A stretch of DNA of 64,000 nucleotides from an uncultured Saprospiraceae bacterium (GTDB taxonomy: Bacteria; Bacteroidota; Bacteroidia; Chitinophagales; Saprospiraceae): positions 10,775 to 74,774 of the forward strand of contig CAYTZS010000002.1 of NCBI GenBank assembly GCA_964442355.1, in the 5' to 3' direction. Made by a program: the position numbers and the translations under genes. Of the stretch, positions 1-64,000 are shown one piece after another; within the stretch, counting starts at the first letter, position 1; each line of letters starts with the position of its first letter. The notes beneath the pieces are model-generated. The model had not been told where the DNA came from and made no database searches. It was given only the letters and a program-made list of their open reading frames with translations.

Positions 1-535
1 GCGAGCGGATGCCGTTGGCTTGCGCAATGCCCTCGGCCAAATCGAGCAGTGCAGGGTCGTAGCCGTGGAGCATATCGGGGAAGCGAACGCCGAGGCGCTC
101 GTCGTTGGGCCCCCGGAGCGGGTTGTCAGGTTGCAAGTTGATATGGTCACGCAAGAACACGAGGTCGCCCATCTCGATGTCGGCGTTCACGCTGCCTGCC
201 GCATTGGACACCATCAGCATCTCGATGCCCAGAGCACGCATCACCCGCACGGGAAAGGTGACCTGCTGCATTGTGTAGCCCTCATAATAGTGGAAGCGCC
301 CGGCCATCGCCACGATGTTTGCGCCAGCCAATTTGCCAAAAATCAGCTTGCCCGCATGACCCATCACCGTACTGGTTGGGAAGTGCGGAATGTCAGCATA
401 GTCAATGGTTTCCACTACGTCTATATCGTTGACCAGCCCCCCAAGCCCTGAACCGAGTATGATGCCGTACTTGGGTTGGAGGTCGGTGCGGCTGCGCAGG
501 TAGGCGGCGGCGGCTTGTATTTGTTCGAACTGCAT
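1..535 (-). CDS. purine nucleoside phosphorylase (trimeric PunA-type); C-terminus cut off by the window edge
   Basis: I translated the minus strand from the ATG at 535..533: MQFEQIQAAAAYLRSRTDLQPKYGIILGSGLGGLVNDI...FPTSTVMGHAGKLIFGKLAGANIVAMAGRFHYYEGY...MLMVSNAAGSVN. The GSGLG and GRFHxYEG blocks are PNP-family hallmarks. It is missing from the ORF track because it has no stop inside the window. Track ORF 20..451(+) is its antisense shadow. Confidence 0.85.
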   Translation of the reverse strand, partial: MQFEQIQAAAAYLRSRTDLQPKYGIILGSGLGGLVNDIDVVETIDYADIPHFPTSTVMGHAGKLIFGKLAGANIVAMAGRFHYYEGYTMQQVTFPVRVMRALGIEMLMVSNAAGSVNADIEMGDLVFLRDHINLQPDNPLRGPNDERLGVRFPDMLHGYDPALLDLAEGIAQANGIRS

Positions 536-582
536 GGAAAAAAGTGATGAATGAAAATGGAGGTATGATGTATTGTGCAGGC

Positions 583-616
583 ACTGACTGTCCACTGCCA
601 ACCGTCGAACTGCCAA
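583..616. repeat. solo copy of the AACTGCCA-word element
   Basis: ACTGACTGTCCACTGCCAACCGTCGAACTGCCAA matches 17336..17369 at 31 of 34 positions. Both copies abut the stop codon of a minus-strand gene. Confidence 0.75.
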
Positions 617-1387
617 TTAATCAGGTTGCGGGCTCACGGCAGTCCAGCCGCCGTCCACCACCAGCGTTTGACCAGTGATGTGGCCGGCCTGCGGCGAAAG
701 CAGGAACAGGGCGGCGTGTGCGATGTCAGCCACGGTGGCGGCACGGCCAGTGGGCGTCAGTTGTTGCCAAATGGCGATGTAGTCGGGGTCGAGCAGGGTG
801 CGCTCCGTCAGTGTGGCACCTGGGGCGATGGCGTTCGCCGTGATTTGGTGCGGCGCCAACTCCGAGACGAGCCCTCGTGCCAGCATCTCCAGGCCCGCTT
901 TGGTCATGCCGTAGGTGGCCAGGTGTCGGTACGACTGGTGCCCCGTCACGCTCGACATGAACAGGATGCGCCCGCCCATGCCTTGTTGCCGCATTTGCCT
1001 TGCGGCAAATTGGGCGAGGAAGAAGCTGCCCTGCAAATTGACCGACACGAGTTGCTGGAAGCACTCTGGTGTGTACTCGAAGAAGTCGCCATAAGTGGTG
1101 ATGCCCGCATTGGCCACAGCGATGTCGAGGTGGCCGAAGGTTGCAACCGCCTCATCCACAAGGCGTTGCAAAAGGGCGAGATTGCTCACGTCGCCAGCGA
1201 TGGGCAGCACCCGACCACCTTCCCCAGCAATGCGGTAGGCAGCCTCAGCGGCCAGCACGGGGTCGAGGTCGTTGAGCACGACGGCAGCGCCTTGCGCAGC
1301 GAGTTGCCGGGCAATCTCGAAGCCGATGCCTACGCCCGCCCCGGTGACGATGGCGGTTTTGTTGTGAAATGTTTTTTCCAAAGGCAA
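617..1387 (-). CDS. SDR-family oxidoreductase (short-chain dehydrogenase/reductase)
   Basis: 256-aa ORF. It has the Rossmann motif TGAGVGIG near the N-terminus and a YxxxK catalytic motif (YGMTK). The start appears to be TTG, because there is no ATG upstream of the glycine motif. Confidence 0.85.
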   Translation of the reverse strand: MPLEKTFHNKTAIVTGAGVGIGFEIARQLAAQGAAVVLNDLDPVLAAEAAYRIAGEGGRVLPIAGDVSNLALLQRLVDEAVATFGHLDIAVANAGITTYGDFFEYTPECFQQLVSVNLQGSFFLAQFAARQMRQQGMGGRILFMSSVTGHQSYRHLATYGMTKAGLEMLARGLVSELAPHQITANAIAPGATLTERTLLDPDYIAIWQQLTPTGRAATVADIAHAALFLLSPQAGHITGQTLVVDGGWTAVSPQPD

Positions 1388-1442
1388 AAAGTCTGGTAGC
1401 GGGCAAAGCTAAAGTTTGGCGGGGTGATTTTGCTGGGTTTTC

Positions 1443-1450
1443 TACTTTTG
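1443..1450 (+). promoter_or_regulatory. candidate Bacteroidota sigma-A -7 box (TACTTTTG)
   Basis: Exact match to TAnnTTTG, 25 nt upstream of the M14 peptidase ATG. The same octamer recurs upstream of two other genes (6310, 42001). Confidence 0.3.
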
Positions 1451-1475
1451 CTTCCCTCATTTCAATTGCATTTTC

Positions 1476-4013
1476 ATGTTGAAAAAAATCCCGTTTGTCC
1501 TTGGCTTGCTCGTGTTGGCTGTTTCCCTGTCGGCCCAATCCAAACTGCTGCACCCCGATGCCTTTTTGCCGCACAAAATCGGCAGCCAGTTCACCGGGCA
1601 CAGCCTGCTAGTGGACTACTACCGCCATGTGGCCGCCAACAGCGACCGGGTGAAGCTCGTCGAGTTCGGGCGTACCAACCAGCTACGGCCCCAAATCCTC
1701 GCCATCGTGAGCAGCCCCGAAAATCTGCGCCGCATCGAGGACATCCGGCTCAACAATCTCCGCAGTGCAGGCATCCTTTCCGGAACCGCCGACAACTCGA
1801 ACCCCGTCACCATCGTCTGGCTGGGACTGAGCGTACACGGTAACGAGGCAGCTGGGACTGAGGCGTCCATGCCTGTTTTGTACGAACTCGTCAACCCGAA
1901 CAACCGGGAAACAACCGAGTGGCTCCGCAACACCGTCGTGCTAATCGAGCCGAGCGTGAACCCCGATGGCTACAGCCGCTACACCGACTGGTATCGGCAG
2001 GCCAGCCCCCAGTTGCCCGACCCCAATCCGCAATCACGGGAGCACGTGGAACCGTGGCCGGGTGGCCGGGTGAACCACTACCTGTTCGACCTGAACCGGG
2101 ACTGGGCCTGGGCCACGCAGGTGGAGACCCAAAACCGCCTGAAGATTTACAACGACTGGCTACCACATGTGGTGGCGGACATCCACGAGCAGGGCTATGA
2201 TGCGCCGTATTACTTCCCGCCGGCAGCGCAGCCTTACCACCAGTACCTCACGAAGTGGCAAGCCGAGTTTCAGGTGGAAATCGGTCGCAACCATGCCAAA
2301 TACTTCGACCGAAACGGTTGGTTGTACTTCACGAAGGAGGTGTTCGACCTGTTTTATCCCAGTTATGGCGACACCTACCCCTGCTACAACGGCGCCATCG
2401 GCATGACCTACGAGCAGGGCGGCATCCGGGCGGGGCGAGCCATCAACCTGCCCAACGGGGATACGCTGACCCTCGCCGACCGGGTGGCGCACCATCAGGC
2501 GACGGCACTTTCCACGGTGGAGATTTCGGCCAAAAACGCCGGACGGCTGGTGCAGAACTTCGCCGATTTTTACAAACGCTCGCAAAACAACCCGCCCGGC
2601 GAGTACAAGGCTTTTGTGGTAAAAAGCTCGAACCCCGCTGCGAAAATCAGGGCATTTGCGGAACAACTTGACCGCCTCGGCATCCGGTACGGCAAAGTAG
2701 GGAAGACGCCGACGGGTCTAAGCGGCTACGATTACGTGACCGGGCAGGAGGCCAGGTTTGCCGTAGGCGAAAACGACCTCGTGGTGAGTGCCTACCAGCC
2801 GAAGGGCTTGTTCGCCCAGGTTTTGCTTGACCCTGAATCGGTCATAGTGGACTCCAGTACTTACGACATCACGGCTTGGTCGCTACTGCATGCGCATGGT
2901 TTGGCGGCATTTGCATCCCGTGTGCGCATTGACCCCGCCGGGCAGGGCTACGATTTTGCGAAGCAAAACACGGCACCGCCTGCGGCCACGCCGTATGCCT
3001 ACCTCGTTCCGTGGAACTCGATGCAGTCTGCCCGCTTCTTGGCGGAGGTCGTGAAAAACGGCATCGTCTGCCGCTACACAGAGTCGCCTTTCACGGTCGA
3101 GGGCAAGGACTGGCCTGCTGGGACGCTCGTCATCACGCAAGCCGACAACCGCAAGCATCCCGGTTTCGATGCGGTGGTGCAGGCTGCCGCCAATCGCTTG
3201 AACCACCCTGTGACGCCCGTGCAGACGGGCTTCGTGGAGGCTGGCCGTGACTTCGGGTCGGACGCCATGCGCCTCATCACTGCCCCCAACGTGCTGGTAC
3301 TTTCGGGCGAAAAAACCTGGAACAACGAATTTGGGCAGGTCTGGTTTTACTTCGACAAAGACGTGAGCTACCCTGCCACCTACGTGGATGCTGACCAACT
3401 TCCGGGCATGGATTTGAAGGATTACAACGTGCTGGTGCTGCCGGAAGGTAGTTTTGATTTCGACGATACCACGTTGGAAAAGCTCGGCAACTGGGTCGGC
3501 GACGGTGGCAAGCTCATCGCCCTCGGCAATGCGAATACCTCGCTGGCCGACAAGAAAGGGTTCAACCTAGCGAAATACGCCAAGGCTTCGGACAAGGACG
3601 CCGCCCTCTCGGAGTCAGACCGCCACGCCCTCGACCACCGCACAGCACTGTTCAAGGACCGCAGCCGCACCTCCATTTCCGATTTCAACCCCGGTGCTGT
3701 GGTGCGCACCAAGATGGACACCTCGCACCCACTGGCGTTCGGCATGAAGGACTATTATTTCTCGCTGAAAACTAGCAACCTGCGCTACGACCTGCTGAAA
3801 GAGTCTTGGAACGTGGGCTACCTCGAAGACAATTATTTGGCGCACGGTTTCATTGGCGCCAACGTGAAAAAACTGCTGAATAACTCCGCTTCGTTTGCTG
3901 TGCAGAATAGGGGTGGGGGGCAGGTGGTTTACCTGATTGACAACCCGCTGTTTCGCTCATTTTGGGAGGAAGGGAAGCTGCTTTTTAGCAATGCGCTGTT
4001 CCTTGTAAATTGA
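1476..4013 (+). CDS. M14-family zinc carboxypeptidase, secreted
   Basis: 845 aa. Signal peptide MLKKIPFVLGLLVLAVSLSAQ. Zinc-ligand motif HGNE in LSVHGNEAAGTEASM, typical of M14. Confidence 0.85.
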   Translation: MLKKIPFVLGLLVLAVSLSAQSKLLHPDAFLPHKIGSQFTGHSLLVDYYRHVAANSDRVKLVEFGRTNQLRPQILAIVSSPENLRRIEDIRLNNLRSAGILSGTADNSNPVTIVWLGLSVHGNEAAGTEASMPVLYELVNPNNRETTEWLRNTVVLIEPSVNPDGYSRYTDWYRQASPQLPDPNPQSREHVEPWPGGRVNHYLFDLNRDWAWATQVETQNRLKIYNDWLPHVVADIHEQGYDAPYYFPPAAQPYHQYLTKWQAEFQVEIGRNHAKYFDRNGWLYFTKEVFDLFYPSYGDTYPCYNGAIGMTYEQGGIRAGRAINLPNGDTLTLADRVAHHQATALSTVEISAKNAGRLVQNFADFYKRSQNNPPGEYKAFVVKSSNPAAKIRAFAEQLDRLGIRYGKVGKTPTGLSGYDYVTGQEARFAVGENDLVVSAYQPKGLFAQVLLDPESVIVDSSTYDITAWSLLHAHGLAAFASRVRIDPAGQGYDFAKQNTAPPAATPYAYLVPWNSMQSARFLAEVVKNGIVCRYTESPFTVEGKDWPAGTLVITQADNRKHPGFDAVVQAAANRLNHPVTPVQTGFVEAGRDFGSDAMRLITAPNVLVLSGEKTWNNEFGQVWFYFDKDVSYPATYVDADQLPGMDLKDYNVLVLPEGSFDFDDTTLEKLGNWVGDGGKLIALGNANTSLADKKGFNLAKYAKASDKDAALSESDRHALDHRTALFKDRSRTSISDFNPGAVVRTKMDTSHPLAFGMKDYYFSLKTSNLRYDLLKESWNVGYLEDNYLAHGFIGANVKKLLNNSASFAVQNRGGGQVVYLIDNPLFRSFWEEGKLLFSNALFLVN

Positions 4014-4037
4014 CGTTGGGCACTTATTTTTTACAAA

Positions 4038-4589
4038 ATGGAAGCAACTAATACTTGGACTTCAGCCCTTGAACGGCTGTCAAAAACCTTCTCTGCCGAG
4101 TTTGGCCATCTCACCGCTGAGGAGTTGAACCGCAAGCCGAACGCCTCAACTTGGAGCATCGGTCAAGTGATTGACCACATTATTAAGGTAAACGAGACTT
4201 ATTACCCCATCGTGGAGCAGCTACAGGCGGGCGCTTACCAGACGCCGTGGACGGCCAAACTGCCGTTTCTCGTGAATTGGTTCGGTGATTTCATCCTCAA
4301 AGGCGTGGAGCCTGAGCGCAAAAAGAAAATCCAAACCTTCCCTGTTTGGGAGCCAGCGCAGAGCGAAGTGCGGGCGGACATCGTGGCGCATTTTGCGGAG
4401 CACCAGCAGCAATTGGCCGCTATCATGGTCCAATGCGAGCCGTTTTTGAAGGCAGGCACGGTGATTTCTTCACCTGCCAACAAGTTTATTGTGTATAAAC
4501 TTGGACGAGCATTTGACATTATCGTGGCGCATGAGGAGCGGCATTTGAACCAGTCAAGGGATATCTTGAATTTTATGAAAAATAATTGA
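4038..4589 (+). CDS. DinB-family protein
   Basis: 183 aa. The size and His pattern (VIDHI ... AHEERH near the C-terminus) are typical of DinB_2 four-helix-bundle proteins. Confidence 0.7.
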   Translation: MEATNTWTSALERLSKTFSAEFGHLTAEELNRKPNASTWSIGQVIDHIIKVNETYYPIVEQLQAGAYQTPWTAKLPFLVNWFGDFILKGVEPERKKKIQTFPVWEPAQSEVRADIVAHFAEHQQQLAAIMVQCEPFLKAGTVISSPANKFIVYKLGRAFDIIVAHEERHLNQSRDILNFMKNN

Positions 4590-4768
4590 GCGGGCTTTTT
4601 TCACGAAATTTGACGTTAAATGCTTTTGGTTGTTGATTTTAGGATAAAATTTATGATGTTTTCGTTGTCACAGTTTTTGAAAAAGTAGCCCAAAAACGGG
4701 GTGTTGCGGCGGGCATATTTGTGTCATCAATCGAACTGGTGAACACTCAAACAAAAAAAGCAAAAACG

Positions 4769-5368
4769 ATGAATACTTTCCGCACACTTACCATCTGCCT
4801 GCTGGCCTTCTTCGCAACGACTTTTGTAGCTGCGCAGTCTTCTGATTTCCAGAGCAGCCTCGAATTCAAGCTTCAATTGCTTTCCGATGGGACTTATGGC
4901 GTGTTCGTAAAGCCTGACCACACGGTTTCTCCAAGTGGCAAGACGCAGACTGGCGCTGGCCAAGTGACAATTGTGACACCAACAAACTTCGACTACAGCA
5001 ACTTCAAAAATCTCGCCGGCACTTGGGTGGAAAACGCCCGTGTTGATGCTCCGGTAGAAGCCATCGACAAATCTTATGTTTCCTTTGGTTTTGTGGTTGA
5101 CAATCCACGTATCCAGTTGTTTCCAAACGAAGAGACGCTCCTTTTTACTTTTACTTGCGATGCCGCTTTCAATGGTCAAATTTCACTTTTCGACAACGAA
5201 AACGACCCGTTCATGACGCCAAACTCTTACGACAGCAACCCAGGCAATGACCTCGGCGTGGTTGACCTCGGTGCAAAAGGTGGTATGGCATACTACACTT
5301 ACGCTCGCAACTACAGCAGCGAAGCGGAGGAACTTCGCAACAACGCAGCACTGGCAACTAAAGAGTAA
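4769..5368 (+). CDS. hypothetical secreted protein
   Basis: Track ORF 4721..5368, trimmed to the ATG at 4769 that precedes a clean signal peptide (MNTFRTLTICLLAFFATTFVAAQ). I recognise no family. Confidence 0.6.
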   Translation: MNTFRTLTICLLAFFATTFVAAQSSDFQSSLEFKLQLLSDGTYGVFVKPDHTVSPSGKTQTGAGQVTIVTPTNFDYSNFKNLAGTWVENARVDAPVEAIDKSYVSFGFVVDNPRIQLFPNEETLLFTFTCDAAFNGQISLFDNENDPFMTPNSYDSNPGNDLGVVDLGAKGGMAYYTYARNYSSEAEELRNNAALATKE

Positions 5369-5509
5369 TCGAAAAGTAAACGGTAATAATTCAACAAGGT
5401 CTCGTTCACACAAACGGCAAGGTCTCAGAAAAGAAAAGGTCTCAAACTCAAACAAATAAGCAAGGGTCTCCACTCACAAGCATGAAAAAAACTCACTCAC
5501 GAAACAGAG

Positions 5510-5553
5510 AGGCTAAAATGTTGGAAACAGCATTTTAGCCTTTTTCTTTTTTT
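5510..5553 (+). terminator. intrinsic terminator
   Basis: Stem AGGCTAAAATG / CATTTTAGCCT with a 10-nt loop (TTGGAAACAG), followed by TTTTTCTTTTTTT. Confidence 0.6.
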
Positions 5554-5559
5554 GCATTT

Positions 5560-6189
5560 TCATTGAACGACATGCACAAGTTCACTCTCGGCAACGTACT
5601 CCTCGCCGTTTCTCAACCGTAAAACTACCCTTGCTCGGAATGCAGAATTGGTGTCGGAGGCACCCTCCAGCTGCAAGCCTATTTGTTCTTCCTTGATGTA
5701 CGACATATTCGTTTCCAGAAACTCATCCAAGTGACTCCGGTTGCCCAAATGGTACACATAAAACAGGTCGTTGATGGTGTCGCCAGCTACGTGAAGGCTG
5801 TCCCAATCGTTTAACGTCAGCACGGTCAACGACTCAATTTGCTCTTGGGAGCCATTGAAGCCGGGTTCGGCAGGCGAACAAGACAGGGCTGAATTCATCA
5901 TTCCAAATTCATCGGGGACAGGGCGTTCTATCTGGCCGAAATAACTCACGTCAAACTGGATGACCAGCCTGAAAAAATCTGCACTCACAATGGCGGCGCT
6001 GTCAAGTAAATCCCTGCCGCAACAATCATATTCGTCTTTCACTTTGTAGTTCAAAAAGTGCATACCTTCTATGTCAAAATAGGCTGGCACGGGGTCCAGG
6101 TTGCCACAGTCGTCGGTTGCCCAGTCGCAGGAGGGGAAGATAAAGCCGATGGAGAAAAATGCTGTGAGGGATATGGTTTTCAAGTTCAT
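5560..6189 (-). CDS. hypothetical lipoprotein
   Basis: 209 aa. N-terminal MNLKTISLTAFFSIGFIFPSC has a lipobox-like Cys. Its G+C is lower than that of its neighbours. I recognise no family. Confidence 0.6.
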   Translation of the reverse strand: MNLKTISLTAFFSIGFIFPSCDWATDDCGNLDPVPAYFDIEGMHFLNYKVKDEYDCCGRDLLDSAAIVSADFFRLVIQFDVSYFGQIERPVPDEFGMMNSALSCSPAEPGFNGSQEQIESLTVLTLNDWDSLHVAGDTINDLFYVYHLGNRSHLDEFLETNMSYIKEEQIGLQLEGASDTNSAFRARVVLRLRNGEEYVAESELVHVVQ

Positions 6190-6309
6190 AAAGCGTGTAA
6201 AAAGGGATTGGTGAAAAATTTAACTTACAACGGTTAGTCTGCACCAATTGCTGCGCAAAATTTTAACATTTCATAAATGACCCCACCCCACCTTTTCTAT
6301 CTAAATGGA

Positions 6310-6317
6310 TACTTTTG
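6310..6317 (+). promoter_or_regulatory. candidate -7 box (TACTTTTG)
   Basis: TAnnTTTG match 83 nt upstream of the ATG at 6400. The hairpin at 6328..6389 would lie in the leader. Confidence 0.3.
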
Positions 6318-6327
6318 CCGAGCAAGG

Positions 6328-6389
6328 CGTTTTGAGTTTCTGGTAACGTAGTTACCTGCGCTCAAAACCCAGAACTCGAAACTCAAAAC
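6328..6389. repeat. word-built hairpin (GTTTTGAGTTTC... / ...GAAACTCAAAAC) with inner GGTAAC-GTA-GTTACC
   Basis: Inverted arms CGTTTTGAGTTTCTGG and CCAGAACTCGAAACTCAAAAC flank a perfect 6-bp inner palindrome. Confidence 0.7.
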
Positions 6390-6399
6390 TAATTTTTCG

Positions 6400-7608
6400 A
6401 TGTCGAAAAAAGTCCTAATCATCGGTGCTGGCGGCGTGGGCCGTGTGGTCGTTTACAAATGCGCACAGCACCCCGAAGTTTTTGGAGAAATCCTGCTGGC
6501 CAGCCGCACCAAGTCTAAGTGCGATGTGATAGCCGAGGCGGCCAAAGCCGCAACGGGCCACCAGCACATCACCACCGCTGCCATTGACGCTGAGGATGTG
6601 CCAGCATTGGCCAACCTCATCCGCCAGTTCCAGCCAGCGATGGTCATCAACGTGGCGTTGCCCTACCAAGACCTTACCATCATGGAGGCTTGCCTGCAAA
6701 CTGGTGTTCATTACCTCGACACGGCCAACTATGAACCGAAGGACGTTGCAAAATTTGAGTACTCTTGGCAGTGGAAACTCCACGACCGCTTCAAGGAGGC
6801 AGGTTTGCTGGCTGTGCTCGGCTGTGGTTTCGACCCCGGCGTGACCAACATCTTCACCGCCCGTGCGGCCAAGCACCACTTCGACGAGATGCACACGCTC
6901 GACATTGTGGATGCCAACGCAGGCTCGCACGGCAAAGCGTTTGCCACCAATTTCAACCCAGAAATCAACATCCGGGAAATCACGCAGAAAGGCCGCTACT
7001 GGCAGGATGGCCAGTGGGTAGAGACCGAGCCGTTTGAAATCGGCAAGGCTATCAACTACCCGAACATCGGGCCACGTCAGTCGTACCTGCTCTTCCACGA
7101 GGAGTTGGAATCACTCGTAAAGCATTTCCCAACCCTCAAGCGTGCCCGCTTTTGGATGACCTTCGGCGAGGAATACCTGACGCACCTTCGGGTGATTCAA
7201 AACATCGGCATGGCGGGCATCGAGCCCATCAAATTCAACGGCATGGACATCGTGCCGCTGGAGTTCCTCAAAGCCGTGCTGCCAAACCCCGGCGACCTTG
7301 GCACCAATTACACCGGCTGGACGAGCATCGGCTGCCGCATCAGCGGCATCAAGGATGGCCAACCGAAGACCTACTACATCTGGAACAATTGCAGCCACAA
7401 AGCCGCCTACGAAGAAACTGGCACCCAGGGCGTGAGCTACACGACGGGCGTGCCCGCCATGCTCGGTGCCATGATGATGCTCACTGGCGAGTGGACGGGC
7501 AAGGGCGTTTTCAACGTGGAGCAGTTCAACCCTGACCCGTTCTTGGCGAAGCTCGGTGAGTACGGCTTGCCTTGGGAGGAGGCCGTGAACATCGATTTGG
7601 AGATGTAA
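6400..7608 (+). CDS. carboxynorspermidine/carboxyspermidine dehydrogenase (saccharopine dehydrogenase family)
   Basis: 402 aa. N-terminal NAD fold KVLIIGAGGVGRVV. The overall sequence resembles CANSDH, and it sits directly upstream of the matching decarboxylase. Confidence 0.8.
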   Translation: MSKKVLIIGAGGVGRVVVYKCAQHPEVFGEILLASRTKSKCDVIAEAAKAATGHQHITTAAIDAEDVPALANLIRQFQPAMVINVALPYQDLTIMEACLQTGVHYLDTANYEPKDVAKFEYSWQWKLHDRFKEAGLLAVLGCGFDPGVTNIFTARAAKHHFDEMHTLDIVDANAGSHGKAFATNFNPEINIREITQKGRYWQDGQWVETEPFEIGKAINYPNIGPRQSYLLFHEELESLVKHFPTLKRARFWMTFGEEYLTHLRVIQNIGMAGIEPIKFNGMDIVPLEFLKAVLPNPGDLGTNYTGWTSIGCRISGIKDGQPKTYYIWNNCSHKAAYEETGTQGVSYTTGVPAMLGAMMMLTGEWTGKGVFNVEQFNPDPFLAKLGEYGLPWEEAVNIDLEM

Positions 7609-7621
7609 AAAAGCATGTTTT

Positions 7622-7652
7622 GCGGGCGGGCGGTTGAATATCGCCCGCCCGC
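7622..7652 (+). terminator. GC-rich hairpin between the two polyamine genes
   Basis: Perfect 11-bp stem GCGGGCGGGCG / CGCCCGCCCGC with a 9-nt loop. It is followed by TTCGATTT...TGTTTTTG, which is a weak U-tract. Confidence 0.45.
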
Positions 7653-7694
7653 TTCGATTTGAGCGTTCTGTTTTTGCTTTAAATAACTCATTGA

Positions 7695-8861
7695 ATGTCA
7701 AATAAATACGCTGCTACCCCTTCTCCCGCCTTCGTCCTCGAAGAAGCCCTGCTCCGCAAAAACCTCGAACTCATCGCCGGGGTGCAGCGTGACGCAGGCG
7801 TCGAAATCATCTTGGCGCTGAAGGGCTTTTCCATGTGGAGCGTCTTTCCATTTGTGAAAAAATACCTGAGCGGCGCCACAGCCAGTTCGCTGAACGAAGC
7901 TCGGTTGATTTTCGAGGAAATGGGCTGCAAGGCCCATACCTACTGCGTGGCCTACCTGCCCGACGAGTTCGAGGAAATCATGCGGTACAGCTCGCACCTC
8001 GTGTTCAATTCGGTGGCGCAGTACGAGCGGTTTCGGCCACAGGTAGAGGCTTTATCGGAGAAAATCAGCTGTGGCATCCGCTGCAACCCGGAGTACTCGG
8101 AGGTGGAGACGGAACTCTACAACCCCGCAGCACCCGGCTCCCGCCTCGGAGAAGTGGATGCCGCTTTCGCCAACGGCCTGCCAGATGGCATCGAGGGGCT
8201 GCATTTTCATACGCTTTGTGAATCAACGAGTTATGATTTGGAGAAGACGCTGGTGGCTTTCGAGCAGCGCTTCGGCCACCTCATTCCGAAGGTGAAATGG
8301 GTGAACATGGGCGGCGGCCACCTGATGACCAAAAAGGGCTACGACACGGCGCATCTCGTTCGTGTTTTGAAGAATTTCAAGGAAAAATGGGGCGTGGAAG
8401 TGCTACTCGAACCCGGTAGTGCCATTGCTTGGGAGACCGGTGTACTCGTCAGCACCGTGCTCGACATCCACGAGAGCCGGGGTATCAAGACAGCCATCAC
8501 CGACATCTCGTTCACGGGCCACATGCCCGATACGCTGGAAATGCCCTATCGCCCCCGCATCACACATGTTGACCAAAATGGCGAAGCTACACCGGCCACT
8601 GACCCCAATGGCGCTGGTTGGCAGTACCGCATCGGCGGCGTGAGTTGCCTCTCCGGCGACTACATGAAGGAGTACGCCTTTTCAAAAGAACTGCAAGTCG
8701 GCGACCGCATCATCTTCGAAGACATGATTCACTACACGATGGTGAAAACGACTACGTTCAATGGCGTTCGTCACCCAGACATCTGCATTTTGCGGGAAAA
8801 TGGCGAATTGGAAGTGGTGAAACGGTTTGGGTTCGAAGACTATCGGAATCGGCTTTCGTGA
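7695..8861 (+). CDS. nspC: carboxynorspermidine decarboxylase
   Basis: 388 aa. N-terminal TPSPAFVLEEALLRKNLELI...ILALKGFSMW and the overall layout match NspC-type PLP decarboxylases. It is paired with CANSDH. Confidence 0.85.
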   Translation: MSNKYAATPSPAFVLEEALLRKNLELIAGVQRDAGVEIILALKGFSMWSVFPFVKKYLSGATASSLNEARLIFEEMGCKAHTYCVAYLPDEFEEIMRYSSHLVFNSVAQYERFRPQVEALSEKISCGIRCNPEYSEVETELYNPAAPGSRLGEVDAAFANGLPDGIEGLHFHTLCESTSYDLEKTLVAFEQRFGHLIPKVKWVNMGGGHLMTKKGYDTAHLVRVLKNFKEKWGVEVLLEPGSAIAWETGVLVSTVLDIHESRGIKTAITDISFTGHMPDTLEMPYRPRITHVDQNGEATPATDPNGAGWQYRIGGVSCLSGDYMKEYAFSKELQVGDRIIFEDMIHYTMVKTTTFNGVRHPDICILRENGELEVVKRFGFEDYRNRLS

Positions 8862-8911
8862 GGTGGTTTGATAGGTTGGAAGAGCGCAAAGACAACTCAA
8901 ACAACTAAAAT

Positions 8912-9352
8912 TCACACCCCAAACATCGCTTTCATGCCCTCCCAAAGCGGCCGTTTCAGGGCTGGGGTGGCTTGTAGCTCGGCGAGGCTGGCGGAAAAAA
9001 GGTAGGTCACGCCGCCCAAACTGAGTGGCTGGTAGGGCTGAACGTTGAGGTTTAGCCCGGCCTGCTTGGGGCTAACACCGAAGAAAAGGGCATTCGAAAA
9101 TCCCGCCTCATTGCGGAGCGAAGCAAAACTAAACGGCTGCTCGGTAGTTATCCAACAGACAAGTGCATCTTCTGCCATGTCAAACTTGGCGGCTTGCAGC
9201 ATCTTGGACAGCAATTCTTTCAAGGCTGGCTCCTCTGCTCCCGCACATGCGACGAACAATCCCTTTTGGTTGTTTCCCATGCCTTCAGCTAACAGGTTTT
9301 CTTTCAGCGGGAAAACCTCAAAGTCCAAAATTCCGTTGGGCTGTGTGTTCAT
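8912..9352 (-). CDS. hypothetical protein
   Basis: 146-aa ORF with an ATG start and no signal peptide. It is transcribed divergently from ilvE. I recognise no family. Confidence 0.55.
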   Translation of the reverse strand: MNTQPNGILDFEVFPLKENLLAEGMGNNQKGLFVACAGAEEPALKELLSKMLQAAKFDMAEDALVCWITTEQPFSFASLRNEAGFSNALFFGVSPKQAGLNLNVQPYQPLSLGGVTYLFSASLAELQATPALKRPLWEGMKAMFGV

Positions 9353-9441
9353 TTTTTGTCTTTTTTCAGAATTTTATTCCAAAACGATAATTTTTTAAGC
9401 CTATCTGATAGAATAAATTTTTTTAAAAACGTTTTTTGCCC

Positions 9442-9449
9442 TAATTTTG
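9442..9449 (+). promoter_or_regulatory. candidate -7 box (TAATTTTG)
   Basis: TAnnTTTG match in an AT-rich divergent intergenic region, 24 nt upstream of the ilvE ATG. Confidence 0.35.
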
Positions 9450-9472
9450 TGCAAAATTAAAAGAATTCGGAC

Positions 9473-10546
9473 ATGGAAATTAAAATAACAAAATCAAGCA
9501 CCTCCCGCATCGCAGAAGTGGATTTCACCAACCTTCCATTTGGTCGCAATTTTGCCGACCACATGTTTGTTTGCGACTACTTCGACGGCGAGTGGCGCAA
9601 CCCCCGGATAGAGCCATTCCACAACTTCAGCCTTCACCCTGCAACGATGGCACTGCACTACGGTCAAGCCATTTTCGAGGGGATGAAAGCCTCGAAGACC
9701 CACGATGGCACACTGATGCTGTTTCGCCCGGAGCGCCATGCACACCGCATGAACATCTCTGCCCAGCGCCTCTGCATGCCAGAGTTCCCAGAGGATTTGT
9801 TCGTCGAGGGCCTGACCAAGCTCGTCAGCCTTGACCAAGCCTGGATACCAGAGGAGGAGGGCAGCGCCCTTTACATCCGTCCGACGATGATAGCCACCGA
9901 CGAGTTCTTCGGCGTAAAACCATCACAATCTTACAAATTTTTCATTTTCACTGGCCCTGTTGGCCCATATTACCCAAAACCTGTGCGGCTTTGGGCTGAA
10001 ACCACCTACATCCGTGCGGCACAAGGTGGCACTGGCTTCGCAAAGGCTGCTGGCAACTACGCTGGGGCGCTTTATCCCGCCAAGCTTGCCCAAGACCGTG
10101 GTTTTGACCAATTGCTCTGGCTCGATGCCAAAGAGTTCAAGTACATCCAAGAAAGCGGCACGATGAACGTCTTCTTCGTGATTGACGGTGTGACCATCAC
10201 CCCGCCACTATCGGGCACCATCCTCGACGGTGTGACCCGTGACTGCATCCTCGAAATCCTTCGCAGCGAGGGCAAGCCGGTTTCCGAACATCCCATCACC
10301 ATTGACGAAGTGGTGGCCGCCTACCACAACGGCACCCTGCAAGAGGCATTCGGTGCAGGTACTGCCGCCGTCGTTTCGCACGTCGCCGAAATTGGCTACA
10401 AGGACCTGCTGATGACCCTGCCGCCCGTGAGTGAGCGCAAAATCGGTACGCACGTGAAAGCAGTGATTGACGGCCTCCGTGCTGGCACCATTGCCGACAA
10501 ATGGGGCTGGACTGCGCCAATTCACGCCGAGGAACTGGTTGCTTAA
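9473..10546 (+). CDS. ilvE: branched-chain amino acid aminotransferase
   Basis: 357 aa. It shows class-IV aminotransferase blocks (HYGQAIFEGMKA, LYIRP, GTGFAKAAGNY, ESGTMNVFFV). Confidence 0.9.
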   Translation: MEIKITKSSTSRIAEVDFTNLPFGRNFADHMFVCDYFDGEWRNPRIEPFHNFSLHPATMALHYGQAIFEGMKASKTHDGTLMLFRPERHAHRMNISAQRLCMPEFPEDLFVEGLTKLVSLDQAWIPEEEGSALYIRPTMIATDEFFGVKPSQSYKFFIFTGPVGPYYPKPVRLWAETTYIRAAQGGTGFAKAAGNYAGALYPAKLAQDRGFDQLLWLDAKEFKYIQESGTMNVFFVIDGVTITPPLSGTILDGVTRDCILEILRSEGKPVSEHPITIDEVVAAYHNGTLQEAFGAGTAAVVSHVAEIGYKDLLMTLPPVSERKIGTHVKAVIDGLRAGTIADKWGWTAPIHAEELVA

Positions 10547-10621
10547 TTGAAAATGGAGAATGGGGAATTGAAAATTAAGGGTCACTGAACATTTTCAATT
10601 CTCCATTTTCAATCTCCATTC
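10546..10621. repeat. word-built hairpin (TTGAAAATGGAGAATGG... / ...CCATTTTCAATCTCCATT)
   Basis: The left arm is ATTGAAAATGGAGAATGGGGAATTGAAAAT and the right arm is ATTTTCAATTCTCCATTTTCAATCTCCATT. It fills the gap between ilvE and the kinase gene. Confidence 0.75.
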
Positions 10622-10625
10622 ACCG

Positions 10626-11417
10626 TTGACCAACCACCATTCCCTGATTGTCGGGCATATCTGCCACGATAAAATTCCTGACGGATTCGTCCCCGGCGGC
10701 GCAGCTGCTTACGCCGGCCTTTTATCCCACCGCCTCGGCAACCCAACTGCTGTTCTGACTTCTTGGGGCAACGACTTTCAGTTCGCTTCGCAATTCGGCG
10801 AGCTTGACCTACACGTAGTGCCCTCGCAACAAACCACCGTTTTCGAAAATATTTACCAGCCCGATGGCCAGCGCATCCAGTACCTGCACAGCCGTGCTGC
10901 CCTGCTGACTCCCGCCGATTTGCCAACGCACTGGCAAGCGCCCAAAACCGTCCTCCTCGGCCCCATCTGCGACGAAGTGAGCTTCGACTTCCTCGATTTT
11001 TTTGCTCAAAAAGACACTATCACCTGTGCTTGCCCGCAAGGTTGGATGCGGCAGTGGGACGCCCAAAACCTCGTGTCGCCGAAGCCCAATATTGACTGGC
11101 CGACGGTCGCAAAGGCCGACGTCATCTCCATGAGCATCGCCGATGTGGGCGGCGACTGGGCCGTGGTGCATGAAATCGCTGCTTGGTCGCCGCTGCTGCT
11201 CGTGACGCAGGGTGCGGAGGGCGTCACGGTATTTGAGCGAGGGCAGCGCCGACACTTCCCTGCTCACCCCGTCGAGGAGCGCAACCCCACCGGGGCAGGC
11301 GATGTGTTCGCAGCGAGCTTCCTGCTGCGCTTTGCCGAGGGGCGGGATGTGGCTGCTGCTGTTGATTTTGCGCAGCGAACGGCGGCGGCGCATGTGGCGG
11401 AAAAATATTTGCTATGA
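10626..11417 (+). CDS. PfkB-family carbohydrate/nucleoside kinase
   Basis: 263 aa. The C-terminal NPTGAGDVFAASFL motif is the PfkB signature. TTG start. Confidence 0.75.
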   Translation: MTNHHSLIVGHICHDKIPDGFVPGGAAAYAGLLSHRLGNPTAVLTSWGNDFQFASQFGELDLHVVPSQQTTVFENIYQPDGQRIQYLHSRAALLTPADLPTHWQAPKTVLLGPICDEVSFDFLDFFAQKDTITCACPQGWMRQWDAQNLVSPKPNIDWPTVAKADVISMSIADVGGDWAVVHEIAAWSPLLLVTQGAEGVTVFERGQRRHFPAHPVEERNPTGAGDVFAASFLLRFAEGRDVAAAVDFAQRTAAAHVAEKYLL

Positions 11418-11423
11418 AGAGAA

Positions 11424-11455
11424 GCCTCGGCAGTGTGTGACTGCCGAGGCTTTAT
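11424..11455. terminator. hairpin terminator between convergent genes
   Basis: GCCTCGGCAG-TGTGTGA-CTGCCGAGGC, a perfect 10-bp stem followed by TTTATT. It lies between the stops at 11417(+) and 11480(-). Confidence 0.6.
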
Positions 11456-11479
11456 TCTCCTCTTGAAAATTGAACTTCA

Positions 11480-12622
11480 TCAAACCGCCGGAACCGATGC
11501 GTCCACCTCCTTCGCCCAAGCGAGGATGCCCCCTTTCAGGTTGTACAGGTTCTCGAACCCGAACAGGTCTTCCAGTTCCCGGATGGCCTTGGCGCTGCGC
11601 ACGCCGCTGCGGCAGTGGACGACCACTTTTTTATCCTTCGCAATGCGGTGGGCGGCGGCGCTGACGGAGCCGAGCGGAATCAACTCGCCGTCGAGGTTGG
11701 CGGTAGCGAACTCGTGGGGTTCCCGCACGTCAATCAATTGGAAATCAGCGCCCTGCACTTGCCATTCGTAAAGTTCTTGCACCGTGATTTCTTTCACGGG
11801 CCGCAGTTCACCGGGCGATTCGAGGCCGCAGAACTGCTCGTAGTTGATGAGTTCCGTGATTTTGGTGTCTGGGCTTTTCTGCACTTTCAGGATGCGGGTC
11901 GTGAAGCTCGCTGCATCGAAAAGGAAAAGCCGCCCGGCGAGGGGTTCGCCCACGCCCGTCAGCACCTTGATGACCTCGCTGGCCTGCATGGAGCCGATGA
12001 TGCCGGGCAATACGCCGAGCACGCCGCCTTCGGCGCAATTGGGCACGAGGCCCGGAGGGGGCGGTTCGGGGAACATGTCCCGGTAGTTCGGGCCACGCTC
12101 GCCATCGGCCAGCGGGTAGTTGAACACGGACACCTGCCCCTCGAACTGAAAGATGGAGGCATAGACGTTCACCTTCCCGGCCAGCACACAGGCGTCGTTG
12201 ACGAGGTAGCGGGTGGGGAAGTTGTCGGTGCCGTCGGCCACCACGTCGTAGTCCTTGACGAGTTCCAGCGCATTTTCACGGGTGAAACGGGTCTTGTACA
12301 CCACGATGTCGAGGTGCGGGTTCAGCGCCAGCAGGCGTTCCCGTGCGGTTTCGGCTTTGGACTTCCCAATGTCGTCGGTGGTGAAAAGCACCTGGCGTTG
12401 GAGGTTGCTGTCGTCCACGGTATCGAAGTCCACGATGCCGATATGGCCGACCCCGGCGGCGGCCAAGTAGAGCAGCACTGGGCTGCCGAGGCCCCCGCTG
12501 CCGATGACGAGCACCCGGCCTGCCTTTAGTTTTTCTTGTCCCTGCAAGCCGAATTCCGGTATGGCGATGTGCCGTGCGTATCGGGCGATTTCAGCGGGAG
12601 ACAAACTGTTGTTATTTGCCAT
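11480..12622 (-). CDS. moeZ: MoeB/ThiF-type E1-like adenylyltransferase fused to a C-terminal rhodanese domain (MoeZ-like sulfurtransferase)
   Basis: The track ORF was trimmed to the ATG at 12622 (MANNNSLSPAEIARYARHIAIPEFG). The upstream part of the track ORF merely translates a hairpin. It has the GSGGLGSP nucleotide loop and a C-terminal rhodanese active-site loop, HCRSGVRS. Confidence 0.85.
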   Translation of the reverse strand: MANNNSLSPAEIARYARHIAIPEFGLQGQEKLKAGRVLVIGSGGLGSPVLLYLAAAGVGHIGIVDFDTVDDSNLQRQVLFTTDDIGKSKAETARERLLALNPHLDIVVYKTRFTRENALELVKDYDVVADGTDNFPTRYLVNDACVLAGKVNVYASIFQFEGQVSVFNYPLADGERGPNYRDMFPEPPPPGLVPNCAEGGVLGVLPGIIGSMQASEVIKVLTGVGEPLAGRLFLFDAASFTTRILKVQKSPDTKITELINYEQFCGLESPGELRPVKEITVQELYEWQVQGADFQLIDVREPHEFATANLDGELIPLGSVSAAAHRIAKDKKVVVHCRSGVRSAKAIRELEDLFGFENLYNLKGGILAWAKEVDASVPAV

Positions 12623-12634
12623 GATGGATAAAAT

Positions 12635-12710
12635 TTGTGTTTGGGTGTTTGAGTGTTTATGTGTTTGCGGTGCCTCGTAAACACTCAAACACATAAATAC
12701 CCAAACACAA
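12635..12710. repeat. word-built hairpin (GTTTGGGT/GTTTGAGT/GTTTATGT words and their complements)
   Basis: TTGTGTTTGGGTGTTTGAGTGTTTATGTGTTT ... AAACACTCAAACACATAAATACCCAAACACAA. It fills the 89-nt cysO-moeZ gap. Confidence 0.75.
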
Positions 12711-12711
12711 T

Positions 12712-12990
12712 TTAACGGCTGCCGCCAGCGATGGCAGGCACGATGCTAATCACTGCATTGGGTGCAACGGCGGTCGCCCCTTTTTCCAGTGAATTGATGT
12801 CCTCTTCGCCGAGATAGACCCGGATGAAAGAGCGGATGTTGCGGTTGTCGTCGAGCAAGTGGCGCTCCAAGCCCGTGTGGGTTTGGGTCAGTTGCTCGAT
12901 GGCTTCCTGCACGGTGCTGCCCGTCGTTTCGAACGTACTGCTGTTGTCGGTAAATTTACGCAAAGGCGTTGGGATGATAATTTTTGCCAT
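12712..12990 (-). CDS. cysO: ThiS/MoaD-family ubiquitin-like sulfur-carrier protein with a C-terminal GG followed by Ser-Arg
   Basis: 92 aa, ending ...IVPAIAGGSR*. The size and beta-grasp pattern fit, and it sits between a JAMM protease gene and an E1-like gene. Confidence 0.8.
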   Translation of the reverse strand: MAKIIIPTPLRKFTDNSSTFETTGSTVQEAIEQLTQTHTGLERHLLDDNRNIRSFIRVYLGEEDINSLEKGATAVAPNAVISIVPAIAGGSR

Positions 12991-13000
12991 TTTTTTATGA

Positions 13001-13095
13001 AGGTTTAGAGAGTTTAGGGAGGTTTAGGAGGTTTAATCGGGCAGTCGGCACAAGCCAACTAAACCTTCTAAACCTCTTTAAACCTTCTAAACCTC
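13001..13095. repeat. GGTTTAGRRGG-word hairpin, copy 1 of 4
   Basis: The left arm is AGGTTTAGAGAGTTTAGGGAGGTTTAGGAGGTTTAA and the right arm is TAAACCTTCTAAACCTCTTTAAACCTTCTAAACCTC. The right arm overlaps the last codons and stop of the JAMM gene. Confidence 0.8.
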
Positions 13096-13530
13096 AATAT
13101 TTACATTTACAGTTTCTTCCAAAAACACCCGCTCCTCGTCCTTCAGCCGCCAGCTTTTCAGGTCGGCCACTTCGCCGTTCATCACGGAAACGATGACGTA
13201 GGAGAAGTAGGGCATTGCCACTGCCAAGTCATGCTCGGAGGCAATGGCCGGGTGGTTCGGGTGAGAGTGATAGACGCCGAGGAGCGTCGTATCATTTTGC
13301 AGCGCAAACTGCTCAGCCCGCAGGTAATCCAGTGGCGAAATCTCGAACCGGCGGCGCTGGTCGCCATCCTTGCTGTTGGTCACGGGCACGGCGAGGGTGA
13401 TTTGCCTGCCGTCTTCCTCCGACTCGTGGCCGTAGAGGAAGCCGCAGCATTCGTTCGGAAAGGCGGCGATGCCATCGGCGTTGATGGTTTCGACGGCTTC
13501 GGCGTTGATAGTTATTTTATGATGACTCAT
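13087..13530 (-). CDS. mec: JAMM/MPN+ (Mov34) metalloprotease, Mec+-like
   Basis: 147 aa. It has the JAMM motif HSHPNHPAIASEHD (HxHx7Sx2D) plus an upstream Glu (FPNECCGF). Confidence 0.85.
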   Translation of the reverse strand: MSHHKITINAEAVETINADGIAAFPNECCGFLYGHESEEDGRQITLAVPVTNSKDGDQRRRFEISPLDYLRAEQFALQNDTTLLGVYHSHPNHPAIASEHDLAVAMPYFSYVIVSVMNGEVADLKSWRLKDEERVFLEETVNVNIEV

Positions 13531-13551
13531 TTTGATATTAGAATTGATAGG

Positions 13552-13628
13552 ACACAGATGGAACTGATTTGACTGATTTCCACAGATTTTTTGGACAAAA
13601 TCAGTTCAATCTGTCAAATCTGTGTTCT
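13552..13628. repeat. word-built hairpin (CACAGAT / CTGATTT words)
   Basis: ACACAGATGGAACTGATTTGACTGATTTCCACAGATT ... AAAATCAGTTCAATCTGTCAAATCTGTGT. It fills most of the 106-nt cysM-mec gap. Confidence 0.75.
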
Positions 13629-13636
13629 ATCCTCTT

Positions 13637-14575
13637 TCAACTAAAAATCCTTTCCATCACCTCTGCATACTTCTCCGCATTGTCGGCGAAGGTGGTGACG
13701 ATGACGCCTTGTTCTATTTGCTCCGCCACCTTGATGGCACCGAGCAGGTTGGCTGCAGCTGATGGGCTAACGAGTAACCCCTCTTCCCTTGCCAGTGACC
13801 TCACCATGTCGTAAGTGTCAAGTGTGTCCACTTCGAGGAAGCGGTCTGCCAGTGAGCCGTCGTAGATTTTTGGGACGATGGCGGTCTCCAAGTGCTTCCA
13901 ACCTTCAAGGCCGTGCATGGGGTTGTCGGGTTGCAAACCGATCAATTCAATGTCGGGGTTGAATTTTCGGAGGCCCCGACCTGTGCCAGTGAATGTGCCG
14001 GTCGTGCCCAAGCCTGCCACGAAATGCGTGATTTTGCCACAGGTCTGCTGCCAGATTTCTGGGGCCGTGGTTTCGTAGTGCGCCCGCCAGTTGTGGTCGT
14101 TGGCGTACTGGTCGGCGTAAAAGAATTGGTCAGGTTGCTCTCGGTAAAGGCGCTTGGCTTCGAGTTGTGCGCCGTCTGTGCCATCAAAGCGTGAAGTGAA
14201 GACGATGTTCACGCCAAGCGATTGCAGAATTCGCTTACGTTCGGTGCTGGCATTTTCGGGGAGGCAGAGCGTCACTGGAATTTTCAGCGCTGCGCAAATG
14301 GCGGCATAAGCGATGCCCGTGTTGCCGCTAGTGGCGTCAAGCAGGTGTCTGCCTTGGCCGAGGTGCCCGTCCCGCAGGGCATTTTTGATGATGTTGAAAG
14401 CTGGGCGACTTTTCACGCTCCCGCCGAGTTGCTGCCACTCCAGCTTTGCGAAGATGCGGACACCGGGCTTTCGGAAGGCGTTGCGTATTTCATAAAGCGG
14501 CGTCTTTCCGACCAGTTGGCCGACTTGCAGCGTCTTTTCGACAGCAGAAACCGATGGATAAAGCAGGGTTGTCAT
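13637..14575 (-). CDS. cysM: PLP-dependent cysteine synthase (CysM/CysK family)
   Basis: 312 aa. It carries the Lys-containing block GGSVKSRPA, the SGNTG loop and the GTTGT loop, which are characteristic of the fold-type II cysteine synthase family. Confidence 0.85.
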   Translation of the reverse strand: MTTLLYPSVSAVEKTLQVGQLVGKTPLYEIRNAFRKPGVRIFAKLEWQQLGGSVKSRPAFNIIKNALRDGHLGQGRHLLDATSGNTGIAYAAICAALKIPVTLCLPENASTERKRILQSLGVNIVFTSRFDGTDGAQLEAKRLYREQPDQFFYADQYANDHNWRAHYETTAPEIWQQTCGKITHFVAGLGTTGTFTGTGRGLRKFNPDIELIGLQPDNPMHGLEGWKHLETAIVPKIYDGSLADRFLEVDTLDTYDMVRSLAREEGLLVSPSAAANLLGAIKVAEQIEQGVIVTTFADNAEKYAEVMERIFS

Positions 14576-14580
14576 CTTTT

Positions 14581-14675
14581 TAGGTTTAGGAGGTTAAGTG
14601 GGTTTAGGAGGGTTAGGAGGTTTAGGTTGTGCATAGCGATAAACCTCCTAAACCCACTAAACTTCCTAAACCTCT
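14581..14675. repeat. GGTTTAGRRGG-word hairpin, copy 2 of 4
   Basis: TAGGTTTAGGAGGTTAAGTGGGTTTAGGAGGGTTAGGAGGTTTAGG ... AAACCTCCTAAACCCACTAAACTTCCTAAACCTC. It lies in the 5' leader of cysM. Confidence 0.8.
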
Positions 14676-14683
14676 GCAATTGG

Positions 14684-14727
14684 CCAAAAACAAAAGAGCC
14701 TTCCCGATGCACGGAAAGGCTCTTTTA
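14684..14727 (-). terminator. strong intrinsic terminator in the leader of the cys operon
   Basis: The minus strand reads AAAAGAGCCTTTCCG-TGCAT-CGGGAAGGCTCTTTT followed by GTTTTTGG. That is 15 consecutive pairs, one of them G-U. It lies between a candidate promoter (14849) and the cysM ATG (14575). Confidence 0.7.
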
Positions 14728-14805
14728 CAGATTACAGAATATTGCACATCTCAAAGCAATGCTCCGCCGCCCTTCCTTGCCGGAATGGTACAGCAACATC
14801 AACAT
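14725..14805 (-). CDS. candidate 26-codon leader ORF (MLMLLYHSGKEGRRSIALRCAIFCNL)
   Basis: ATG at 14805. The TAA stop (14727..14725) overlaps the first bases of the terminator's 5' arm. Two Cys codons lie 6 and 2 codons before the stop. This call is speculative. Confidence 0.3.
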   Translation of the reverse strand: MLMLLYHSGKEGRRSIALRCAIFCNL

Positions 14806-14848
14806 GCGGTGAAATGGATTTGAGTCATTCTTGAAATTGTGAACTTGA

Positions 14849-14856
14849 CAAAAATA
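14849..14856 (-). promoter_or_regulatory. candidate -7 box (TATTTTTG) with TTTG 21 nt upstream
   Basis: The minus strand reads ...GCTTTTGAACTTTTTAAAAGCAAACTTGTATTTTTGTCAAG..., about 45 nt upstream of the leader ORF ATG. Confidence 0.35.
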
Positions 14857-15336
14857 CAAGTTTGCTTTTAAAAAGTTCAAAAGCTGTGCCAAGCGTGTTT
14901 GAGTACGTGTAGGCAAAAAAATAGTAGCAGCTAGAGGTGAGGTTTCACAAGTTTTTGTTTGTCAACGTTTTATAAATAAAAACACCCGGCTAGGTCATTA
15001 TTGATACGTCACGCATTTTTATCCTACTAATAAATATTTATCGAAATTAGTATTAAAAAAATTGCACGAGACTATACAAGAAAACAGAAAATACATACCT
15101 TGCACACGATTTCAGACACACACCTTAGACACTCGTAAAATTTGACATCCCGGGGACTTTGAAAAGTCAACACTCACCAGAAGTATTTTCTGAGATTTCT
15201 ACACTACGAATTCACTATTGAACAAAAGCGGGGAAAGACCCACCCTGCACCAAAGATTTTCCCATTTTCCGATTTACAAAGCCCGTAAAAAGGGCAGCTC
15301 AAGGCTTACAATTCGTTTGTGCCTGCATCCCAACCG

Positions 15337-15393
15337 ATGAAGAAAAAGCTTTGCCGAGTTACCCGCTGCAAATATGGTAATGGGCTATGCTGA
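15337..15393 (+). CDS. candidate 18-codon micro-ORF (MKKKLCRVTRCKYGNGLC)
   Basis: ATG to TGA, with three Cys. It ends 35 nt upstream of a plus-strand hairpin and U-tract. There is no other support. Confidence 0.15.
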   Translation: MKKKLCRVTRCKYGNGLC

Positions 15394-15428
15394 AGATGCA
15401 ATTTGTAATCCCTTGAGAACACGCAAGA

Positions 15429-15466
15429 CCTCTTTCCGGGTTTCCGGGAAGGGGTTCTGCGTTTTT
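15429..15466 (+). terminator. intrinsic terminator-like hairpin in the ORF-free region
   Basis: CCTCTTTCCGG-GTTT-CCGGGAAGGGG forms 11 pairs, 3 of them G-U, followed by TTCTGCGTTTTT. Confidence 0.45.
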
Positions 15467-16038
15467 AGGGGGTAAGGGTCTTTGAAGAAATGAAATTTTG
15501 GGTGGTGTAAGTTCTTGTTGGTCAGTGGTTTAGGCTAAGTGGTTTTGGTGAGGCTGCCAGCTCGATTTTGCCCCAAATCATCAATTTTGAAATTATTTTT
15601 TTACAAATACTTTGCGCTATCGGCAAGAGCAGCTACTTTTGGCTCGATTTTTTTAGCGTATTATTAAAATTCCTGTGAACATGAAAGGACTGTTATTCAA
15701 CGTAAGAGCGTGATGAGAAGCCGGAAGGACATCTAACCAATTTGCAACACCGTTTTTTAGTAAGCAAACTATCCTGACAACCGATTTTTAGTAAAAAGAC
15801 ATTTCACAAACCAATTGTAGTCCGAGCTTCTCATCCATTTTTTTCTTCAGTACCCTCCATTGTTCACTTCAGGGCTTTTTTGTAATCGGTGGTGTTGCTT
15901 GCAATCTTGAAACTCATCTGATTTTGGCTGCACTTGTTGTTGCAGTGTAAAGCATGCTTTGTCGTCCCGCAATGCAAGCTTCGCAAATCTTTTCTTTTCG
16001 CCCCAACGAACAAAAGATGTAATCGGTTTTTGGGATAG

Positions 16039-16072
16039 CCTCTCTCCACGTTTTGGAGGGGGGTTTTTTTTT
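16039..16072 (+). terminator. intrinsic terminator about 155 nt upstream of the TerC gene
   Basis: CCTCTCTCC-ACGTTTT-GGAGGGGGG forms 9 pairs, 2 of them G-U, followed by nine T residues. Confidence 0.55.
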
Positions 16073-16226
16073 GCCCTGAATTTTGGTGCTCCATCATGCC
16101 CGTCCCTAGGTTTGGTCGAAAAGCAGTGAAGCCCCTCGCCTTGCCATCAGCCAACGGCTCCCAGTTTTTTGTTTACTTTGCGGGGCTTTTCGAAAATGGC
16201 CTTTTTCTTAACCAAAAAAAGTTTTA

Positions 16227-17198
16227 ATGTACGTTTGGATTGGCTTCCTAGCACTAATTACCATCTTTTTGGCGCTCGATTTGGGCGTTTTCAACAGAGA
16301 CCCCCACAAGATTAACACCAAAGAGGCCCTGCGGTGGACGGCACTTTGGAGCACTGTTTCCGTGTTTTTCAGCGTATTTATCTATTTCGCTTACGAGCGT
16401 CATTGGTTTGGCATCGGCCAGACCATCGGCCTCGATTCCAATGGCTGGGACGCTGCCCTTACCTATCTTACTGGCTATATCGTCGAGCTTTCACTGAGCT
16501 TGGACAACGTCTTTGTCATCGCCGTCATTTTTGGATACTTCCACATCCCACAAAAATACCAGCACCGAGTGCTGTTCTGGGGCATCATCGGGGCAGTCCT
16601 GTTTCGGGGGCTGATGATTGGTGCAGGTGCTATCCTCGTTGAGAAATTCGACTGGATTATGTACTTCTTTGGGGCCATCTTACTCTACACGGCCTGGAAA
16701 ATGCTCAAGACTGGCGGTGAAGAAATACATCCAGAAAACAACCCCGTGGTGTTGCAGCTTCGCAAAATTTTGCCTGTTACGAAGAACATTCGCCGGGAGC
16801 ATTTTTTTGTGAAATGGAAGGGCAAGACCATTGCCATGACACCCCTCTTCGTGGCGCTAGTAGTGGTAGAAACCACGGATATCATGTTTGCCTTCGACAG
16901 TATCCCGGCCATTTTCTCCATCACCAAAGACCCCTTCATCGTCTTCACTTCCAATATTTTCGCCATACTTGGCCTGCGCTCGCTGTACTTCGTGCTGGCC
17001 TCCATGCTTGATAAGTTCCAGTACGTGAAATACAGCCTCGTTATCATCCTGACGTTTGTGGGACTTAAGATGCTGGTACTGCATCCGCTCCACATCAAAC
17101 TGCCGGAATGGGCATCTCTCGGGTTTATCGTACTGGTGCTTGGCGGTGGCATATTGTACTCGATGTGGAAAGGCAAAAAAGAGGAAGTTGGCAGCTAG
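16227..17198 (+). CDS. TerC-family integral membrane protein
   Basis: 323 aa and multi-pass. The blocks YLTGYIVELSLSLDNVFVI and FAFDSIPAIF are typical of TerC/Alx/YkoY proteins. Confidence 0.85.
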   Translation: MYVWIGFLALITIFLALDLGVFNRDPHKINTKEALRWTALWSTVSVFFSVFIYFAYERHWFGIGQTIGLDSNGWDAALTYLTGYIVELSLSLDNVFVIAVIFGYFHIPQKYQHRVLFWGIIGAVLFRGLMIGAGAILVEKFDWIMYFFGAILLYTAWKMLKTGGEEIHPENNPVVLQLRKILPVTKNIRREHFFVKWKGKTIAMTPLFVALVVVETTDIMFAFDSIPAIFSITKDPFIVFTSNIFAILGLRSLYFVLASMLDKFQYVKYSLVIILTFVGLKMLVLHPLHIKLPEWASLGFIVLVLGGGILYSMWKGKKEEVGS

Positions 17199-17370
17199 GC
17201 AGTTTTTTTAGCTGGCAGTTCGACTGTTGTTTAGTCAATGCCTGACTATAAATTCCGAGAGGTGGTAACTTTTTCAAGGTTACCACCTCTCGTCGTTTTG
17301 CATAGTTCATTGACTATGAGACATTTAAGCTTTTAACTGACTGCCCACTGCCCACTGTCGAACTGCCAAC
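17187..17370. repeat. roughly 180-bp composite palindrome between convergent genes (AACTGCCA-word arms plus a perfect 13-bp core hairpin)
   Basis: The outer arms are GTTGGCAGCTAGGCAG...GCTGGCAGTTCGACTGTTG...TAGTCAATG versus CATTGACTA...CCCACTGTCGAACTGCCAAC. The core at 17257..17291 is GAGAGGTGGTAAC-TTTTTCAAG-GTTACCACCTCTC. Confidence 0.8.
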
Positions 17371-17906
17371 TAAAATTTATTCCGCCACATCATGCTCTCC
17401 ACGGGCCTATCGGTGCGTGCATTGTACTTAGCGTCCGTTTTTTTGTTGTATAAACGCTCGATTTCACCATCCACAAGAAAGTAAATCAACTGGCCGATGG
17501 GCATCCCAGCATAGACCTTTACGGGCTGGGTGCAGGAGATTTCAAGCGTCCAGTAGTTGCAAAAGCCAACGTCGCCCTTGCCTGCCGTGGCGTGGATGTC
17601 AATGCCAAGCCGCCCGACGCTACTTTTTCCTTCCAAAAATGGTACTGCGTGGTGTGTCTCTGTGTACTCCTCAGTGACGCCAAGGTAGAGTACGCCCGGT
17701 TTCAGCACGAATCCCGCTTCCGGTATCTCAAAATGGTCAATTTCGTTGTGTTTGCGGGCGTCGAGCACAGGGTCACGGTAGTTGGCGAGCCACTTGCCGA
17801 GGTGGACGTCGTAGGAGTTGGTGCCAAGGCAGGCCCGGTCGTATGGCTCGATGACGATGTCGCCGGATTCGATGGCTTCAAGGATTTTTTTATCGGAAAG
17901 AATCAT
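17370..17906 (-). CDS. dcd: dCTP deaminase
   Basis: The track ORF was trimmed to the ATG at 17906 (MILSDKKILEAIESGDIVIEP...). This gives 178 aa of classic Dcd sequence (SYDVHLG, GFVLKPGVLYLGVTEE, GKSSVGRLGI). Confidence 0.9.
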   Translation of the reverse strand: MILSDKKILEAIESGDIVIEPYDRACLGTNSYDVHLGKWLANYRDPVLDARKHNEIDHFEIPEAGFVLKPGVLYLGVTEEYTETHHAVPFLEGKSSVGRLGIDIHATAGKGDVGFCNYWTLEISCTQPVKVYAGMPIGQLIYFLVDGEIERLYNKKTDAKYNARTDRPVESMMWRNKF

Positions 17907-18100
17907 TGTTTGAAGGAAAAAGTAAAAAGATAAAAGTGGGTGCCGTAGGATTTGGGAGGGCAAAATTAGCTTTTTTTGATTCTTAACAACTCCAGTCCTC
18001 AACTACCGTTTGTTTGGCCATTTTTTTGCTGAAATTTGCGCCCCGCAACGCCGAACGGGCTTGCAATCCAACAATTCAATAAAATAACAATCAATTCATC

Positions 18101-18748
18101 ATGTCAAATCCATCCCAGGCTACTCCAACGACCACCGTCAAAAAGAAAAAGAAAAAGCCCACAGTGAACTGGAAACAGATACTCATCATCAGCGTCATGG
18201 TGCTGGCTGCTGTAAGCATGGTAGCGCCCGGCATTTTCAGTTGGATAGGAAATCTGGCTCGCAGCGGCAATTCTTACCCGTCAGCTTCCACGAATTCCAC
18301 TACTGAAACGACCAGCTCCACAACTGTACCATCAACCAACAATGCCGAAGCCATGCCAGAGCCTAAGTTCCAAAAAGAAGGCGAACTCTATTTCCAAAGT
18401 GTTGCCACTGGCAAGGCCATTTCGAAAATTGACATCGAAAAAGCAGATACAGAAGTGGATCGTCAGTTTGGCCTCATGTTCCGCAAGTCCATGCCAGAGG
18501 AGCAGGGCATGTTGTTCCTGTTCGAGACTAACGAACGCCAGAGCTTTTGGATGCGCAACACCTACATCCCGCTCGACATCATTTTTGTGGATGAAAACGG
18601 TGTCATCAACACCATCCACGAAAATGCCAAGCCGCTCAGTGATGCTTCACTTGCCTCCAACGGCAACGCCAAGTATGTAGTGGAAGTCATCGGTGGATAC
18701 ACGAAAAAGCACGGAATCAAGGTAGGTGACAAAATTAGCTGGCAGTAG
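18101..18748 (+). CDS. DUF192-domain protein with an N-terminal membrane anchor and a low-complexity linker
   Basis: 215 aa. The C-terminal block GLMFRKSMPEEQGMLFLF...FWMRNTYIPLDIIFVDENG is the DUF192 signature. Confidence 0.75.
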   Translation: MSNPSQATPTTTVKKKKKKPTVNWKQILIISVMVLAAVSMVAPGIFSWIGNLARSGNSYPSASTNSTTETTSSTTVPSTNNAEAMPEPKFQKEGELYFQSVATGKAISKIDIEKADTEVDRQFGLMFRKSMPEEQGMLFLFETNERQSFWMRNTYIPLDIIFVDENGVINTIHENAKPLSDASLASNGNAKYVVEVIGGYTKKHGIKVGDKISWQ

Positions 18749-18812
18749 TTTTGGTTGGCAGTTGGCGGTCATGGGCTGTCATCACGTCTCATACCCGCCA
18801 ACTGACGAACTA
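18738..18812. repeat. TGGCAGTT-word hairpin between convergent genes
   Basis: GCTGGCAGTAGTTTTGGTTGGCAGTTGGCGG ... CCGCCAACTGACGAAC, with a 10-bp core CAGTTGGCGG/CCGCCAACTG. The words are shared with 17187..17370. Confidence 0.7.
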
Positions 18813-19622
18813 CTTAACAGGCAACTCCATAATCTCCACTTTCCTGAAATGAATCGGGTGGCTCTCGCTCTGCAATGAAATCGTGCCACTGGTCAATGGT
18901 TTCCCATCAATTTTCACCGCTGGGTCAAAGTTGTTCACCACGCCGCCGCCAATGACGGGCTTGGTGTACTCCATGACCACCTCGCCATCAAGAATGTGCT
19001 GAATCAGCGAATCGCCCAGCACGAGGAACTCCGCCGTCACCCACTGTTCACCGTGGTAGGTCTTGGAGCGGGAGTCCATGCAGTGCGCTGTTTCCAATTT
19101 GCCGTTGATGTTGACGTGCGTGCCGGGCGTGCAGAGGTTGGAGGTGTGGCGCTCATCTTTGCCATTGCCGCCGAGGAACTGCGCTTCGATGGAGATTGGG
19201 AAGTCCTGTTTTTTGGCCATGCTGGCTGCCGATTGGCCATGCAACATGACCCCGCTGTTGCGAAGCGCCCAACCCTCGCCGCCGGGTGCCTGCTCACCCA
19301 CAAAGCGGTACTCGACCCGCAAACGGTAATGCGAAAAGGGCTTCTGGTAAAACAAATGGCCGTAGCGCTGGCCGAAATCGGTGTAGCCGCCGTATCCGAC
19401 CTTTATCATGCCATCCTCCACGGTGAAAGTGTTTTGGTAGTTGTCGTTGAGGTCGTAGCCCGCAATCTTGAGGTCCCAACCATCAAGATTTTTGCCATTG
19501 AAGAGTTGAATCCATTGGCCATCCTTCGGGGTGCGGGAGTTTGTGGAGGGCTTTTCACCGCAGCCTTTCCAAGTGGCGGCGGACAATAGCAAGCAAGTGC
19601 AGACAAGGGAAAGTGAGTTCAT
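18810..19622 (-). CDS. DUF1080-family (3-keto-disaccharide hydrolase-like) secreted protein
   Basis: 270 aa with a signal peptide. It has WIQLFNGKNLDGWD near the N-terminus and a C-terminal ISLQSESHPIHFRKVEI pattern, both typical of DUF1080. Confidence 0.75.
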   Translation of the reverse strand: MNSLSLVCTCLLLSAATWKGCGEKPSTNSRTPKDGQWIQLFNGKNLDGWDLKIAGYDLNDNYQNTFTVEDGMIKVGYGGYTDFGQRYGHLFYQKPFSHYRLRVEYRFVGEQAPGGEGWALRNSGVMLHGQSAASMAKKQDFPISIEAQFLGGNGKDERHTSNLCTPGTHVNINGKLETAHCMDSRSKTYHGEQWVTAEFLVLGDSLIQHILDGEVVMEYTKPVIGGGVVNNFDPAVKIDGKPLTSGTISLQSESHPIHFRKVEIMELPVK

Positions 19623-19795
19623 CGTAAATGTATTTTATGGGGCAAATTAGGCAAGTCGTGCCAATTTCCAAGTAACGTGCCGTCAATTGATTTGGCTTGA
19701 ACCCGCTTTTTTGAAAAATTCATCAACCCAGTGTGCCTGCGTTTGTTCCATCGGTGAACCATGTGGTTTTTTCAATCACCAACCAACAAAAAAAC

Positions 19796-20506
19796 ATGTC
19801 CTTCAAAATCCATTTCCTGCTGCTGTTGCTCCCCTTGTTTTCCGTCGCTTGCACCGAAAAAGACCCGATGCCCGATGACGAAATGCCCATTGTCGAAGAC
19901 ACCGTGCTCACCTATCTTGCCCTCGGTGATTCCTACACCATCGGGCAGGCGGTGGGCGAAAACGAGCGCTTCCCGGTGCAACTGGCGGCCAAGCTCAAAG
20001 AAGTCGGCACCAACATTGGTCACGTCCGCATCGTAGCGAAGACCGGCTGGACGACCGACGAACTGCAAGCGGGCATTGCCAGCACCAACCTCACTGCCGA
20101 TAGCACTTTCTCGCTGGTTTCGCTACTCATCGGCGTCAACAACCAGTACCGTGCTCGCCCTGTGGAGAGCTACAAGCCGGAGTTCACCGAACTGCTCAAC
20201 CAAGCCATCGCATTTGCAGGCGGTAGGAGCGACAGGGTCTTCGTGGTGTCCATTCCCGACTACGCCTACACACCGTTCGGCAACGGTGCCAGCCATATCA
20301 GCCAAGGCATTGATGCGTACAACGCCGCCAATCGGGAAATCGCCGAGGCGATGGGCATCCGTTATTTTGACATCACGCCCATTTCGAGGGAGGGGCTGAA
20401 CGACCCAACGCTGGTGGCAAGCGATGGCCTGCATCCTTCGGGAAAGCAGTATGCCATGTGGGCGAGCCTGATGCTTGGTGGGGTGATGGAGATGCTGGAT
20501 AAATAA
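19796..20506 (+). CDS. SGNH/GDSL-family hydrolase (lipoprotein)
   Basis: Trimmed to the ATG at 19796 (MSFKIHFLLLLLPLFSVAC). It has the GDSYT block I, a GxN block, and a C-terminal DGLHP catalytic block. Confidence 0.8.
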   Translation: MSFKIHFLLLLLPLFSVACTEKDPMPDDEMPIVEDTVLTYLALGDSYTIGQAVGENERFPVQLAAKLKEVGTNIGHVRIVAKTGWTTDELQAGIASTNLTADSTFSLVSLLIGVNNQYRARPVESYKPEFTELLNQAIAFAGGRSDRVFVVSIPDYAYTPFGNGASHISQGIDAYNAANREIAEAMGIRYFDITPISREGLNDPTLVASDGLHPSGKQYAMWASLMLGGVMEMLDK

Positions 20507-20524
20507 TAAAATGATGAAGTCTTT

Positions 20525-20567
20525 TTGAATGGCGATTGCCCCGCAAGGCGGAGCAATCGCCATTCAA
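20525..20567. terminator. hairpin between convergent genes
   Basis: TTGAATGGCGATTGC ... GCAATCGCCATTCAA, a perfect 15-bp stem. It lies between the stops at 20506(+) and 20591(-). Confidence 0.6.
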
Positions 20568-20590
20568 CAAACAGGTGGTCGTTGAAACCC

Positions 20591-22732
20591 CTATCTGTAC
20601 GCTTTAAGTGCCTTCTTGTCTGCCTCCGTTGCCAAGCGAATCTGCACGGCAGCTCCACCGCCAGCAGCTAACTGGATTTTCAGCACCGTTTCCTTTTTCA
20701 CCAAGTACGAATTGATTTGATAGGCCATCGGGTTTTTGTCCCAATGCGCATCTGTCGCATCGGCATAGACCGTCGCAACGTAGCTTGTGTTTTTGTCCAA
20801 AAAATCGAGCGGCAGCGTGGCCTTGCGGGCATTTTCATCGGTGATGGCTCCGATGAACCACTCGTTTTTGCCTTTGGCCCTGCGGGCAATGGAGAGATAG
20901 TCACCAGGCTCGGCTTCAAGGTAGCGGCTGTCGTCCCAGTCCACCGCCACGTCCTTGATGAACTGGAAGGCATCGAGGTGTTGCTCGTAGATTTCGGGCA
21001 GGTCAGCTGCCATTTGCAGGGGGCTGTAAATCGTGACGTAAAGCGCCAATTGCTTCGCAAGGGTCGTGTGTACCTGCTCCTTTTTATTCGGATCAAAGTA
21101 GCTCATTTTGGTTTGAAAAATACCAGGTGTGTAGTCAATCGGCCCGCCCATCGAGCGGGTGAATGGAAGGATAGTCTCGTGCTCTGGTGGATTGCCCACG
21201 CTCCAAGCGTTAAATTCGTTGCCACGGGTTGCCTCGCAGGCCAGCCAGTTGGGGTAGGTGCGGTGCAGGCCAGTTGGCCGCACGGGTTCGTGGGCGTCGA
21301 GCATGATTTGGCGCTCGGCGGTCTTGGCAGCCACCCGGTTGAAGTGGTTCACCATCCATTGCCCGTCGTGGTGCTCGCCACGAGGGATTATCCTACCGAC
21401 ATAGCCCGTCTTCACGGCATCGTAGCCGTATTTTTTCATAAAATCATACGACTTGTCCATCCAGCGCTCATAGTTGGTGACCGAGCCGGAAGTCTCGTGG
21501 TGCATGATGATTTTCACGCCTTTTTGCTTGGCGTAAGCCGAAAGTTCCGCCACATTGAAGTCGGGGTAGGGCGTTACGAAGTCGAAAACGTCCTCTTTCC
21601 ACTTCCCAAACCAGTCTTCCCAGCCCGTGTTCCAGCCCTCGACAAGCACACCGTCGAAGCCGTGCTTGGCTGCAAAATCAATGTACGTTTTTACCCGCTT
21701 GGTAGTGGCTCCGTGCCTGCCTGATGGTTCGACCGTGGCGAGGTCCCAAGTGGATGCGCTCTGCGTACCAGCATAGTCCCAAGTGGACTTCCCGACGTGC
21801 ATTTCCCACCAAACCCCGACGTACTTGGTCGGCTTTATCCACGACGTTTCGGCGATTTTGGAAGGCTCGTTGAGGTTCAATATTAAGCGGGAAGCGAGGA
21901 TGTCCGTCGCTTTGTCGCTGACGACGATGGTGCGCCACGGCGTATTGAAGGGTGCTTGCAGGTATGCCTTGTTGCCCACAGCGTCGGGCACGAGGTGCGA
22001 GGTCAGTTTGAACGTGGGTGTATCAACTTGGAGGTTCATGGCCGGGTAGTTCACCAGCGCCGCCTCATGGATGTTGAGGTAGAGGCCGTCCGTGGTTTTC
22101 ATCATCAGCGGCGTCTGCACAAAGTTGACGCCGATGGGTGTGCGGGCGTGAATCTCGTTAGCCACGCCGCCCGCCAAGCCGTTTACCTCGCTGAGTTTGG
22201 TAGTGTTGTACTGGAACTCATTGCTGTCGTAGTCGCCGGGAATCCAGAACGCTTGGTGGTCGCCCGTGAGGTCGAACTCGGTTTTTTCGTCCGAAACGAT
22301 GAAGTGGTTCAGCCCCGGCTGTGCCGGAAACTCGTAGCGGAAGCCCAGCCCATCGTTGAAGAGGCGGAAGCGGATGACGAACCGACGGTCATCCGCAGCG
22401 GATTGGCGCAGCGTAACGGCCAGTTCCCGGTAGTGGTTTCGAATCGTTTTGGTCTCGCCCCAGACGGGTGTCCAAGTTTCGTCAAAAACCGAAGAGTCCA
22501 CCTGCACGACCGCAAAGCCTTGGCTGAAGGACGGCGCATCTTTTATGATTACAGCCATGCGGCTGGGTTGAACCACTTCTTTTTTGCCAAAATACAGGCG
22601 GTAAGTTGGCTCGCCAGAAGCATTCAGGGCAAAAGTGAGCGCCAGTTTTCCGTTGGGAGAATGGATGGTTTGGGCAAAAATTTGCAGTGCGCAAAGCAAA
22701 AAAACGAGTGTAGAGGCAAGTTTATTCATCAT
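20591..22732 (-). CDS. glycoside hydrolase family 97 (alpha-glucosidase/alpha-galactosidase type)
   Basis: 713 aa with a signal peptide. The N-terminal SPNGKLALTF...GEPTYRLYFGKK, the IMHHETSG block and the overall length are typical of SusB-like GH97 enzymes. Confidence 0.85.
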   Translation of the reverse strand: MMNKLASTLVFLLCALQIFAQTIHSPNGKLALTFALNASGEPTYRLYFGKKEVVQPSRMAVIIKDAPSFSQGFAVVQVDSSVFDETWTPVWGETKTIRNHYRELAVTLRQSAADDRRFVIRFRLFNDGLGFRYEFPAQPGLNHFIVSDEKTEFDLTGDHQAFWIPGDYDSNEFQYNTTKLSEVNGLAGGVANEIHARTPIGVNFVQTPLMMKTTDGLYLNIHEAALVNYPAMNLQVDTPTFKLTSHLVPDAVGNKAYLQAPFNTPWRTIVVSDKATDILASRLILNLNEPSKIAETSWIKPTKYVGVWWEMHVGKSTWDYAGTQSASTWDLATVEPSGRHGATTKRVKTYIDFAAKHGFDGVLVEGWNTGWEDWFGKWKEDVFDFVTPYPDFNVAELSAYAKQKGVKIIMHHETSGSVTNYERWMDKSYDFMKKYGYDAVKTGYVGRIIPRGEHHDGQWMVNHFNRVAAKTAERQIMLDAHEPVRPTGLHRTYPNWLACEATRGNEFNAWSVGNPPEHETILPFTRSMGGPIDYTPGIFQTKMSYFDPNKKEQVHTTLAKQLALYVTIYSPLQMAADLPEIYEQHLDAFQFIKDVAVDWDDSRYLEAEPGDYLSIARRAKGKNEWFIGAITDENARKATLPLDFLDKNTSYVATVYADATDAHWDKNPMAYQINSYLVKKETVLKIQLAAGGGAAVQIRLATEADKKALKAYR

Positions 22733-22744
22733 GTTGTTTTTTTA

Positions 22745-22752
22745 CAAAAATA
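22745..22752 (-). promoter_or_regulatory. candidate -7 box (TATTTTTG)
   Basis: The minus strand reads CCTATTTTTGTAAAAAAACAACATGATG. The motif ends 12 nt upstream of the GH97 start. Confidence 0.3.
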
Positions 22753-22925
22753 GGAAAATAGGCATGGTCTGATGGGTGATTCTTCGCACACAATTAACCA
22801 ATTTACGCCGGGCCAGAAATAATGGATAAAGCCAATATTGGCCAAAAATAAAGCAATGGAACAGGCTGCTCGCAGTAGCTTTGGCACGAAGAAAACGAGG
22901 GTTTGGCTTTTCAAAAAACAAACGA

Positions 22926-25184
22926 ATGATGCACAAACAGTTGAGATTTCTGGGAACGATGGCCGTAATTGCGATGCTGCTGGAGCTAAGTTGCAACCAA
23001 CTTGAAGCAAGGAAACTGCCCATAAAAGTGGACGAGGAAGGCACTGCTAAAATGGTCAAACTCCTGCAAGAGACCTTCGCCAAGCTTGACCCCATGAAAA
23101 TCCAATACTACGACAGCAACCGCAAGGCGGCGATTTTCAAGGCCAAACTGGACGAGGCGACCGACATCAACGAGCAGATGAAGCTCAAGATGCAGTATGC
23201 TTTTGAACTGTTGGGAGGCGGCAAAAACGAACAGGCCATCATGGAGTTTGAGCAGCTGCTGCAAACCGCTACCGAGGCAAAGGCCGACCCTCAGTCGTTG
23301 GACCAAATCAAAAAGCTGCTGGCGCTCTGCTACGTGCGCATCGGCGAGACGAGCAACTGCATCGAACGCTTCAACGAGGCTTCCTGCATCCTGCCCATTC
23401 AAGGCAAGGGTGTTTACAACGACCAAATCGGCAGCCGCATGGCCATCCGGCTCTACGAGGAAATGCTGGTGGAAAACCCCAACGACTACGAGGCGATTTG
23501 GATGCTCAATTTCGCCTACATGACCGTGGGCGAGTACCCCAAAAAAGTGCCCAAGCAGTTTCTCGTTCCACCCTCCTTCTTTGAATCCGATTACGATTTG
23601 CCTGCCTTCAAAAACATCGCCCAAGAAGTTGGCGTCGGAACGGTAGCGCTGTCGGGCGGCACCTGCGTCGAGGACTTCAACAATGACGGCCTGCTCGACA
23701 TCATGGCCTCCTCCTGGGGCATGAACGACCAACTCCGCTATTTCGAGAGCGATGGCAACGGGCATTTTACTGAAAAAACCGATGCGGCAAAACTCACCGG
23801 CTTGACAAGCGGCCTCAACCTCCAGCACGCCGACTACGACAACGACGGATTCATGGACTTGCTCGTGCTGCGGGGGGCTTGGTGGCAAGCCCAAGGCAAC
23901 ATCCCCAACTCGCTAATCAAAAACAACGGCGACGGCACCTTCACCGACGTGACCATCCAAGCGGGGCTGCTCTCCTTCGCTCCCACGCAGACAGCAGCTT
24001 GGGCAGACTTCAACAACGACGGCTGGCTCGACCTTTTCATCGGCAACGAAAGTGCAATGGAATTCAAAAACCCCTGTGAGTTTTACCTCAACAACCAAGA
24101 CGGCACTTTCACTGACATCACGAAGCAGGTGGGATTGGGCACTTACCAAGCTTACGTCAAGGGCGTGACGGCTGGCGACGTGAACAACGATGGCTGGCAA
24201 GATTTGTACATTTCCACCCTTACTTCCAACAACATGCTGCTGCTCAACCAAACCACCCAGCCCGGCGCTATGCCAGTTTTTATGGATGCTACGGAGCGTG
24301 CAGCAGTGAATCAGCCATTTGGCGGCTTTGCCACTTGGATGTTTGATTTCAACAACGACGGTTGGCTCGACATTTTCGCTGGTTCTTACGGCTCCTCCAC
24401 TGGGGCGCTGGCGGCGGAGGCAGCCACGCTGAATTCGCAGGGAAAGCATATTGGCGGCACCCCCCACCTGTACATCAACGACGGCAAGACCGGCAAGGAC
24501 GCCCCGCATTTCACCGATATCACCAAACAGGTGGGCCTGGACGACGCCCTCTTCGTCATGGGTTCCAACTTCGGCGACTTGGACAACGACGGCTGGCTCG
24601 ACTTCTACCTCGGCACCGGAGCCCCCAGCCTGAGCGCCGTGGTGCCCAACAAGATGTACCGAAACAACGAAGGCAAAGGCTTGCAGGATGTGACCACCGC
24701 TGGCGGCTTCGGCATCCTGCAAAAAGGCCACGCCGTTGGTTTTGGCGACTTCGACAACGACGGTGACCAAGACATTTTTTCGGTCATTGGCGGGGCACTG
24801 GATGGCGATGTGTTCAGCAACGCTTTTCACCTGAACCCCATTGGCAACCAGCAAAATTGGGTAACGCTAAAACTCATCGGCACGACCTCCAACCGCTCGG
24901 CCATCGGGGCGAGGGTAAAAATCACAGCCATCGGCAAGGACGGCAAGGAGCGGCAGGTTCATGGCCTCGTCTCCACGGGCAGCAGCTTTGGTGGCAACAG
25001 CCTCCAATTGGAAATCGGGCTAGGCGATGCGACTTCCATCAAGCAAGTAGAAGTGAAATGGCCCAATGCAAAAGGCTCGGTATCGGTCTATAAAAATATT
25101 CAAATCAACAAATACGTGGAACTGACGGAGGGCAACACGGCACCTGTTTACCTTGAAAGGAAACGGATTCAGTTTCCGGGGTAG
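22926..25184 (+). CDS. CRTAC1/ASPIC-UnbV-like protein with FG-GAP/VCBS repeats and an N-terminal TPR-like region
   Basis: Trimmed to the ATG at 22926. It has repeated FNNDGWLD / DYDNDGFMD / DVNNDGWQD calcium-binding loops and a C-terminal NRSAIGARVKI (UnbV_ASPIC-type) block. Confidence 0.8.
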   Translation: MMHKQLRFLGTMAVIAMLLELSCNQLEARKLPIKVDEEGTAKMVKLLQETFAKLDPMKIQYYDSNRKAAIFKAKLDEATDINEQMKLKMQYAFELLGGGKNEQAIMEFEQLLQTATEAKADPQSLDQIKKLLALCYVRIGETSNCIERFNEASCILPIQGKGVYNDQIGSRMAIRLYEEMLVENPNDYEAIWMLNFAYMTVGEYPKKVPKQFLVPPSFFESDYDLPAFKNIAQEVGVGTVALSGGTCVEDFNNDGLLDIMASSWGMNDQLRYFESDGNGHFTEKTDAAKLTGLTSGLNLQHADYDNDGFMDLLVLRGAWWQAQGNIPNSLIKNNGDGTFTDVTIQAGLLSFAPTQTAAWADFNNDGWLDLFIGNESAMEFKNPCEFYLNNQDGTFTDITKQVGLGTYQAYVKGVTAGDVNNDGWQDLYISTLTSNNMLLLNQTTQPGAMPVFMDATERAAVNQPFGGFATWMFDFNNDGWLDIFAGSYGSSTGALAAEAATLNSQGKHIGGTPHLYINDGKTGKDAPHFTDITKQVGLDDALFVMGSNFGDLDNDGWLDFYLGTGAPSLSAVVPNKMYRNNEGKGLQDVTTAGGFGILQKGHAVGFGDFDNDGDQDIFSVIGGALDGDVFSNAFHLNPIGNQQNWVTLKLIGTTSNRSAIGARVKITAIGKDGKERQVHGLVSTGSSFGGNSLQLEIGLGDATSIKQVEVKWPNAKGSVSVYKNIQINKYVELTEGNTAPVYLERKRIQFPG

Positions 25185-25270
25185 GGCTGAATTTTGGCAT
25201 TGCGGTAGCTTAGACTTGTTCGGATTTTCTGATATTTTCTAGTACATTGCCCAATAAAACATCCTCAACA

Positions 25271-26872
25271 ATGAAGACTATTCGTACCCACTTCTTTGCT
25301 ACCGTCCGTAAAGCCTTTAACCTTGCCCTGCGGGCAGAAAAGCTACAAACCGACACCGCCGAGGTCATCGGTCAGGCCAAGGAGGCTGCACTCAGCCGCC
25401 GCAAGTTTTTGGAAAACACAGGCAAGACCGTGCTGGCCAGTGCCATTGCCCCCAGTTTCATTCTCAATCCATCTAAGTCGTTCGTCGCTCCGTTCCTTGG
25501 CGGCACAGCGCCCCGCATCGTCATCGTCGGCGGCGGCATTGCTGGCCTGAACGCCTTGCACCACCTGAAAAAGCACAACCTAGACGCCACCATCTACGAA
25601 GCCACCAACCGCACGGGCGGGCGCATGTTCACCGTAAAAGGCGCCATGGGCGAGGGCACTTGGGCAGAGTTTGGTGCGGAGTTCATCGACTCCAACCACC
25701 AGGACATGTGGGACTTGATAAACGAGTTCGAGTTGAAGGACATTGATTACGCCCAAGCCAGCGAAGCGGCATTGGAGGCAGAGGCTTTCTTTTTTGAAGG
25801 CCAACACCGCACGTTGGAGGAGACCGTCAACGCCTTCCGAACCTTCGCTCCACGCATGGCCGCCGATATGGAAAAGCTGCCGGAATACTCGGACATCAAC
25901 TACCGCAACAAAGACCCATTTGTCAAGAAACTGGACAACATGAGCCTTTGCAAATACCTCAAGAAAATCGGTGCAAAGGGCTGGATAAAAAAATTCATCG
26001 AGGTGGCATACGAGTCGGAGTACGGCCTGTCGGCAAAGGTGCAGTCGAGCCTGAACCTCACGGTGCTTATCTCACCAGAAACCGCTGACGGGCGCATTGC
26101 CCTGTTTGGCGAGAGCGACGAGCGCTACAAGGTGCGGGGCGGCAACCAAAGCATCCCAGATGCACTGGCGAAGAAGTACGCATCCCACATCCAAACGAAC
26201 CGCCCGCTGGAGTCAGTGCGGATGGACGGCACGGGCTACAAGCTCCACTTTGGCGGTATGAGCGAGGACGTGAAGGCCGACTATGTCATCCTTGCCCTGC
26301 CCTTTGCAGTACTGCGCAAGTTGGATTTTCCCATCGAAATGCCTCCCCTCAAGCGGGACTGCATTAACAAACTGAGCTTTGGCACCAACGCCAAGCTGAT
26401 GCTCGGCATGAAGTCGCACTTCTGGCGCAAACAAGGCTACACGGGGCTGGTGTACAGCGACAACGGCATTCCCAACGGTTGGGACAACGCCCAATTGCAG
26501 ACCAAGGACAACGAAGCCGCTGGCCTGTCCATCCTCTTCGGTGGACCTGCGGGCGTGAAGGTCGGCGAGGGCACCCCCGATGCGCAGAAGAATATTTACC
26601 TACCCAAATGGGAGCAGATTTACAAAGGCGCCACCGAGCAGTTCAACGGCAAAGTGGCACGGATGCACTGGCCCAGCCACCCGTTCACGCTGTGCAGCTA
26701 TATCTGCCCGACGAAGGGGCAATACACGAGCTTAGTCGGGGCGGAACAAACGCCCGTGGGCAATATCCTTTTCGCTGGGGAACATTGCGGCGGCGACTCT
26801 GCGGGCTTCATGAACGGCGCTGCAAAAAGCGGCAGGGAAGCAGCCGAGGAGATTTTGAAGCGGTTGGATTGA
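25271..26872 (+). CDS. flavin-dependent amine oxidase family protein
   Basis: Trimmed to the ATG at 25271. It has the FAD dinucleotide fold IVIVGGGIAGLNALHHL...EATNRTGGRM and a C-terminal FAGEH block. There is a possible export signal (SRRKFLENTGKTVLASAIA). Confidence 0.8.
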   Translation: MKTIRTHFFATVRKAFNLALRAEKLQTDTAEVIGQAKEAALSRRKFLENTGKTVLASAIAPSFILNPSKSFVAPFLGGTAPRIVIVGGGIAGLNALHHLKKHNLDATIYEATNRTGGRMFTVKGAMGEGTWAEFGAEFIDSNHQDMWDLINEFELKDIDYAQASEAALEAEAFFFEGQHRTLEETVNAFRTFAPRMAADMEKLPEYSDINYRNKDPFVKKLDNMSLCKYLKKIGAKGWIKKFIEVAYESEYGLSAKVQSSLNLTVLISPETADGRIALFGESDERYKVRGGNQSIPDALAKKYASHIQTNRPLESVRMDGTGYKLHFGGMSEDVKADYVILALPFAVLRKLDFPIEMPPLKRDCINKLSFGTNAKLMLGMKSHFWRKQGYTGLVYSDNGIPNGWDNAQLQTKDNEAAGLSILFGGPAGVKVGEGTPDAQKNIYLPKWEQIYKGATEQFNGKVARMHWPSHPFTLCSYICPTKGQYTSLVGAEQTPVGNILFAGEHCGGDSAGFMNGAAKSGREAAEEILKRLD

Positions 26873-26874
26873 GG

Positions 26875-26968
26875 GGTGTTGTTAGTTGTTGGTTGTTGGC
26901 TATTGGCTTGGTGCAGTAACTAACCAACAGCCAACAGCTAATAGCCAATAGCTAACAGCCAATAGCCA
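26875..26968. repeat. GTTGGCTATTGG / CCAATAGCCAAC-word hairpin, copy 1 of 2
   Basis: TGTTGTTAGTTGTTGGTTGTTGGCTATTGGCT ... TAACCAACAGCCAACAGCTAATAGCCAATAGCTAACAGCCAATAGCC. It lies between the convergent stops at 26872 and 26970. Confidence 0.8.
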
Positions 26969-26969
26969 C

Positions 26970-27716
26970 TTATTTTATCCTCGAAAAGTCGGTAGGTGCC
27001 ATGTAAATCGACTCCAGTTTCTCTATGATTTTCCCGTTCTGCTCCGACTCGTCCCGCACTTTTATCCACTTGGGGTCTTTCCTGAAACGGTCAAACGATG
27101 CCTTGCCCGCCTCCTCGTTTTTGTGTGCCAGCAGGTAGATAAGCACGGGTTGTTTGCCGGTTGTCTCCACCGTCGTCCAGTAGGCCACGTTGGTCATGCC
27201 GTGCTTTTTGAAGAGCTTGGTGGTATGGTTCCTGAACCGGGCCAAGATGTTGGGGAGCTTGCCCTCGGCCATCGTGTAGGTGCGCAGCTCGAAGACCCGG
27301 TCGCCTTTTTTCGAGGGTTTTATCTTCGGCGAAAAATCGGTGGCCTCCATGAAAATGGACTCAATCTTCGCTATGATTTTGCCGTTCTCCTCCGACTTTT
27401 TCCAGACATCCAGCCATACTGGGTCTTTCATGAATGCTGCCCAGGATTCCTCCCTCGCCGCTTTGCTGGGGTAGGAGAGCACGTAGTACAGCGCATTGTC
27501 GTCGTTGTGCAGGGGCACCCAGTAGCCTACGTTGGTCATGCCGTGCTTTTCAAACAGCTTGGTGGTGTGGTTCCTGAACCTGTTGAGCAGGTCAGGCAGC
27601 TTGCCGGGCTCGCAGTAGTAGATGCGCATTTCGTAGCACCGGGTGTCCTTGCGCTGCGCAATGGCCATGAGGCTGGTCGCCAACATGAGCGAAGAAAGGA
27701 GTAGCAGTTTTTTCAT
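26970..27716 (-). CDS. tandem NIPSNAP-domain protein, secreted
   Basis: 248 aa with a signal peptide. It has two repeats of the YExRxY...GKLPxxLxRFRNHTTKLFxKHGMTNVxYW pattern. Confidence 0.8.
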   Translation of the reverse strand: MKKLLLLSSLMLATSLMAIAQRKDTRCYEMRIYYCEPGKLPDLLNRFRNHTTKLFEKHGMTNVGYWVPLHNDDNALYYVLSYPSKAAREESWAAFMKDPVWLDVWKKSEENGKIIAKIESIFMEATDFSPKIKPSKKGDRVFELRTYTMAEGKLPNILARFRNHTTKLFKKHGMTNVAYWTTVETTGKQPVLIYLLAHKNEEAGKASFDRFRKDPKWIKVRDESEQNGKIIEKLESIYMAPTDFSRIK

Positions 27717-27726
27717 GTTGAAAGCT

Positions 27727-27811
27727 TTTTTTAATTGGGTTTAGAAGGTTTAGAGGGGTTTAGAGGGTTTAGAAGGGTCATCGTTAAACCTTCTAAACTT
27801 TCTAAACCCCT
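27727..27811. repeat. GGTTTAGRRGG-word hairpin, copy 3 of 4
   Basis: GGGTTTAGAAGGTTTAGAGGGGTTTAGAGGGTTTAGAAGGG ... TAAACCTTCTAAACTTTCTAAACCCCTTCTAAACCTC. It lies just upstream of the NIPSNAP gene start. Confidence 0.8.
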
Positions 27812-28095
27812 TCTAAACCTCATCACCAAATCGCCCCCAAAATAGGAGGTTATTTGGCAAAAGAAACAACATTGACAAAAGCTTACCCCGTGTGGCCAAA
27901 CCCCAATTCTTTGGTGCTGCATTTTTAATAAAACCTTAACCCATTTTTATAAATCCAAGAGCGGGGGTAATGCGGTATATCAACTGTCTAGTTGATTAAA
28001 TTCACTACCGTCTTTTGAACATAAACCCGGTGCAAAACTTTACTTTTATACGGCCTATGCGGAGAAAAACTACCTGACCAAACCACTTGTCAGCC

Positions 28096-31000
28096 ATGCG
28101 AAAATCAATCGCCACCCTTGCCGCATTCGCAGTCATCCTTTGCTGCGCAATCCCTGTTGAAGCACAATATTTTGGCAGAAACAAGCCCAAGTACGAAGAC
28201 TTCAACTTCAAGGTGCTGCAAACGCCGCACTACCAGATTTACCATTACCTGAACAACCCGGAACTGGAGCGGGCACTGGCCAACCAAGCCGAGCATTGGT
28301 ACACGCTTCACCAAGCCGTGCTGGCGGACACCTTTGCCGAGCGCAACCCGCTGCTGTTTTACAACGACCATGCAGACTTCCAGCAAACGAACGCCATTGG
28401 CGGTGAAATCAACATCGGCACGGGCGGGGTGACGGAGGCGCTGAAAAACCGGGTGGTGCTGCCCATTGCCATGTCCAACGAGCAGACCAAGCACGTGCTG
28501 GGCCACGAGCTGGTACACGCCTTCCAGTACAACATGGTGCTCAACGGCGACAGCACTTCCATGCGCAACCTCGGCAACCTCCCACTCTGGATGGTGGAGG
28601 GCCTCGCCGAGTACCTCTCCATTGGTCGCACGGACGCCAACACCGCCCTCTGGATGCGGGATGCCGTGCTCAACGACCGAGTGCCCACCCTGCGTGACCT
28701 CGACAGGCCCGAGTTTTTTCCGTACCGATGGGGGCAAACCTTCTGGGCATTCGTGACCGGGCTAAAAGGCGACGACATCATCCAACCGCTGTTCATGACC
28801 ACGGCACGGGAGGGCTTCGATGTGGCCTGCGTGAAGGTGCTGGGCATGAAGGAAAAAGAACTCTCCAAGCTTTGGGTGAGCGCCATCAAGGACTACTACG
28901 GCCCTTATTTGGGCGACAAAAAAGAGCGCTTCGTGGGCCGCCAACTCATCGGCAAAGACCAAACACGGGAGGGCCGCTACAACATCGCCCCGGTGTTGAG
29001 TCCCAACGGCAAGTACATCGCTTTCCTCTCGGAAAAAGACATCTTCGGCATTGACCTGTACCTCGGCGATGCCGTGACGGGCAAGGTGCTGCGCAAAATC
29101 CACAGCAGCACCAGAGAAAGCCACCTTGACGACCTGAGCTTTATCGAGAACGCCGGAACTTGGTCGCCCGACAGCCGTGAAATCGTTTTCGTGGCCGTGA
29201 GCAAGGGCAACAACGTGTTGGTCATCAAGGACTTGGACGGCAAGCACAAGGAGAGTTTTGAAATACCCGGTGTGCCCGCTTTCAGCAATCCCGCTTGGTC
29301 GCCAGATGGCCGCAGCATCGTGGTGGCTGGGCTGGTGAACGGGCAGGTTGACCTCTTTCAAATCCAATTGTCCAGCAAAAAACTGACGCAACTGACCAAC
29401 GACCGTTTCGCCGAGATGCAGCCTGCTTGGTCGGCGGATGGCAGCCAGTTGGTGTTTGCTACCGACCAATTGAGCTTTGAACGGGGAGCAACCAAATGGA
29501 CGTTCAACCTCGCCATTCGGGACATGGCATCGGGCATCACTACCGTCAACGAGTTCTTCTACGGCGCCGACAACCTCAATCCCGTCTGGGACAACGACGG
29601 CAACATCCTCTTCCTCAGCGACCGGGACGGTTTCCGCAACCTCTACCGCTTCGAACCCGCCACGGGCAAGCTGTTCCAAATGACCGACCTGCTCACGGGC
29701 ATCAGCGGCATCACGCCCTATGCCCCGGCGCTCTCGGCTTCGACGAAAGAGACCCGTGACCGCATCGTTTTTACGCATTATTTCAACGGTGGCTACCGGA
29801 TTTACAGGGCAAAATCGGAGGACTTCATCAACCGGGAAGTGGCCGCTGACGCCGTGGACATGAAGCCTGCGCAGCTCATCAAGACCAACCGCATGGCCCC
29901 CGATTTTGTGAGCAGCAACTTGGCGCAACTGAACAAGCTGCCCTCGCTGCCCGATTCGTCGTTGCAGGCGGTGGCTTACAGGCCCCATTTCAAACTGGAC
30001 TACATCGCAGGTGGCGGCGGTGTGGGCGTGGGCATCGGCAATACTTACGGCGGCCCGGTGTCAGGTATTGGTGGGGGCGTTGACCTTATTTTTGGCGACA
30101 TCGTTGGCGACCACCAAGTTTATTCCAGCATCTTCCTGAACGGCGAGGTATTAGATGCCGGGTTCTCCGCCGCCTATCTCAACCGCAAAAACCGCTTTGG
30201 TTGGGGCGTTGGCCTATCGCATTTGCCTTACCAAAGTGGGCGCTCTGGCTACGTTGGCCTCGATACGCTGCCGATTAAGGATTCGCCCGACCTGTTGTTT
30301 GACCACTATGTTTTTGACCAAATCAGGACCTTTGAAGAAAAGCTCAGCGTCTTTGGGGAGTACCCTTTTTCCAAGACCCTGCGCATCGAGGGCAGCGGTT
30401 CATTTGCATTCTACAACAACCGCATTGACCGCAACCAACTGTACTATGATGCTTTCGGCAACCTGGTTTACCAAGACCGAGAGAAAATCAGCGAAAGGGA
30501 AGCAGGGCTAAACCTCTTTGAGGGAAAACTCGGCACGGCATCCGTGGGCCTTGTTGGTGACAATTCCTACTTTGGCATTGCCTCGCCCACCAAGGGCTAC
30601 CGTTTCCGGTTGAGCGGCGAGCAGTATTTTGGCGACATCAAACTGACGAACCTCACTGCCGACGTCCGCAAATACTTCTTCGTGAAGCCTTTCACCTTTG
30701 CCGTGCGGGCCATGCACCAAGGCCGCTATGGCACCGATGCCAACGCCTTTTACAACCTTTACCTCGGCTACCCGTGGTACATGCGGGGCTACGGCTTCAG
30801 TGATTCGTATGAGATTCTGGAGAAAAACGGCCGTTCTGTGGACGACCTTTTTGGCAGCAAGATGCTGCTCGCCAACGCCGAGGTGCGTATCCCGCTCTCC
30901 GGCCCAGAACAATTGGCGCTGCTGAAGTCCAGGGTCTTGTTTACCGAGCTGTCCTTCTTCACCGATGGCGGCTACGCATGGGATGTCTTCGAAAAACCTA

Positions 31001-31164
31001 CGGAAGGCAACCTGACCCAATTCGATTTCAAGCCACTGTTCAGTGCGGGCGTGTCGCTGCGCATCAACCTCTTCGGGGCGCTGGTGCTGGAACCCTACTA
31101 TGCTTGGCCGCTGCTGAAGGATACGCATGGCAGCTTTGGGTTGAACATTGTGCCGGGATGGTGA
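28096..31164 (+). CDS. outer-membrane fusion protein: HExxH peptidase-like domain + PD40/TolB-type beta-propeller repeats + C-terminal Omp85/surface-antigen-like beta-barrel
   Basis: Trimmed to the ATG at 28096, with a signal peptide. It has HELVH at GHELVHAFQ. PD40-like repeats are SPNGKYIAF, WSPDSREIVF, WSPDGRSIVV and WSADGSQLVF. The C-terminal third has alternating hydrophobic strands and ends in ...NIVPGW. Confidence 0.7.
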   Translation: MRKSIATLAAFAVILCCAIPVEAQYFGRNKPKYEDFNFKVLQTPHYQIYHYLNNPELERALANQAEHWYTLHQAVLADTFAERNPLLFYNDHADFQQTNAIGGEINIGTGGVTEALKNRVVLPIAMSNEQTKHVLGHELVHAFQYNMVLNGDSTSMRNLGNLPLWMVEGLAEYLSIGRTDANTALWMRDAVLNDRVPTLRDLDRPEFFPYRWGQTFWAFVTGLKGDDIIQPLFMTTAREGFDVACVKVLGMKEKELSKLWVSAIKDYYGPYLGDKKERFVGRQLIGKDQTREGRYNIAPVLSPNGKYIAFLSEKDIFGIDLYLGDAVTGKVLRKIHSSTRESHLDDLSFIENAGTWSPDSREIVFVAVSKGNNVLVIKDLDGKHKESFEIPGVPAFSNPAWSPDGRSIVVAGLVNGQVDLFQIQLSSKKLTQLTNDRFAEMQPAWSADGSQLVFATDQLSFERGATKWTFNLAIRDMASGITTVNEFFYGADNLNPVWDNDGNILFLSDRDGFRNLYRFEPATGKLFQMTDLLTGISGITPYAPALSASTKETRDRIVFTHYFNGGYRIYRAKSEDFINREVAADAVDMKPAQLIKTNRMAPDFVSSNLAQLNKLPSLPDSSLQAVAYRPHFKLDYIAGGGGVGVGIGNTYGGPVSGIGGGVDLIFGDIVGDHQVYSSIFLNGEVLDAGFSAAYLNRKNRFGWGVGLSHLPYQSGRSGYVGLDTLPIKDSPDLLFDHYVFDQIRTFEEKLSVFGEYPFSKTLRIEGSGSFAFYNNRIDRNQLYYDAFGNLVYQDREKISEREAGLNLFEGKLGTASVGLVGDNSYFGIASPTKGYRFRLSGEQYFGDIKLTNLTADVRKYFFVKPFTFAVRAMHQGRYGTDANAFYNLYLGYPWYMRGYGFSDSYEILEKNGRSVDDLFGSKMLLANAEVRIPLSGPEQLALLKSRVLFTELSFFTDGGYAWDVFEKPTEGNLTQFDFKPLFSAGVSLRINLFGALVLEPYYAWPLLKDTHGSFGLNIVPGW

Positions 31165-31300
31165 GGATAGTGATGAGAGATGAGTGATGAGGGATGAGTG
31201 GGCTGTAGGTTGTTGGCAGCCAATAGCCAACGACCAACAGCTAACAACCAATAATGACCAATGACACCAACAACCGATGACCAACATCATTGACCACGGC
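31165..31300. repeat. low-complexity word tract (GATGAGNG words, then GTTGGC/CCAATAGCCAAC words), copy 2 of the CCAATAGCC family
   Basis: GAGGATAGTGATGAGAGATGAGTGATGAGGGATGAGTGGGCTGTAGGTTGTTGGCAGCCAATAGCCAACGACCAACAGCTAACAACCAATAATGACCAATGACACCAACAACCGATGACCAAC. Confidence 0.7.
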
Positions 31301-31490
31301 GTTATCGGTTCATACCTTGCAGCATTATCAGGTTATAGTTCAAGCCGCCAAGTATTGGGCGAGGGTTATGAACCAATATTGGGCGGTATAATTCCATAAA
31401 AACATCGAACATGATGGAGCCACCAGAGTATATGCACAAACCAATGAAAACGCACTGTCTCTGAGTGCTCAAGGAATGTAAAATTGCAAG

Positions 31491-31578
31491 GGAGGGTTTA
31501 GAGGGTTTAGGAAGTTTAGGAGGTTTAGTATTAAACCCATCTAAACCCTCTAAACCTCCTAAACCCTCTAAACCTTTT
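31491..31578. repeat. GGTTTAGRRGG-word hairpin, copy 4 of 4
   Basis: GGAGGGTTTAGAGGGTTTAGGAAGTTTAGGAGGTTTAGTA ... TTAAACCCATCTAAACCCTCTAAACCTCCTAAACCCTCTAAACC. Confidence 0.8.
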
Positions 31579-31590
31579 AAATTTAATGCC

Positions 31591-31674
31591 ATGAAAAAGC
31601 TGATTAAATTCGTCCTTGCCGCTATGTTTGTGAAAGGGGTAGTTGATCGGTTTCGCAAGCATCAAGTGGCATAA
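31591..31674 (+). CDS. candidate 27-aa small hydrophobic/basic protein (MKKLIKFVLAAMFVKGVVDRFRKHQVA)
   Basis: An ATG to TAA ORF immediately after the hairpin, with one short hydrophobic helix. There is no other support. Confidence 0.2.
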   Translation: MKKLIKFVLAAMFVKGVVDRFRKHQVA

Positions 31675-31694
31675 ATGATTGGTTGTGGGGTGGT

Positions 31695-31791
31695 GTCGGA
31701 ATCACGGATTTAACGGATAAAAGGATTGCGCTGAATATGCATGCTTGCATATCCGTGAAATCTCATAATCCGCTAAATCTGTGATTCTGAC
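31695..31791. repeat. long hairpin with 24-nt arms, downstream of the 205-aa gene
   Basis: GTCGGAATCACGGATTTAACGGAT ... ATCCGCTAAATCTGTGATTCTGAC pairs at 21 of 24 positions. It has an inner GCATATGCATGC...GCATATCC segment. It likely acts as the terminator of the minus-strand gene ending at 31810. Confidence 0.7.
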
Positions 31792-31809
31792 ATTCATCAA
31801 CAACCCACC

Positions 31810-32427
31810 TCACAGTGCCCTCACCAGCAACTGCACCGGAGGACTCGTCTTCTTGTTTTTCTTGCCATATATTTCCAAGATATTTGGGCCACTGGGCAGG
31901 TTCGTCACTTCAATCAGCAGCGTATCGAATGCATCGTGCATCACAAAATCGTCGCCCACTTTGAGCTTGACGATGAAGAAAGAACTGCCTGCCCGTTCGT
32001 CAATGCGGATGATAGCCGAACCTATCACCGAGCCTACGCTTATAAAAGTAGCACTGAACTCGCTTGGGTCTATGGGCGTTGACTCCTCCTTGTTCAGCCT
32101 AAAACCACTCAGGCCCGCAATATAGCGGTCGCCATTGGCCACCAGCAGCACATAGTTTGAGAGTGGAAGCAGCTCATTCTTGATAAAATCTGCTTTCCTT
32201 TTTTGCATCAAATTGGTCGTCGTCGTGTTCTTTTCGTTTTCAGGCACCACAGCGTCTTTCAACAAATTCAATGCAGCCGCCAAAGCCAGCATGGTTACTG
32301 GCGGGGCAGTAAATACATCGGCATGGTTGGTCATGCCTTCAAGGACACTTTCGCCATCAGCAATGACGGTTGAAACTGGTGATTTTTCAGTAGGCAAAAT
32401 GATGAAAAGTTTTTTTCTGCGAGCCAT
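31810..32427 (-). CDS. hypothetical protein (orphan, 205 aa)
   Basis: ATG start and no signal peptide. The N-terminal half looks helical (LALAAALNLLKDAV) and the C-terminal half looks beta-rich. I recognise no family. It lies 72 nt downstream of the 21-bp repeat array. Confidence 0.6.
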   Translation of the reverse strand: MARRKKLFIILPTEKSPVSTVIADGESVLEGMTNHADVFTAPPVTMLALAAALNLLKDAVVPENEKNTTTTNLMQKRKADFIKNELLPLSNYVLLVANGDRYIAGLSGFRLNKEESTPIDPSEFSATFISVGSVIGSAIIRIDERAGSSFFIVKLKVGDDFVMHDAFDTLLIEVTNLPSGPNILEIYGKKNKKTSPPVQLLVRAL

Positions 32428-32499
32428 AAATGTTAGATTTTATTGTTAAAAAAATGGTTTACGGTTTGTGAATGCCTCAAATAAATGCTCCATTAGGCT

Positions 32500-32772
32500 C
32501 CAAGTCACGGCAAGCCATTGCCAAGTCATGGCAAGCCCTTTCCAAGTCACGGCAGGCCATTGCCAAGTCATGGCAAGCCCCTTCCAAGTCATGGCAAGCC
32601 CTTTCCAAGTCACGGCAGGCCATTGCCAAGTCATGGCAGGCCATTGCCAAGTCACGGCAAGCCCCTTCCAAGTCACGGCAAGCCCTTTCCAAGTCACGGC
32701 AGGCCATTGCCAAGTCACGGCAGGCCATTGCCAAGTCATGGCAAGCCCCTGCCAAGTCATGGCAGGCTTGTT
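32500..32772. repeat. tandem array of 13 x 21 bp, consensus CCAAGTCAYGGCARGCC(ATTG/CYTT), with no spacers
   Basis: The units were counted directly as 32500-32520, 32521-32541, and so on to 32752-32772. The last unit is degenerate. All six frames are open across the array. Confidence 0.95.
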
Positions 32773-32799
32773 TGCTAAAAAGCTTGCGTGGTAGCCCTA

Positions 32800-32883
32800 C
32801 TTGTCATTGGTGTTCATCGCCATCCGGTTGATGGCGATGGTTTTCTCGAAGATGTTCTTGATGCTGTATTTATACAGCTCATT
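32800..32883 (-). pseudogene. possible 3' stump of a disrupted gene (…NELYKYSIKNIFEKTIAINRMAMNTNDK*)
   Basis: A 28-codon open stretch with native-looking G+C. It starts 1 nt after the nuclease gene's stop codon, and a TAG overlapping that stop closes the frame just upstream. It ends at the TAG at 32799..32797. Confidence 0.25.
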
Positions 32884-32884
32884 G

Positions 32885-34087
32885 TTAGACTAAATATTTT
32901 GTGACGTCAATCATTGAGCCTTTTTCTATTTCAGGCTGAGCAATTAGATATTTATTTTCACGATAGTGAATAACCACATGCCAGTACATTCGGTCTTCAT
33001 TTTCAGTAGTCCAAAAGTTCTTGATTAGAGGTTCAAAATATTTGTATGGAATTAACAGTAAATTGTCTGGAGAGCCGCATCCATAGGCAATATAAGCATT
33101 GTCTAATGTTCTTAAAAATTCATTTTGATGTGGATGGAAAGCAAACCAAAATTTTTCATATTGACCTTGTTTGTGTGGTTTTGAAATTGAACAAATAAGT
33201 CCAGTCCTTTTATCTTTGTCAGTATATGAAATCCTCGTTTGTTTTATAAAGTTGATTTTTATTTTTTCTTGAATTCTTAATAAACATTCTTCGTGAAAAT
33301 TTACTGGAATTGCCTTATCTTCTGGTGATTTTCTCTTTTTCTTATCTGTACGAATTTCTTCTATTTCTTCAATAACGTCATCACCTTCTTCTTCAAGTTG
33401 AAGGTCTTTTGATGTCAAAAAGATAAGCTCAATTAATTTGTCAATGCGAGTGTATTCTCTCGGTTTTAACAGTTCATTGATTTGTTGGATAGTTTTTGTG
33501 TCGTTTAGTGTTTCTTTTAAACTTAAGAGCTTAAGTAAAGAATCGGTGCTTAGCAATCGGATGTCCCAAGCATGCTGCGAGCCACGAATTTGAGCTTCAA
33601 GGTCACCAGTGTCTTGTCTGCCAACTACTATCAATATAGATGATTGAACTTTGTCAATTCTTGCTTGGTCAATTAGTTTTTTTCTGTAATCTGCAATTGT
33701 GTCAAGATTTATTCTGTAGGCATCTGTTGTCTTAACTTCTACAACTAAGCTGTGATTTTCACTTGATGTCCATATGCCATCAAACCCAACATCATTTTGT
33801 TTGCCTCTATAAAGCCCATTTTGAACTGCAAAACCAAGCCGAGTTCCAATTTGATTTATTATATCTTGAAGTGCAAAGCCACCATCATCAAATTTATCTG
33901 TCAAGCAGTTATCTGCAAATTGTTTTAAAAGTGTTGAAGGTACTTGGTCTAAAAGTTCTCTAAATTCAATTGATGTGACATTATTATCCTTGAGCTTTCC
34001 ATCACCAGCAAATGCAAGAATTTGAGAAAGTGATTTTGAACTGAAAGTCCCCTTGCTTTTTGTCCAAATTTCAGATATACTATTCAT
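32885..34087 (-). CDS. orphan PD-(D/E)xK nuclease-fold protein (restriction-endonuclease-like N-terminal domain plus an unassigned C-terminal domain)
   Basis: 400 aa. The motif is D103-x13-E117-V-K119 (VGFDGIWTSSENHSLVVEVKTTD). An acidic/basic linker (EEEGDDVIEEIEEIRTDKKKRK) is followed by a roughly 130-aa C-terminal module. The gene is conspicuously AT-rich relative to its flanks. Confidence 0.65.
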   Translation of the reverse strand: MNSISEIWTKSKGTFSSKSLSQILAFAGDGKLKDNNVTSIEFRELLDQVPSTLLKQFADNCLTDKFDDGGFALQDIINQIGTRLGFAVQNGLYRGKQNDVGFDGIWTSSENHSLVVEVKTTDAYRINLDTIADYRKKLIDQARIDKVQSSILIVVGRQDTGDLEAQIRGSQHAWDIRLLSTDSLLKLLSLKETLNDTKTIQQINELLKPREYTRIDKLIELIFLTSKDLQLEEEGDDVIEEIEEIRTDKKKRKSPEDKAIPVNFHEECLLRIQEKIKINFIKQTRISYTDKDKRTGLICSISKPHKQGQYEKFWFAFHPHQNEFLRTLDNAYIAYGCGSPDNLLLIPYKYFEPLIKNFWTTENEDRMYWHVVIHYRENKYLIAQPEIEKGSMIDVTKYLV

Positions 34088-34448
34088 TTCTTATTGTATT
34101 TATCGTCTTGTATTTGAAGTATAATTTACGCCTTCGCTTGCAACGCAGCCAAACACCACGCCACAAGCCCATCCGGCCATCACCACCAACAACATCACTC
34201 TTATCACTTCAGGAGAAAAACAACAGGTAAGCAAAGTTCCATGTCATTTCTCAGGGTCATTCAATCACAGGTCGTCGGAGCCAACTATTTGGCCATTTGG
34301 TAAGCGCAATATAGCAGCACCGACAAAAGTTCCACAAGTGCCATTTATGGAATGAAATGGTTTTTGAGGGAACGGTAGCAATTGTTTAGGGAACGGTCGA
34401 AAATGGGCATTTGGGTGTTGATTGTTAGCCGTTGGTTTTTGGAGTAGG

Positions 34449-34910
34449 TTATGGGTTATTTGTCCGAATATGGGTCTCCAGCCTCATTTTCAAAATCGGA
34501 TAGTCCTTCCCTTCGCTGTCTTTATCGGTTCTGTCGTATGGCACAAACCCCATTTTGGTATAAAAATCAACAGCATGTTGATTTTGCTCGTTTACGTCCA
34601 CTTTGTCGGCTTTCAATTCATTGATTGCAAAATTGATTAACCTCCTACCAAGCCCTTGACCAATATGTTCGGGCGACAAGAATAGCATTTCAATTTTATG
34701 GTCTGCGATGCCGATGAAGCCAATCACCCCATCATCTTCCGTCAAACAAAATACTTGGAAGGCATTGAAGTCAATGTCAATCACAATATTTTTAAAATAG
34801 TCAATGTCAGATGGTGCTAAAAAATGGTGGGTGGCACGAACGGATTTTTCCCAGACTGCAATCAGTTGTTCTTTAAATCCATCGTGGTAGGGTTGTATTT
34901 CGATTTTCAT
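34449..34910 (-). CDS. GNAT-family N-acetyltransferase
   Basis: Trimmed to the ATG at 34910 (MKIEIQPYHDGFKEQLIAVW). It has the acetyl-CoA loop HIGQGLGRRLINFAI (Q/RxxGxG/A). Confidence 0.8.
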   Translation of the reverse strand: MKIEIQPYHDGFKEQLIAVWEKSVRATHHFLAPSDIDYFKNIVIDIDFNAFQVFCLTEDDGVIGFIGIADHKIEMLFLSPEHIGQGLGRRLINFAINELKADKVDVNEQNQHAVDFYTKMGFVPYDRTDKDSEGKDYPILKMRLETHIRTNNP

Positions 34911-35015
34911 ATCATCTTGTTTTAATGGATGAATGTCATTAATCCCTTCCTGAAATACTTGCACCTCTTGAGTATAAAACACGTAAAAATAGAAGGCTTT
35001 TCCAAGAACGAACAA

Positions 35016-35080
35016 GCGAGGGCATGACTACCGCCATGCCCTCGCCCTTATACCTTCATACCTCAAACCTCCATACCTTA
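35016..35080. repeat. hairpin plus ATACCT-word tract
   Basis: GCGAGGGCATG-ACTACCGC-CATGCCCTCGC, a perfect 11-bp stem, is followed by CCTTATACCTTCATACCTCAAACCTCCATACCTTA. Confidence 0.65.
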
Positions 35081-38000
35081 CTGCCCTGACCATATCGGCA
35101 AACGTCCAGGCGTATAAGGCGCCTTCGCCGCTTCCAGTTTCTTGTCGAGTGCAGGCAAATCTACTTCCACGAGCTGTTTCAGCTTCGCCAATTCCGCTTT
35201 AAACAGCTTGCCAGCGATGGCCATTTGCTCCTTCTGCGTCGTGGTAGGGGCGGAGGACGAACTCCAGATGTCGTAGCTCATGCCGTAGATGCGCTCGATA
35301 AGCGACGGGGCATGGGGCTTGTCAATTTTGGAGGCCACGCCGTCGCCGTAGAAGGCCTTGTTCATGTCCTTGATTTTCTCCTCCAACGCCTTCACGTCGT
35401 TCAGCAGATTGGTAGCTGGCTGGTTGAGGGTGTAGGTCGCTTGGCGCATATATTTGACGGTGTTGTTCACCTCACCGAGCAGGGAGGTAGCGCCGCCCCA
35501 AGCACGTTCGAGTTCGGCAGCCTGCGACACATAGGCATCGAGCGCCTGTTTGTCGTTGGCGGGCAAGGTGCTGCCGCCGAGGGTGTTCAGCTTAAACTTT
35601 TGCGGGGCGACCAACTCCGTGGCCTTACCGTTGATGACCTTCGTGAGGCCCACCGTGTAGTCGCCGGGCAGCGCCATGCGGCCACCGTCGGGGCTTTCCC
35701 ACGGCATCCGTTCGCCGCTGCTGAGGCTTACCGGCGAGGGCGAGGGCAGGCGACCATCCCAGACTTGGCGGTTCACGCCTTTTTTCCAGCCAGACTTGAT
35801 TTGACGAACGATTTGCCCGCTGCTGTTTCGGATGGTGAAAAGCAGGTACGGCGCTTCCTCGTTCTGTTCGGCTTGCAGTTCCTCGTAGGTCGGGTAGCGG
35901 ATTTCCTGCTTGTCCTTGATTTGCTTTTTCTCCCAATCCTGCCGCTTCTGTTTGAGGGTTTTCGCCTCGTCTTTTACGAAGTAGGTAAACACAGCACCCA
36001 TCGGTGGATTGGCAGCGGTAAACAGCGATGCGCCTTGGAAACCCTTGCCCGTCTGGTAGCCGAGCGGGGTGGAGACGTTGAACACGAGCGCATCTTTTAT
36101 TGGCAAAACGGCGGCTTCCTTAGTGGGCAGGTCAGCTAGGTGGCGGAGCGGCGAATAATCGTCAAGCACATAAAAGCCCCGCCCGAAAGTGCCGAGCACG
36201 AGGTCGTTTTCCCGGCGCTGGATGGCAATGTCCCGCACGGCAATCGTCGGTAGGCCGCTGGCCAATTTCTTCCAAAACTTGCCGCCGTCGTTGCTGAAAT
36301 GGCAGGTGAACTCCGTGCCGACGAAAAGCAGGTTGCGGTCCACATGGTCTTCGGCGAGGGAGTAAGCACTGCCCCGCTCTGGCATGTTTGCGCTGATGCT
36401 CACCCAAGTGCGGCCCTTGTCGGTACTCTTGAAAACGTATGGCTTGAAGTCGCCCCGCTTGTGGTTGTTGAAGGCGGCGTAAACCACGTTCTCATCGTGT
36501 TGCGAAGCAAGCAAAGCGTTCACATAAGTCAGCTCAGGCACACCGGGGAAGTTGGCGATTTTCGTCCAGGTCTTGCCGCCGTCCTCGGTGATTTGCACGA
36601 GGCCGTCGTCGGTGCCGACGTAGAGCAGGTTGGCATTCTTCGGGCTTTCCGAGAAGGCGACAATATTGCCGTACTCGCTCGTGCTGCCGTTCTTGGCGAT
36701 GGCGTCCATGCTCTGCACACGGCCCATCACGGGCAGCGTGTTGCGGTCAATCTGACGGGTCAAATCGGGGCTGATGGCCGTCCAAGTATCGCCCCGGTCT
36801 TCGGTTTTATAGACCCGGTTGGCACAAAAATAAAGGCGAGTTCCTTTGTGGCGGCTCACCGCCAACGGGCTGTCCCAGTTCCAGCGGAGGCCGTTTTCGC
36901 CTTCGAGTGGTTTGGGCTGAATGGTCGTCATTTCGCCCGATTTGCGGTCGTAGCGAGTGAGTGCGCCGTGCTGCGCCTGGGCATAGATGATGTCCGGGTT
37001 GTCGGGGTCAATCTGCGTCTCGAAGCCGTCGCCGAGGCTGGTCACGTACCAGTCGGCATTGGTGATGCCGTGGCCGTTGCGGGTGCGGCTGGGGCCACCG
37101 AGCGAGAAGTTGTCCTGTGTGCCGCCGTGGATGTGGTAGAACGGCAGCGTGTTGTCCACCTCCACTTTGTAGAATTGCGTGACGGGCAGGTTGCCGTGGT
37201 ATTTCCAGTTTTTGCCCGCATCAAAAGTCTCGTAAACGCCACCGTCGCAGCCGGAGAGCATGTAGTTCGGGTCTTTCGGGTCAATCCAGATGACGTGGTT
37301 GTCCACATGCTTGAAGTCCTCGCCGAGGTTTGTCCAAGACTTGCCGCCGTCCCGGCTTATTTTATTGAAAACATCCATCGAAACGACCGTGTTCGGCTCG
37401 GTCGGATGGGCGAAGAGTTCCACGTAGTAGTTGCCGCTGGTCACGTGGCCGCTCTGCTTCTCCCAGGATGCGCCCCGGTCGGTGCTTTTGAAAAAACCGC
37501 CCTTGCCCTCCTGCGCTTCGACCATGGCGAAGATGATTTCCGGGTCGGATGAAAACGTGAGGCCGATGCGCCCGATGTCACCGCCGGGCAGGCCGCCCGC
37601 TGCTTTTGCCCAGGTTTTTCCACCATCAACGGATTTGTAAATCGTGCTGCCAGCCCCGCCACCCACGTAGGTGAACACATGCCTGCGGCGCTGGTGCGCT
37701 GCCGCAAACAGCACATCTGGGTTGCGGGGGTCCATGATGAGGTCGGTGGCGCCCGTGTGCTCGTCAATCAGCGGCTTGCCGTCGGCACCGTTCAGTACCA
37801 TCGCCCAAGTCTTGCCGCCGTCGGTGGTTTTATACACGCCCCGCTCGCCGCCCTCCTTCCAGAGCGGGCCTTGCGCAGCAACGAAAACCACGTCCGAGTT
37901 GCGGGGGTCAACGATGATTTTGGCGATGTGCTCCGAGTTTTTCAGGCCCATGTTCGCCCAGCTTTTGCCACCGTCGTTGGAGCGATAGACGCCGTCGCCG

Positions 38001-38392
38001 TAGGCCACCGAGCGCTGGTTGTTGTTCTCGCCCGTGCCCACCCAAACCGTGCTGGGGTTGCTGGGGTCGAGCACCACGCAGCCGATGGAGTAGCTGCCCT
38101 CGCCATCGAAGATGGGTTCGTAGGTGGTGCCCGCATTGGTCGTTTTCCAGACGCCGCCGCTGGCCGAGGCCACGTAATACACGGCCCGGTTCTGTGGATG
38201 CACGGCAAAATCGCTGATGCGCCCACTCGTGACCGCCGGACCTACACTGCGCCACGAAAGGCCGAGGCCAAGCGTGTCGAGGTAGTGCTTCGGCTCCTCT
38301 TTTTTGGGTTCGTCTTTTTTGTTTTTCTGTGAAAAGGCTTGAGTGGAAAGCAGCAGCAGGGCTGCCAATAACATGTGAGTTAGTTTGTTCAT
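35078..38392 (-). CDS. sortilin/VPS10-like BNR (Asp-box) repeat protein, secreted
   Basis: 1104 aa with a signal peptide. It has many SxDxGxTW Asp-boxes (SNDGGKSW, TTDGGKTW, SVDGGKTW, STDRGASW, SRDGGKSW and others). Confidence 0.85.
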   Translation of the reverse strand: MNKLTHMLLAALLLLSTQAFSQKNKKDEPKKEEPKHYLDTLGLGLSWRSVGPAVTSGRISDFAVHPQNRAVYYVASASGGVWKTTNAGTTYEPIFDGEGSYSIGCVVLDPSNPSTVWVGTGENNNQRSVAYGDGVYRSNDGGKSWANMGLKNSEHIAKIIVDPRNSDVVFVAAQGPLWKEGGERGVYKTTDGGKTWAMVLNGADGKPLIDEHTGATDLIMDPRNPDVLFAAAHQRRRHVFTYVGGGAGSTIYKSVDGGKTWAKAAGGLPGGDIGRIGLTFSSDPEIIFAMVEAQEGKGGFFKSTDRGASWEKQSGHVTSGNYYVELFAHPTEPNTVVSMDVFNKISRDGGKSWTNLGEDFKHVDNHVIWIDPKDPNYMLSGCDGGVYETFDAGKNWKYHGNLPVTQFYKVEVDNTLPFYHIHGGTQDNFSLGGPSRTRNGHGITNADWYVTSLGDGFETQIDPDNPDIIYAQAQHGALTRYDRKSGEMTTIQPKPLEGENGLRWNWDSPLAVSRHKGTRLYFCANRVYKTEDRGDTWTAISPDLTRQIDRNTLPVMGRVQSMDAIAKNGSTSEYGNIVAFSESPKNANLLYVGTDDGLVQITEDGGKTWTKIANFPGVPELTYVNALLASQHDENVVYAAFNNHKRGDFKPYVFKSTDKGRTWVSISANMPERGSAYSLAEDHVDRNLLFVGTEFTCHFSNDGGKFWKKLASGLPTIAVRDIAIQRRENDLVLGTFGRGFYVLDDYSPLRHLADLPTKEAAVLPIKDALVFNVSTPLGYQTGKGFQGASLFTAANPPMGAVFTYFVKDEAKTLKQKRQDWEKKQIKDKQEIRYPTYEELQAEQNEEAPYLLFTIRNSSGQIVRQIKSGWKKGVNRQVWDGRLPSPSPVSLSSGERMPWESPDGGRMALPGDYTVGLTKVINGKATELVAPQKFKLNTLGGSTLPANDKQALDAYVSQAAELERAWGGATSLLGEVNNTVKYMRQATYTLNQPATNLLNDVKALEEKIKDMNKAFYGDGVASKIDKPHAPSLIERIYGMSYDIWSSSSAPTTTQKEQMAIAGKLFKAELAKLKQLVEVDLPALDKKLEAAKAPYTPGRLPIWSGQ

Positions 38393-38427
38393 TGTCGCTT
38401 GATTTGATTAGAACGGAAAGGTAGGGA

Positions 38428-38476
38428 GATTTACGATTTTGGATTTACGATTTACGAAAGGGGCTGCGTAAATCGT
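38428..38476. repeat. GATTTACGA-word hairpin, copy 1 of 3
   Basis: GATTTACGATTTTGGATTTACGATTTACGAAAGGGGCTGCGTAAATCGT. Confidence 0.75.
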
Positions 38477-39090
38477 TACTCCTGCACCGTCCCCATAAAC
38501 ACGTTCACCTTCCCATTGAACGGATTCCCCGACGAGCGGCGGAACGTCACCACCTGCCCCACGTGCCAAAGCGCATCGGCGATGGGGCCGTTCAGCAAGT
38601 GCCAGACCGGGAACTCCCGCTTGTTGTCGCCATTTTGAAAGATGATGGTCATGTCATCCAATTTGCCGCCGGACTGCTGCAGCAGCTTGCTGGCGGTTTG
38701 CAGGTTTTCCAGTACCATGCGGCGTTTTACCTCGAAGGCCAATGGCGAAGTCTCCTCGCCCGACCGGACATTGGGTAGGCTTTTGATGCCGTTCAAAATC
38801 AGGTTGGACAGTCCGAGGATATGGTCAATCGTCTCTTCACTGCTGCGGGCCTCCGGCGTGGGGCGGAAGGCGAGGTCCTCTGGCCGCAGCCCTTCGGTGG
38901 CCCAGTAGAACCGAAAGCCAAGCCCATCAATCGTGCGGGCGACGACGTTCTCAGGTGTGAATGATTCGGGGTAGGCAGGTATTTCCCGATAGGGCAAATC
39001 AGTGGACATGGCTGGCATCGTTTCGGTTTGTGAAGAGGACGGGATTTGAAGCGAAAGCGTCAGTAGTACAGGGAGTATTTTTTTCAGCAT
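38476..39090 (-). CDS. DinB-like secreted protein
   Basis: Trimmed to the ATG at 39090 (MLKKILPVLLTLSLQIPSSS). The His pattern (IDHIL ... LWHVGQ) resembles DinB-superfamily proteins. Confidence 0.6.
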   Translation of the reverse strand: MLKKILPVLLTLSLQIPSSSQTETMPAMSTDLPYREIPAYPESFTPENVVARTIDGLGFRFYWATEGLRPEDLAFRPTPEARSSEETIDHILGLSNLILNGIKSLPNVRSGEETSPLAFEVKRRMVLENLQTASKLLQQSGGKLDDMTIIFQNGDNKREFPVWHLLNGPIADALWHVGQVVTFRRSSGNPFNGKVNVFMGTVQE

Positions 39091-39194
39091 GTTGGATTGT
39101 TTTGGCAAAAATAAGCAAACAGCCAGGCGGATGAGGTGATGGTCTCAAAAATCGTGAAGGAGTGATGGGAGGTTTGTCCGTCACCAATATACCA

Positions 39195-39701
39195 TCAGTA
39201 CAGCATCACCCTCGCCTCCTTTGCCCCCAACGATTCGAGATACTCCTTCACCGCCAGCGCCTCATCGCCACCCTGTATGGCGTGGTGCAGCAGCGTGTAA
39301 CCGTGCGGCCCCTTGGCGTGGAGGGTGCTGGGGAACGCCTCCAGCATCGGCTTCACGATTTCTATTTTGCCAAACAGGCAGGCTGTGAAAATATTCGCTT
39401 GAGCTCCTTTTTCGAGGAGGAAAAGCACCAGTTCCTTGTAGCCGACGTGGCTGGCAGCGCCAAGGCAGGTCTCGAAATCGCCAAACTTCCAGTCGTGGGC
39501 AGCATTGAGGAGGTTGGGCGTCTCGGCGAGCAGGTTTTTCACCTTGTCCATGTCACGGTGACCAGCGCCGACGAAGGAGGCCACGAGTTCTTTGTCCAAT
39601 TGCGGGTCGGTTGAAGATGGAAAAACGTTTGCAAAAGCGGGCAACCCTGTGGCCACCAGCCCGGTCACTCCCATTTGTTGGATAAAAGTCTTGCGGTTCA
39701 T
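39195..39701 (-). CDS. ankyrin-repeat protein with an N-terminal export signal
   Basis: 168 aa. It has ankyrin-type repeats (GYTLLHHAIQGGDEALAVKEYLESLGA, and TCLGAASHVGYKELVLFLLEKGA). Confidence 0.75.
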   Translation of the reverse strand: MNRKTFIQQMGVTGLVATGLPAFANVFPSSTDPQLDKELVASFVGAGHRDMDKVKNLLAETPNLLNAAHDWKFGDFETCLGAASHVGYKELVLFLLEKGAQANIFTACLFGKIEIVKPMLEAFPSTLHAKGPHGYTLLHHAIQGGDEALAVKEYLESLGAKEARVMLY

Positions 39702-39867
39702 GCACTCGTTTTTTAATAGCCCTGTTCATTTAAGGCTACAAGCGGCAAGGACATACAAGACCATCAACGGACGCATGGATTTCGCAATTATTTAACCCCA
39801 TCTTCATTCGGGTAAGAATGTGCTCGGCTACCTTCGCCGCATTGCTTTATTTTCAAAACGAAAAACA

Positions 39868-40986
39868 ATGAAATACTCCCTCACTATCCTGTTCGTCTGC
39901 TTCGGAATCTTGCTGGTCGCCCAAGCCCCGCACCCCCACACCCACGACCGCAGCATCCACTTCCCCGATGTGGCTGGTTATCGTTCGCTCGTCTGCGATT
40001 TCCACCAGCACACGGTCTTCAGCGACGGCAGCGTCTGGCCAAACATCCGGGTGCAGGAGGCCCTGCGCGACAGCGTGGACGCCATCTCCCTCACCGAACA
40101 CTTGGAGTACCAGCCACACAAGGAGGATATACCCCACCCCGACCGCAACCGCTCCTATGTTGTAGCACAACAGGCTGCCAAGGCGTTTAACCTCATCGTC
40201 ATCAACGGCTCTGAAATCACGCGGGACATGCCACCCGGCCACAACAACGCCATCTTCATCACCGATGCCAACAAACTGCTCGTGGACGACCCGTTGGACG
40301 CCTTCAAGGAGGCACAGCGACAGGGCGCTTTCGTGTTTTGGAACCACCCCAACTGGATAGCACAAACGAAAGACGGCCTTGCGAAGCTGACCGATATGCA
40401 CCGCCAACTCATCGCCAATAACCAACTTCACGGCATCGAGGTGGTAAACGAAACGACCTACTCCGAAGAGGCACTCCAAATCGCCCTCGACCAGAACCTC
40501 GCCATCATGGGCACCTCCGACGTGCACGGCCTCGTGGATTGGGACTACAAAATCGCCGAAGGCGGCCACCGTCCGGTCACGCTCGTATTCGCCAAAGAGC
40601 GCACTGCCGAAGCCATCAAGGAGGCGCTCTTTGACCGCCGCACCGCCGTCTGGTTCAACAACACGCTCATCGCGCGGGAACGGGAGATGACGCCACTGCT
40701 GCAAGCAAGCATCAGCGTGGAAAAAGCCAGCTACATTGGCCCATCCAGCGTGTGCGAGGTGCTGCTCCGCAACGGCAGCGACGCAGAGTTTGTGCTATTC
40801 AACACTGGCGAGTTCACGCTGCACGAGCATGCTGATATTGTGGTACTGAACCCCAATGGTACGACGAAAATACAGGTAAAAACAAAGGAGCAGTTGCCCG
40901 TTTTCAACCTCAGTTTTGATGTGCTGAACTGCGTGACGGCACCGGGGAAGCACCCGCAGTTGCAGTTGAGCGTGAAGGGTATCTAG
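39868..40986 (+). CDS. PHP-domain metal-dependent phosphoesterase (Sb-PDE-like)
   Basis: Trimmed to the ATG at 39868, with a signal peptide. It has the PHP motif CDFHQHTVFSDG, plus SLTEH and NHPN blocks. Confidence 0.75.
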   Translation: MKYSLTILFVCFGILLVAQAPHPHTHDRSIHFPDVAGYRSLVCDFHQHTVFSDGSVWPNIRVQEALRDSVDAISLTEHLEYQPHKEDIPHPDRNRSYVVAQQAAKAFNLIVINGSEITRDMPPGHNNAIFITDANKLLVDDPLDAFKEAQRQGAFVFWNHPNWIAQTKDGLAKLTDMHRQLIANNQLHGIEVVNETTYSEEALQIALDQNLAIMGTSDVHGLVDWDYKIAEGGHRPVTLVFAKERTAEAIKEALFDRRTAVWFNNTLIAREREMTPLLQASISVEKASYIGPSSVCEVLLRNGSDAEFVLFNTGEFTLHEHADIVVLNPNGTTKIQVKTKEQLPVFNLSFDVLNCVTAPGKHPQLQLSVKGI

Positions 40987-41282
40987 GAGGTGTGTGTGGA
41001 GGAAACTATAAGTTGCCTCCCAACTATCTGCAAAAAAACAATGCTCATTCGTGCTCCTCCTTTTTTATTGGAAATAGCTCATTGTTTTTGAAAGCGTTTG
41101 CACAGCTATAAAGCTATGATGTTTCAATTATCCTGCAAAATCGAGCCGTTTACACGGCTTGTTAATGTGTAGAATAAAACCAATCAAACATACTTGGGGT
41201 TGGATTATTCGTCACAGCTGAAGTTGCCCCTGACTAGCAAACAAGATTCTTCGTTTATTTGCACCATTTAAACCTATCCATC

Positions 41283-41801
41283 ATGAAAATGCGCCTTGTC
41301 CTTTTCTTACCCCTATGCATTGCCTTCGTTACCAGCTTCCAGGCCGTTGCACAGGACATGGTCGGCAAGACCCTGCCCGACGTCGAGGTATTCACCTTGG
41401 TGGACAGTCAGGCCGTCAAGGCCAATACGCTGCATACACCCGGCAAGCCCACGATGGTCATTGTCTGGAATTCGATGATGAAGCCCGCCAAGGCGGAACT
41501 GGACTCCCTGCACAAGGTCTATCCCCTCTGGCAGGAAAAATACGGCTTCGAGGTTATCGCCATCGCCTCTGAGTACCCCAAGTTCAAGAACACTAACTTG
41601 AAGAAATTCTTGCCCAACCGCAACTATACCTACCGCATTTATTACGATGCCACCATGCGTTTTACCAGCGCAACGGCTTCCCATTCAATGCCTGCTAGTT
41701 TCTTCCTCGATAAACAAGGTATCATTCGGGCCAAAATGGTCGGCTTCGAACCCAGCGATTTGGCCAAGTATGAAGCACAGTTGATGGAATTGTCGAGATA
41801 G
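41283..41801 (+). CDS. thioredoxin-fold (TlpA/ResA-like) protein that lacks the CxxC motif
   Basis: Trimmed to the ATG at 41283, with a signal peptide. It reads PTMVIVWNSMMKPAKAEL where TlpA-type proteins have WxxWCxPC. The later MPASFFLDKQGII block matches the cis-Pro region. Confidence 0.65.
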   Translation: MKMRLVLFLPLCIAFVTSFQAVAQDMVGKTLPDVEVFTLVDSQAVKANTLHTPGKPTMVIVWNSMMKPAKAELDSLHKVYPLWQEKYGFEVIAIASEYPKFKNTNLKKFLPNRNYTYRIYYDATMRFTSATASHSMPASFFLDKQGIIRAKMVGFEPSDLAKYEAQLMELSR

Positions 41802-41909
41802 GGACGCCCGGTCATGCATCTCTATCAACCTGCAAACACATTCGTCCTTCCATTGCATAAATTGCCCGCCGAGCGCCATCACGCCTCATCTGTGTACGAC
41901 CAATTTTTT

Positions 41910-41929
41910 TTCAGCACAAATGTGCTGAA
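41910..41929. repeat. perfect palindrome TTCAGCAC-AAAT-GTGCTGAA
   Basis: It is preceded by a T-run and lies about 110 nt downstream of the TlpA-like gene and about 110 nt upstream of ftcD. It could be a terminator or an operator. Confidence 0.5.
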
Positions 41930-42000
41930 ATCAGAATTTATGCACTTGTGAGATTCGCATTGAAGAGTACCATCCTTATGAAATTTAAACGCTGCATAAC

Positions 42001-42008
42001 TACTTTTG
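42001..42008 (+). promoter_or_regulatory. candidate -7 box (TACTTTTG)
   Basis: TAnnTTTG match 31 nt upstream of the GTG start at 42040. Confidence 0.3.
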
Positions 42009-42039
42009 CGGCCCAACATCAATCTTCAACCAAATTATC

Positions 42040-43725
42040 GTGAACAACCAACTCATCGAATGCGTCCCCAACTTCTCAGAAGGCCGGGACATGGCCATTA
42101 TCAAGCAAATCACCGACGAAATCGAAAGCGTGGAGGGTGTCAAACTGCTAGACGTTGACCCCGGCAAGGCCACCAACCGCACGGTCGTCACCTTCGTGGG
42201 AGCACCGGAGCCAGTAGTCCAGGCTGCCTATTTGGCCATCAAAAAAGCGGCGGAGGTCATTGACATGAGCAAGCACAAGGGCGAACACCCCCGCATGGGC
42301 GCTACCGACGTCTGCCCGCTCATTCCCATCGCCAACATCACAATGGAGGAAACGGCGCAGTGGGCGCACAAACTCGCCGAAAAAGCAGGCAGCGACCTCG
42401 GCATCCCATTTTATATGTACGAAGCTGCTGCCACATCGCCGGAGCGGCGCAACCTCGCTACCATCCGGGCTGGCGAGTACGAGGCACTGCCGGAGAAGCT
42501 GAAAAAACCGGAGTGGAAACCCGACTACGGGCCTGCCGCCTTCAATCCTCGTGCTGGCGCAACGGTCATCGGGGCACGGGATTTCCTTGTAGCCTACAAC
42601 GTGAACCTTAACACCACCTCCGAACGCCGGGCCAACAGCGTAGCCTTCGACGTGCGTGAACAAGGGCGGGTGCTGCGCAAGGGCGACCCGATAGAGGGGG
42701 AGATAGTGAAAGACGAAAACGGCGAACCAGTTCGTGTACCCGGTGCCTGCAAGGCGGTGAAGGGCATCGGTTGGTACATCCCGGAATATGGCGTGGCACA
42801 GGTGAGCATGAACCTGACGAACATCGAAGTGACGCCGCTGCATGTGGCCTTCGAGGAGTGCTGCAAGAGCGCCGATCACCGTGGGATGCGGGTCACTGGC
42901 TCGGAACTCGTTGGCCTCGTGCCGCTGAAAGTGATGACCGAGGCTGGTCGCTATTTTTTGCAAAAACAAAAATGGAGCGCCGGGGTGTCGGAAGAGGAGT
43001 TGATACACATCGCCGTGAAGTCGCTTGGGCTGGACGAACTGGCACCGTTTGACCCCAAGAAAAAAATCATCGAATACCAACTGGCGGACGAGAAATCGGC
43101 CCCGCTCGCCCACATGAACCTGCGGGCCTTCGCCAACGAGACGGCCAAGGACAGCCCTGCCCCTGGAGGCGGCTCCATCTCGGCCTACGTGGGTGCGCTC
43201 GGCGCTGCGCTTGGTACGATGGTCGCCAACCTCAGTGCTGGCAAGCGTGGCTGGGACGACCGCTTGGAGGAGTTCTCTGCTTGGGCAGAAAAAGGCCAGG
43301 CGCTCAAGGACAGCCTGCTTCGCCTCGTGGACGAGGACACCGCTGCCTTCAACCAAATCATGGCCGCCTTCCGTTTGCCGAAGGAAACTGCTGAGGACAA
43401 ATTGGCTCGCAAACATGCCATCCAAGCCGCCACCCGCTACGCCATCGAAACGCCGCTGCGGACGATGGAGGCTGCTTTTGCTACCTTCGAACTGGCCGAG
43501 GCAATGGCCAAAGATGGCAACCCCAACTCGGTGAGCGATGCAGGTGTGGGTGCGCTCTGCGCCCGTGCAGCCGTGCATGGCGCTTGGATGAACGTGAAAA
43601 TCAACGCTGGCAGCCTCGCCGACAAGGAACTGGCAGCCGACTTCCTGAAAAGAGCCGAAACCATCAGGAAGCAAGCGGATGAAATGGAGCAACGAATCGT
43701 GAAACTGGTGGAGGAGAAGATGTAG
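42040..43725 (+). CDS. ftcD: bifunctional glutamate formimidoyltransferase / formimidoyltetrahydrofolate cyclodeaminase
   Basis: 561 aa with a GTG start. The N-terminal IECVPNFSEGRD is the formiminotransferase hallmark. The C-terminal SPAPGGGSISAYVGALGAAL is the cyclodeaminase-domain motif. Confidence 0.9.
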   Translation: MNNQLIECVPNFSEGRDMAIIKQITDEIESVEGVKLLDVDPGKATNRTVVTFVGAPEPVVQAAYLAIKKAAEVIDMSKHKGEHPRMGATDVCPLIPIANITMEETAQWAHKLAEKAGSDLGIPFYMYEAAATSPERRNLATIRAGEYEALPEKLKKPEWKPDYGPAAFNPRAGATVIGARDFLVAYNVNLNTTSERRANSVAFDVREQGRVLRKGDPIEGEIVKDENGEPVRVPGACKAVKGIGWYIPEYGVAQVSMNLTNIEVTPLHVAFEECCKSADHRGMRVTGSELVGLVPLKVMTEAGRYFLQKQKWSAGVSEEELIHIAVKSLGLDELAPFDPKKKIIEYQLADEKSAPLAHMNLRAFANETAKDSPAPGGGSISAYVGALGAALGTMVANLSAGKRGWDDRLEEFSAWAEKGQALKDSLLRLVDEDTAAFNQIMAAFRLPKETAEDKLARKHAIQAATRYAIETPLRTMEAAFATFELAEAMAKDGNPNSVSDAGVGALCARAAVHGAWMNVKINAGSLADKELAADFLKRAETIRKQADEMEQRIVKLVEEKM

Positions 43726-43750
43726 CAATTTCGTTCAAACGCATCAAACA

Positions 43751-44713
43751 ATGATATACATATTGCTTATCCTCGGCTTCGTGCTGCTCATCAAAGGGGC
43801 TGACTGGCTGGTGGACGGCGCTGTATCCGTGGCTAGTCGTTTTGGCGTCTCAGACTTGGTCATCGGATTGACCATCGTGAGCATGGGCACCTCCATGCCA
43901 GAGCTAATCGTGAGCATCATCGCCAGCAACAACGGCAGCTCAGAGTTAGCCATTGGCAACGTGCTGGGCAGCAACATTGCCAATGTGCTGCTCATCCTAG
44001 GCGTCACAGCCATTGTGCGCAACCTGCCCGTGCACCGGAACACCATCTTGTCGGAGGTGCCTTTTTCACTGGCAGCGGCGCTATTGGTCGGCTTCTTGGC
44101 CAATGCTGGAATTGGTGATGAAAACCCAAGCAAGTTGCTCAGCATCAGCCGTTTGGACGGTATAATCATCCTGTTTTTCTTCTTTCTCTTCATGGCCTAT
44201 GTGTTGGTAGTAGCCAAAGAGGGTAAAAAGCAAAAATTAGAAAGCGATGCACCAACAGCGCCAATTTGGAAGAGCATTTTGCTGATAGTAGTGGGCATCC
44301 TTGGTTTGTTCCTCGGTGGAAAATGGGTAGTAGATGGTGCCGTGTACCTTGCCAAGCTCTTCGGCATGAGCGAGACGCTTATCGGCCTGACGGTCGTGGC
44401 GCTCGGCACTTCGTTGCCCGAACTCGTGACGTCCATCATGGCCGCCCTGAAAAAGAACACCGACATCGCTGTGGGCAATGCCGTTGGTTCCAACATCTTC
44501 AACTTGCTCTGGATATTGGGGGTCAGCGCTGTTATCAGGCCCCTGCCATTCGACGTAGCCTCCAATGTGGACATCATGGTGGTCATTGGCTCTAGTTGCA
44601 TGATTTTGTTGGCACTCATCATTGGCAGAAGAATGACGATTAAGCGAATAGAGGGTGTCGTCTTTGTGATGTCGTACATAGCGTATCTTGTCTTCGTTAT
44701 AATGAGGGGATGA
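43751..44713 (+). CDS. CaCA-family cation/Ca2+ antiporter (YrbG-like)
   Basis: 320 aa. It has two alpha-repeats, GTSMPELIVSIIA...GNVLGSNIANVLLILG and GTSLPELVTSIMA...GNAVGSNIFNLLWILG. Confidence 0.85.
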   Translation: MIYILLILGFVLLIKGADWLVDGAVSVASRFGVSDLVIGLTIVSMGTSMPELIVSIIASNNGSSELAIGNVLGSNIANVLLILGVTAIVRNLPVHRNTILSEVPFSLAAALLVGFLANAGIGDENPSKLLSISRLDGIIILFFFFLFMAYVLVVAKEGKKQKLESDAPTAPIWKSILLIVVGILGLFLGGKWVVDGAVYLAKLFGMSETLIGLTVVALGTSLPELVTSIMAALKKNTDIAVGNAVGSNIFNLLWILGVSAVIRPLPFDVASNVDIMVVIGSSCMILLALIIGRRMTIKRIEGVVFVMSYIAYLVFVIMRG

Positions 44714-44775
44714 TTTAAGTCAATACCGCCGCACTACGCTCCCAAAAAATACTACCTTGCTTGTTCTGAAAAAAC

Positions 44776-45087
44776 ATGAAACGCTTCCTTCCATATTCTG
44801 CTGCTTGGCTTTTGGTGCTCTGTCTCATGGCAGTCAATGCAGCACCATTGGTTTTCCCAATAGAAAACGAGGAGCGGGTCTGTGTAAAAATTGCACCCCA
44901 CAACGACAGTTGCCCTGCCGACGGCAAGGAGGAAAAAACTGAATCTTTGAAGTTTGCCCGGCACATTGTTGTCATCCCCCAGTTAAAGTCCAAAAAGCTA
45001 TCTCTGCGCTTTTTGGAGCAACCTCGAAGAACCGTTCGTGACATCTATTGGCCCATTATCTTGCCACCCCCGAAGGTTAGTGTCTGA
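44776..45087 (+). CDS. hypothetical small secreted protein
   Basis: 103 aa with the signal peptide MKRFLPYSAAWLLVLCLMAVNA. I recognise no family. Confidence 0.5.
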   Translation: MKRFLPYSAAWLLVLCLMAVNAAPLVFPIENEERVCVKIAPHNDSCPADGKEEKTESLKFARHIVVIPQLKSKKLSLRFLEQPRRTVRDIYWPIILPPPKVSV

Positions 45088-45255
45088 GCACGATTCCCAT
45101 CATTTAATTTCATTTTTTCATTGGCTGTGCTGCACTCGCAGGGCTTAAAAGGCCGCATGCGATGTCCAGCTTCTGTTGTGCTTTCGAGCAGTAGCAGGCA
45201 AGCCGTTAGGCGGGCAGTCCATTTTTGGTCACAGCCCGCTGCAAAACAATTAATC

Positions 45256-45345
45256 ATGGACTTTTTCAGAGATATTTATCCGCTGGTAGCAGTCGGAATC
45301 ATTGTTCTATTGATTTTGATAGCCATTTTTAAAAAGAAAAAATAG
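45256..45345 (+). CDS. candidate 29-aa single-pass membrane peptide (MDFFRDIYPLVAVGIIVLLILIAIFKKKK)
   Basis: An ATG to TAG ORF with one clean TM helix and a KKKK tail. It is followed by the hairpin at 45364..45390 and lies 171 nt upstream of the MgtA-like ATPase. Confidence 0.3.
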   Translation: MDFFRDIYPLVAVGIIVLLILIAIFKKKK

Positions 45346-45363
45346 GCTTCAGAAATAGCAAGC

Positions 45364-45390
45364 GGCGGGTGTCATATTCTGACACCCGCC
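45364..45390 (+). terminator. hairpin after the small membrane ORF
   Basis: GGCGGGTGTCA-TATTC-TGACACCCGCC, a perfect 11-bp stem. It has no strong U-tract. Confidence 0.4.
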
Positions 45391-45516
45391 GTGCTGTTGC
45401 GACATAACGCCTTTCAGACAATCCCTAAAAGTTATTGACTAAAATCATCCCTTTTCCTGCACCAAATCAACCTGTCCAGCACATTCATTGGCTAATTTCG
45501 ACCGATAATTTATCCA

Positions 45517-48042
45517 ATGAAACCCAGCCCTAATTTTTGGAGAGATAACCCAGCATCGCTTTTCCAGCTGCTCGACACATCGCATGTGGGTCTCACCAAT
45601 GCCGAAGCCAATCGTCGGCTGCGACTATTCCAAACTGGCAAATTGCATCGGCCTACATGGGTTGAAACCATGCTGCTTTTCCTGGCTCAGTTCAAAAACC
45701 CGCTCGTACTTATTCTCGTGTTTGCGGTAGCACTGTCCACGGCGCTGGGCGAGACGACCAATGCCCTTATCATTTTATCCATTTTACTGCTCACGGGTAC
45801 GTTGGGCTTTTGGCAAGAATACAAAGCCGACCGAGCGGTGAAAAAGCTACGGGCACTCGTGCATACGATGACCACCGTGAAACGGAACGGCGTTTGGGAA
45901 AAGGTACACCTTGAAACCATCGTGCCGGGCGATGTAGTCAAGTTGACAGCGTGTGACCTCGTGCCGGGCGACTGCCTCCTCATCAGCGCCAAAGACCTCC
46001 ACGTGAGTGAAGCTGCGCTGACTGGCGAGAGTTTCCCAGTCGAAAAGCACGCTGGTGACTGCCCGGCCGATGCGCCCATCAGCCGCCGCCCAAATGCCGT
46101 TTTTCAAGGCTCCAATGTGGTGAATGGCGAAGCCGAGGCACTGGTTGTACACACGGGCAGCGACACCGAATTTGGAGAAATCGCCCAAAGCCTCGAAAAA
46201 GCGGAAGACGAAACCGCTTTCGAGCAAGGCATCAACCGCTTTGGTTACCTCCTGATGCGAATCACATTCTTGCTGGCAGCGGGCATTCTCGTACTCAACC
46301 TCTTTTCCCATAAACCATTGGTTGCCAGCATCTTGTTCGCCTTGGCACTGGCAGTCGGCTTGGCCCCGGAACTGCTGCCAGCTATCATGGTCACCACACT
46401 CTCGGCAGGTGCGTCGCGCATGGCCAAGCAGAAAGTGATTGTGAAAAAACTCGCCGCCATCCAAAACCTCGGTGCCGTCAACATTCTCTGTTCCGACAAA
46501 ACCGGAACGCTCACAACGGGCGAGGTGCAAGTTCACTCCACGGTCGGGCTGAGTGGGCAGCACTCCGACAAGGTGCGGCTCTTCGCTTGGCTCAATGCCT
46601 TTTTTGAAACCGGTTTCTCCAATCCACTTGACGAAGCCTTGCGGCGTGACGCCGAACCCAAGTTGGGCGCTGAGGGCTACACCAAATTCGACGAAGTGCC
46701 CTACGACTTCATCCGCAAGCGCCTCTCCATCGTGGTGGAAAAGGATGGCCAGCACCTGATGCTCACCAAAGGCGCCCTGCAAAACGTGCTCGAAGTATGT
46801 ACCATGTCGGAAGCGGAAGACGGCAGCCTACACCCACTCGACGAGGTTCGACCCGCTATTTTGGAGCTGTTCAAAAAACAATCGGCGGAGGGCTTCCGCA
46901 CCATCGGCGTGGCGTGGAAGGACGTGACTGGCGACCCCGTCATCAACAAGGACGACGAAGTGGGCATGACTTTCCTCGGCTTTATTTTCCTTTTTGACCC
47001 ACCCAAGCCGGGCATCGTGCAAGCGGTGCAAAGTCTTGAGAAGCTGGGAGTTACCCTCAAAATCATCACAGGCGACAACCGCCTCGCTGCTCGCCACGTT
47101 GCCGACATGCTGGGACTGGAGCACCACACCGTGCTCACGGGCGACCGCCTGCGCCACATCACCGACGAAGGGCTCCCCGCAAAGGCGATGAAAACGGACA
47201 TTTTCGCCGAAATCGAGCCGCACCAAAAGGAGCGCCTCATCCGAGCGCTGCGCTTGGGAGGCAATGTGGTGGGCTATCTCGGTGACGGCATCAACGACGC
47301 TAGTGCCCTGAAGGCTGCCGATGCAGGTGTATCGGTGGACAGTGCGGTGGACGTGGCAAAGGAAGCATCCGACATGATTTTGCTCGAAAAAGACCTGAAC
47401 GTGCTGCGAGCAGGCATCCTCGAAGGGCGCAAAACTTACCTGAACACGCTCAAGTACATTTTCATCACGACCAGCGCCAACTTCGGCAACATGTTCAGTT
47501 TGGCAGGTGTGTCGCTATTTCTCCCATTTTTGCCACTGCTGCCGCAACAGATTCTGCTGCTCAATTTCCTCTCCGACATCCCTGCCCTCGGCATCGCCGC
47601 CGACCGGGTGGACGAGGAACACCTCGCAAAACCCAAGCGCTGGAACGTGCAGCTCATCCGCCGATTCATGACGGTGTTCGGCCTTCAAAGCTCGATTTTT
47701 GACTACCTTACTTTTGGGTTGCTGTTGCTAGTGTTCAAGGTGGACGAAGCACATTTCCAAACGGGATGGTTCGTCGAATCGTGCCTGACGGAACTGTTCA
47801 TCCTGCTCATCGTCCGCACGACCCGGCCAGCTTGGCGCAGCCGCCCCAGCCGATTTTTGGTTTGGGCGAGCCTATTCGTGGCAGCGGCTGTGCTTGCGAT
47901 TCCATATTTGCCCTTCGGGAAAATTATTGGTTTCGACCCGCTTCCCCCGGCCTTGTTACTGGGGATGGTCGGCATTGCAGTGCTGTACGCAGTGATGGCA
48001 GAAGTCACGAAGGGTCGTTTTTTCAAAAAAGCTCATTTGTAA
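45517..48042 (+). CDS. mgtA: Mg2+-transporting P-type ATPase (MgtA-like)
   Basis: 841 aa. It has CSDKTGTLT, TGDN and GDGINDASAL. The length, N-terminus and TM layout resemble MgtA/MgtB rather than heavy-metal or Ca-type pumps. Confidence 0.75.
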   Translation: MKPSPNFWRDNPASLFQLLDTSHVGLTNAEANRRLRLFQTGKLHRPTWVETMLLFLAQFKNPLVLILVFAVALSTALGETTNALIILSILLLTGTLGFWQEYKADRAVKKLRALVHTMTTVKRNGVWEKVHLETIVPGDVVKLTACDLVPGDCLLISAKDLHVSEAALTGESFPVEKHAGDCPADAPISRRPNAVFQGSNVVNGEAEALVVHTGSDTEFGEIAQSLEKAEDETAFEQGINRFGYLLMRITFLLAAGILVLNLFSHKPLVASILFALALAVGLAPELLPAIMVTTLSAGASRMAKQKVIVKKLAAIQNLGAVNILCSDKTGTLTTGEVQVHSTVGLSGQHSDKVRLFAWLNAFFETGFSNPLDEALRRDAEPKLGAEGYTKFDEVPYDFIRKRLSIVVEKDGQHLMLTKGALQNVLEVCTMSEAEDGSLHPLDEVRPAILELFKKQSAEGFRTIGVAWKDVTGDPVINKDDEVGMTFLGFIFLFDPPKPGIVQAVQSLEKLGVTLKIITGDNRLAARHVADMLGLEHHTVLTGDRLRHITDEGLPAKAMKTDIFAEIEPHQKERLIRALRLGGNVVGYLGDGINDASALKAADAGVSVDSAVDVAKEASDMILLEKDLNVLRAGILEGRKTYLNTLKYIFITTSANFGNMFSLAGVSLFLPFLPLLPQQILLLNFLSDIPALGIAADRVDEEHLAKPKRWNVQLIRRFMTVFGLQSSIFDYLTFGLLLLVFKVDEAHFQTGWFVESCLTELFILLIVRTTRPAWRSRPSRFLVWASLFVAAAVLAIPYLPFGKIIGFDPLPPALLLGMVGIAVLYAVMAEVTKGRFFKKAHL

Positions 48043-48107
48043 GTAGGTCATTGAAATTAGTCTAGATTTGGGATTAGATGCAACCAGTTGAAATTCAAGC
48101 AGTTGTC

Positions 48108-48143
48108 CAATCGTAATTCGTAAATCTAAAATCGTAAATCTAC
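48108..48143. repeat. GATTTACGA-word element (reverse orientation), copy 2 of 3
   Basis: CAATCGTAATTCGTAAATCTAAAATCGTAAATCTAC, between the two ATPase genes. Confidence 0.7.
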
Positions 48144-48150
48144 TTAAAAC

Positions 48151-50709
48151 ATGAACTGGCACCTACTCCCCACCGCTGAAGCCCTCCAACTCACGGGCAG
48201 CCAACCGCAGGGCATTACCACCTCCGAGGTGCAGGAGCGGCAGGCAAAGTATGGCCCAAACGCATTGCAGGAAAAAAAGCAGAAACCCGCTTGGTTGATG
48301 TTCATCGGACAGTTCAAGGACCTGATGATTCTGATATTGGCAGCGGCGGCAATCGTGTCGGGATTGGTCGGAGACGTGCAGGACACCGTGGTCATCCTCA
48401 TCATCGTGGCACTGAACGCCGTGGTCGGCTTCGTGCAGGAATACCGGGCAGAGAGGGCGATGGAGGCCCTGAAGAAAATGTCGGCCCCCTCGGCCAATGT
48501 GCTCCGCAACGGTTCTATCCAGCAAATCCCCACTGCCGAGATTGTGCCCGGCGACATCGTGGCGCTCGATGCGGGAACCATGACACCCGCTGACCTGCGC
48601 TTGCTGGAAGCCCATTCCCTCAAAATCGAAGAAGCCTCGCTCACGGGCGAATCGCAGGCAGTGGATAAGCAAATTGCCGAACTCCACGACGAGCAAATGC
48701 CCCTCGGCGACCGCACGAACATGGCCTACAAGGGTACGCTCGTTGCATACGGACGGGGCATGGGCGTGGTAGTGGCCACGGGCATGGACACAGAAATCGG
48801 GCGAATTGCACAGTTGCTGCAAGAGGACGAAACCATGACGCCATTGCAAAAGCGACTCGCCGATTTTGGCAAAAAACTCTCCCTCGGCGTGTTGGGAATT
48901 TGCGTGGTGCTGTTCGCTGTGGGCTTGCTGCGTGGCGAAGAACCCATGCAAATGCTGCTCACCGCCATTTCGGTCGCCGTCGCTGCCATTCCAGAAGCAC
49001 TGCCTGCCGTCGTCACGATTGCACTGGCGCTCGGTGCCCGGCGCATGGTTCGCAAAAACGCTCTCATCCGCAAGTTGCCCGCCGTGGAGACACTCGGCTC
49101 CGTCACTTTCATTTGCACGGATAAAACAGGTACGCTCACGCAAAACAAGATGACCGTTGTCGAAACTTGGACGCCAGACACGCAGCCACCCGACCTACCT
49201 TTTTCACCCAAAGAAACCTTGCTGCGCTGCATGACTCTCAACCACGACGTACGAAAAAACGAGGCTGGGGAATGGTCGGGCGAAAGCACGGAAGTTGCAC
49301 TGGCCGATTTTTCAGAAAAACAACTGCCTGATTTTCAAGCAATTAAATACAAAAGAGCTGGAGAATTGCCTTTCGACTCAGTCCGAAAGCTAATGACGAC
49401 GGTACACCATTTTGAAACGGGCTACCTAGTCGTCACCAAGGGTGCCATTGAGTCCATCTTGGCCGCCTGCGACGACCCTGATGAAATTGCCATGACCGCC
49501 GCAGCCGAGCGCATGGGGCATGGGGGCCTGCGGGTCATTGCCTACGGCTGCAAACTGCTCGGCGAGCTACCCGAAAAGCTCAGTTTTTCGACCCTCGAAA
49601 CGGGCTTGCAGGTCGTCGGGTTGGCAGGGCTGACCGACCCTCCGAGGGAGGAAGCGGCGCAAGCCATCCGGGATTGCCGAACGGCGGGCATTGTGCCTGT
49701 GATGATCACTGGCGACCATTTGGTGACGGCAGCCGCCATCGCCCGGCAAATTGGGATTTTGGAAAAACCATCGGACAAAATGGTGAGCGGCACGGAATTG
49801 CTGGCGATGACCGAGGAGGAACTTGAGCAACAAATCGAGCAAATCAAGGTGTACGCAAGGGTGTCGCCAGAGCAGAAGTTGCAGATTGTCAAGGCGTTGC
49901 AGCACAAGGGGCACTTCGTTGCCGTGACGGGTGACGGCGTGAACGATGCCCCAGCATTGCGCCGGTCAAACATTGGCGTGGCGATGGGTATCACAGGCAC
50001 CGACGTGTCGAAAGAGGCGGCGCACATGGTCTTGCTCGATGATAATTTTGCCACAATTCTAAAGGCAGTGCGGGAGGGTCGGCGAATTTTCGAGAACGTG
50101 CGCAAGTTCATCAAGTACATCCTGACGGGCAACAGCGGTGAAATCTGGACGATTTTTCTCGCCCCGTTGGCGGGGTTGCCCATTCCGCTGCTCCCCATCC
50201 ACATCCTCTGGGTCAACCTCGTGACGGACGGCCTGCCCTCGCTTGCCCTGGCTGGGGAGCCTGCCGAAAAAGACCTGATGCAACTGCCGCCACGCCCGCC
50301 CAGTGAGAACATCTTTGCAAAAGGGCTGGGGTTCCATGTGCTTTGGGTGGGCTTGCTGATGGGCGCTGTCTGCCTTGGTGTGCAGGCTTGGGCGATGGAA
50401 CAACACGACCCCAAATGGCAGACCTACGTGTTCACCGTGCTTTGCTTCAGCCAGATGGGACACGTGATGGCCATTCGCAGTGAGCGGTTTTTCTTGTTCA
50501 GACAGGGGTTGTTCAGCAACCCGGCGCTGTTGGGCTCTGTCTTGCTGACGTTTTTGCTTCACTTGGCAATACTGTACGTACCTGCCCTGCAAGCGATATT
50601 TTCAACAAAGCCATTGACAATCAATGAATTGGGGGCGTGTATTCTGGTTTCACTCGTGGTTTTTCATGCGGTGGAATTGGAAAAATTGGTGAGGGGTTGG
50701 CGGAGTTGA
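48151..50709 (+). CDS. cation-transporting P-type ATPase, type IIA (Ca2+-ATPase-like)
   Basis: 852 aa. It has ICTDKTGTLTQNKM, TGDH and GDGVNDAPAL. The N-terminal LTGSQPQGITTSEVQERQAKYGPN is typical of PMCA/SERCA-like bacterial pumps. Confidence 0.85.
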   Translation: MNWHLLPTAEALQLTGSQPQGITTSEVQERQAKYGPNALQEKKQKPAWLMFIGQFKDLMILILAAAAIVSGLVGDVQDTVVILIIVALNAVVGFVQEYRAERAMEALKKMSAPSANVLRNGSIQQIPTAEIVPGDIVALDAGTMTPADLRLLEAHSLKIEEASLTGESQAVDKQIAELHDEQMPLGDRTNMAYKGTLVAYGRGMGVVVATGMDTEIGRIAQLLQEDETMTPLQKRLADFGKKLSLGVLGICVVLFAVGLLRGEEPMQMLLTAISVAVAAIPEALPAVVTIALALGARRMVRKNALIRKLPAVETLGSVTFICTDKTGTLTQNKMTVVETWTPDTQPPDLPFSPKETLLRCMTLNHDVRKNEAGEWSGESTEVALADFSEKQLPDFQAIKYKRAGELPFDSVRKLMTTVHHFETGYLVVTKGAIESILAACDDPDEIAMTAAAERMGHGGLRVIAYGCKLLGELPEKLSFSTLETGLQVVGLAGLTDPPREEAAQAIRDCRTAGIVPVMITGDHLVTAAAIARQIGILEKPSDKMVSGTELLAMTEEELEQQIEQIKVYARVSPEQKLQIVKALQHKGHFVAVTGDGVNDAPALRRSNIGVAMGITGTDVSKEAAHMVLLDDNFATILKAVREGRRIFENVRKFIKYILTGNSGEIWTIFLAPLAGLPIPLLPIHILWVNLVTDGLPSLALAGEPAEKDLMQLPPRPPSENIFAKGLGFHVLWVGLLMGAVCLGVQAWAMEQHDPKWQTYVFTVLCFSQMGHVMAIRSERFFLFRQGLFSNPALLGSVLLTFLLHLAILYVPALQAIFSTKPLTINELGACILVSLVVFHAVELEKLVRGWRS

Positions 50710-50710
50710 A

Positions 50711-51688
50711 TCATTTCACCAAAGGCCGCTTTTTGATCATCCCGCCCTTCGTGTCCTTCACTTCCCCGAACACGATAAACGCATCTGGGTCCACTTTTTC
50801 CACTTCCTTTTTCAGCTTGGAAAGCTCCAACCGCGTGATGACAGTGAACACGATGTCCGTTGGCTTCAACTGCTCGCCCCGCTTGCCGAAGCCCCGCTTG
50901 CCGTTGTAAATGGTGACGCCCCTGCCCATTTTCTCGGTGATAGCTAGGCGAACTTCCTCGCTGTAAAGCGAAATAATCGTCACCCCGATGTATTCTTCAA
51001 TGCCCTCGATGATGAAATCCACCGTTTTGGAGGCAGCCAAATACGTGAGGATGGCGTAGAGCGCTACCTCCACCGACAAAATGTAAGCGCCAAAAGAAAA
51101 TATGATGATATTGAAAACGAGGATGACGTCCCCGACGGTAAGGCTAGTATTTCGGCTGATCCAAACGGCCATGACCTCCGTACCGTCAATAACCGCCCCG
51201 CCCCGAATGGCCAACCCAATGCCCATGCCAAGGAAAAAACCGCCAAAAACGGCGATGAGCAGCTTGTCTTCTGTGACTGTGGGGAACTGAACGAAATGCA
51301 CCACCACGGCCAGCAACACAATGGCAGCGGCACTTTTGATGGCGAAGTTGCGGCTGATGGTTCTGATGCCCATCACCAAAAATGGCAGGTTGATGAGCAC
51401 CAACAAGACCGAAAGTGAGATGCCCGTGACAACCTCTGTCAGCAGTGAAATACCCGTGACGCCACCATCAATAAACTGGTTCGGCAACAAAAAACCTCGG
51501 AGACCGAATGCCGCCGACGCAACCCCCAAGCAGATGAAAAGCACATCTTTGGCAAAGGCGGTTAGGTCTATCCGAAAATTGAACGCCTCCTTTTCCAATA
51601 CCTTGCGGGGTATCCGAGTACCAGGGTGCGTTTTTTGGATGTGCTTTTTAACGACATCGTTGATGATTTGCTGAAACAGTGGCATCAT
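50711..51688 (-). CDS. YitT-family membrane protein with a C-terminal DUF2179 domain
   Basis: Trimmed to the ATG at 51688 (MMPLFQQ...). It has a multi-pass N-terminal region and a C-terminal GVTIYNGKRGFGKRGE...DIVFTVITRLELSKLK. Confidence 0.8.
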   Translation of the reverse strand: MMPLFQQIINDVVKKHIQKTHPGTRIPRKVLEKEAFNFRIDLTAFAKDVLFICLGVASAAFGLRGFLLPNQFIDGGVTGISLLTEVVTGISLSVLLVLINLPFLVMGIRTISRNFAIKSAAAIVLLAVVVHFVQFPTVTEDKLLIAVFGGFFLGMGIGLAIRGGAVIDGTEVMAVWISRNTSLTVGDVILVFNIIIFSFGAYILSVEVALYAILTYLAASKTVDFIIEGIEEYIGVTIISLYSEEVRLAITEKMGRGVTIYNGKRGFGKRGEQLKPTDIVFTVITRLELSKLKKEVEKVDPDAFIVFGEVKDTKGGMIKKRPLVK

Positions 51689-51920
51689 AGGCGTTTGCTT
51701 TTGCGCTAAAATAACAGAAAAAATCAACCACCTCACCACTCGAACAACTAACCCTATCATTTTGCACCATTGCCGCCGAGACGAATGTCGCCCACAACAG
51801 CTTGAAACACCAGCCTTTTTGCGCCATTTGCTAGTTTTGTAAAAAATCCATCAAAAATCAGCGACACCGCTTGCTCCTGAGCATCGGTGCAAGTTGATGT
51901 TTACAAAGTGCCTTTAAAAA

Positions 51921-54443
51921 TTGAAAACCACCCTCCACAGCATTTTTGGCAAAATCCCCTTGGCAGTGAGTCTGTTAAAAACTTGCCTGCTGATTTTGCT
52001 AGGCAGTAATCTCGCTGCCCAAGTCCTACCCATCCCCGCTGCTCCTGCCAATGGCTCCGCTTGGGAGTACATTGGGCCGCACGAGCCACCGACACCCGGG
52101 CCAGGCACAGGTTGGGGCAGTACGGGCACCGGGGCGCAGGTTCGAGTCCGTTTCTTCAACAACAAAGCGGCCAACCCCACGGAACTCTACGCTGCCACTC
52201 CCATCGGGGGGCTTTTCCGCACCCGCAACGTGCTCGATTCTGTGCCAATCTGGGAGAACATCACCGACAGTACCCGCTTGCCTGTGTTGGGTGTCCGTTC
52301 GTTTGCATTTGCACCCGGCGACCCCAACACCATCTACCTCGGCACGGGAATCCGTTACCCGCTTGACTACCGCCGCAGCTACGGCATCGGGTTGCTGAAA
52401 ACCACCGACGGCGGGCGAACTTGGCAGGAAACAGGGCTGCGTTTCCAGCCGCCGGGCAGCATGGCAGAGGTTATTCACGACGTGCTCACCCACCCCACCA
52501 GCCCCGACACCATCCACGCCCTCTGTGGCAAAGACTACTACCGCTCCGACGATGCTGGCAACAGTTTTACCCTAAAAAAGACGAACCCCTACCCCTGCCC
52601 CGCAGGCTGGGAAACGGCCTTCCGCTCGCTGCTGCACAAACCGGGCAGCCCGCACGTGCTGTACCTCAGTGCCGATGCAGAGTATTTTTTCAGGTCAAAA
52701 AACAGTGGCGAGACTTGGGAGGAGGTGGCGATTGACAGCAGCTTGGGCGTTGACGAGCCGGTCATGCGCATCGACATGGCGGTTTCGGAACGCAACCCGG
52801 CACTGGTTTACCTCGGCGTTTCCGCAAGGCGGAGCGAGTTCATCCTGCGGTCGCTCGACAGCGGCGAGACGTGGCAACTCCTGCTGAAAAAAAGCCTCGG
52901 CAGCAGCTACGAGAAACATGTCATCGCCATTTCACCCAACGACGACAACGTGCTTTACGTCGGCGGGCTGCATGTCCACGAAGTGAGGCTAGACCCTTCG
53001 GGAAAGGCCACCACCAGGCAAATCACGGCCAGCAACGTCCACCTCGACCACCGGGAACTTTGCGTGGTGAGCGACGTGCAAGGCGGCGACATCATCTACT
53101 CCGCCAACGACGGCGGGCTTTACCGGGCAACATTTGACGGCAAAAAATGGCAGTGGCGAGACGTGTCGGGCCGGGGCTTCAACAACATGCAGTTTTACGG
53201 CATTGCCGTGGCCGAGGACTACTCAGTGATGCCCGGCGGCACGCAAGACCTCGGCACCATGCTCATCCGGCCCGATGGCAATTCCACCAAGCCCAACCTC
53301 GGCGGCGATGGCACGGACTGTGCCGTTGACCCGTACAACCCCGACAACCTGTTCAGCATTTCGTGGGCGCTGGGGCCGCCCGTCATTTTCAAAAGCACCG
53401 ACGGCGGCAACGCTTGGAAACAGTGGCGAAAAGGCATCGTGTCCAATGGCGACAGCTACCACCACCCCATGATTTTCCATAAAAACGGCAGCTTGTACAC
53501 TGGCACAACAAAGGTTCACCGACTGCCCTACGGCTCGGATGCTTGGCTGCAAATCGGCGACATTGACCTGCCAACGAAAGACCCTTGGCGGGTAACGGCG
53601 ATGTCCGTCAGCAGCGACGGCAACACGATTTATGCCTTTGGCGACCAACTTTACCGCTCCGACAACCCCGATGCAGACTCGCTTGCTACTTGGATTCCGC
53701 TGGGGGCAAACATGGGCGACGCCGTCATCTACAAGCGGGGCGGCAGCGGCATTTTGGCCGTGGAGTGCGACCCCGAAGATGAGCGCCGGGTGTGGGTAAG
53801 TTTCAAGAATTTCGACAAGCCGCACAAGGTTTACTTTTCCGCCGACGGCGGCGAAACTTGGAGCAACAGGAGCCGGGGGTTACCGCCTTTTCCCATCAGC
53901 GCCTTGGCGGCGCAGGCTGGCACCGACGACGTGCTGTACGCTGGCACGGACGTGGGGGTGTACGTGAACCTCAACGCCAGCAACCCCGACTCGGAGTGGC
54001 AGCCGTTCAACGCTGGGCTACCCGTCTGCCTCGTGGCCGATTTAGAGGTAAACTATTGCGAAGGAAAACTGGTGGCGGGCACCCACGGGCGGGGCATCTG
54101 GGCAACGCCGTTCGCCGTGCCGTCGGAGTTTGAGGCCATCGAAGTGCGGCGTGATGAAACTTGGGACTTCCGGCTGCTACGCTCCGATGTGGTGGTGCAT
54201 AGCGGCTCGACGCTGACATTGCGGGGCGAGGTGCGCATTGCCGAAGGCAAAAAAATCAGGGTAGAAAAGGACGCCAAACTCGTGCTGGATGGGGCGCATT
54301 TGTCCGAGCTTTGTGGCAAACCGTGGGGCAGCATCGAGACAAAGGCGGGGAACCGGGGCTTTCTCGGCCTGTTTTTTGGGAAAGAGCCGGGCCAGGTGCT
54401 GCTGCAAAATGATGCGACAGTAACTGGCAGCTCGACGAATTGA
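51921..54443 (+). CDS. BNR/sortilin-like beta-propeller repeat protein, secreted
   Basis: 840 aa with a TTG start and a signal peptide. It has Asp-box-like repeats (TTDGGRTW, SKNSGETW, SLDSGETW, STDGGNAW, SADGGETW). Confidence 0.8.
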   Translation: MKTTLHSIFGKIPLAVSLLKTCLLILLGSNLAAQVLPIPAAPANGSAWEYIGPHEPPTPGPGTGWGSTGTGAQVRVRFFNNKAANPTELYAATPIGGLFRTRNVLDSVPIWENITDSTRLPVLGVRSFAFAPGDPNTIYLGTGIRYPLDYRRSYGIGLLKTTDGGRTWQETGLRFQPPGSMAEVIHDVLTHPTSPDTIHALCGKDYYRSDDAGNSFTLKKTNPYPCPAGWETAFRSLLHKPGSPHVLYLSADAEYFFRSKNSGETWEEVAIDSSLGVDEPVMRIDMAVSERNPALVYLGVSARRSEFILRSLDSGETWQLLLKKSLGSSYEKHVIAISPNDDNVLYVGGLHVHEVRLDPSGKATTRQITASNVHLDHRELCVVSDVQGGDIIYSANDGGLYRATFDGKKWQWRDVSGRGFNNMQFYGIAVAEDYSVMPGGTQDLGTMLIRPDGNSTKPNLGGDGTDCAVDPYNPDNLFSISWALGPPVIFKSTDGGNAWKQWRKGIVSNGDSYHHPMIFHKNGSLYTGTTKVHRLPYGSDAWLQIGDIDLPTKDPWRVTAMSVSSDGNTIYAFGDQLYRSDNPDADSLATWIPLGANMGDAVIYKRGGSGILAVECDPEDERRVWVSFKNFDKPHKVYFSADGGETWSNRSRGLPPFPISALAAQAGTDDVLYAGTDVGVYVNLNASNPDSEWQPFNAGLPVCLVADLEVNYCEGKLVAGTHGRGIWATPFAVPSEFEAIEVRRDETWDFRLLRSDVVVHSGSTLTLRGEVRIAEGKKIRVEKDAKLVLDGAHLSELCGKPWGSIETKAGNRGFLGLFFGKEPGQVLLQNDATVTGSSTN

Positions 54444-54535
54444 ATTGCCTCAGTTTTTGCAACTTTGTGCTTGGCTCACAGACTTGGTTTGAAAAACGAC
54501 ACAACTTTTATTGCAAAAAAAATATTTGTAAACTG

Positions 54536-55525
54536 ATGAAATCGAACAGCTTACTCATTTTTATCCTGCTTGCGACTTGGGCGCAGGCGCAGCACACCTA
54601 CATCTCCGACAGGCGGTTTTATGCCCCTGACGAACTGATTGGCTACGACTTCAAGCCAGCAGTGAAGGAGGTTCCCAACGAACAACAAATAGAGCTTACC
54701 CCCGGCGAGTATTCGTTGGGCATCACCCACACCAACCTCTACGTGAAGGGCGAGGGACTGGAAGGTGTTTACAACATCAACAACATGCAGCCCGAAGACT
54801 ACGGCTTCAAGCTGACGCTGATGAACGCCCGTGACGCTCGCTTGCAGGGGCATTTGAAAGTAATCCTGAACAAGTACGGTATGGTGGAGATGCTGATTTT
54901 CAAACGCTCGCCCAGCGACAAGGAGACCATTTTTTACCTCGCCGCCATTCCCAGCAAAGTGAAGGAGGACGAAAAAGCCTACTTCACCGACCGGGGCGAA
55001 CTGGCCATTGCGCACCCCGATTCGATTTGGGGCAAAAAGTTCCGGCCGTTCCTGCGCGTACACACTGCCGACCGGGTGCAGGAGCGCCTGCGCATGAAGG
55101 ACAGCACGAGCATCAGTTTTGTGGAAAAAATCACCATCGAAGAAAAGGAGGTGAAGAAGAAAAAGAAGGACAGCGCCGCTGCTCCCGTCGCCACCGACTC
55201 GTTGGCGCAAGCCGCTGACGCCCTCCCTGCCGACAGCACCGCCGCCGCAGGCCCGGAGAAAAAGGTGAAAATCATCAAGGAATATTTCGTGGTGGTGCGC
55301 TCCATCGTGCAGTTCGAGGACGGCCTTCGGGAAGACAAGACCTGGGAGCACCCCGTCAAGCGAATCTCGGAGAAGGAGGACAAGCAGGCAGGCGAGCAGG
55401 AGGAGCGCTTCCAATGGGAATTCGTGAACGACAAGAAGGACAAAATCGTGCTCTACCTCAACGGCGACCACACGGTTAGCTCGATGGTCATCAATGACAA
55501 GACTTATTTGATGCGGGGTTTTTAG
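54536..55525 (+). CDS. hypothetical secreted protein with a Lys/Glu-rich central segment
   Basis: Trimmed to the ATG at 54536 (MKSNSLLIFILLATWAQAQ). I recognise no family. Confidence 0.6.
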   Translation: MKSNSLLIFILLATWAQAQHTYISDRRFYAPDELIGYDFKPAVKEVPNEQQIELTPGEYSLGITHTNLYVKGEGLEGVYNINNMQPEDYGFKLTLMNARDARLQGHLKVILNKYGMVEMLIFKRSPSDKETIFYLAAIPSKVKEDEKAYFTDRGELAIAHPDSIWGKKFRPFLRVHTADRVQERLRMKDSTSISFVEKITIEEKEVKKKKKDSAAAPVATDSLAQAADALPADSTAAAGPEKKVKIIKEYFVVVRSIVQFEDGLREDKTWEHPVKRISEKEDKQAGEQEERFQWEFVNDKKDKIVLYLNGDHTVSSMVINDKTYLMRGF

Positions 55526-55526
55526 G

Positions 55527-55557
55527 GATTTACGATGGACGATTTACGAATGACGAT
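55527..55557. repeat. GATTTACGA-word element, copy 3 of 3
   Basis: GATTTACGATGGACGATTTACGAATGACGAT, immediately after the stop at 55525. Confidence 0.7.
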
Positions 55558-55598
55558 AGGGGGAGAAGGAGCGTTTGGATTTTAGTGGGCAATGGCCG

Positions 55599-55606
55599 TA
55601 GCTTTG
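55599..55606 (+). promoter_or_regulatory. candidate -7 box (TAGCTTTG)
   Basis: TAnnTTTG match 47 nt upstream of the metF ATG. Confidence 0.3.
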
Positions 55607-55653
55607 TGTCAAAATAACAATTAAACACTCCCAGCTATCCAACTTTTTTTACC

Positions 55654-56610
55654 ATGAAAGTAACCGAATACTTCGAGAACGCCAAGGGTCAGACGCTCGT
55701 CTCCTTTGAAGTGCTGCCACCACTGAAAGGAGGCAGCATGAAGGCCATTTTCGATACCCTGGATCCGCTGATGGAGTTCAAGCCTCCGTTCATTGACGTA
55801 ACCTACCACCGGGAGGATTTCGTTTACAAAAAAATGCCGAGCGGCTACTACGAGAAAATTGCCATCCGCAAGCGCCCCGGCACGGTAGGCATCTGCGCCG
55901 CCATCATGCACCGCTACGGGGTGGACGCTGTGCCGCACCTCATCTGCGGCGGCTTCACGAAGGAGGAAACGGAAAACGCCCTCATTGACCTCAACTTCCT
56001 CAACATCAACAATGTGCTGGCCCTGCGGGGCGACGCCGCCAGTTTCGACGGACGGTTCGTGCCAGACCCCAACGGCCACGAGTTCGCCCTCGACCTCGTG
56101 AAACAGGTGGACGGCATGAACCACGGCCAGTACCTCGACGACAACATCAAGGACGGCCTGAAAACGGACTTCTGCATCGGCATCGCTGGCTACCCGGAGA
56201 AGCACTTCGAGGCACCGAACATCGCCACCGACCTCGCATTTACGAAGGCCAAGGTGGATGCTGGCGCAAAGTACATCGTCACGCAGATGTTCTTCGACAA
56301 CCGCCACTACTTCAGCTACGTGGAGGAATGCCGCAAGGTTGGCATCAACGTGCCCATCGTGCCGGGCCTGAAACCGCTGACCAAATTGCACCAACTCAGC
56401 TCCATCCCCCGCCATTTCTACATTGACCTGCCCGACGACCTCGTGAACGCCCTGCAAAAAGCAGCCACCCCAAAGATGCGGCAGGAGATTGGCGTCGAGT
56501 GGCTCATTGCACAGTCCAAGGAACTGAAGGCAGCAGGTGTGCCCTGCCTGCACTACTACACGATGGGCGACGCCGACACTATCCGGCAGGTGGCGGAGAC
56601 GGTGTTTTAG
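55654..56610 (+). CDS. metF: 5,10-methylenetetrahydrofolate reductase
   Basis: 318 aa. It has SFEVLPPLKG, VDAVPHLICGG, LALRGD and YIVTQMFFD, which are classic MetF blocks. Confidence 0.9.
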   Translation: MKVTEYFENAKGQTLVSFEVLPPLKGGSMKAIFDTLDPLMEFKPPFIDVTYHREDFVYKKMPSGYYEKIAIRKRPGTVGICAAIMHRYGVDAVPHLICGGFTKEETENALIDLNFLNINNVLALRGDAASFDGRFVPDPNGHEFALDLVKQVDGMNHGQYLDDNIKDGLKTDFCIGIAGYPEKHFEAPNIATDLAFTKAKVDAGAKYIVTQMFFDNRHYFSYVEECRKVGINVPIVPGLKPLTKLHQLSSIPRHFYIDLPDDLVNALQKAATPKMRQEIGVEWLIAQSKELKAAGVPCLHYYTMGDADTIRQVAETVF

Positions 56611-56935
56611 CGCCAAGACCTGCCAAGTTTTTGAGACTTTGAGGGCCTTTCGAAACGACTTCAGACATTTTCCTTTCCATCAAAGCTTGGTAAATCAAAA
56701 AAGCAGATTTACTTTTGCTGAGCCTTTAGTATATTCTCTTTCCCTTTCCAAAGGCTCAGCTGGAAAAAATCTCATTCGCCAAACAAGTTTAGAACACTGA
56801 CATCTCCCCCGCTGTGGCACTCCCACTAGCCGATTTTGAGTGTGCTTTTTGACCAATTTTGAATATCGTTTTTGACCGTTCACCCCTAGAACGGGACAAG
56901 AACACAGACAATTTTTACCAAAACTGTTAACCATC

Positions 56936-59900
56936 ATGAACACAACACGACTGCTGTGCAGCATCGGGCTGTCAGCGATTTTATCCCTTTTCCTCCAACA
57001 GCAAACAATGGCCTGCGGGTACGCCTACGTCTCGGACTGCGCTACCCAACTTGACATCGAAGTGAACGGCGTTACTTCCACTTTTCAAGTGTCGAGCTGC
57101 CCGTACCTCACCATTTTTCCGAGCCATAATTTCGGCTCGCCCACCAGTTTGAACATCACCAAGGCCAAGTCGCAGACTTGGGAAAGTTGCAACAACAACG
57201 TGATGAACGCCAAGCTGTTCTACCGCATTTACCCCCAAAATGGCAGCCCCGGCTCGTTTGCCCCGTTTCTGCTGCCGCAACTCACAACCGTGACCAACGG
57301 CCCGTACCGCACCAAAACGAGGGAAGGTAATCCCAACCTCAACCTATTGGCAGGGCTGAACCCCGGTAGCTACTTCATCGAAATCTACTTCGAGTCGGAC
57401 GTGGACTTCAACAACAACGGCACGCCCGACGACCAAATCCGCAAGAACAATAATGGGGCAAACTACAAGGCCAGTTTCACCATCCCGACCGGGCAGGGCG
57501 GCTCCCTCAACGTGCAGTTGGTGAACAAAACCAACGTGACCTGCAACGGCGGCTCGAATGGCAGCGCAACCGTGACAGTGGCAAATGGCACAGCACCTTA
57601 CACTTTCGCCTGGTCGAACGGGGCAACCACGGCCAGCATCACAAACCTTGCCGCTGGCAACTACACCGTGACAGCCACCGACGCCAACGGCAACACGGGT
57701 ACGCTCATCGTCAACATCGGCCAACCAGCGCCGCTCAACGCTAACGTGACCGGGGTGGATGAAACCAGCGCTCCTGCCAACAACGGCAGTGCCACCGCTG
57801 CGCCAACGGGCGGCACTTCGCCCTACACCTACCTGTGGAGCACGGGAGCCACCACAGCCACCATCAACAACCTGAACAGCGGCACTTACACCGTGACTGT
57901 GACGGATGCAAACAACTGCACAAAGACAGGCAGCGTGGTCATCAGCGTCTCCGGCGCCAACCCAACCAACTACTGCGCCAGCAGCGGCACCCCTTGGGTG
58001 GATTGGATAACGAGGGTAAAACTCAACAGCATTGACAACACCTCCGGCAAAGCGCTTTACACTTTTTTTAGCACCGTCAGCACCGAATTGAATACCGGCA
58101 CCAGTTACACCATCACGCTCGAAAACGCTTACAGTTGGCAGACCTACGACGAATACTGGAAGGTCTGGATTGACTTCAACCGAAACGGCATATTCGAGGA
58201 GCCTGCCGAGGTAGCCTACTCCGGCATCGTCACCGCACCGCCGCTCGGCACCCCCAGCAGCACCAAAGTAGGTACGGTGCTCGTACCTGCCACTGCTGAC
58301 CTCGGCATTACCCGCATGCGAGTTTCATTGAAAAGGGGTGCTTACGCAACGCCCTGCGAGACCATTCCCGCAGGCGAAGTGGAGGACTACGTCATCAACC
58401 TCGTGAGCGACGGTCCCGTGCCATGCAGCATCGAAGCCACCACCTCCAACGTCACCTGCAACGCCAACGGCACCAACGCCGACCCTGAAGACGACACTTT
58501 TACGTTCAGCTTGACAGTGAACGGCAACGGCACTGGCGCTTCTTGGTCAACCACCGTGGGCGGCCAAAATTATACGGGCAACTACGGCTCACCCGTAACC
58601 ATCGGCCCATTGCCCATCAGCGGCGGCGTGGTCAATTTCACCGTAACAGATTCAGGTACAGGCACTTGCACAGCCACGGGTAGCATAACGCCGCCGGCTC
58701 CCTGCTCCAGTGTCACGCCATGCACCATCAACGCCACCACGACACCAGCCGTTTGCAATAACAACGGCACTCCGAATGACCCTGCCGACGACACCTACAC
58801 CTTCAGCATGACGGTGACGGGCACCAACAGTGGCAATGGTTGGACAACGACCGTCCTCGGTGCTCCACAAACTGGGCCTTACGGCACGGCCACTCTCATG
58901 GGGCCATATCCCATCAGCGGCGGCGTGTTGAACTTCACCATCCAAGACAGCAACAGCCCGGCCTGCACCAAGGCCATGACAGTGACGCCGCCAAGCGCTT
59001 GCAGCAACGGCAGCGGCGGGCCAAGCTACTGTGCCTCCAGCAGCGGCTTCCCCTGGCACGACTGGATTGCAGGCATTCAGGCTGGCAGTTTGAACAACCC
59101 ATCCAGCAAGACGGCTTACAGCGATTTCACCAGCCTCACTGCAAATGCAACTGCGGGACAGAACCTGCCCATCACCCTCACGGCAGGATTTAGCTGGTAC
59201 ACCTACGAGGAAAGCTGGAAAATCTGGATTGACTACAACCACGACGGCACTTTCCAAGAGCCGAATGAGGTGGCATTCTCGCAAACTATCCCAGCACCAC
59301 CCAACGGCACCAACACGTTCAATGTGCCCGGCAGCATCGCCATCCCAGCCACGGCACTCACTGGCCCCACCCGAATGAGGGTGACGATGAAACGTGGCAG
59401 CACGGCACCTTCACCCTGCGAGACGGTTGAATACGGTGAAGTGGAGGATTACACCGTGAATATTGGCAGCAGCTTGAACGAGGGAGGCACTGGTAATCGG
59501 CAGCCAAAAATTGCTTTGAATGCGCACACCAGTTTAAATGAAGTGGCTATTTTTGGTGCGATTGAAATGCCCGCCAATGCTGGATTTTGGGTTTTGGAAA
59601 AACTGGTGGACGACGCCACAGCCGAGCCGCTACTGACTGGCTTTGCTGACCCATCGCATGACGACCAACTAGTAGTGGAAGTCATTGACAATCAACCCAT
59701 TGAAGGAGAAAACCAATACCGCCTGATGCTCTTCGACCAGACTGGCAATTTACTGGCCGAGCGCCTCGCAACGGCACATTTCGAGCAGGTTGGAAGCTTC
59801 ACGCTGTTCCCTAACCCAGCGAGTCAGGCATTTTCCATTGAAATGGAAAAACTGGTAGGCAAACAGGTAACCGTGGAAGTGTTCAACCGTTTCGGCCACC

Positions 59901-60043
59901 TTGTTTATCGGGAGAACATTGCAGAAGTGGTACAGTCCACCCACCAGATTCGCATAGATGGCTGGAACGATGGCATGTACTTCGTGCAGCTGACACCAGT
60001 TGGCCGGAAGCCAATTGCACAGCGACTTATGGTTGCAAAATGA
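56936..60043 (+). CDS. T9SS-secreted multidomain surface protein (2 SprB-type repeats, 2 GEVED domains, 2 Cys-framed repeats, C-terminal sorting domain)
   Basis: 1035 aa with a signal peptide. SprB-like repeats include [37 protein letters not shown] motifs are GEVEDYV and GEVEDYT. The C-terminal [15 protein letters not shown]...GMYFVQL is a Por/T9SS type A sorting signal. Confidence 0.85.
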
Positions 60044-60110
60044 TGGGTTTGATAGGTTTGATGGGTTTGATTTGTCACGTTACGCTTCAAACCCATCAAA
60101 CTCCTCAAAC
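60041..60110. repeat. word-built hairpin (GATGGGTTTGAT words) between convergent genes
   Basis: TGATGGGTTTGATAGGTTTGATGGGTTTGATTTG ... CTTCAAACCCATCAAACTCCTCAAAC. Confidence 0.75.
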
Positions 60111-60982
60111 TATTTTTTTGGCAACAATTTGATGTAATCATTCACCACATCGTTCGCTACGGCAACAGCGAGGTTGTAGTGGCGGATTTTCCAGCCTTCG
60201 GGGGTCTTTTGCAGCACCCCGCTGCCCCGGCAGGGGCCCATCCATGTGTCGAGCTGCTCCTCGAACCAAGCAATTTGGCCATTGGAAGAAAGGTAAACTT
60301 GGCGGTCGTGGGCCGTGAACGCCCAGGCCGTTTCCCGCTCAAAGTATTTCTTTGCCCATTCCTTCATTTCATCCCTGAGCCAGCGCTCGCTGGCATCGGT
60401 GCCGAGATAGATACCTTCGGGGGTCATGCTGCCGAAAAAAGTGTCTTCGTCGGCCACTGCGGCGGCATGGTGCCAAGCGTCCATGAGCTTGTTGATGGCG
60501 GCAACGTCGGTGTTCGGTTCAGTCTGGCAGCCGTCACGGCGGCGGGTATCGGTAATCTGCGTGATTTTCCAGCCATTTTCACCCTTGAAAAGCTGGAAGG
60601 CGTTTACGCCGCAGTGCGACATTTTATTGCCAAGGTAAAAAGTGTACTCCGTCCAAGCGGTTGCGAGGCGACCGTCCACTCGCACATCGTAGCTCCAAAT
60701 GCGCTCGTCCCAGACTTCGGGGTGCGGCGTCCCAACTGCTTTGGCAAACTCGTCCACCGTTTCGTTGATGAGCATGGGCTTGCCTTCTTTGTTGGTGACG
60801 GCCGTTTGCAGTCGGGCCGATGGGTCGAAGGTGGAACGGAGCATGGTGCTGTCGCCCGCCCGCATGGCGTCGAACATGCGCTGGATGGTGGTGATGACGG
60901 CGGCTTCGTTGTCGTTGGCTGTTTGGGCCTTTGTACCGAAATGAAGGAGTAGGAAGACTGGAAAGAGGATTCTTTTTAGCAT
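60110..60982 (-). CDS. tandem SnoaL-like / NTF2-fold (DUF4440-type) protein, secreted
   Basis: Trimmed to the ATG at 60982 (MLKRILFPVFLLLHFGTKAQ). It has two roughly 130-aa halves with similar W-rich NTF2-like patterns. Confidence 0.65.
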   Translation of the reverse strand: MLKRILFPVFLLLHFGTKAQTANDNEAAVITTIQRMFDAMRAGDSTMLRSTFDPSARLQTAVTNKEGKPMLINETVDEFAKAVGTPHPEVWDERIWSYDVRVDGRLATAWTEYTFYLGNKMSHCGVNAFQLFKGENGWKITQITDTRRRDGCQTEPNTDVAAINKLMDAWHHAAAVADEDTFFGSMTPEGIYLGTDASERWLRDEMKEWAKKYFERETAWAFTAHDRQVYLSSNGQIAWFEEQLDTWMGPCRGSGVLQKTPEGWKIRHYNLAVAVANDVVNDYIKLLPKK

Positions 60983-61069
60983 AAAAATGGATTTTTCGTT
61001 TGTTGCTGATTTAAATGTTTTGAGGGAAATGACAAGGCTGATGAACGCTTGTTGCACCAAAATTGCGGA

Positions 61070-61774
61070 TTATCCGAGTTTGTTTTGGCTCAATTTTTCC
61101 AACAATTCCGCTTTCATGTTTTCACTGATAGGCAGTTTTTCCTTGCCTACTTTAACCGTGTTTCCTTCGATAAATTCAATGGCCGCCAAAGCGATGATAT
61201 ACGAGCGATGGATACGGGAAAACAACTCTTGCGGCAGTTGTTGCTCCACGGTGTTGAGGCGTTCTTTGGTAAGCAGCATCTTGTCTTTAGTGAAAACCTT
61301 CACGTAATCGCCATAAGCTTCGAGGTAGTTAATGGCCTGAATATCAACCTTGTACAATTTCTTGTCGGATTTCACCATGAGGAACTCTGGGCGGAGTGGA
61401 GCTGGGTTGGCAGTAGCGGCCAGCCGCTCCGCCGCCCGGTTCACAGCCTTGATGAAACGCTCCAGCGGGAAGGGTTTCAAGAGGTAATCCACAGCTTCCA
61501 GTTCGAAACCCTCCACAGCATACTCCGGGTAAGCGGTGGTGAAAACGACCAGCGGCTGCTGGTCGAGTGACTTGAGCAGGCTGATACCTGACAGCTTGGG
61601 CATGTTGATGTCGAGGAACATCAAATCTACCGGTCGGCGGCGCAGCTCCTCCATTGCCTCGAAGGCATTGCCGCAGGTGGCCACCAGTTCCAGTTGCGGC
61701 AGGTCGGCGGCGTATTTTTCGATGATTCGGAGCGAAAGCGGCTCGTCGTCCACAGCGATGCAGCGGATGTTCAT
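61070..61774 (-). CDS. LytTR-family two-component response regulator
   Basis: 234 aa. It has a receiver domain (IAVDDEP...DLMFLDINMP) and a C-terminal LytTR block (RIHRSYIIAL). Its ATG overlaps the kinase stop (ATGA). Confidence 0.9.
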   Translation of the reverse strand: MNIRCIAVDDEPLSLRIIEKYAADLPQLELVATCGNAFEAMEELRRRPVDLMFLDINMPKLSGISLLKSLDQQPLVVFTTAYPEYAVEGFELEAVDYLLKPFPLERFIKAVNRAAERLAATANPAPLRPEFLMVKSDKKLYKVDIQAINYLEAYGDYVKVFTKDKMLLTKERLNTVEQQLPQELFSRIHRSYIIALAAIEFIEGNTVKVGKEKLPISENMKAELLEKLSQNKLG

Positions 61775-62823
61775 GTTGTTTCAATTTTTAGTACGACCGT
61801 GAAGGTATTGATTCCATCGGTGATTTCGAGGTGGTGCTTGCCGGGGTAGAGCAGGTTCAATCGGCGGCGCAGGTTATCCAGCCCGACGCCCCCGCTGTAT
61901 TGCCCTTTTTCCACATCATCCACGGTGCCCTTGTTGTTTTCGGTTTTGAAAAGCAATTGATTATCAAGGTTTTGCAAAAGTATTTTAATGAATGCACCCG
62001 CTGTATCGCCCTTGATGCCGTGCTTGAAGCCGTTCTCAACTAATGGCAAAAACAGCAGCGGAGCAATCTGTTTTTCACCAGTTTCGCCCTGCACCTCGAA
62101 ACTGATTTTCGCCTTTTCACCGACCCGCAGCCGCTGCATTTCCACGAAATTATGCAGGTGCTCTACCTCCTTTTCAAGCGGCACGTAGTTGGCGTTGGAT
62201 TCGTACAGCAAGTAGCGCATGGTCTGCGAGAGCCGGAGGATGATACCGGGTGTTCGCTCGTCTTTATCGAGGGCGAGGGAGTAGAGGTTGTTCAGGCTGT
62301 TAAACAGGAAATGGGGGTTTAACTGCGATTTCAGGGCGCTGAGTTCGGTGGCGTTTTTTTCGGCTTCCAACCGCCGTAGCTGCGCTTGCATTTCCCGGTA
62401 TTTAAACCAGCTTTTTGATAGTTTAATTAATGAGGTGATAATAATAAAAGCGATGATAAACTGCGACATTTCCCAAAAACCGTAATAATCAATAAAATAA
62501 TAATCAGGAAATAAAAAATCAGATAAATACCTGAATGTCAATAAATTGAAACCGATGGAAGCACAAGCAACTACTGTTGTTAAAAGAAAATACAATCCAT
62601 ATTTCTCTGCTTTAAAATAAACTGGAATTAACCAATTTAAATTAAGATATACGGCCATCCAAATACTAAGGTGGAATAAAAAAGTATAGATAACATCTAC
62701 CTTGGCTATCTCGTCGGAGTAGGCAAAAAGCCGCATTAGCACATAAAACGAAACTGCCCAAAACAGCAGGTGTTGTACCATGCGGCTCTGGACAGTTTTA
62801 TTTATCAAATTTCGAATCTGCAT
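61771..62823 (-). CDS. LytS/YehU-type sensor histidine kinase
   Basis: 350 aa. It has an N-terminal multi-pass sensor region, the His_kinase block QLNPHFLFNSLNNL and a C-terminal ATPase fold (GVGLDNLRRRL). Confidence 0.85.
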   Translation of the reverse strand: MQIRNLINKTVQSRMVQHLLFWAVSFYVLMRLFAYSDEIAKVDVIYTFLFHLSIWMAVYLNLNWLIPVYFKAEKYGLYFLLTTVVACASIGFNLLTFRYLSDFLFPDYYFIDYYGFWEMSQFIIAFIIITSLIKLSKSWFKYREMQAQLRRLEAEKNATELSALKSQLNPHFLFNSLNNLYSLALDKDERTPGIILRLSQTMRYLLYESNANYVPLEKEVEHLHNFVEMQRLRVGEKAKISFEVQGETGEKQIAPLLFLPLVENGFKHGIKGDTAGAFIKILLQNLDNQLLFKTENNKGTVDDVEKGQYSGGVGLDNLRRRLNLLYPGKHHLEITDGINTFTVVLKIETT

Positions 62824-62827
62824 TGCG

Positions 62828-63478
62828 TTATTTTTTCAAATTCAGCACTACTGGGTCGTCAAGAAATGCTTCTTTTTCCTCAGCGTATTTCTCCACAAAC
62901 TTCTGCAAATCGGTGGAAGGGGCGGTCAGGACGTAGCCGTTTTCCGTTTTCTCGTGCTTGATGCGGATTTGTTGGCGCTCCAGCAGGTTTTTCAGAAAAT
63001 CGGGGTCGAACATGTTGATTTTCAGTGTTTTGCCCGACAATTCCACTTTGGCAAATGTATGGACTGCCAATAAGTGGTACTTTAAAAAACCGTTCATCTG
63101 TGATGGGTCTCTGAGCATTTTGTCAACTGAATTGACGGTTTCGTCATTCGGCAAGTTGCCTGGGAAAAAATCCATGAAATAATGGCTACCCAACTTAACG
63201 ACATGTACATCGAATGCCGCCACGAACCCTTCTTCATCTTCGTGAATTAGAAGGTAGCTCTTGTCTTCCCCTTTCCGAAAGGTCCAGACTTCCGGTTTTT
63301 TGGACTTCCCGTTTTGGTCGGTTTCGCCTTTATCCGCTTGCCAAACCCCGGTGAGGCCATTTAGCAGCACCAACTTATCGGCCGTGTAGAGCGGCTGTAG
63401 CGATGGGATGCAGCTGTTCATCAATATTGCAAGCAGGCCAACTGCGGCAATGGAGGCCAATTTTTTGCGATTTTTCAT
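62828..63478 (-). CDS. hypothetical lipoprotein co-oriented with the LytTR system
   Basis: Trimmed to the ATG at 63478 (MKNRKKLASIAAVGLLAILMNSC, with a lipobox). Its stop is 4 nt upstream of the kinase start. Confidence 0.6.
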   Translation of the reverse strand: MKNRKKLASIAAVGLLAILMNSCIPSLQPLYTADKLVLLNGLTGVWQADKGETDQNGKSKKPEVWTFRKGEDKSYLLIHEDEEGFVAAFDVHVVKLGSHYFMDFFPGNLPNDETVNSVDKMLRDPSQMNGFLKYHLLAVHTFAKVELSGKTLKINMFDPDFLKNLLERQQIRIKHEKTENGYVLTAPSTDLQKFVEKYAEEKEAFLDDPVVLNLKK

Positions 63479-63647
63479 GTCGTAAGGTTTTAAAATTGTG
63501 AAGGTAAACAGTTGTGTTGGTTGATAGGGCAAAGCTGCCCCTGACCTTGGCCAGCTCCAATTTTCATCGGTGAAACCGCCTAAACTGAAGTTGAAACAGG
63601 CCAACAACGGCATTTTTATACCTTTGCTCAAAACCCACACTCACCCA

Positions 63648-64000
63648 ATGGAAATCGCACTGGTTTTAGGCTTGTTGATCGTCGCAGTGGCGTTGTTTGC
63701 CACGGATAAAATCCCTGTGGACGTCATTACAGTGGGCCTATTGCTCGTACTTACCTCCTTTGGCATACTCACACCAGCCGAGGCTTTTTCAGGGTTTGGC
63801 AGTGACTTCATCATCATGCTCGCTTCTATTTTTGTGGTAGGAGCTGCGATGCAAAAGGCTGGAGTGCTCGACATTCTTGGACACAAGCTGTTTACGCTGA
63901 CCAAAAATCGGGTCAAGTCCCTCCCTGCCATCCTGATGGCTTCCGTCAGCTTCACTTCGGCCTTCATGAACAACACGACGGTGACGGCCATGTTCGTCGC
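63648..64000 (+). CDS. SLC13/DASS-family permease (N-terminal part; continues beyond the window)
   Basis: My translation from the ATG at 63648 is MEIALVLGLLIVAVALFATDKIPVDVITVGLLLVLTSFGILTPAEAFSGFGSDFIIMLASIFVVGAAMQKAGVLD..., a typical SLC13 permease N-terminus. Confidence 0.7.
   Translation, partial: MEIALVLGLLIVAVALFATDKIPVDVITVGLLLVLTSFGILTPAEAFSGFGSDFIIMLASIFVVGAAMQKAGVLDILGHKLFTLTKNRVKSLPAILMASVSFTSAFMNNTTVTAMFV

Follow-up and report, generated by a model that had tools for sequence, protein, structure and literature searches.

Classical attenuators, as summarized in the Yanofsky model, include the E. coli trpL and Salmonella hisL leaders and those of thr, leu, ilv and pheA. In case of cysteine, comparative genomics of Actinobacteria uncovered Cys-rich candidate leader peptides ahead of cys and cbs operons; no terminator was recognisable in these leaders, and Rho-dependence was proposed (Seliverstov et al. 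2005, PMC1262725). Mycobacterial polycysteine sORFs (Ms5788A, "Cys ribulon") are leaderless and unmask a Shine-Dalgarno sequence without the involvement of a terminator, and uORF-mediated attenuation for cysteine was stated to be previously undescribed (Canestrari et al. 2020, bioRxiv 10.1101/834739). Using a full-text literature search, no description of poly-Cys attenuators in Bacteroidota was found.

Here, we analyzed the leader of a cysteine operon in a 64-kb stretch of DNA (64,000 nucleotides, referred to as the window) from an uncultured Saprospiraceae bacterium. The operon, cysM-mec-cysO-moeZ (11480-14575), is located on the minus strand and encodes a cysM-like PLP enzyme (14575-13637), a JAB/Mec-like protease (13530-13087), a ThiS/CysO-like carrier (12990-12712) and a MoeZ-like ThiF+rhodanese protein (12694-11480). 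These genes are those of the protein-thiocarboxylate cysteine pathway known from Mycobacterium tuberculosis. The nearest CysM loci belong to Saprospiraceae MAGs and share 85-91% amino-acid identity. We consider it likely, with a probability of roughly 85%, that the leader of this operon is a classical ribosome-mediated transcription attenuator which senses Cys-tRNA. A conserved sORF with a Cys run, a terminator, and pairing potentials together with covariation were observed.

Leader layout and the poly-cysteine reading frame

Reading along the minus strand, a promoter-like pair is followed by roughly 150 nt of leader, a 15-bp hairpin with GTTTTTGG, a repeat hairpin of about 100 nt and finally the cysM start codon, an ATG confirmed at 14575. 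The promoter-like pair, TTTG-N21-TATTTTTG, is present at 14881-14849 as initially annotated and is of the Bacteroidota type (TTTG-N21-TAnnTTTG), with the -7-like box at 14849-14856 and its -33 partner TTTG at 14881-14878. Five such pairs occur in the window compared with 0.73 expected by chance. From the promoter-like boxes, transcription would be expected to start some 14-35 nt before the sORF ATG described below. The -7 box is not conserved in five of ten relatives (L012, L013, L078, L018 and L019) and is best treated as a candidate promoter element.

Overlapping the -33 TTTG, an invariant block (TGGCAC-AGCTT-TTGAAC, 14875-14891, minus strand) is the same in all 11 aligned leaders. In the form TGGCAY-N5-TTGAAC it occurs in 16 of 60 sequences, 51-67 nt ahead of the sORF ATG, and reaches distant loci (L023, L024, L032, L034, L044 and L067). 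The block is kept even where CysM is only about 65-75% identical. Its spacing resembles the -24/-12 arrangement of sigma-54 promoters, but with TTGA instead of TTGC, and genome-wide counts of TGGCAY-N5-TTGNN (TTGAA 27 versus TTGGC 24) showed no clear enrichment of TTGAA. Judged by its sequence, the block might serve either as a sigma-54-type promoter or as the site of a regulator.

The GGTTTAGGAGG hairpin had initially been counted among the leader elements. It is part of a palindromic repeat with GGTTTAGRRGG words (14581-14680, minus strand) that belongs to a dispersed family with 76 strand-matches spread over about 40 genomic places, further copies in the window being located at approximately 13001-13095 and 31495-31581. 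Four of the 11 aligned leaders carry it (the window, L012, L013 and L016) while it is missing from L011, L078, L017, L014, L015, L018 and L019. Its presence in L012 and absence from the almost identical L078 points to a recent gain or loss. On this comparison, the hairpin is an insertion between terminator and cysM ATG, lying outside the attenuator and separate from the regulator.

We aligned the leader with those of ten orthologous loci (L011-L019 and L078), which are 73-85% identical to the window over 209 nt (14891 to 14683). All ten contain an sORF in the +1 frame relative to the ORF of the initial annotation, which had missed it. This sORF has an ATG start and 4-5 consecutive Cys codons and encodes peptides of the form M..(I/T)ACCCC(C)T...; in the window its ATG is located at 14828. 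With a covariance model built from the 11 aligned leaders (the window and its ten relatives), about 50 more distant loci were found to carry the element ahead of cysM, often as a tandem pair. The only invariant block in the resulting alignment was UGUUGUUGUUGCUGUUGU which, read one base past the initially annotated frame, is a run of Cys codons. In all covariance-model matches, an ORF of 15-45 codons starts with ATG and includes 3-8 Cys codons in a row, as exemplified by the leader peptide of L078, MTKIHFTACCCCCTIPTRKGGGALR. ATG-started sORFs of 15-45 aa were found in 67 of 80 loci.

The frequency of such sORFs was determined for those 75 Bacteroidota/Balneolaceae cysM loci whose upstream sequence spans 500 nt or more, where we counted ORFs with an ATG start, a length of at most 45 aa and at least 4 consecutive Cys codons. 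Within 1 kb upstream of cysM, the sense strand held 79 poly-Cys sORFs in 60 of the 75 loci, which are related so that the counts are not independent; by the same definition the antisense strand yielded 0, the downstream stretch 0 and shuffled sequence 1. The runs comprise 4-8 consecutive Cys codons, and outside of them the leader peptides vary freely. Two of the loci (L083 and L086) carry records labelled Balneolaceae. In around 21 cysM loci, two poly-Cys attenuators follow one another, with an sORF and a terminator apiece (L020, L021, L025-L030, L033, L035, L037, L040-L042, L046, L048, L049, L052, L065 and L069), while there is one attenuator unit in the window's clade. A covariance-model census across the family returned matches in 23 of 100 other genera at E ≤ 1e-5, a number that is not a prevalence figure, the model being narrow and including a generic terminator.

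Upstream of the leader, 1.3 kb without credible ORFs (14917-16226) separates it from a TerC/Alx-family gene on the plus strand (16227-17198). Two terminator-like hairpins are located on the plus strand of this stretch (15427-15456 and 16037-16065). Neither yybP-ykoY nor any other Rfam family matched within 14917-16226, although the TerC family model is named "R_switched_Alx".

Alternative RNA structures and competing explanations

Two structures are predicted in the leader. The first is a hairpin at 14750-14813 (minus strand), the putative anti-antiterminator, composed of three helices. P1 is formed by TTCACCGC (14813-14806) and GCTTTGAG (14757-14750), with UUCAYCGC/GCGRUGAA as its family form; P2 is a G-U-rich helix which contains the Cys codons; and P3 pairs CCATTCC (14788-14782) with GGAAGG, corresponding to CC-A-UUCC/GGAA-GG in the family. 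The 3' arm of P3 includes GGAAGGGC (14769-14776, minus strand). The second is an intrinsic terminator (14684-14726, minus strand), found as initially annotated, in which a 15-bp stem made of AAAAGAGCCTTTCCG (14726-14712) and CGGGAAGGCTCTTTT (14706-14692) encloses a 5-nt loop and is followed by GTTTTTGG. The MFE structure of the full-length window leader consists of the P1-P3 hairpin and the terminator.

Both structures are supported by covariation in the 11-leader alignment. In P1/P2a, compensatory changes occur in 3 pairs and 92% of cells are paired, while the terminator (helix 4) is 99.4% paired with compensatory changes in a further 3 pairs (A-U to G-C, A-U to C-G and G-C to A-U, in either direction). 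Overall, 94.7% of cells are paired, a value that drops to about 50% once the 3' partners are slid by 1-3 columns. The fold z-score of the leader is -6.9. A hairpin with a U-tract follows 83 of 87 sORFs, 39-82 nt past the last Cys codon and in many genomes, which argues against the possibility, raised at the outset, that the hairpin terminates an unrelated upstream transcript.

An 8-bp alternative helix had also been proposed initially. Indeed, GGAAGGGC is complementary to GCCUUUCC in the terminator core, and their pairing appears in the MFE structure of the nascent RNA; this helix corresponds to a 2:3 antiterminator. To model it across the family, nascent RNA ending with the terminator 5' arm was folded, and a stalled ribosome was mimicked by masking the sequence to the last Cys codon plus 12 nt. 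Pairing with upstream sequence involved a fraction of 0.31 of the terminator 5' arm in free RNA, 0.66 in masked RNA and 0.39 with a shuffled spacer; masked RNA gave the higher value in 61 of 83 comparisons with free RNA and in 79 of 83 with shuffled spacers. Spacers pair better with their own terminator arm than with those of others (-9.9 versus -7.6 kcal/mol), the own arm being preferred for 37 of 44 distinct terminator cores, and none of 5000 permutations attained the observed mean. In these folding models the antiterminator 2:3 would exclude the terminator and would be favoured with a ribosome positioned on the Cys codons. In case of the window copy, the nascent-RNA fold favours the antiterminator thermodynamically even without a ribosome and, therefore, the decision would have to be kinetic.

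Based on these pairings, the following mechanism can be proposed. Region 1, CCAUUCC (14788-14782), begins 3 nt past the Cys run and would pair with region 2, GGAAGGGC (14776-14769), within the larger P1-P3 hairpin. Region 3 would be GCCUUUCC in the terminator 5' arm and region 4 the terminator 3' arm. With ample Cys-tRNA, or without translation, the P1-P3 hairpin is expected to form, which would allow the 3:4 terminator (14726-14692) to fold so that transcription halts before cysM. When Cys-tRNA is scarce, a ribosome would stall on the Cys run and hide region 1, leaving region 2 to pair with GCCUUUCC in the 2:3 antiterminator, and RNA polymerase could then enter the operon. Ribosome stalling, kinetic coupling and the in vivo response to cysteine are what we infer here. 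At the family level, the leaders contain the sequence features of classical attenuators, namely the sORF, the Cys-codon run, the terminator and the 2:3 pairing.

Other explanations can be weighed against this mechanism. The one that survives best, albeit as an improbable one, is a riboswitch or a protein- or sRNA-dependent antiterminator for which P1-P3 would serve as aptamer or binding site while the Cys run would be incidental. A riboswitch was our first working idea for the P1-P3 hairpin: the hairpin is conserved with compensatory changes in P1, the UGUUGUUGCUGU tract doubles as a strand of the G-U-rich helix, and the fold z-score given above is in line with a structured RNA. We dropped the idea as the only invariant block turned out to be the UGU/UGC run in frame with an ATG. 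In distant loci, the hairpin sequences change while the tract always specifies Cys within an ORF that begins at an upstream ATG and soon reaches a stop, as reflected by the sense and antisense counts of 79 and 0, and no conserved unpaired "binding pocket" nucleotides were seen. Further, Rfam 15 at gathering score found no riboswitch, T-box or leader family in the 64-kb window. A more permissive scan of 13500-16400, at E ≤ 1 over the leader and E ≤ 5 for 14800-16400, gave only chance miRNA-like matches on the repeat hairpin, so that the riboswitch alternative of the initial annotation finds no Rfam family over the leader even at E ≤ 1. The same genome also encodes His and Trp leaders of the same design.

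Slightly less probable still is translational attenuation as in mycobacteria, where a stalled ribosome would expose the cysM start and the hairpin with its U-tract would not act as a terminator. There is precedent in Mycobacterium smegmatis, where polycysteine sORFs control translation (bioRxiv 10.1101/834739). However, in full-length folds the pairing partner of the Cys tract is GGCGGCGG in the leader hairpin, with terminator and U-tract beyond, and not the cysM start region. The near-constant presence of a stem and U-tract after the sORFs (a 15-bp, GC-rich stem in the window) likewise speaks against it, as does the distance of 270-920 nt between the upstream unit of tandem arrangements and the cysM start. 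In the window, the 100-nt repeat sits between terminator and cysM ATG and leaves the unit undisturbed.

Far less support remains for the initially annotated sensor, a 26-codon ORF (14725-14805, minus strand) whose two Cys codons, located 6 and 2 codons ahead of the stop, would place a waiting ribosome on the terminator 5' arm. The ATG at 14805 does open MLMLLYHSGKEGRRSIALRCAIFCNL, and the stop of this ORF overlaps the terminator stem. We dropped it as a sensor after translating it in the ten orthologous leaders, which keep neither its start, its length, its stop nor its Cys codons. There, ORFs of this type range from 9 to 63 aa with a shifting stop position; the ATG is a TTG in L011 and L016, the frame ends after 9 codons in L017, and Cys codons are found in 3 of 10 relatives, with both codons present in L013 alone. 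Distant loci retain only the Cys run in the +1 frame and not the 14805 ORF, making a sensing role for the latter highly improbable. The Cys run is in fact located upstream of the antiterminator strand, and not near or on the terminator arm where the stalled ribosome had been placed. Comparative evidence thus upholds three parts of the original Cys-tRNA proposal, namely the conditional terminator, the waiting ribosome and GGAAGGGC as antiterminator, while the sensing ORF was misidentified. Taken together, the sequence comparison strongly supports the idea of a terminator read by a ribosome as correct in principle, with the reading frame misassigned.

Equally improbable is a functional Cys-rich micropeptide, for example a metal- or redox-active one, placed before cysM by coincidence, as the peptides of close relatives are similar (..ACCCCCTIP.RKGGGALR) but their likeness tracks the RNA pairing segments GGAAGGGCGGCGGAGC, distant loci share the Cys run alone, and the sORF invariably occurs together with a terminator and with genes of Cys or sulfur assimilation.

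The in-run TGA of the window copy

The Cys-tRNA attenuator proposed above carries an irregularity in the window itself. As assembled, the leader ORF (14799-14828, minus strand) reads ATG ACT CAA ATC CAT TTC ACC GCA TGT TGA and encodes MTQIHFTAC followed by a stop. The Cys run is TGT TGA TGT TGC TGT, with the only Cys codon before the stop at 14804-14802 and the TGA at 14801-14799. The A at 14799 (minus strand) is a T in all ten close relatives, giving TGT. The rest of the ancestral frame (TGT TGC TGT ACC ... TGA, 14751-14798, minus strand) is open, encodes CCCTIPARKGGGALL and contains three further Cys codons in frame before the ancestral stop at 14753-14751. The window translation is therefore MTQIHFTAC, stop, CCCTIPARKGGGALL, stop, compared with MTQIQFIACCCCCTIRIRKGGGALR in the relatives. 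With one Cys codon before the TGA, the window's own copy lacks the tandem regulatory codons seen elsewhere in the family.

An exact-protein look-up of CysM identified one independent contig, from the Logan assembly of SRR13608702 (L103). Over 2709 nt it differs from the window at three positions, 14830, 14809 and 14799 (L103:16, 37 and 47), which cluster within 32 nt of the leader; the remaining 2,706 positions match. The change at 14830 is located 2 nt before the sORF ATG, the one at 14809 alters a codon as well as a P1 position, and the one at 14799 creates the in-run TGA. In the Logan contig the five-Cys run is intact, with TGT where the window has TGA. Since this near-identical independent contig has TGT, the TGA is explained either by genuine strain variation or by a mistake in the assembly. 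The three positions are within 50 nt of the end of the Logan locus, so they may stem from a variant bubble in the assembly graph.

The sensor of this assembly's copy is probably weakened, resulting in a super-attenuated or partly deregulated switch, because its second Cys codon is TGA and leaves one Cys codon before the stop. If real, the TGA allele is expected to make the switch less sensitive. For the his leader, nonsense mutations are a precedent for a lock towards termination, and the TGA allele would by analogy have the same effect. Alternatively, slow release at the UGA could mimic stalling, and folding does not discriminate between these two outcomes.

Further leader units and comparison with known attenuators

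Additional leader-peptide units were found elsewhere in the genome. On C7, two intact poly-Cys leader ORFs with 6 and 5 Cys codons are arranged in tandem (C7:3298-3375, encoding MTHFINHTSQFCSHMMCCCCCCMAR, and C7:3528-3659, plus strand; L099:299-660), each followed by a terminator. They precede genes for a NirA-like sulfite reductase, cobA, a siroheme-synthase N-terminal domain protein (sirC) and cysH. On C19, an intact poly-Cys leader ORF encoding MKLHLSNMACCCCPSALCGEALRCCCI (C19:17837-17920, minus strand; L100) is located with its terminator before a peroxiredoxin gene, an unexpected member of the presumed Cys regulon. Weaker covariance-model matches (C2:84451, C22, C129 and C72) were rejected as Cys leaders and represent plain terminators after genes.

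The His and Trp leaders mentioned above are a His leader peptide, MIQFNHSHHHHIF... (MIQFNHSHHHHIFSPATGEQTFF and a stop), with a terminator before hisG (C55:~22338-22471, plus strand) and a Trp leader that ends in NWWWQFKEPDFRG and a stop, with a terminator before trpE (C99:~4640-4744, minus strand). Both matched the Cys-leader covariance model through their terminators. With Cys, His and Trp leader units encoded in one genome, this organism makes general use of leader-peptide attenuation.

If the attenuator reading is correct, textbook ribosome-mediated transcription attenuation is extended to cysteine in a phylum whose sulfur-assimilation regulation is little studied, and the likely switch for the cysM-mec-cysO-moeZ (protein-thiocarboxylate) pathway is explained. 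An ATG-started sORF with at least 4 Cys codons that is followed by a terminator offers a simple and highly specific annotation signature for Cys regulons of uncultured Bacteroidota. In addition, the UGA/UGU allele pair in near-identical DNA represents a natural experiment on the number of regulatory codons needed. As a tentative extension, which we rate as well short of even odds, poly-Cys attenuators may constitute a phylum-wide and undescribed Bacteroidota/Balneolaceae "Cys ribulon", accompanied by natural regulatory alleles such as the in-run UGA. If so, this ribulon would coordinate the CysO-thiocarboxylate cysteine pathway, sulfite reduction and peroxiredoxin, often by means of tandem units, and the UGA allele may retune or disable the sensor, conceivably via read-through by near-cognate Cys-tRNA.

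In conclusion, the attenuation principle itself is not new. At the family level, the leader resembles classical attenuators in having a short leader ORF with tandem end-product codons and 1:2, 2:3 and 3:4 segments among which ribosome position would select the fold. Unlike the classical examples, it would sense Cys in a Bacteroidota host without Shine-Dalgarno reliance, it occurs as tandem units in many relatives, and the genes regulated are those of a CysO-thiocarboxylate system. With the actinobacterial leaders it shares short ORFs with Cys-codon runs ahead of cysteine genes; those leaders have no terminator, whereas terminator and antiterminator are explicit and covarying here. The mycobacterial system likewise features consecutive Cys codons in an unannotated upstream sORF and several Cys or sulfur loci per genome with an sORF of their own (here cysM, sulfite reductase-cysH and peroxiredoxin). 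In mycobacteria, however, the Cys tract pairs with the downstream Shine-Dalgarno region and translation is the target, while the tract described here is part of the leader hairpin and the sORF is followed by a strong terminator with a U-tract. Mycobacterial mRNAs are leaderless, whereas the promoter-like boxes found here are at least 14 nt upstream of the ATG. The element is therefore not a member of the mycobacterial polycysteine class, and its design is that of the classical attenuators, applied to cysteine.

Follow-up and report, generated by a model that had tools for sequence, protein, structure and literature searches.

The window, by which we mean the whole 64-kb stretch of DNA that was analysed, contains a tandem array of 13 units of 21 bp at 32500..32772 (no strand assigned; delimited by TRF, a unit list and autocorrelation). 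The array lies between two genes on the minus strand. On one side is the gene for a 205-aa protein composed of an N-terminal helical bundle and a C-terminal Fn3 domain (31810..32427; ORF, AF2 and family searches), whose ATG at 32427 is 72 nt from the array, and on the other side is a 400-aa ORF (32885-34087), whose stop is 112 nt away; both distances had been given in an earlier note on this DNA and were confirmed. The 400-aa ORF was labelled there as a nuclease, a label for which no match was found in Pfam, PHROGs, PADLOC, NCBIfam or PDB sequences. The 72-nt gap (32428..32499, minus strand) presumably holds the core promoter and a short leader. Two motifs were read from its sequence: GGCATTCACAA at 32466-32476, which also occurs in locus L019 and is resembled by GCATT...CACAA-like stretches in L020, and a T-rich box, ATTTTTTTAAC, at 32445-32455. 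No stable hairpin is formed in the gap (MFE -8 kcal/mol, z 0.14). On the 3' side of the 205-aa gene, tandem 9-mers build a long hairpin (31495..31575, no strand assigned; TRF and folding) of -52 to -53 kcal/mol on either strand (z ~ -7.8), which is presumed to be the terminator that closes the cassette. A hairpin with an 11-bp stem (32814..32840, no strand assigned; terminator-pattern scan) lies in the stretch that separates the array from the stop of the 400-aa ORF and forms the distal boundary of the module; its T run is found on the + strand only, so that a role for the minus-strand 400-aa gene is uncertain. Genomes with such cassettes are rich in intergenic short tandem repeats and in hairpins built from repeats. 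The cassette sits in a low-GC island. When Rfam 15 was run over 30500-35500, the array had no covariance-model match, and the only matches were sub-threshold ones to miRNA models on the 9-mer hairpin (31487-31571).

The repeat described in the earlier note is real, and its unit count, unit order and palindrome positions were all reproduced. TRF reported a 21-bp unit at 32500-32764 in 12.6 copies (87% matches, score 355) together with a 63-bp super-period, which comes from the alternation of two unit subtypes, and the autocorrelation of the array had peaks at lags of 21, 42 and 63 (0.84-0.88). Cut into 21-mers from 32500, the array reads hybrid-B-A-B-B-A-A-B-B-A-A-B-degenerate, with all units abutting head-to-tail and without spacers. 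Within the array the core CCAAGTCAYGGCARGCC was counted 13 times, 12 of them exact and one with a single mismatch, and elsewhere in the 64 kb only three matches were found, each with 2-3 mismatches; 0.88 matches were expected by chance and 0/100 shuffles reached 16. The tandem pattern of the 21-mer had no match in 185,579 species-representative genomes, and the relaxed dyad TTGCC-N7-GGCAA was not enriched outside the array. A dispersed repeat family, including REP or BIME elements with units scattered over the genome, was rejected on these grounds, there being no further copy in the window. Similarly, a CRISPR does not fit, since the units abut without spacers and the flanks contain no cas-type ORFs.

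A perfect 17-bp dyad, TTGCCAAGTCATGGCAA, was read at 32518..32534, 32560-32576 and 32728-32744 (no strand assigned), as had been claimed, and a fourth perfect dyad, CTGCCAAGTCATGGCAG, was found at the distal end (32749..32765, no strand assigned), where the terminator-pattern scan had also flagged it. In this fourth copy, pairing survives a change on both sides (CTGCC...GGCAG), the outer pair having gone from T-A to C-G. Only 4 of the 12 junctions in the array have fully paired arms (6/6), and B-type junctions pair at 3-4 of 6 positions; conservation is therefore stronger for the direct repeat than for the dyad. The dyad core on the gene strand reads TTGCC(A/G)TGACTTGGCAA, and the A/G variation, at the innermost position of the arm, gives G-U on the gene strand and A-C on the other. 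The core of the window array is identical at 16/17 positions to that of L016, TTGCCGTGACGTGGCAA, although the proteins of the two loci are only 49% identical, which implies that the 17-bp core is itself under constraint.

The 205-aa protein had been called an orphan, but many homologues were found: at least 150 clear member clusters at 50% identity belong to its family, and up to ~870 match. The family is uncharacterised and uniform in architecture, with a length of ~205 residues. The AF2 model (pLDDT 89) has helices at 18-34, 46-59 and 68-97 and the Fn3 domain at 126-204. The protein has no match in PADLOC, Pfam or NCBIfam, and the family is without a Pfam or NCBIfam model. Foldseek searches of PDB and BFVD with the full-length and N-terminal AF2 models returned Fn3 matches only; for the helical N-terminal domain PDB gave nothing below E=1, and the C-terminal domain is an ordinary Fn3. 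A DNA-binding fold, whether HTH, RHH or another, could not be recognised; the protein has a pI close to neutral, and its basic N-terminus is not shared across the family. The protein was thus rejected as an obvious DNA binder, given Fn3-only structure matches, an unmatched helical domain and a near-neutral pI. It is under purifying selection, with 0 non-synonymous changes against a dS of 0.08 in the comparison with L001 and a dN/dS of 0.24 in that with L003, and positive selection was rejected, dN/dS being 0.03-0.48 in all pairs and in both domains. Family loci are found on chromosomal contigs of 220-360 kb, and one genome may carry several cassettes. A plasmid or phage origin was also rejected, as tblastn of the family protein against plasmids (72,556) and phages and three viral-contig scans were all without a match.

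An upstream tandem array was found in 18/18 independent loci of the family for which 250 nt or more of upstream sequence was available (the window, L005, L011-L015, L016/17, L018-L022, L026-L029 and L032), which come from Saprospiraceae, a Flavobacteriales MAG and metagenomes. Arrays are kept even beside proteins that are only 16-24% identical to that of the window. Their units, 10-22 nt long and present in ~6-16 copies, are mostly unrelated in sequence between loci, and GC content ranges from 28% to 65%. The period is 21 in 11 loci, 20 in four, 22 in two and 10 in one, and the argument of the earlier note that 21 bp amounts to two helical turns was thereby strengthened. In 176.9 kb of non-redundant DNA, all TRF arrays but one that have a period >= 10, a length >= 80 bp and >= 3 copies sit upstream of a family gene. 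The test that the earlier note had proposed, whether the array is conserved beside homologues of a neighbour gene, had a positive if unexpected outcome: homologues of the 205-aa gene have an array of the same period at the same upstream position, but the 21-mer itself recurs in none of the 185,579 genomes. In seven loci, among them the window, 54-75 nt separate the array from the ATG, and T-rich boxes ~30 nt before the ATG recur in most of the short-gap loci. In five loci the distance between array and ATG is 216 to ~400 nt, and a strong hairpin sometimes lies within it; only some long-gap loci, L032 (AAAACCCC-N4-GGGGTTTT), L026 and L013, have such a hairpin, and the gaps of the window, L014 and L018 are without a terminator hairpin (z 0.1 to 1.4). 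The canonical Bacteroidetes -7 box, TAnnTTTG, was found in none of 17 upstream regions, which is little informative because the count expected by chance was also low.

Arrays rearrange quickly, and unit order differs between close strains. The L001 gene is 98% identical to that of the window, yet the order of units differs. Unit likeness does not track protein likeness: L012 and L018 have different units beside proteins that are 81% identical, as opposed to the nearly identical cores of the window and L016. The neighbour genes differ in every locus, so that the 205-aa gene is the only conserved partner of the array; a conserved regulator next door was rejected for the same reason, no transcription-factor gene being conserved. 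Some cassettes adjoin a gene for a KAP NTPase, a CHAT-TPR protein, or an rve integrase together with an XRE HTH gene, which are of mobile-element or defence type. A search of the full-text literature for such arrays in Saprospiraceae or Bacteroidetes found nothing relevant. The conserved association of the arrays, their period, position and non-coding nature are established here, and array and gene together apparently constitute an undescribed module found across Bacteroidota, in which the unit sequence varies by locus and the period is one or two turns of the helix.

Dyads with arms of 5-8 bp occur in most units across the family arrays and differ by locus: TTGCC-N7-GGCAA, TTGCGAC-N3-GTCGCAA, TTCGGCA-N5-TGCCGAA, TTTCTCG-N-CGAGAAA, CATTGTTG-N2-CAACAATG and TCTCCG-N4-CGGAGA. 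Nine of the first 12 arrays that were folded had z <= -4 on both strands. Dyads are nevertheless common rather than universal, being absent or weak, without dyad excess, in L014, L021 and L022, and the emphasis that had been put on palindromes is weakened accordingly. The outer half-sites TTGC...GCAA are common to the window, L003, L016 and L029, a clade with proteins at least 44% identical to that of the window.

The explanation that we favour, tentatively, is that the array is quite possibly a cis-element, phased with the helix and bound by protein, through which the adjacent promoter is controlled and which forms half of a conserved two-part cassette. The cassette would consist of the tandem array, a short promoter region rich in A/T, a monocistronic gene encoding the helical-bundle and Fn3 protein of ~205 aa, and a terminator hairpin. 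What we infer is that a protein binds, which protein this is, and that transcription is affected. The array would act as double-stranded DNA, its units placing one short recognition element, usually a dyad of 15-19 bp, at every one or two helical turns; with such a period all sites would therefore share one face of the helix, which could then be coated cooperatively by a DNA-binding protein that oligomerises and is probably dimeric. The window array ends, 72 nt before the ATG, where an upstream promoter element should lie, so that the nucleoprotein filament formed there would switch the neighbouring gene or adjust its transcription. Each array may be homogenised by unequal exchange of its units, which would let the units drift between loci, with selection retaining the period, the tandem arrangement and the position. 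The association and its specificity, the period, the position, the dyads, the retained core and the array dynamics seen with L001 all argue for this cis-element. Against it, no binder was found, and the only conserved neighbour is without a DNA-binding fold; a distance of 216 to ~400 nt, as in the five long-gap loci, is far for a promoter-proximal operator; and the uncoupling of unit and protein likeness, the weak dyads of L014, L021 and L022 and the lack of TAnnTTTG also count against it. Overall, the functional interpretation offered in the earlier note is partly supported.

A second, rather less probable reading is that the array and the helical-bundle and Fn3 protein are a hitherto unrecognised, self-contained two-component system, widespread in Bacteroidota, in which the private, fast-evolving phased array of each gene copy is the specific partner of the protein either as DNA or as a transcript. 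Such a system would be, for example, a chromosomal nucleoprotein landmark or switch, or a defence or addiction module of repeat RNA and protein, and its proteins would be unrelated to partition systems, iteron replicons and type III toxin-antitoxin systems.

In an RNA-partner model, which we regard as unlikely, the array would be transcribed with or ahead of the gene and would yield unit-length RNAs or a multivalent RNA that binds the 205-aa protein, the two forming an RNA-protein pair such as an antitoxin and toxin or a defence module. The architecture is that of the type III systems ToxIN, CptIN and TenpIN, where an array with locus-varying repeats lies directly upstream of a single gene for a protein of ~150-200 aa (PMC3401426). 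Type III loci are often found in variable or defence regions, as are some of the family cassettes beside mobile-element or defence-type genes and the window cassette in its low-GC island. The hairpins between array and gene in L032, L026 and L013 also agree with this idea, as does the folding of the window array, which is better for the sense strand (-117 vs -99 kcal/mol) and in which the A/G variation allows G-U pairs on the gene strand. However, three published features of type III systems fail here and the class was rejected. Type III antitoxin repeats are 31-62 nt long and present in 1.9-5.6 copies (Table 2 of PMC3401426), whereas the repeats found here are of 10, 20, 21 or 22 nt in ~6-16 copies. 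The palindromic terminator that should intervene between array and gene is missing in the window and other short-gap loci, the gaps of the window, L014 and L018 being unstructured. The protein is not a ToxN-type endoribonuclease according to PADLOC, Pfam and NCBIfam, and AF2 with Foldseek recognised only Fn3. Furthermore, the folding preference across the family is inconsistent (sense better in ~10 arrays, antisense in ~6), an excess of dyads is missing from several arrays (L014, L021, L022), and the L028 unit, at 10 nt, is unable to fold into a hairpin. For these reasons an RNA hairpin array, which the earlier note had listed as an option, was rejected, and a period linked to the helix has no obvious meaning for RNA.

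Less likely again is a self-recognition or anchor model in which the 205-aa protein would bind its own array through the helical domain and oligomerise through Fn3, serving autoregulation or a centromere-like landmark. No gene other than that of the 205-aa protein is conserved in cis with the array, locus-specific units call for a locus-specific reader, and the half-sites shared within the clade of the window point in the same direction. Opposed to this are the lack of an HTH, RHH or other DNA-binding fold, the near-neutral pI with an unconserved basic N-terminus, the uncoupling of unit and protein likeness, and the absence of an NTPase partner and of plasmid or phage homologues. Iterons of theta-replicating plasmids are direct repeats of 17-22 bp phased at ~22 bp, and the window-type arrays are like them in unit length, helical phasing, copy number (5-13) and locus-specific sequence. 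Unlike iterons, the family loci have no adjacent gene for a Rep initiator and nothing that suggests a replicon: no Rep family was found among the neighbours, and the loci are on chromosomal contigs.

Plasmid centromeres, which lie upstream of their own operons, provide a precedent for such self-recognition (PMC5016525). Partition centromeres such as parC of R1 and pSK41, parS of pSM19035 and tubC of pBtoxis are likewise uninterrupted short-repeat arrays that overlap the adjacent promoter or lie just upstream of it; direct and inverted repeats may be mixed in them, the repeat sequence is system-specific, and the protein that coats the array also regulates transcription (PMC5016525). The placement typical of types Ib, II and III is found in the seven short-gap loci, taking the promoter to lie in the gap. 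These systems differ in having an NTPase motor and an RHH or HTH centromere-binding protein, which are absent beside window-type arrays; instead of an adjacent operon with an NTPase (ParA, ParM or TubZ) and a small binding protein, the neighbours vary by locus, and none is a partition NTPase. In addition, the family loci are chromosomal and without plasmid homologues, their sole conserved partner is the helical-bundle and Fn3 protein, and there can be several cassettes per genome. sopC of plasmid F (12 x 43-bp, each with a short inverted repeat; PMC5016525) is also a long uninterrupted array with one short dyad per longer direct repeat, but the window unit has half that length, a gene like that for SopA or SopB is missing, and sopC lies downstream of its gene whereas the window array lies upstream. 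Membership in the iteron, centromere, type III toxin-antitoxin, CRISPR and REP classes fails in every case.

It is also doubtful, slightly more so than self-recognition, that the arrays work as structural DNA with no specific binder, the whole-turn period summing an intrinsic bend so that the DNA ahead of the gene is curved or superhelical and thereby activates the promoter or attracts nucleoid proteins. This would explain why the sequence is free and the period constrained, and why there is no dedicated regulator. Wedge-model curvature, which is qualitative only, gave mixed results: the predicted curvature of L013, L015, L020, L026, L027 and L028 exceeded that of all genomic control windows, but L014, L017, L018, L021 and L029 were predicted to be unremarkable and the window array straighter than 90% of genomic controls. 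Intrinsic curvature was rejected as a common property on this basis, and it leaves the frequent dyads and the retained 17-bp core unexplained.

That the arrays are functionless minisatellites, by-products of a repeat-prone lineage hitchhiking beside the gene, is improbable. The abundance of repeats in these genomes and the fast rearrangement of the arrays would suit it, but the same position was found in 18/18 loci, whose proteins go down to ~17% identity and whose genomes span 28% to 67% GC, a constraint acts on the period, and comparable arrays are almost absent elsewhere. This positional specificity contradicts the generic minisatellite that the earlier note had considered, and its contingency-locus variant does not fit either: such loci have units of 1-9 bp in an ORF or promoter spacer, whose frame or spacing shifts with copy number, and here the unit is 21 bp and the array is upstream of the presumed promoter. 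A coding repeat has next to no likelihood: all six frames are open across the array, 21 bp is 7 codons, and a + strand ORF of 119 aa (32472-32831) could encode a heptad-repeat peptide, but equivalent arrays with periods of 20, 22 and 10 bp, not multiples of three, cannot keep the frame, which rules out a coding role; the array ORFs are a by-product of a stop-free unit.

If the reading as a phased, protein-binding cis-element holds, the arrays would represent a class of non-coding element defined not by sequence but by geometry (tandem arrangement, a period of one or two helical turns and a fixed position). It would give a first functional handle on a large unannotated family. One gene with one private, fast-evolving phased array would be a tractable system for studying how recognition, protein-DNA or protein-RNA, co-evolves with the concerted evolution of repeats, and the arrays could supply orthogonal regulatory parts for Bacteroidota. 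A class defined by geometry would escape homology-based annotation and Rfam-type searches. Moreover, the arrays break short-read assemblies exactly upstream of the gene, and the element is therefore systematically lost from metagenome contigs.

The feature at 32500–32772 is real and consists of 13 abutting 21-bp units without interruption, for which TRF gave 12.6 copies with 87% matches (score 355) and a higher-order period of 63 bp. When the sequence was cut into 21-mers from 32500, the units, the two subtypes A and B (…GGCAGGCCATTG / …GGCAAGCCCYTT) and their order as described in the earlier note were all regained. The perfect 17-bp palindrome TTGCCAAGTCATGGCAA was present at 32518, 32560 and 32728 as claimed there, and a fourth perfect dyad was found at 32749–32765, where pairing survives a double change (CTGCC…GGCAG). 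Since only 4 of the 12 unit junctions carry a perfect dyad and B-type junctions pair at 3–4 of 6 positions, the direct repeat is kept more strictly than the dyad. The core motif had 16 matches in the 64 kb against 0.88 expected; just three of them, each with 2–3 mismatches, lay outside the array, and a dispersed REP element was rejected on this ground. A CRISPR array was rejected because the units abut, and the array had no match in Rfam. The sigma-54 −24/−12 element is TGGCAC-N5-TTGC, and the A-type units (32549–32563 and the other A units) read TGGCAGGCCATTGCC on the plus strand; the GG-to-GC spacing is one base too short, the orientation is away from the 205-aa gene, and the resemblance is probably a coincidence.

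The array lies in a low-GC island of about 31.2–35.0 kb (GC down to 33% versus a window mean of 53%), bordered by a PD40/Tricorn-like gene (28087–31164, plus strand) and a sortilin/BNR gene (35078–38392, minus strand). In minus-strand order, the island holds a GNAT acetyltransferase gene (34449–35015), a 400-aa ORF (32885–34087), the array, a 72-nt gap, the 205-aa ORF (31810–32427) and, past it, a long hairpin of tandem 9-mers (31495–31575; −52 kcal/mol, z −7.8); the array, gap, gene and hairpin are here called the cassette. The distances from the array to both flanking ORFs had been given correctly. The 400-aa ORF had been named a nuclease, a label that is unconfirmed because no match was obtained in Pfam, PHROGs, PADLOC, NCBIfam or PDB sequences. 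The island looks horizontally acquired. At the orthologous locus L003 (L001–L033 denote DNA of relatives carrying homologues of the 205-aa gene), an insertion of two other ORFs, 128 and 343 aa long, separates the family gene from the PD40 gene. By precomputed Pfam matches, cassettes often adjoin genes of mobile-element or defence type (L020 2088–4365, L029 3732–6615, L032 640–2374 and L024 2240–2929; KAP NTPase, CHAT-TPR protein, rve integrase with XRE HTH, and ABC/AAA_21 ATPase), which hints that variable genomic islands are their home.

The 205-aa gene had been called an orphan, a description that fails: a word-indexed search returned 13 relatives, and a profile run against 1.84 billion cluster representatives returned 870 clusters at E ≤ 0.001. 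Among the best 150 of these 870, alignment ran from the N-terminal domain onward and nearly all proteins had 200–210 residues. When the profile was restricted to the N-terminal domain, the matches were once more mainly 202–208-aa proteins, together with a few shorter ones that are probably truncated. The AlphaFold2 model (pLDDT 89) has helices at 18–34, 46–59 and 68–97 and a C-terminal Fn3 sandwich at 126–204, which was the sole part matched by Foldseek in PDB and BFVD; a separate model of the helical domain (pLDDT 86) gave nothing below E=1 in the structure search, and the whole protein had no family in Pfam, NCBIfam, PADLOC or PHROG. Compared with L001, the gene has 0 non-synonymous changes at a dS of 0.08, and other gene pairs have dN/dS of 0.1–0.35; judged from these substitutions, it is under purifying selection. 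Against L003 (100–717), the window gene (31810–32427) has a dS of 0.33 over the N-terminal 112 codons and 1.45 over the Fn3 half, with dN/dS of about 0.2 in both halves, and this dS contrast suggests recombination with a breakpoint between the domains.

Family loci were taken from species-representative genomes (5, Saprospiraceae and "Bacteroidetes" MAGs), JGI metagenomes (4) and assembly look-ups (12). Eighteen independent loci offered 250 nt or more of DNA upstream of the gene, and every one of them had a tandem array there; among them are loci whose proteins are just 16–24% identical to that of the window. The arrays (period in bp × copies) were 21 × 13 in the window, 21 × 8 in L014 (TTCTTAGTTTAAGAAAGGGTA), 21 × ~9 in L019 (TCGACAACCTGTCGA), 21 × 10.8 in L020 (CATTGTTGGTCAACAATG), 21 × 5.8 in L021, 21 × 8.1 in L026, 21 × ~8 in L029 (TTGCATACCATGCAA), 21 in L011 (…CTCAACGAG…), 21/42 × ~8 in L015, 21/42 and degenerate in L022, 42 × 3 in L013, 40 × 3.4 in L016/17, 20 × ~10 in L012 (TTCGGCAAGTCGTGCCGTAA), 20 × ~8 in L018 (TTTCTCGTCGAGAAA), 20 and degenerate with at least 8 units in L005 (TCCGC every 20 bp), 22 × 10 in L027 (a 67%-GC contig), 22 × 15.6 in L032 (a Flavobacteriales MAG, 63% GC) and 10 × 8 in L028 (TGATAATTnn). 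Outside the 18 stand L024/25, where an ORF abuts and the mere 239 nt available upstream show no repeat, and L003/L004, which end 99 nt upstream of the gene inside an apparent pair of different 21-bp units, at the same break base in two independent assemblies. As a specificity control, TRF was run on 176.9 kb of non-redundant sequence (window and loci; period ≥10, length ≥80 bp, ≥3 copies), and all arrays but one were at the family-gene position. The exception (L021 375–738) has 63-bp units with GTTACACAGTGTAAC-type hairpins, lies in a 191-bp duplication copying the upstream gene's 3' end and stops about 60 nt short of an epimerase gene. Short-read contigs (Logan, JGI) from several independent samples stop within the array or at its border (L001 1–153, L002 1–123, L003/L004 1–99, L033 1–33). 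Metagenome assemblies therefore truncate the element systematically, and copy numbers read off such contigs are unreliable.

The tandem arrangement, the period and the position upstream of the gene are common to the loci. The period is 21 in 11 loci, 20 in 4, 22 in 2 and 10 in 1, so that the helical phasing proposed in the earlier note holds, with one or two turns of B-DNA in 18 of 18; a two- or three-unit super-period is frequent. The distance from the end of the array to the ATG is 54–75 nt in 7 loci (window included), 98–157 nt in 6 and 216 to ~400 nt in 5. Unit sequence and GC content (28–65%) vary. L002 is identical to the window; in L001 the gene is 98% identical with synonymous changes only, yet the unit order differs. 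In L003 the PD40 gene has 92% DNA identity, the family gene just 80%, and the unit is different (TTGCGACGTGGTCGCAA). The paralogues L014/L015 have 90% identical proteins and both flanks in common, and their units are about 70% alike as read by eye. These comparisons show that arrays change fast between closely related cassettes. Some cores are retained: on the gene strand, those of the window (TTGCC(A/G)TGACTTGGCAA) and L016 (TTGCCGTGACGTGGCAA) share 16 of 17 bases despite only 49% protein identity, and L012 has a related dyad. The co-occurrence of array and neighbouring gene that the earlier note put up for testing was thus borne out for the 205-aa homologues but not for unit sequence: the array goes along with the gene family, and its sequence does not. 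The single odd repeat turns out to belong to a conserved array-plus-gene cassette that occurs across Bacteroidota and is apparently undescribed; no account of such arrays came up in full-text literature searches. In several Saprospiraceae loci a C/A-rich tract (…CCAAACCACCCC(T)AAACCAACAAAA…) lies directly distal to the array (L012 ~3650–3735, L014 ~3700–3766, L015 ~3690–3754, L018 ~2690–2750); it is kept between L014 and L015, unlike their units, and may be the distal cassette edge.

With slightly less than even confidence, we favour the reading that the array is a series of helically phased binding sites, on one DNA face of which a cooperative protein coat would assemble beside the family-gene promoter and so control the gene. 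The loci examined establish the association, its geometry and the non-coding nature of the arrays; the binding, its protein and the effect on the gene are inferred. The array would be a variant among phased repeat arrays on which proteins assemble, and in action it would come closest to iterons and to tandem-repeat plasmid centromeres. The centromeres compared are parC, parS of pSM19035, tubC and sopC (PMC5016525). However, membership in either group was rejected, as the cassette lacks an NTPase, an RHH or HTH binding protein and a Rep gene, and plasmid, phage and viral-contig searches found no homologue of its protein. There is a substantial chance, though well under one half, that array and protein together make up a separate, new two-component system.

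An RNA partner of the type III toxin-antitoxin kind is unlikely. The locus layout is alike, but the cassette departs from three published criteria, namely the fold of the toxin, a terminator between array and gene, and the length and number of the repeats (PMC3401426), and membership was rejected. Both strands of every array were folded; in 9 of the first 12 both were far more structured than shuffles, which is the signature of dyads in DNA, and L014, L021 and L022 had no excess. The strand preference was inconsistent (sense better in about 10 arrays, antisense in about 6), the 10-bp unit of L028 is incapable of a hairpin, and the array–gene gap of the window and other short-gap loci had none (z 0.1–1.4). 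These folding results and the tie of the period to the helical repeat favour a role as duplex DNA.

As to the binder, no conserved regulator gene was found among the neighbours across the loci examined, which vary (KAP NTPase, GerE-type regulator, ABC/AAA ATPase, CHAT-TPR protein, rve integrase with XRE HTH, housekeeping genes). The sole constant partner is the 205-aa protein, which could recognise its own array or anchor to it in a centromere-like manner; since its fold is of no known DNA-binding type, its pI is near neutral and unit similarity does not track protein similarity, this was kept as a separate, weaker hypothesis and is improbable. A sequence-independent structural role of the DNA is still less probable: a wedge-model path calculation, to be read as qualitative, predicted strong curvature in some arrays but a straight path for that of the window, and intrinsic curvature alone was rejected as an explanation of the class. 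A functionless minisatellite is very improbable beside the association in 18 loci, and arrays with periods of 20, 22 and 10 rule out a coding repeat.

The hairpin downstream of the 205-aa gene is one of several intergenic hairpins in which each arm is a tandem run of 4–5 copies of a 7–9-mer, for example GGTTTAGAA ×4 facing TAAACCTTC ×4, with stems of 25–35 bp. In the window they lie at 12637–12709, 12994–13094, 14582–14674, 26878–26968, 27737–27820, 31169–31251, 31495–31575 and 60041–60111, and they recur in related Saprospiraceae loci (L003 727–804 and 3165–3261, L013 3850–3953, L019 1573–1684), occupying expected terminator sites. To our knowledge, such hairpins have not been described for this lineage; they resemble somewhat the STRR heptamer repeats of cyanobacteria. 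Four of them folded at −45 to −53 kcal/mol (z −7.8 to −9.2), and a fifth (31169–31251) was weaker (−29 kcal/mol, z −4.2).

Follow-up and report, generated by a model that had tools for sequence, protein, structure and literature searches.

An AT-rich, horizontally acquired gene of a Saprospiraceae bacterium encodes a predicted two-domain PD-(D/E)xK nuclease, a candidate stand-alone defence enzyme

The 64-kb stretch of Saprospiraceae DNA analyzed here (the window) carries on its reverse strand a complete gene of a two-domain nuclease family (32885..34087; 400 aa, ATG start, stop codon at 32885-32887 in the ORF listing), and the question that this locus raises is what a nuclease without a modification partner at its side might do for its host. 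The preliminary description, made from the letters of the window, had held that the gene is far more AT-rich than its surroundings, which suggested horizontal acquisition, and both points were borne out. The whole gene has a G+C content of 0.33 and a GC3 of 0.24, whereas the native flanking genes have 57-59% G+C and GC3 values of 0.71-0.76 (0.74 in the PD40/beta-barrel gene and 0.76 in the sortilin/BNR-like gene); in sliding windows the G+C content was 0.30-0.37 within the nuclease gene versus 0.55-0.63 in the flanking genes. The AT-rich block (about 32880-34135) consists of the nuclease ORF and about 45 bp upstream of its ATG. By its composition this AT-rich 5′ leader (34088..34135, reverse strand) is presumed to contain the promoter and the ribosome-binding region of the nuclease gene; a scan for the sigma-70 consensus tells little in Bacteroidota. 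With known RNA families, only sub-threshold hairpin artefacts were observed in the AT-rich island.

The DNA similarity between homologous loci is confined to the nuclease ORF; at the Confluentibacter locus it extends 24 bp upstream of the ATG (to 34111) and then stops. The G+C content of the gene stays at 0.32-0.35 in hosts of 0.35-0.53, and family members occupy unrelated, intergenic chromosomal sites in each lineage. Hence the foreign composition, the confinement of similarity to the ORF and the scattered distribution all point to horizontal transfer. Synteny with the three closest Saprospiraceae relatives breaks off precisely where the sortilin-like gene ends (its 3′ end); each of them carries different genes there and the nuclease gene is absent at the corresponding position. 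It is therefore not a housekeeping gene that relatives keep at the same place, the outcome that would have spoken against the first interpretation, although this comparison does not give the exact insertion boundaries. Neither terminal inverted repeats nor target-site duplications were found around the nuclease gene, and no transposase adjoins it.

A unit of transfer that is the ORF alone, with flanks that are not conserved, could also be expected of a selfish element, i.e., a homing-type endonuclease gene standing by itself or a toxin, either of which aids its own spread or maintenance, and the very wide horizontal spread, the retention of an AT-rich composition and the toxin-antitoxin genes that are often neighbors fit this explanation. 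We consider it very improbable, the least probable of those weighed here: the unrelated intergenic sites never lie within a conserved gene, an intron or an intein, terminal repeats and target duplications were not detected, no conserved adjacent small ORF that might encode an immunity protein or antitoxin was found, and the family is hardly ever met on phages or plasmids, on which homing endonucleases and addiction modules abound. Searches of 72,556 plasmids, 50,697 phages and 2.9 million viral contigs were all but empty, returning one archaeal remnant (26% coverage), one match at the very end of a viral contig, and no phage match.

The protein was said to carry a textbook restriction-endonuclease core, and the AlphaFold2 model (full-length pLDDT 89.7), the Foldseek neighbors and the conservation of the triad agree on this point. 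The N-terminal helical region (residues 1-83; 33839..34087, reverse strand; pLDDT 86-98) contains helices at residues 4-10, 12-17, 20-25, 37-46, 51-63 and 69-83; it has a conserved AGDGKLxD loop (G28, G30 and L32) and bears on a helix Q74, D75 and N78, which are conserved in 98%, 98% and 100% of the family alignment. The PD-(D/E)xK catalytic core follows (residues 84-180; 33548..33838, reverse strand), with strands modeled at 87-90, 104-107, 113-119, 149-155 and 176-180, and with a QIRGS motif (Q166, R168, G169 and S170) and R177 that are conserved to at least 95%. The catalytic motif D103-x13-E117-x-K119, GFDGIWTSSENHSLVVEVK (33731..33781, reverse strand), was retained almost without exception among 115 diverse homologues, D103 and E117 in 114 each (99%) and K119 in 112 (97%), and therefore it is no chance match. 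In the model (pLDDT about 90-96 here) D103 is located at strand 104-107 and E117-x-K119 closes strand 113-119, an arrangement that corresponds to the PD-(D/E)xK fold, in which a central-sheet D and a (D/E)-x-K lie on consecutive strands. The near-invariant set of putative catalytic residues in the N-terminal domain comprises D75, D103, E117 and K119, plus Q166, R168, S170 and R177. When Foldseek was run on models of both domains, the neighbors of both halves were restriction-endonuclease-fold proteins only, all of them weak, with TM values of 0.2-0.4 and E values of 5e-5 or above. For the catalytic half the best match was a viral 'restriction endonuclease' (E 4.9e-5), and EcoO109I, PspGI, SPARDA DREN, DpnI, NucS/EndoMS and LlaBIII were matched at E 0.02-0.2. 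Because these matches are weak, no subclass was given to the family.

The core is joined to the C-terminal half by a helical connector (residues 181-245) and an acidic/basic linker (about 241-261), which together span 33305..33547 on the reverse strand. The connector helices are at residues 181-193, 197-207 and 216-245, with P209, E211, T213 and D216 conserved; the linker differs in length and sequence among homologues and is of low confidence in the model (pLDDT below 50 at 241-243, 248-250 and 256-259). The C-terminal module had been left unassigned at first. It is indeed a separate, compact alpha/beta domain (residues 262-400; 32888..33304, reverse strand), which when modeled alone gave a pLDDT of 97.2 and a pTM of 0.90, but it can be given a probable fold. 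Its best PDB matches were all to proteins of the PD-(D/E)xK fold (SPARDA DREN, Hjc, DpnI, RecU, D212, PvuII, EcoRV and I-Ssp6803I), the top one being SPARDA DREN at the modest scores of E 6e-3, probability 0.99 and TM 0.40. The conserved residues of this domain are S302, K/R303, W314, C337, P347, T/S361 and H370, and family conservation revealed neither a conserved acidic triad nor a conserved Cys/His cluster. From these weak matches, a second nuclease-like fold that has degenerated catalytically is the most apt description of the module. An internal duplication relating the two domains was rejected at the sequence level (hhalign probability below 0.1%), and so was a C-terminal zinc site (C299, H318, C337 and H370), for which C299 (57% of members) and H318 (64%) are too poorly conserved. 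No modified-base reader (SRA, EVE/YTH/ASCH, Mrr_N or DUF262) was recognized in the nuclease, the YTH matches having E values above 1.

The family to which the gene belongs is very large, unnamed and strongly conserved, with a fixed two-domain architecture: clustering of its sequences yields 3,872 clusters at the 90% identity level and 1,264 at the 50% level, nearly all of about 400 aa. Full-length homologues are 65-87% identical to the window nuclease, which retains every family residue with at least 80% conservation, and the dN/dS of the window gene against close homologues was 0.03-0.08, which denotes strong purifying selection. A scan of 185,579 species genomes with two search patterns gave hits at 176 loci in many phyla; the patterns were drawn from the closer alignment, since the very diverse one contains no conserved peptide stretch. 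Single-protein searches of Pfam, NCBIfam, PADLOC and PHROGs yielded no credible family, nor did a Pfam search with all 115 members or a search of the PDB sequences with the protein and the family profile. The PADLOC search, which had been proposed with the first interpretation, matched no defence, restriction or type IV model. The sole NCBIfam line, TIGR04472, scored 14 bits against a cutoff of 240 and was discarded as noise.

A nuclease of this fold might also act in DNA repair or recombination rather than in defence, on mismatches, DNA structures or junctions, as do NucS/EndoMS, Hjc and RecU. These three are among the weak Foldseek matches, the recurrent neighbor Vsr (see below) is a mismatch-repair nickase, and many solitary copies lie amid housekeeping genes (uvrB, lepA and purL-like). 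We nevertheless regard such a role as very unlikely. The family is sporadic, with 176 loci in the 185,579 species genomes when the two patterns are used, and it has foreign composition and different insertion sites per lineage, and is absent at the window site in close relatives. Furthermore, the NucS, Hjc and RecU models in Pfam were not matched, vertical lineage-wide conservation was not observed, and the adjacency to Vsr is always accompanied by a methyltransferase cassette.

We then considered whether the nuclease has a partner. As stated in the preliminary description, no restriction-modification partner is nearby: no methyltransferase was found within 12 kb on either side of the nuclease, and the 64-kb window contains no homologue of the cassette C5-methyltransferases described below, and no C5-methylase, HATPase_c_3 protein, receiver-like protein or Vsr. 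The adjacent matching methyltransferase of a classical type II system is thus missing. The further suggestion, that the nuclease may cooperate with the neighboring repeat array and the orphan of 205 aa, did not survive the comparison of loci, in which DNA similarity stops at the ORF and there is no co-occurrence. The 21-bp repeat was absent from 95 of 95 fetched homologous loci, the 205-aa ORF and the GNAT were near none of 80 homologues, and a functional link of the nuclease to any of the three was rejected, since they never co-occur with the family. About 85% of the 80 homologous loci are solitary, with no cassette component within 6 kb. A search for a conserved partner gene by all-against-all clustering of the ORFs of the 80 loci produced no candidate, as none was common to more than 10 loci; the most shared neighbor resembles a sensor kinase of generic type and lies at varying distances. 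Immediately beside the nuclease are housekeeping genes of unrelated kinds, toxin-antitoxin genes, integrases and, here and there, defence genes; the enrichment of the family in defence islands is modest, and many neighbors are plain housekeeping genes.

In the remaining loci, about 13 of the 80 (about 15%), the nuclease has C5-methyltransferase, Vsr, GHKL or receiver-like genes at a distance of 6 kb or less (cassette-linked loci L016, L019-L021, L026, L038, L040, L057, L058 and L063). The nuclease is always at the cassette edge, and Vsr is the most frequent adjacent family: in L016, L026, L038, L040 and L058 the nuclease follows Vsr on the same strand after 20-30 bp, and in L020, L021 and L063 it immediately precedes the cassette. 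The order in L038 and L058 is C5-methyltransferase, HATPase_c_3...HATPase_c protein, a protein of about 430 aa, Vsr, and the nuclease; with the Pfam models HEF_HK and Response_reg_2 the L038 proteins did not reach E 1e-3. As these components are seen in relatives and none of them in the window, the cassette link is a trait of one part of the family and not of the window locus. A variable nuclease slot after Vsr is known from published restriction-modification, paraMORC and two-component-like cassettes (PMC8011034, PMC2292703).

Such loci might suggest a conventional, sequence-specific type II restriction endonuclease with its cognate methyltransferase at a distant place in the genome, beyond the window. 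In some loci the nuclease gene comes after M and V genes, where R genes of m5C systems are found, and there is a weak structural resemblance to the type IIP enzymes EcoO109I, PspGI and NgoMIV. The identities observed in the cassette-linked members argue otherwise: the nucleases are 42-58% identical, whereas the neighboring methyltransferases are 23-42% identical and share only the catalytic core. In addition, the L016 cassette already holds its own NgoFVII-type enzyme beside the methyltransferase, a methyltransferase within 6 kb is lacking in most loci, the REBASE-derived type II models of PADLOC and Pfam gave no match, and an unlinked R gene that crossed phyla alone would kill on arrival. We therefore hold this explanation to be highly unlikely.

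Somewhat less improbable, but still unlikely, is that the protein is a generic effector, whose nuclease acts only together with GHKL-ATPase/receiver-like (paraMORC-type) restriction-modification cassettes, like MutH, which is latent until MutL activates it, so that solitary copies would be orphaned modules, inactive alone or relying on partners encoded elsewhere. This would account for the tight same-strand placement after Vsr (5 loci) or directly before the cassette (3 loci), for the dispersal of cassette-linked members over the whole family tree, and for a nuclease that is conserved while the cassette methyltransferases vary; it would also agree with the interchangeable nuclease slot of the published cassettes (PMC8011034) and with the analogy, discussed in PMC2292703, to GHKL ATPases that drive separate restriction-fold nucleases. 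However, the solitary state of about 85% of the loci and of the window copy speaks against it, and the solitary copies are the most widely spread, intact and full length, with dN/dS of at most 0.08. Strong purifying selection on intact copies is unexpected for useless orphans.

The explanation that we prefer is that the gene encodes a stand-alone, metal-dependent PD-(D/E)xK DNA endonuclease that a Saprospiraceae-type host recently imported as a gene-only unit, a joint statement to which we give about an even chance of being right, and we infer that it defends its host in the manner of a restriction enzyme. Cleavage of DNA would fall to the N-terminal domain, and the C-terminal domain would provide target recognition, dimerization or autoinhibition. 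Given that there is no adjacent cognate methyltransferase and that those of the relatives are highly divergent, self is most likely not told from non-self by matching sequence-specific methylation; the nuclease would more likely respond to a generic property of incoming DNA, e.g., a base modification that the host lacks (type IV-like), or be activated by a partner or trigger. Modification dependence of the window nuclease is plausible as a hypothesis, and the operon-like contact of relatives with C5-methyltransferase/Vsr cassettes, whose methyltransferases look active, is awkward for it in that it complicates a simple m5C-dependent reading. In about 15% of the relatives, the same protein would supply the nuclease activity from the edge of C5-methyltransferase/GHKL-ATPase/receiver-like/Vsr cassettes. 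Counted against the preferred explanation are the difficulty that a solitary active nuclease would have to spare its host, the zero matches to curated defence, restriction or type IV models in PADLOC, Pfam and NCBIfam, the weakness of the structural matches, the lack of a recognizable modified-base reader, the contact with methyltransferases just mentioned, and the modest enrichment in defence islands. More tentatively, and with the balance tilted against it, the two-domain family could be a new, widespread single-protein defence system, in which the degenerate domain would recognize some feature of foreign DNA, e.g., a modification or a structure, and thereby unleash the N-terminal nuclease, and which would double as the cleavage module of the cassettes.

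The locus matters in that a large, conserved family, horizontally spread in many phyla, has no Pfam, NCBIfam or PADLOC model. If its members are defence nucleases, they add a compact single-gene system and would open the GHKL/receiver-like methyltransferase cassettes to experiment, and if they are modification-dependent, a possible epigenetic reagent. Solitary restriction-fold nucleases without known specificity are common, and to the specialist the defence reading will be plausible more than surprising, the novelty being an uncharacterized family and not a new kind of system.

Among known systems, the type IV enzymes of a single polypeptide (e.g., Mrr and the PvuRts1I/AbaSI and MspJI families) resemble the family in having a solitary nuclease gene without cognate methyltransferase (as in the window and about 85% of the 80 loci), a restriction-fold domain for catalysis that is coupled to a distinct non-catalytic one, and a sporadic, horizontally spread, chromosomal distribution. 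They differ in that the second domain of the family is nuclease-like and not a known modified-base reader, and in that about 15% of the family is in operon-like contact with C5-methyltransferases; moreover, no known type IV family or reader domain was recovered by Pfam, NCBIfam, PADLOC or the C-terminal Foldseek search, i.e., no Mrr_cat, Mrr_N, SRA, EVE/YTH/ASCH, DUF262, McrB-N or PADLOC type IV (mREase_IV) match. For Mrr_cat the PF04471 HMM was not matched, and Foldseek gave weak matches that include Mrr-class domains such as the LlaBIII nuclease and SPARDA DREN (E 0.02-0.1). In two-domain enzymes such as Sau3AI, the active restriction-fold domain precedes one of similar fold that has lost catalysis and constitutes a second DNA-binding/allosteric site; Sau3AI has a cognate methyltransferase. 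The family likewise has an active-type nuclease domain and then a degenerate nuclease-like one, but its halves have no sequence similarity to each other and no search returned a MutH/Sau3AI match. Shedu (SduA, DUF4263) is also a single protein of about 400 aa with a PD-(D/E)xK nuclease plus a regulatory/sensing domain; in our family the order is reversed, with the nuclease first, the PF14082 and PADLOC Shedu models were not matched at E up to 1, and the defence role is predicted. For GHKL-fused relatives (paraMORC3), phage defence has been demonstrated (PMC12137116). Finally, the nuclease domains in the published cassettes are HNH_2, MvaI_BcnI, EcoRII-C and ParBc (Bellieny-Rabelo et al. 2021, PMC8011034), a list that does not include the 400-aa family, and an E-D-ExK motif was given for an unnamed 'novel restriction endonuclease' (NRE; Iyer et al. 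2008, PMC2292703), a possible counterpart of the family. The window copy and about 85% of its relatives differ from these cassettes in having no partners, and L038 and L058 match them in gene order, with the nuclease placed after Vsr.

The nuclease gene (32885..34087, minus strand) encodes a 400-aa protein that carries D103-x13-E117-x-K119, as the preliminary description had reported, and its AT-richness proved to be real. In sliding windows, G+C was 0.30-0.37 within the ORF and 0.55-0.63 in the flanking genes, and the contrast was sharper at the codon-position level: the nuclease gene had a GC3 of 0.24, whereas GC3 reached 0.74 in the PD40/beta-barrel gene upstream and 0.76 in the sortilin/BNR-like gene, the two genes that come next having 0.71-0.72. 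The AT-rich block was essentially the ORF plus a 5′ leader of ~45 bp, and neither terminal inverted repeats nor target duplications were found around it. At the DNA level, homologous loci resembled the window (71-79% identity) only across the ORF, with at most 24 bp of upstream DNA in common, and the gene stayed at 32-35% G+C in hosts with a local G+C of 35% to 53%. When six close homologues were compared, pN was 0.09-0.19, synonymous sites were saturated or nearly so (pS 0.64-0.77), and dN/dS, where computable given this near-saturation, was 0.03-0.08; hence, the gene is under strong purifying selection.

We analyzed by synteny whether this could be a housekeeping gene conserved at its locus, as opposed to the acquired gene of the preliminary description. 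The host is a bacterium of the Saprospiraceae type. Three relatives encode a sortilin-like protein with 85-90% identity; in these, DNA synteny ended exactly at the 3′ end of the sortilin-like gene, and past that junction came a 1,219-aa protein in one, an IS200-like Y1 transposase in another, and AAA_14/DUF4143 together with an acetyltransferase in the third (loci L089, L091 and L093). The nuclease gene was absent from this junction in all three, so that the gene, lying at a variable junction, is not conserved there, and the comparison gives no clean empty site. A repair or recombination nuclease is regarded as improbable. The break-point in the lineage lies at ~35078 in the window, and the different genes found there in each relative suggest a local hotspot of gene gain and loss. 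A GNAT acetyltransferase gene (34449-35015, minus strand; Acetyltransf_10/7/1, the closest NCBIfam model, PRK10514, being below cutoff) is also foreign in composition (G+C 0.39, GC3 0.42) but forms a block separate from the nuclease, and therefore at least three pieces of differing composition are juxtaposed, mosaic-like, in the 31.2-35.1 kb interval.

The preliminary description had also raised the possibility that the nuclease acts jointly with the neighboring repeat array and a 205-aa ORF, and the comparison does not support this. The tandem array of 21-bp units (32500-32764), which lies 120 bp past the stop codon of the nuclease gene, has no second copy in the window and was absent from all 95 fetched loci; the putative 205-aa ORF (31810-32427, minus strand), like the GNAT gene, was found near none of the 80 nuclease homologues, and the end of DNA similarity at the nuclease ORF points the same way. 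The array comprises 12.6 copies with 87-89% matches, shows a higher-order period of 63 bp, and is open in several frames yet looks non-coding. The 205-aa ORF is of intermediate composition (G+C 0.48, GC3 0.56), and Pfam, PADLOC, NCBIfam and PHROGs all gave nothing for it. Further away, the gene at 28087-31164 (plus strand), previously labeled an Omp85 fusion, gave, at E up to 1e-5, no Pfam match other than PD40 repeats (WD40-like beta-propeller), which leaves that label unconfirmed. A 14-bp tandem repeat (AGTGATGAGAGATG, 2.3 copies; 31169-31200) directly follows its stop codon, and an ~80-bp palindromic element with GGTTTAG/CTAAACC-type units lies on either side of it (27735-27819 and 31494-31574). 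The same palindrome, probably a hairpin repeat of host intergenic DNA, is present in a Saprospiraceae relative (L093, 22836-22918); its sub-threshold Rfam matches to miRNAs were rejected as spurious.

The 400-aa protein had no match in Pfam, NCBIfam, PHROGs or PDB sequences, nor in PADLOC, where the preliminary description had suggested looking for it, and likewise none was obtained when 115 diverse family members were all scanned against Pfam or the family profile against the PDB. It is not an orphan, since it matched 3,872 clusters at 90% identity; the best 120 of these, all unnamed or 'hypothetical', showed 65-87% identity over the full length and had 392-424 aa, except for three shorter partial sequences. 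When representatives of 50%-identity clusters were searched exhaustively, 1,264 clusters matched at E ≤1e-3 and 328 at E ≤1e-30, nearly all of ~400 aa, and this near-constant length with full-length matches indicates that the two-domain architecture is fixed. In the 115 members D75, N78, D103, G104, W106, E117, K119, Q166, R168, G169, S170 and R177 were 95-100% conserved, conservation in the C-terminal part being limited to S302, K/R303, W314, C337, P347, T/S361 and H370; the window protein retains every residue conserved at ≥80%. A scan for two conserved peptides of the family found 176 loci in 185,579 genomes (one per species), in Bacteroidota, Acidobacteriota, Alpha-, Beta- and Deltaproteobacteria, Firmicutes, Chloroflexota, Nitrospirota, Gemmatimonadota, Spirochaetota, Ignavibacteria, Armatimonadota and others. 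From mobile-element collections the family is essentially absent: 72,556 plasmids yielded a single partial remnant, 50,697 phages no match, and 2.9 million viral contigs one match, at a contig end. That the gene is selfish or encodes a toxin is considered very improbable.

An AlphaFold2 model built from the family alignment was confident (mean pLDDT 89.7, pTM 0.85). In it, residues 1-83 are helical, residues 84-180 form an alpha/beta core bearing the catalytic triad, and residues 181-245 make up a connector that is again helical; a charged linker of low confidence then leads to a compact alpha/beta domain at the C-terminus (262-400; pLDDT 97.2 when modelled alone). Foldseek matches in the PDB were weak (E 0.02-0.2), the best being nearly all of the restriction-endonuclease fold (EcoO109I, PspGI, SPARDA DREN nuclease, DpnI, NucS/EndoMS, LlaBIII nuclease domain and Hjc), and the top match among predicted viral structures was a 'restriction endonuclease' (E 4.9e-5). 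By both fold and motif the protein belongs to the PD-(D/E)xK superfamily, and comparison with named families (Mrr_cat, Shedu/DUF4263, NucS, type II and type IV models) gave no assignment, weak structural matches to Mrr-class domains (LlaBIII nuclease, SPARDA DREN) apart. The C-terminal module, earlier left unassigned, is indeed a separate domain, and it can now be given a putative fold: alone, it matched SPARDA DREN best (E 6e-3, probability 0.99, TM 0.40), followed by Hjc, DpnI, RecU, D212, PvuII, EcoRV and I-Ssp6803I, all of the same fold. Since it matched this fold only and the 115 members have no conserved acidic triad (nor a Cys/His cluster) there, these weak structural scores suggest a second nuclease-like domain that is catalytically degenerate; at the sequence level it did not resemble the N-terminal domain.

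No universal neighbor was found across the 80 homologous loci. The 143 directly adjacent ORFs were mostly unrelated housekeeping, toxin-antitoxin, integrase and scattered defence genes, in agreement with individual look-ups, and the commonest adjacent family was Vsr (6 loci). A sensitive search detected a C5-methyltransferase at 12 loci, Vsr at 9, GHKL (HATPase_c_3 ... HATPase_c) at 8 and a ~430-aa protein at 7, so that about 13 of the 80 carry at least one component of such a cassette. The usual order is C5-methyltransferase, GHKL, ~430-aa protein and Vsr, with the nuclease gene 20-30 bp on; alternatively, the nuclease gene lies directly 5′ of the cassette. Complete cassettes occur in L038 (830-7182), L058, L019, L020/L021, L063 and L016. 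The GHKL protein (~705 aa) has HATPase_c_3 N-terminally and HATPase_c C-terminally, and bears an EcoRII-N DNA-binding domain in L020/L021; the ~430-aa protein is unannotated. These uncharacterised cassettes may merit study of their own. Cassette-linked nucleases are interspersed with solitary ones over the whole family tree. A cassette-dependent effector that was orphaned in the window is an unlikely, minor possibility. A cognate sequence-specific type II enzyme is expected to diverge together with its methyltransferase; between cassettes, however, the nucleases are 42-58% identical and the methyltransferases 23-42%, little beyond the catalytic core, and the L016 cassette already has a type II enzyme of its own. 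On these identities a cognate type II role seems unlikely, and a type II role of the window protein with a methyltransferase encoded far away quite improbable. The nuclease looks like a generic module, able to work alone (the majority case) or to take a place bordering methyltransferase/GHKL cassettes.

The window gene is intact, selected, foreign in composition and solitary, and its product, of the restriction fold, combines a conserved active site with a second domain that is non-catalytic. A stand-alone restriction-type defence nuclease stands at an even chance, and modification dependence within that reading is, taken overall, a tentative proposal. Such an enzyme would cleave DNA in a metal-dependent manner through D75, D103, E117 and K119, the C-terminal domain might bind DNA, oligomerise or gate the activity, and the role would be restriction-like defence. 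Since a matching methyltransferase is absent, self and foreign DNA would most likely be discriminated by a property of the foreign DNA, e.g., modification (type IV-like), or through activation by a trigger or partner. The family is unnamed and sizeable, with a distinctive architecture and a partial link to GHKL/methyltransferase cassettes, but it embodies no new principle. The closest functional likeness is to single-polypeptide type IV enzymes and to single-gene defence nucleases such as Shedu, and the architecture resembles that of enzymes in which an active nuclease-like domain is paired with an inactive one. The cassettes of the relatives correspond to neighborhoods already described, in which Vsr lies 3′ of a receiver-like gene with variable nuclease domains near (Bellieny-Rabelo et al. 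2021, PMC8011034), and in which MORC/paraMORC ATPases accompany an unnamed 'novel restriction endonuclease' whose motif is given as E-D-ExK (Iyer et al. 2008, PMC2292703).
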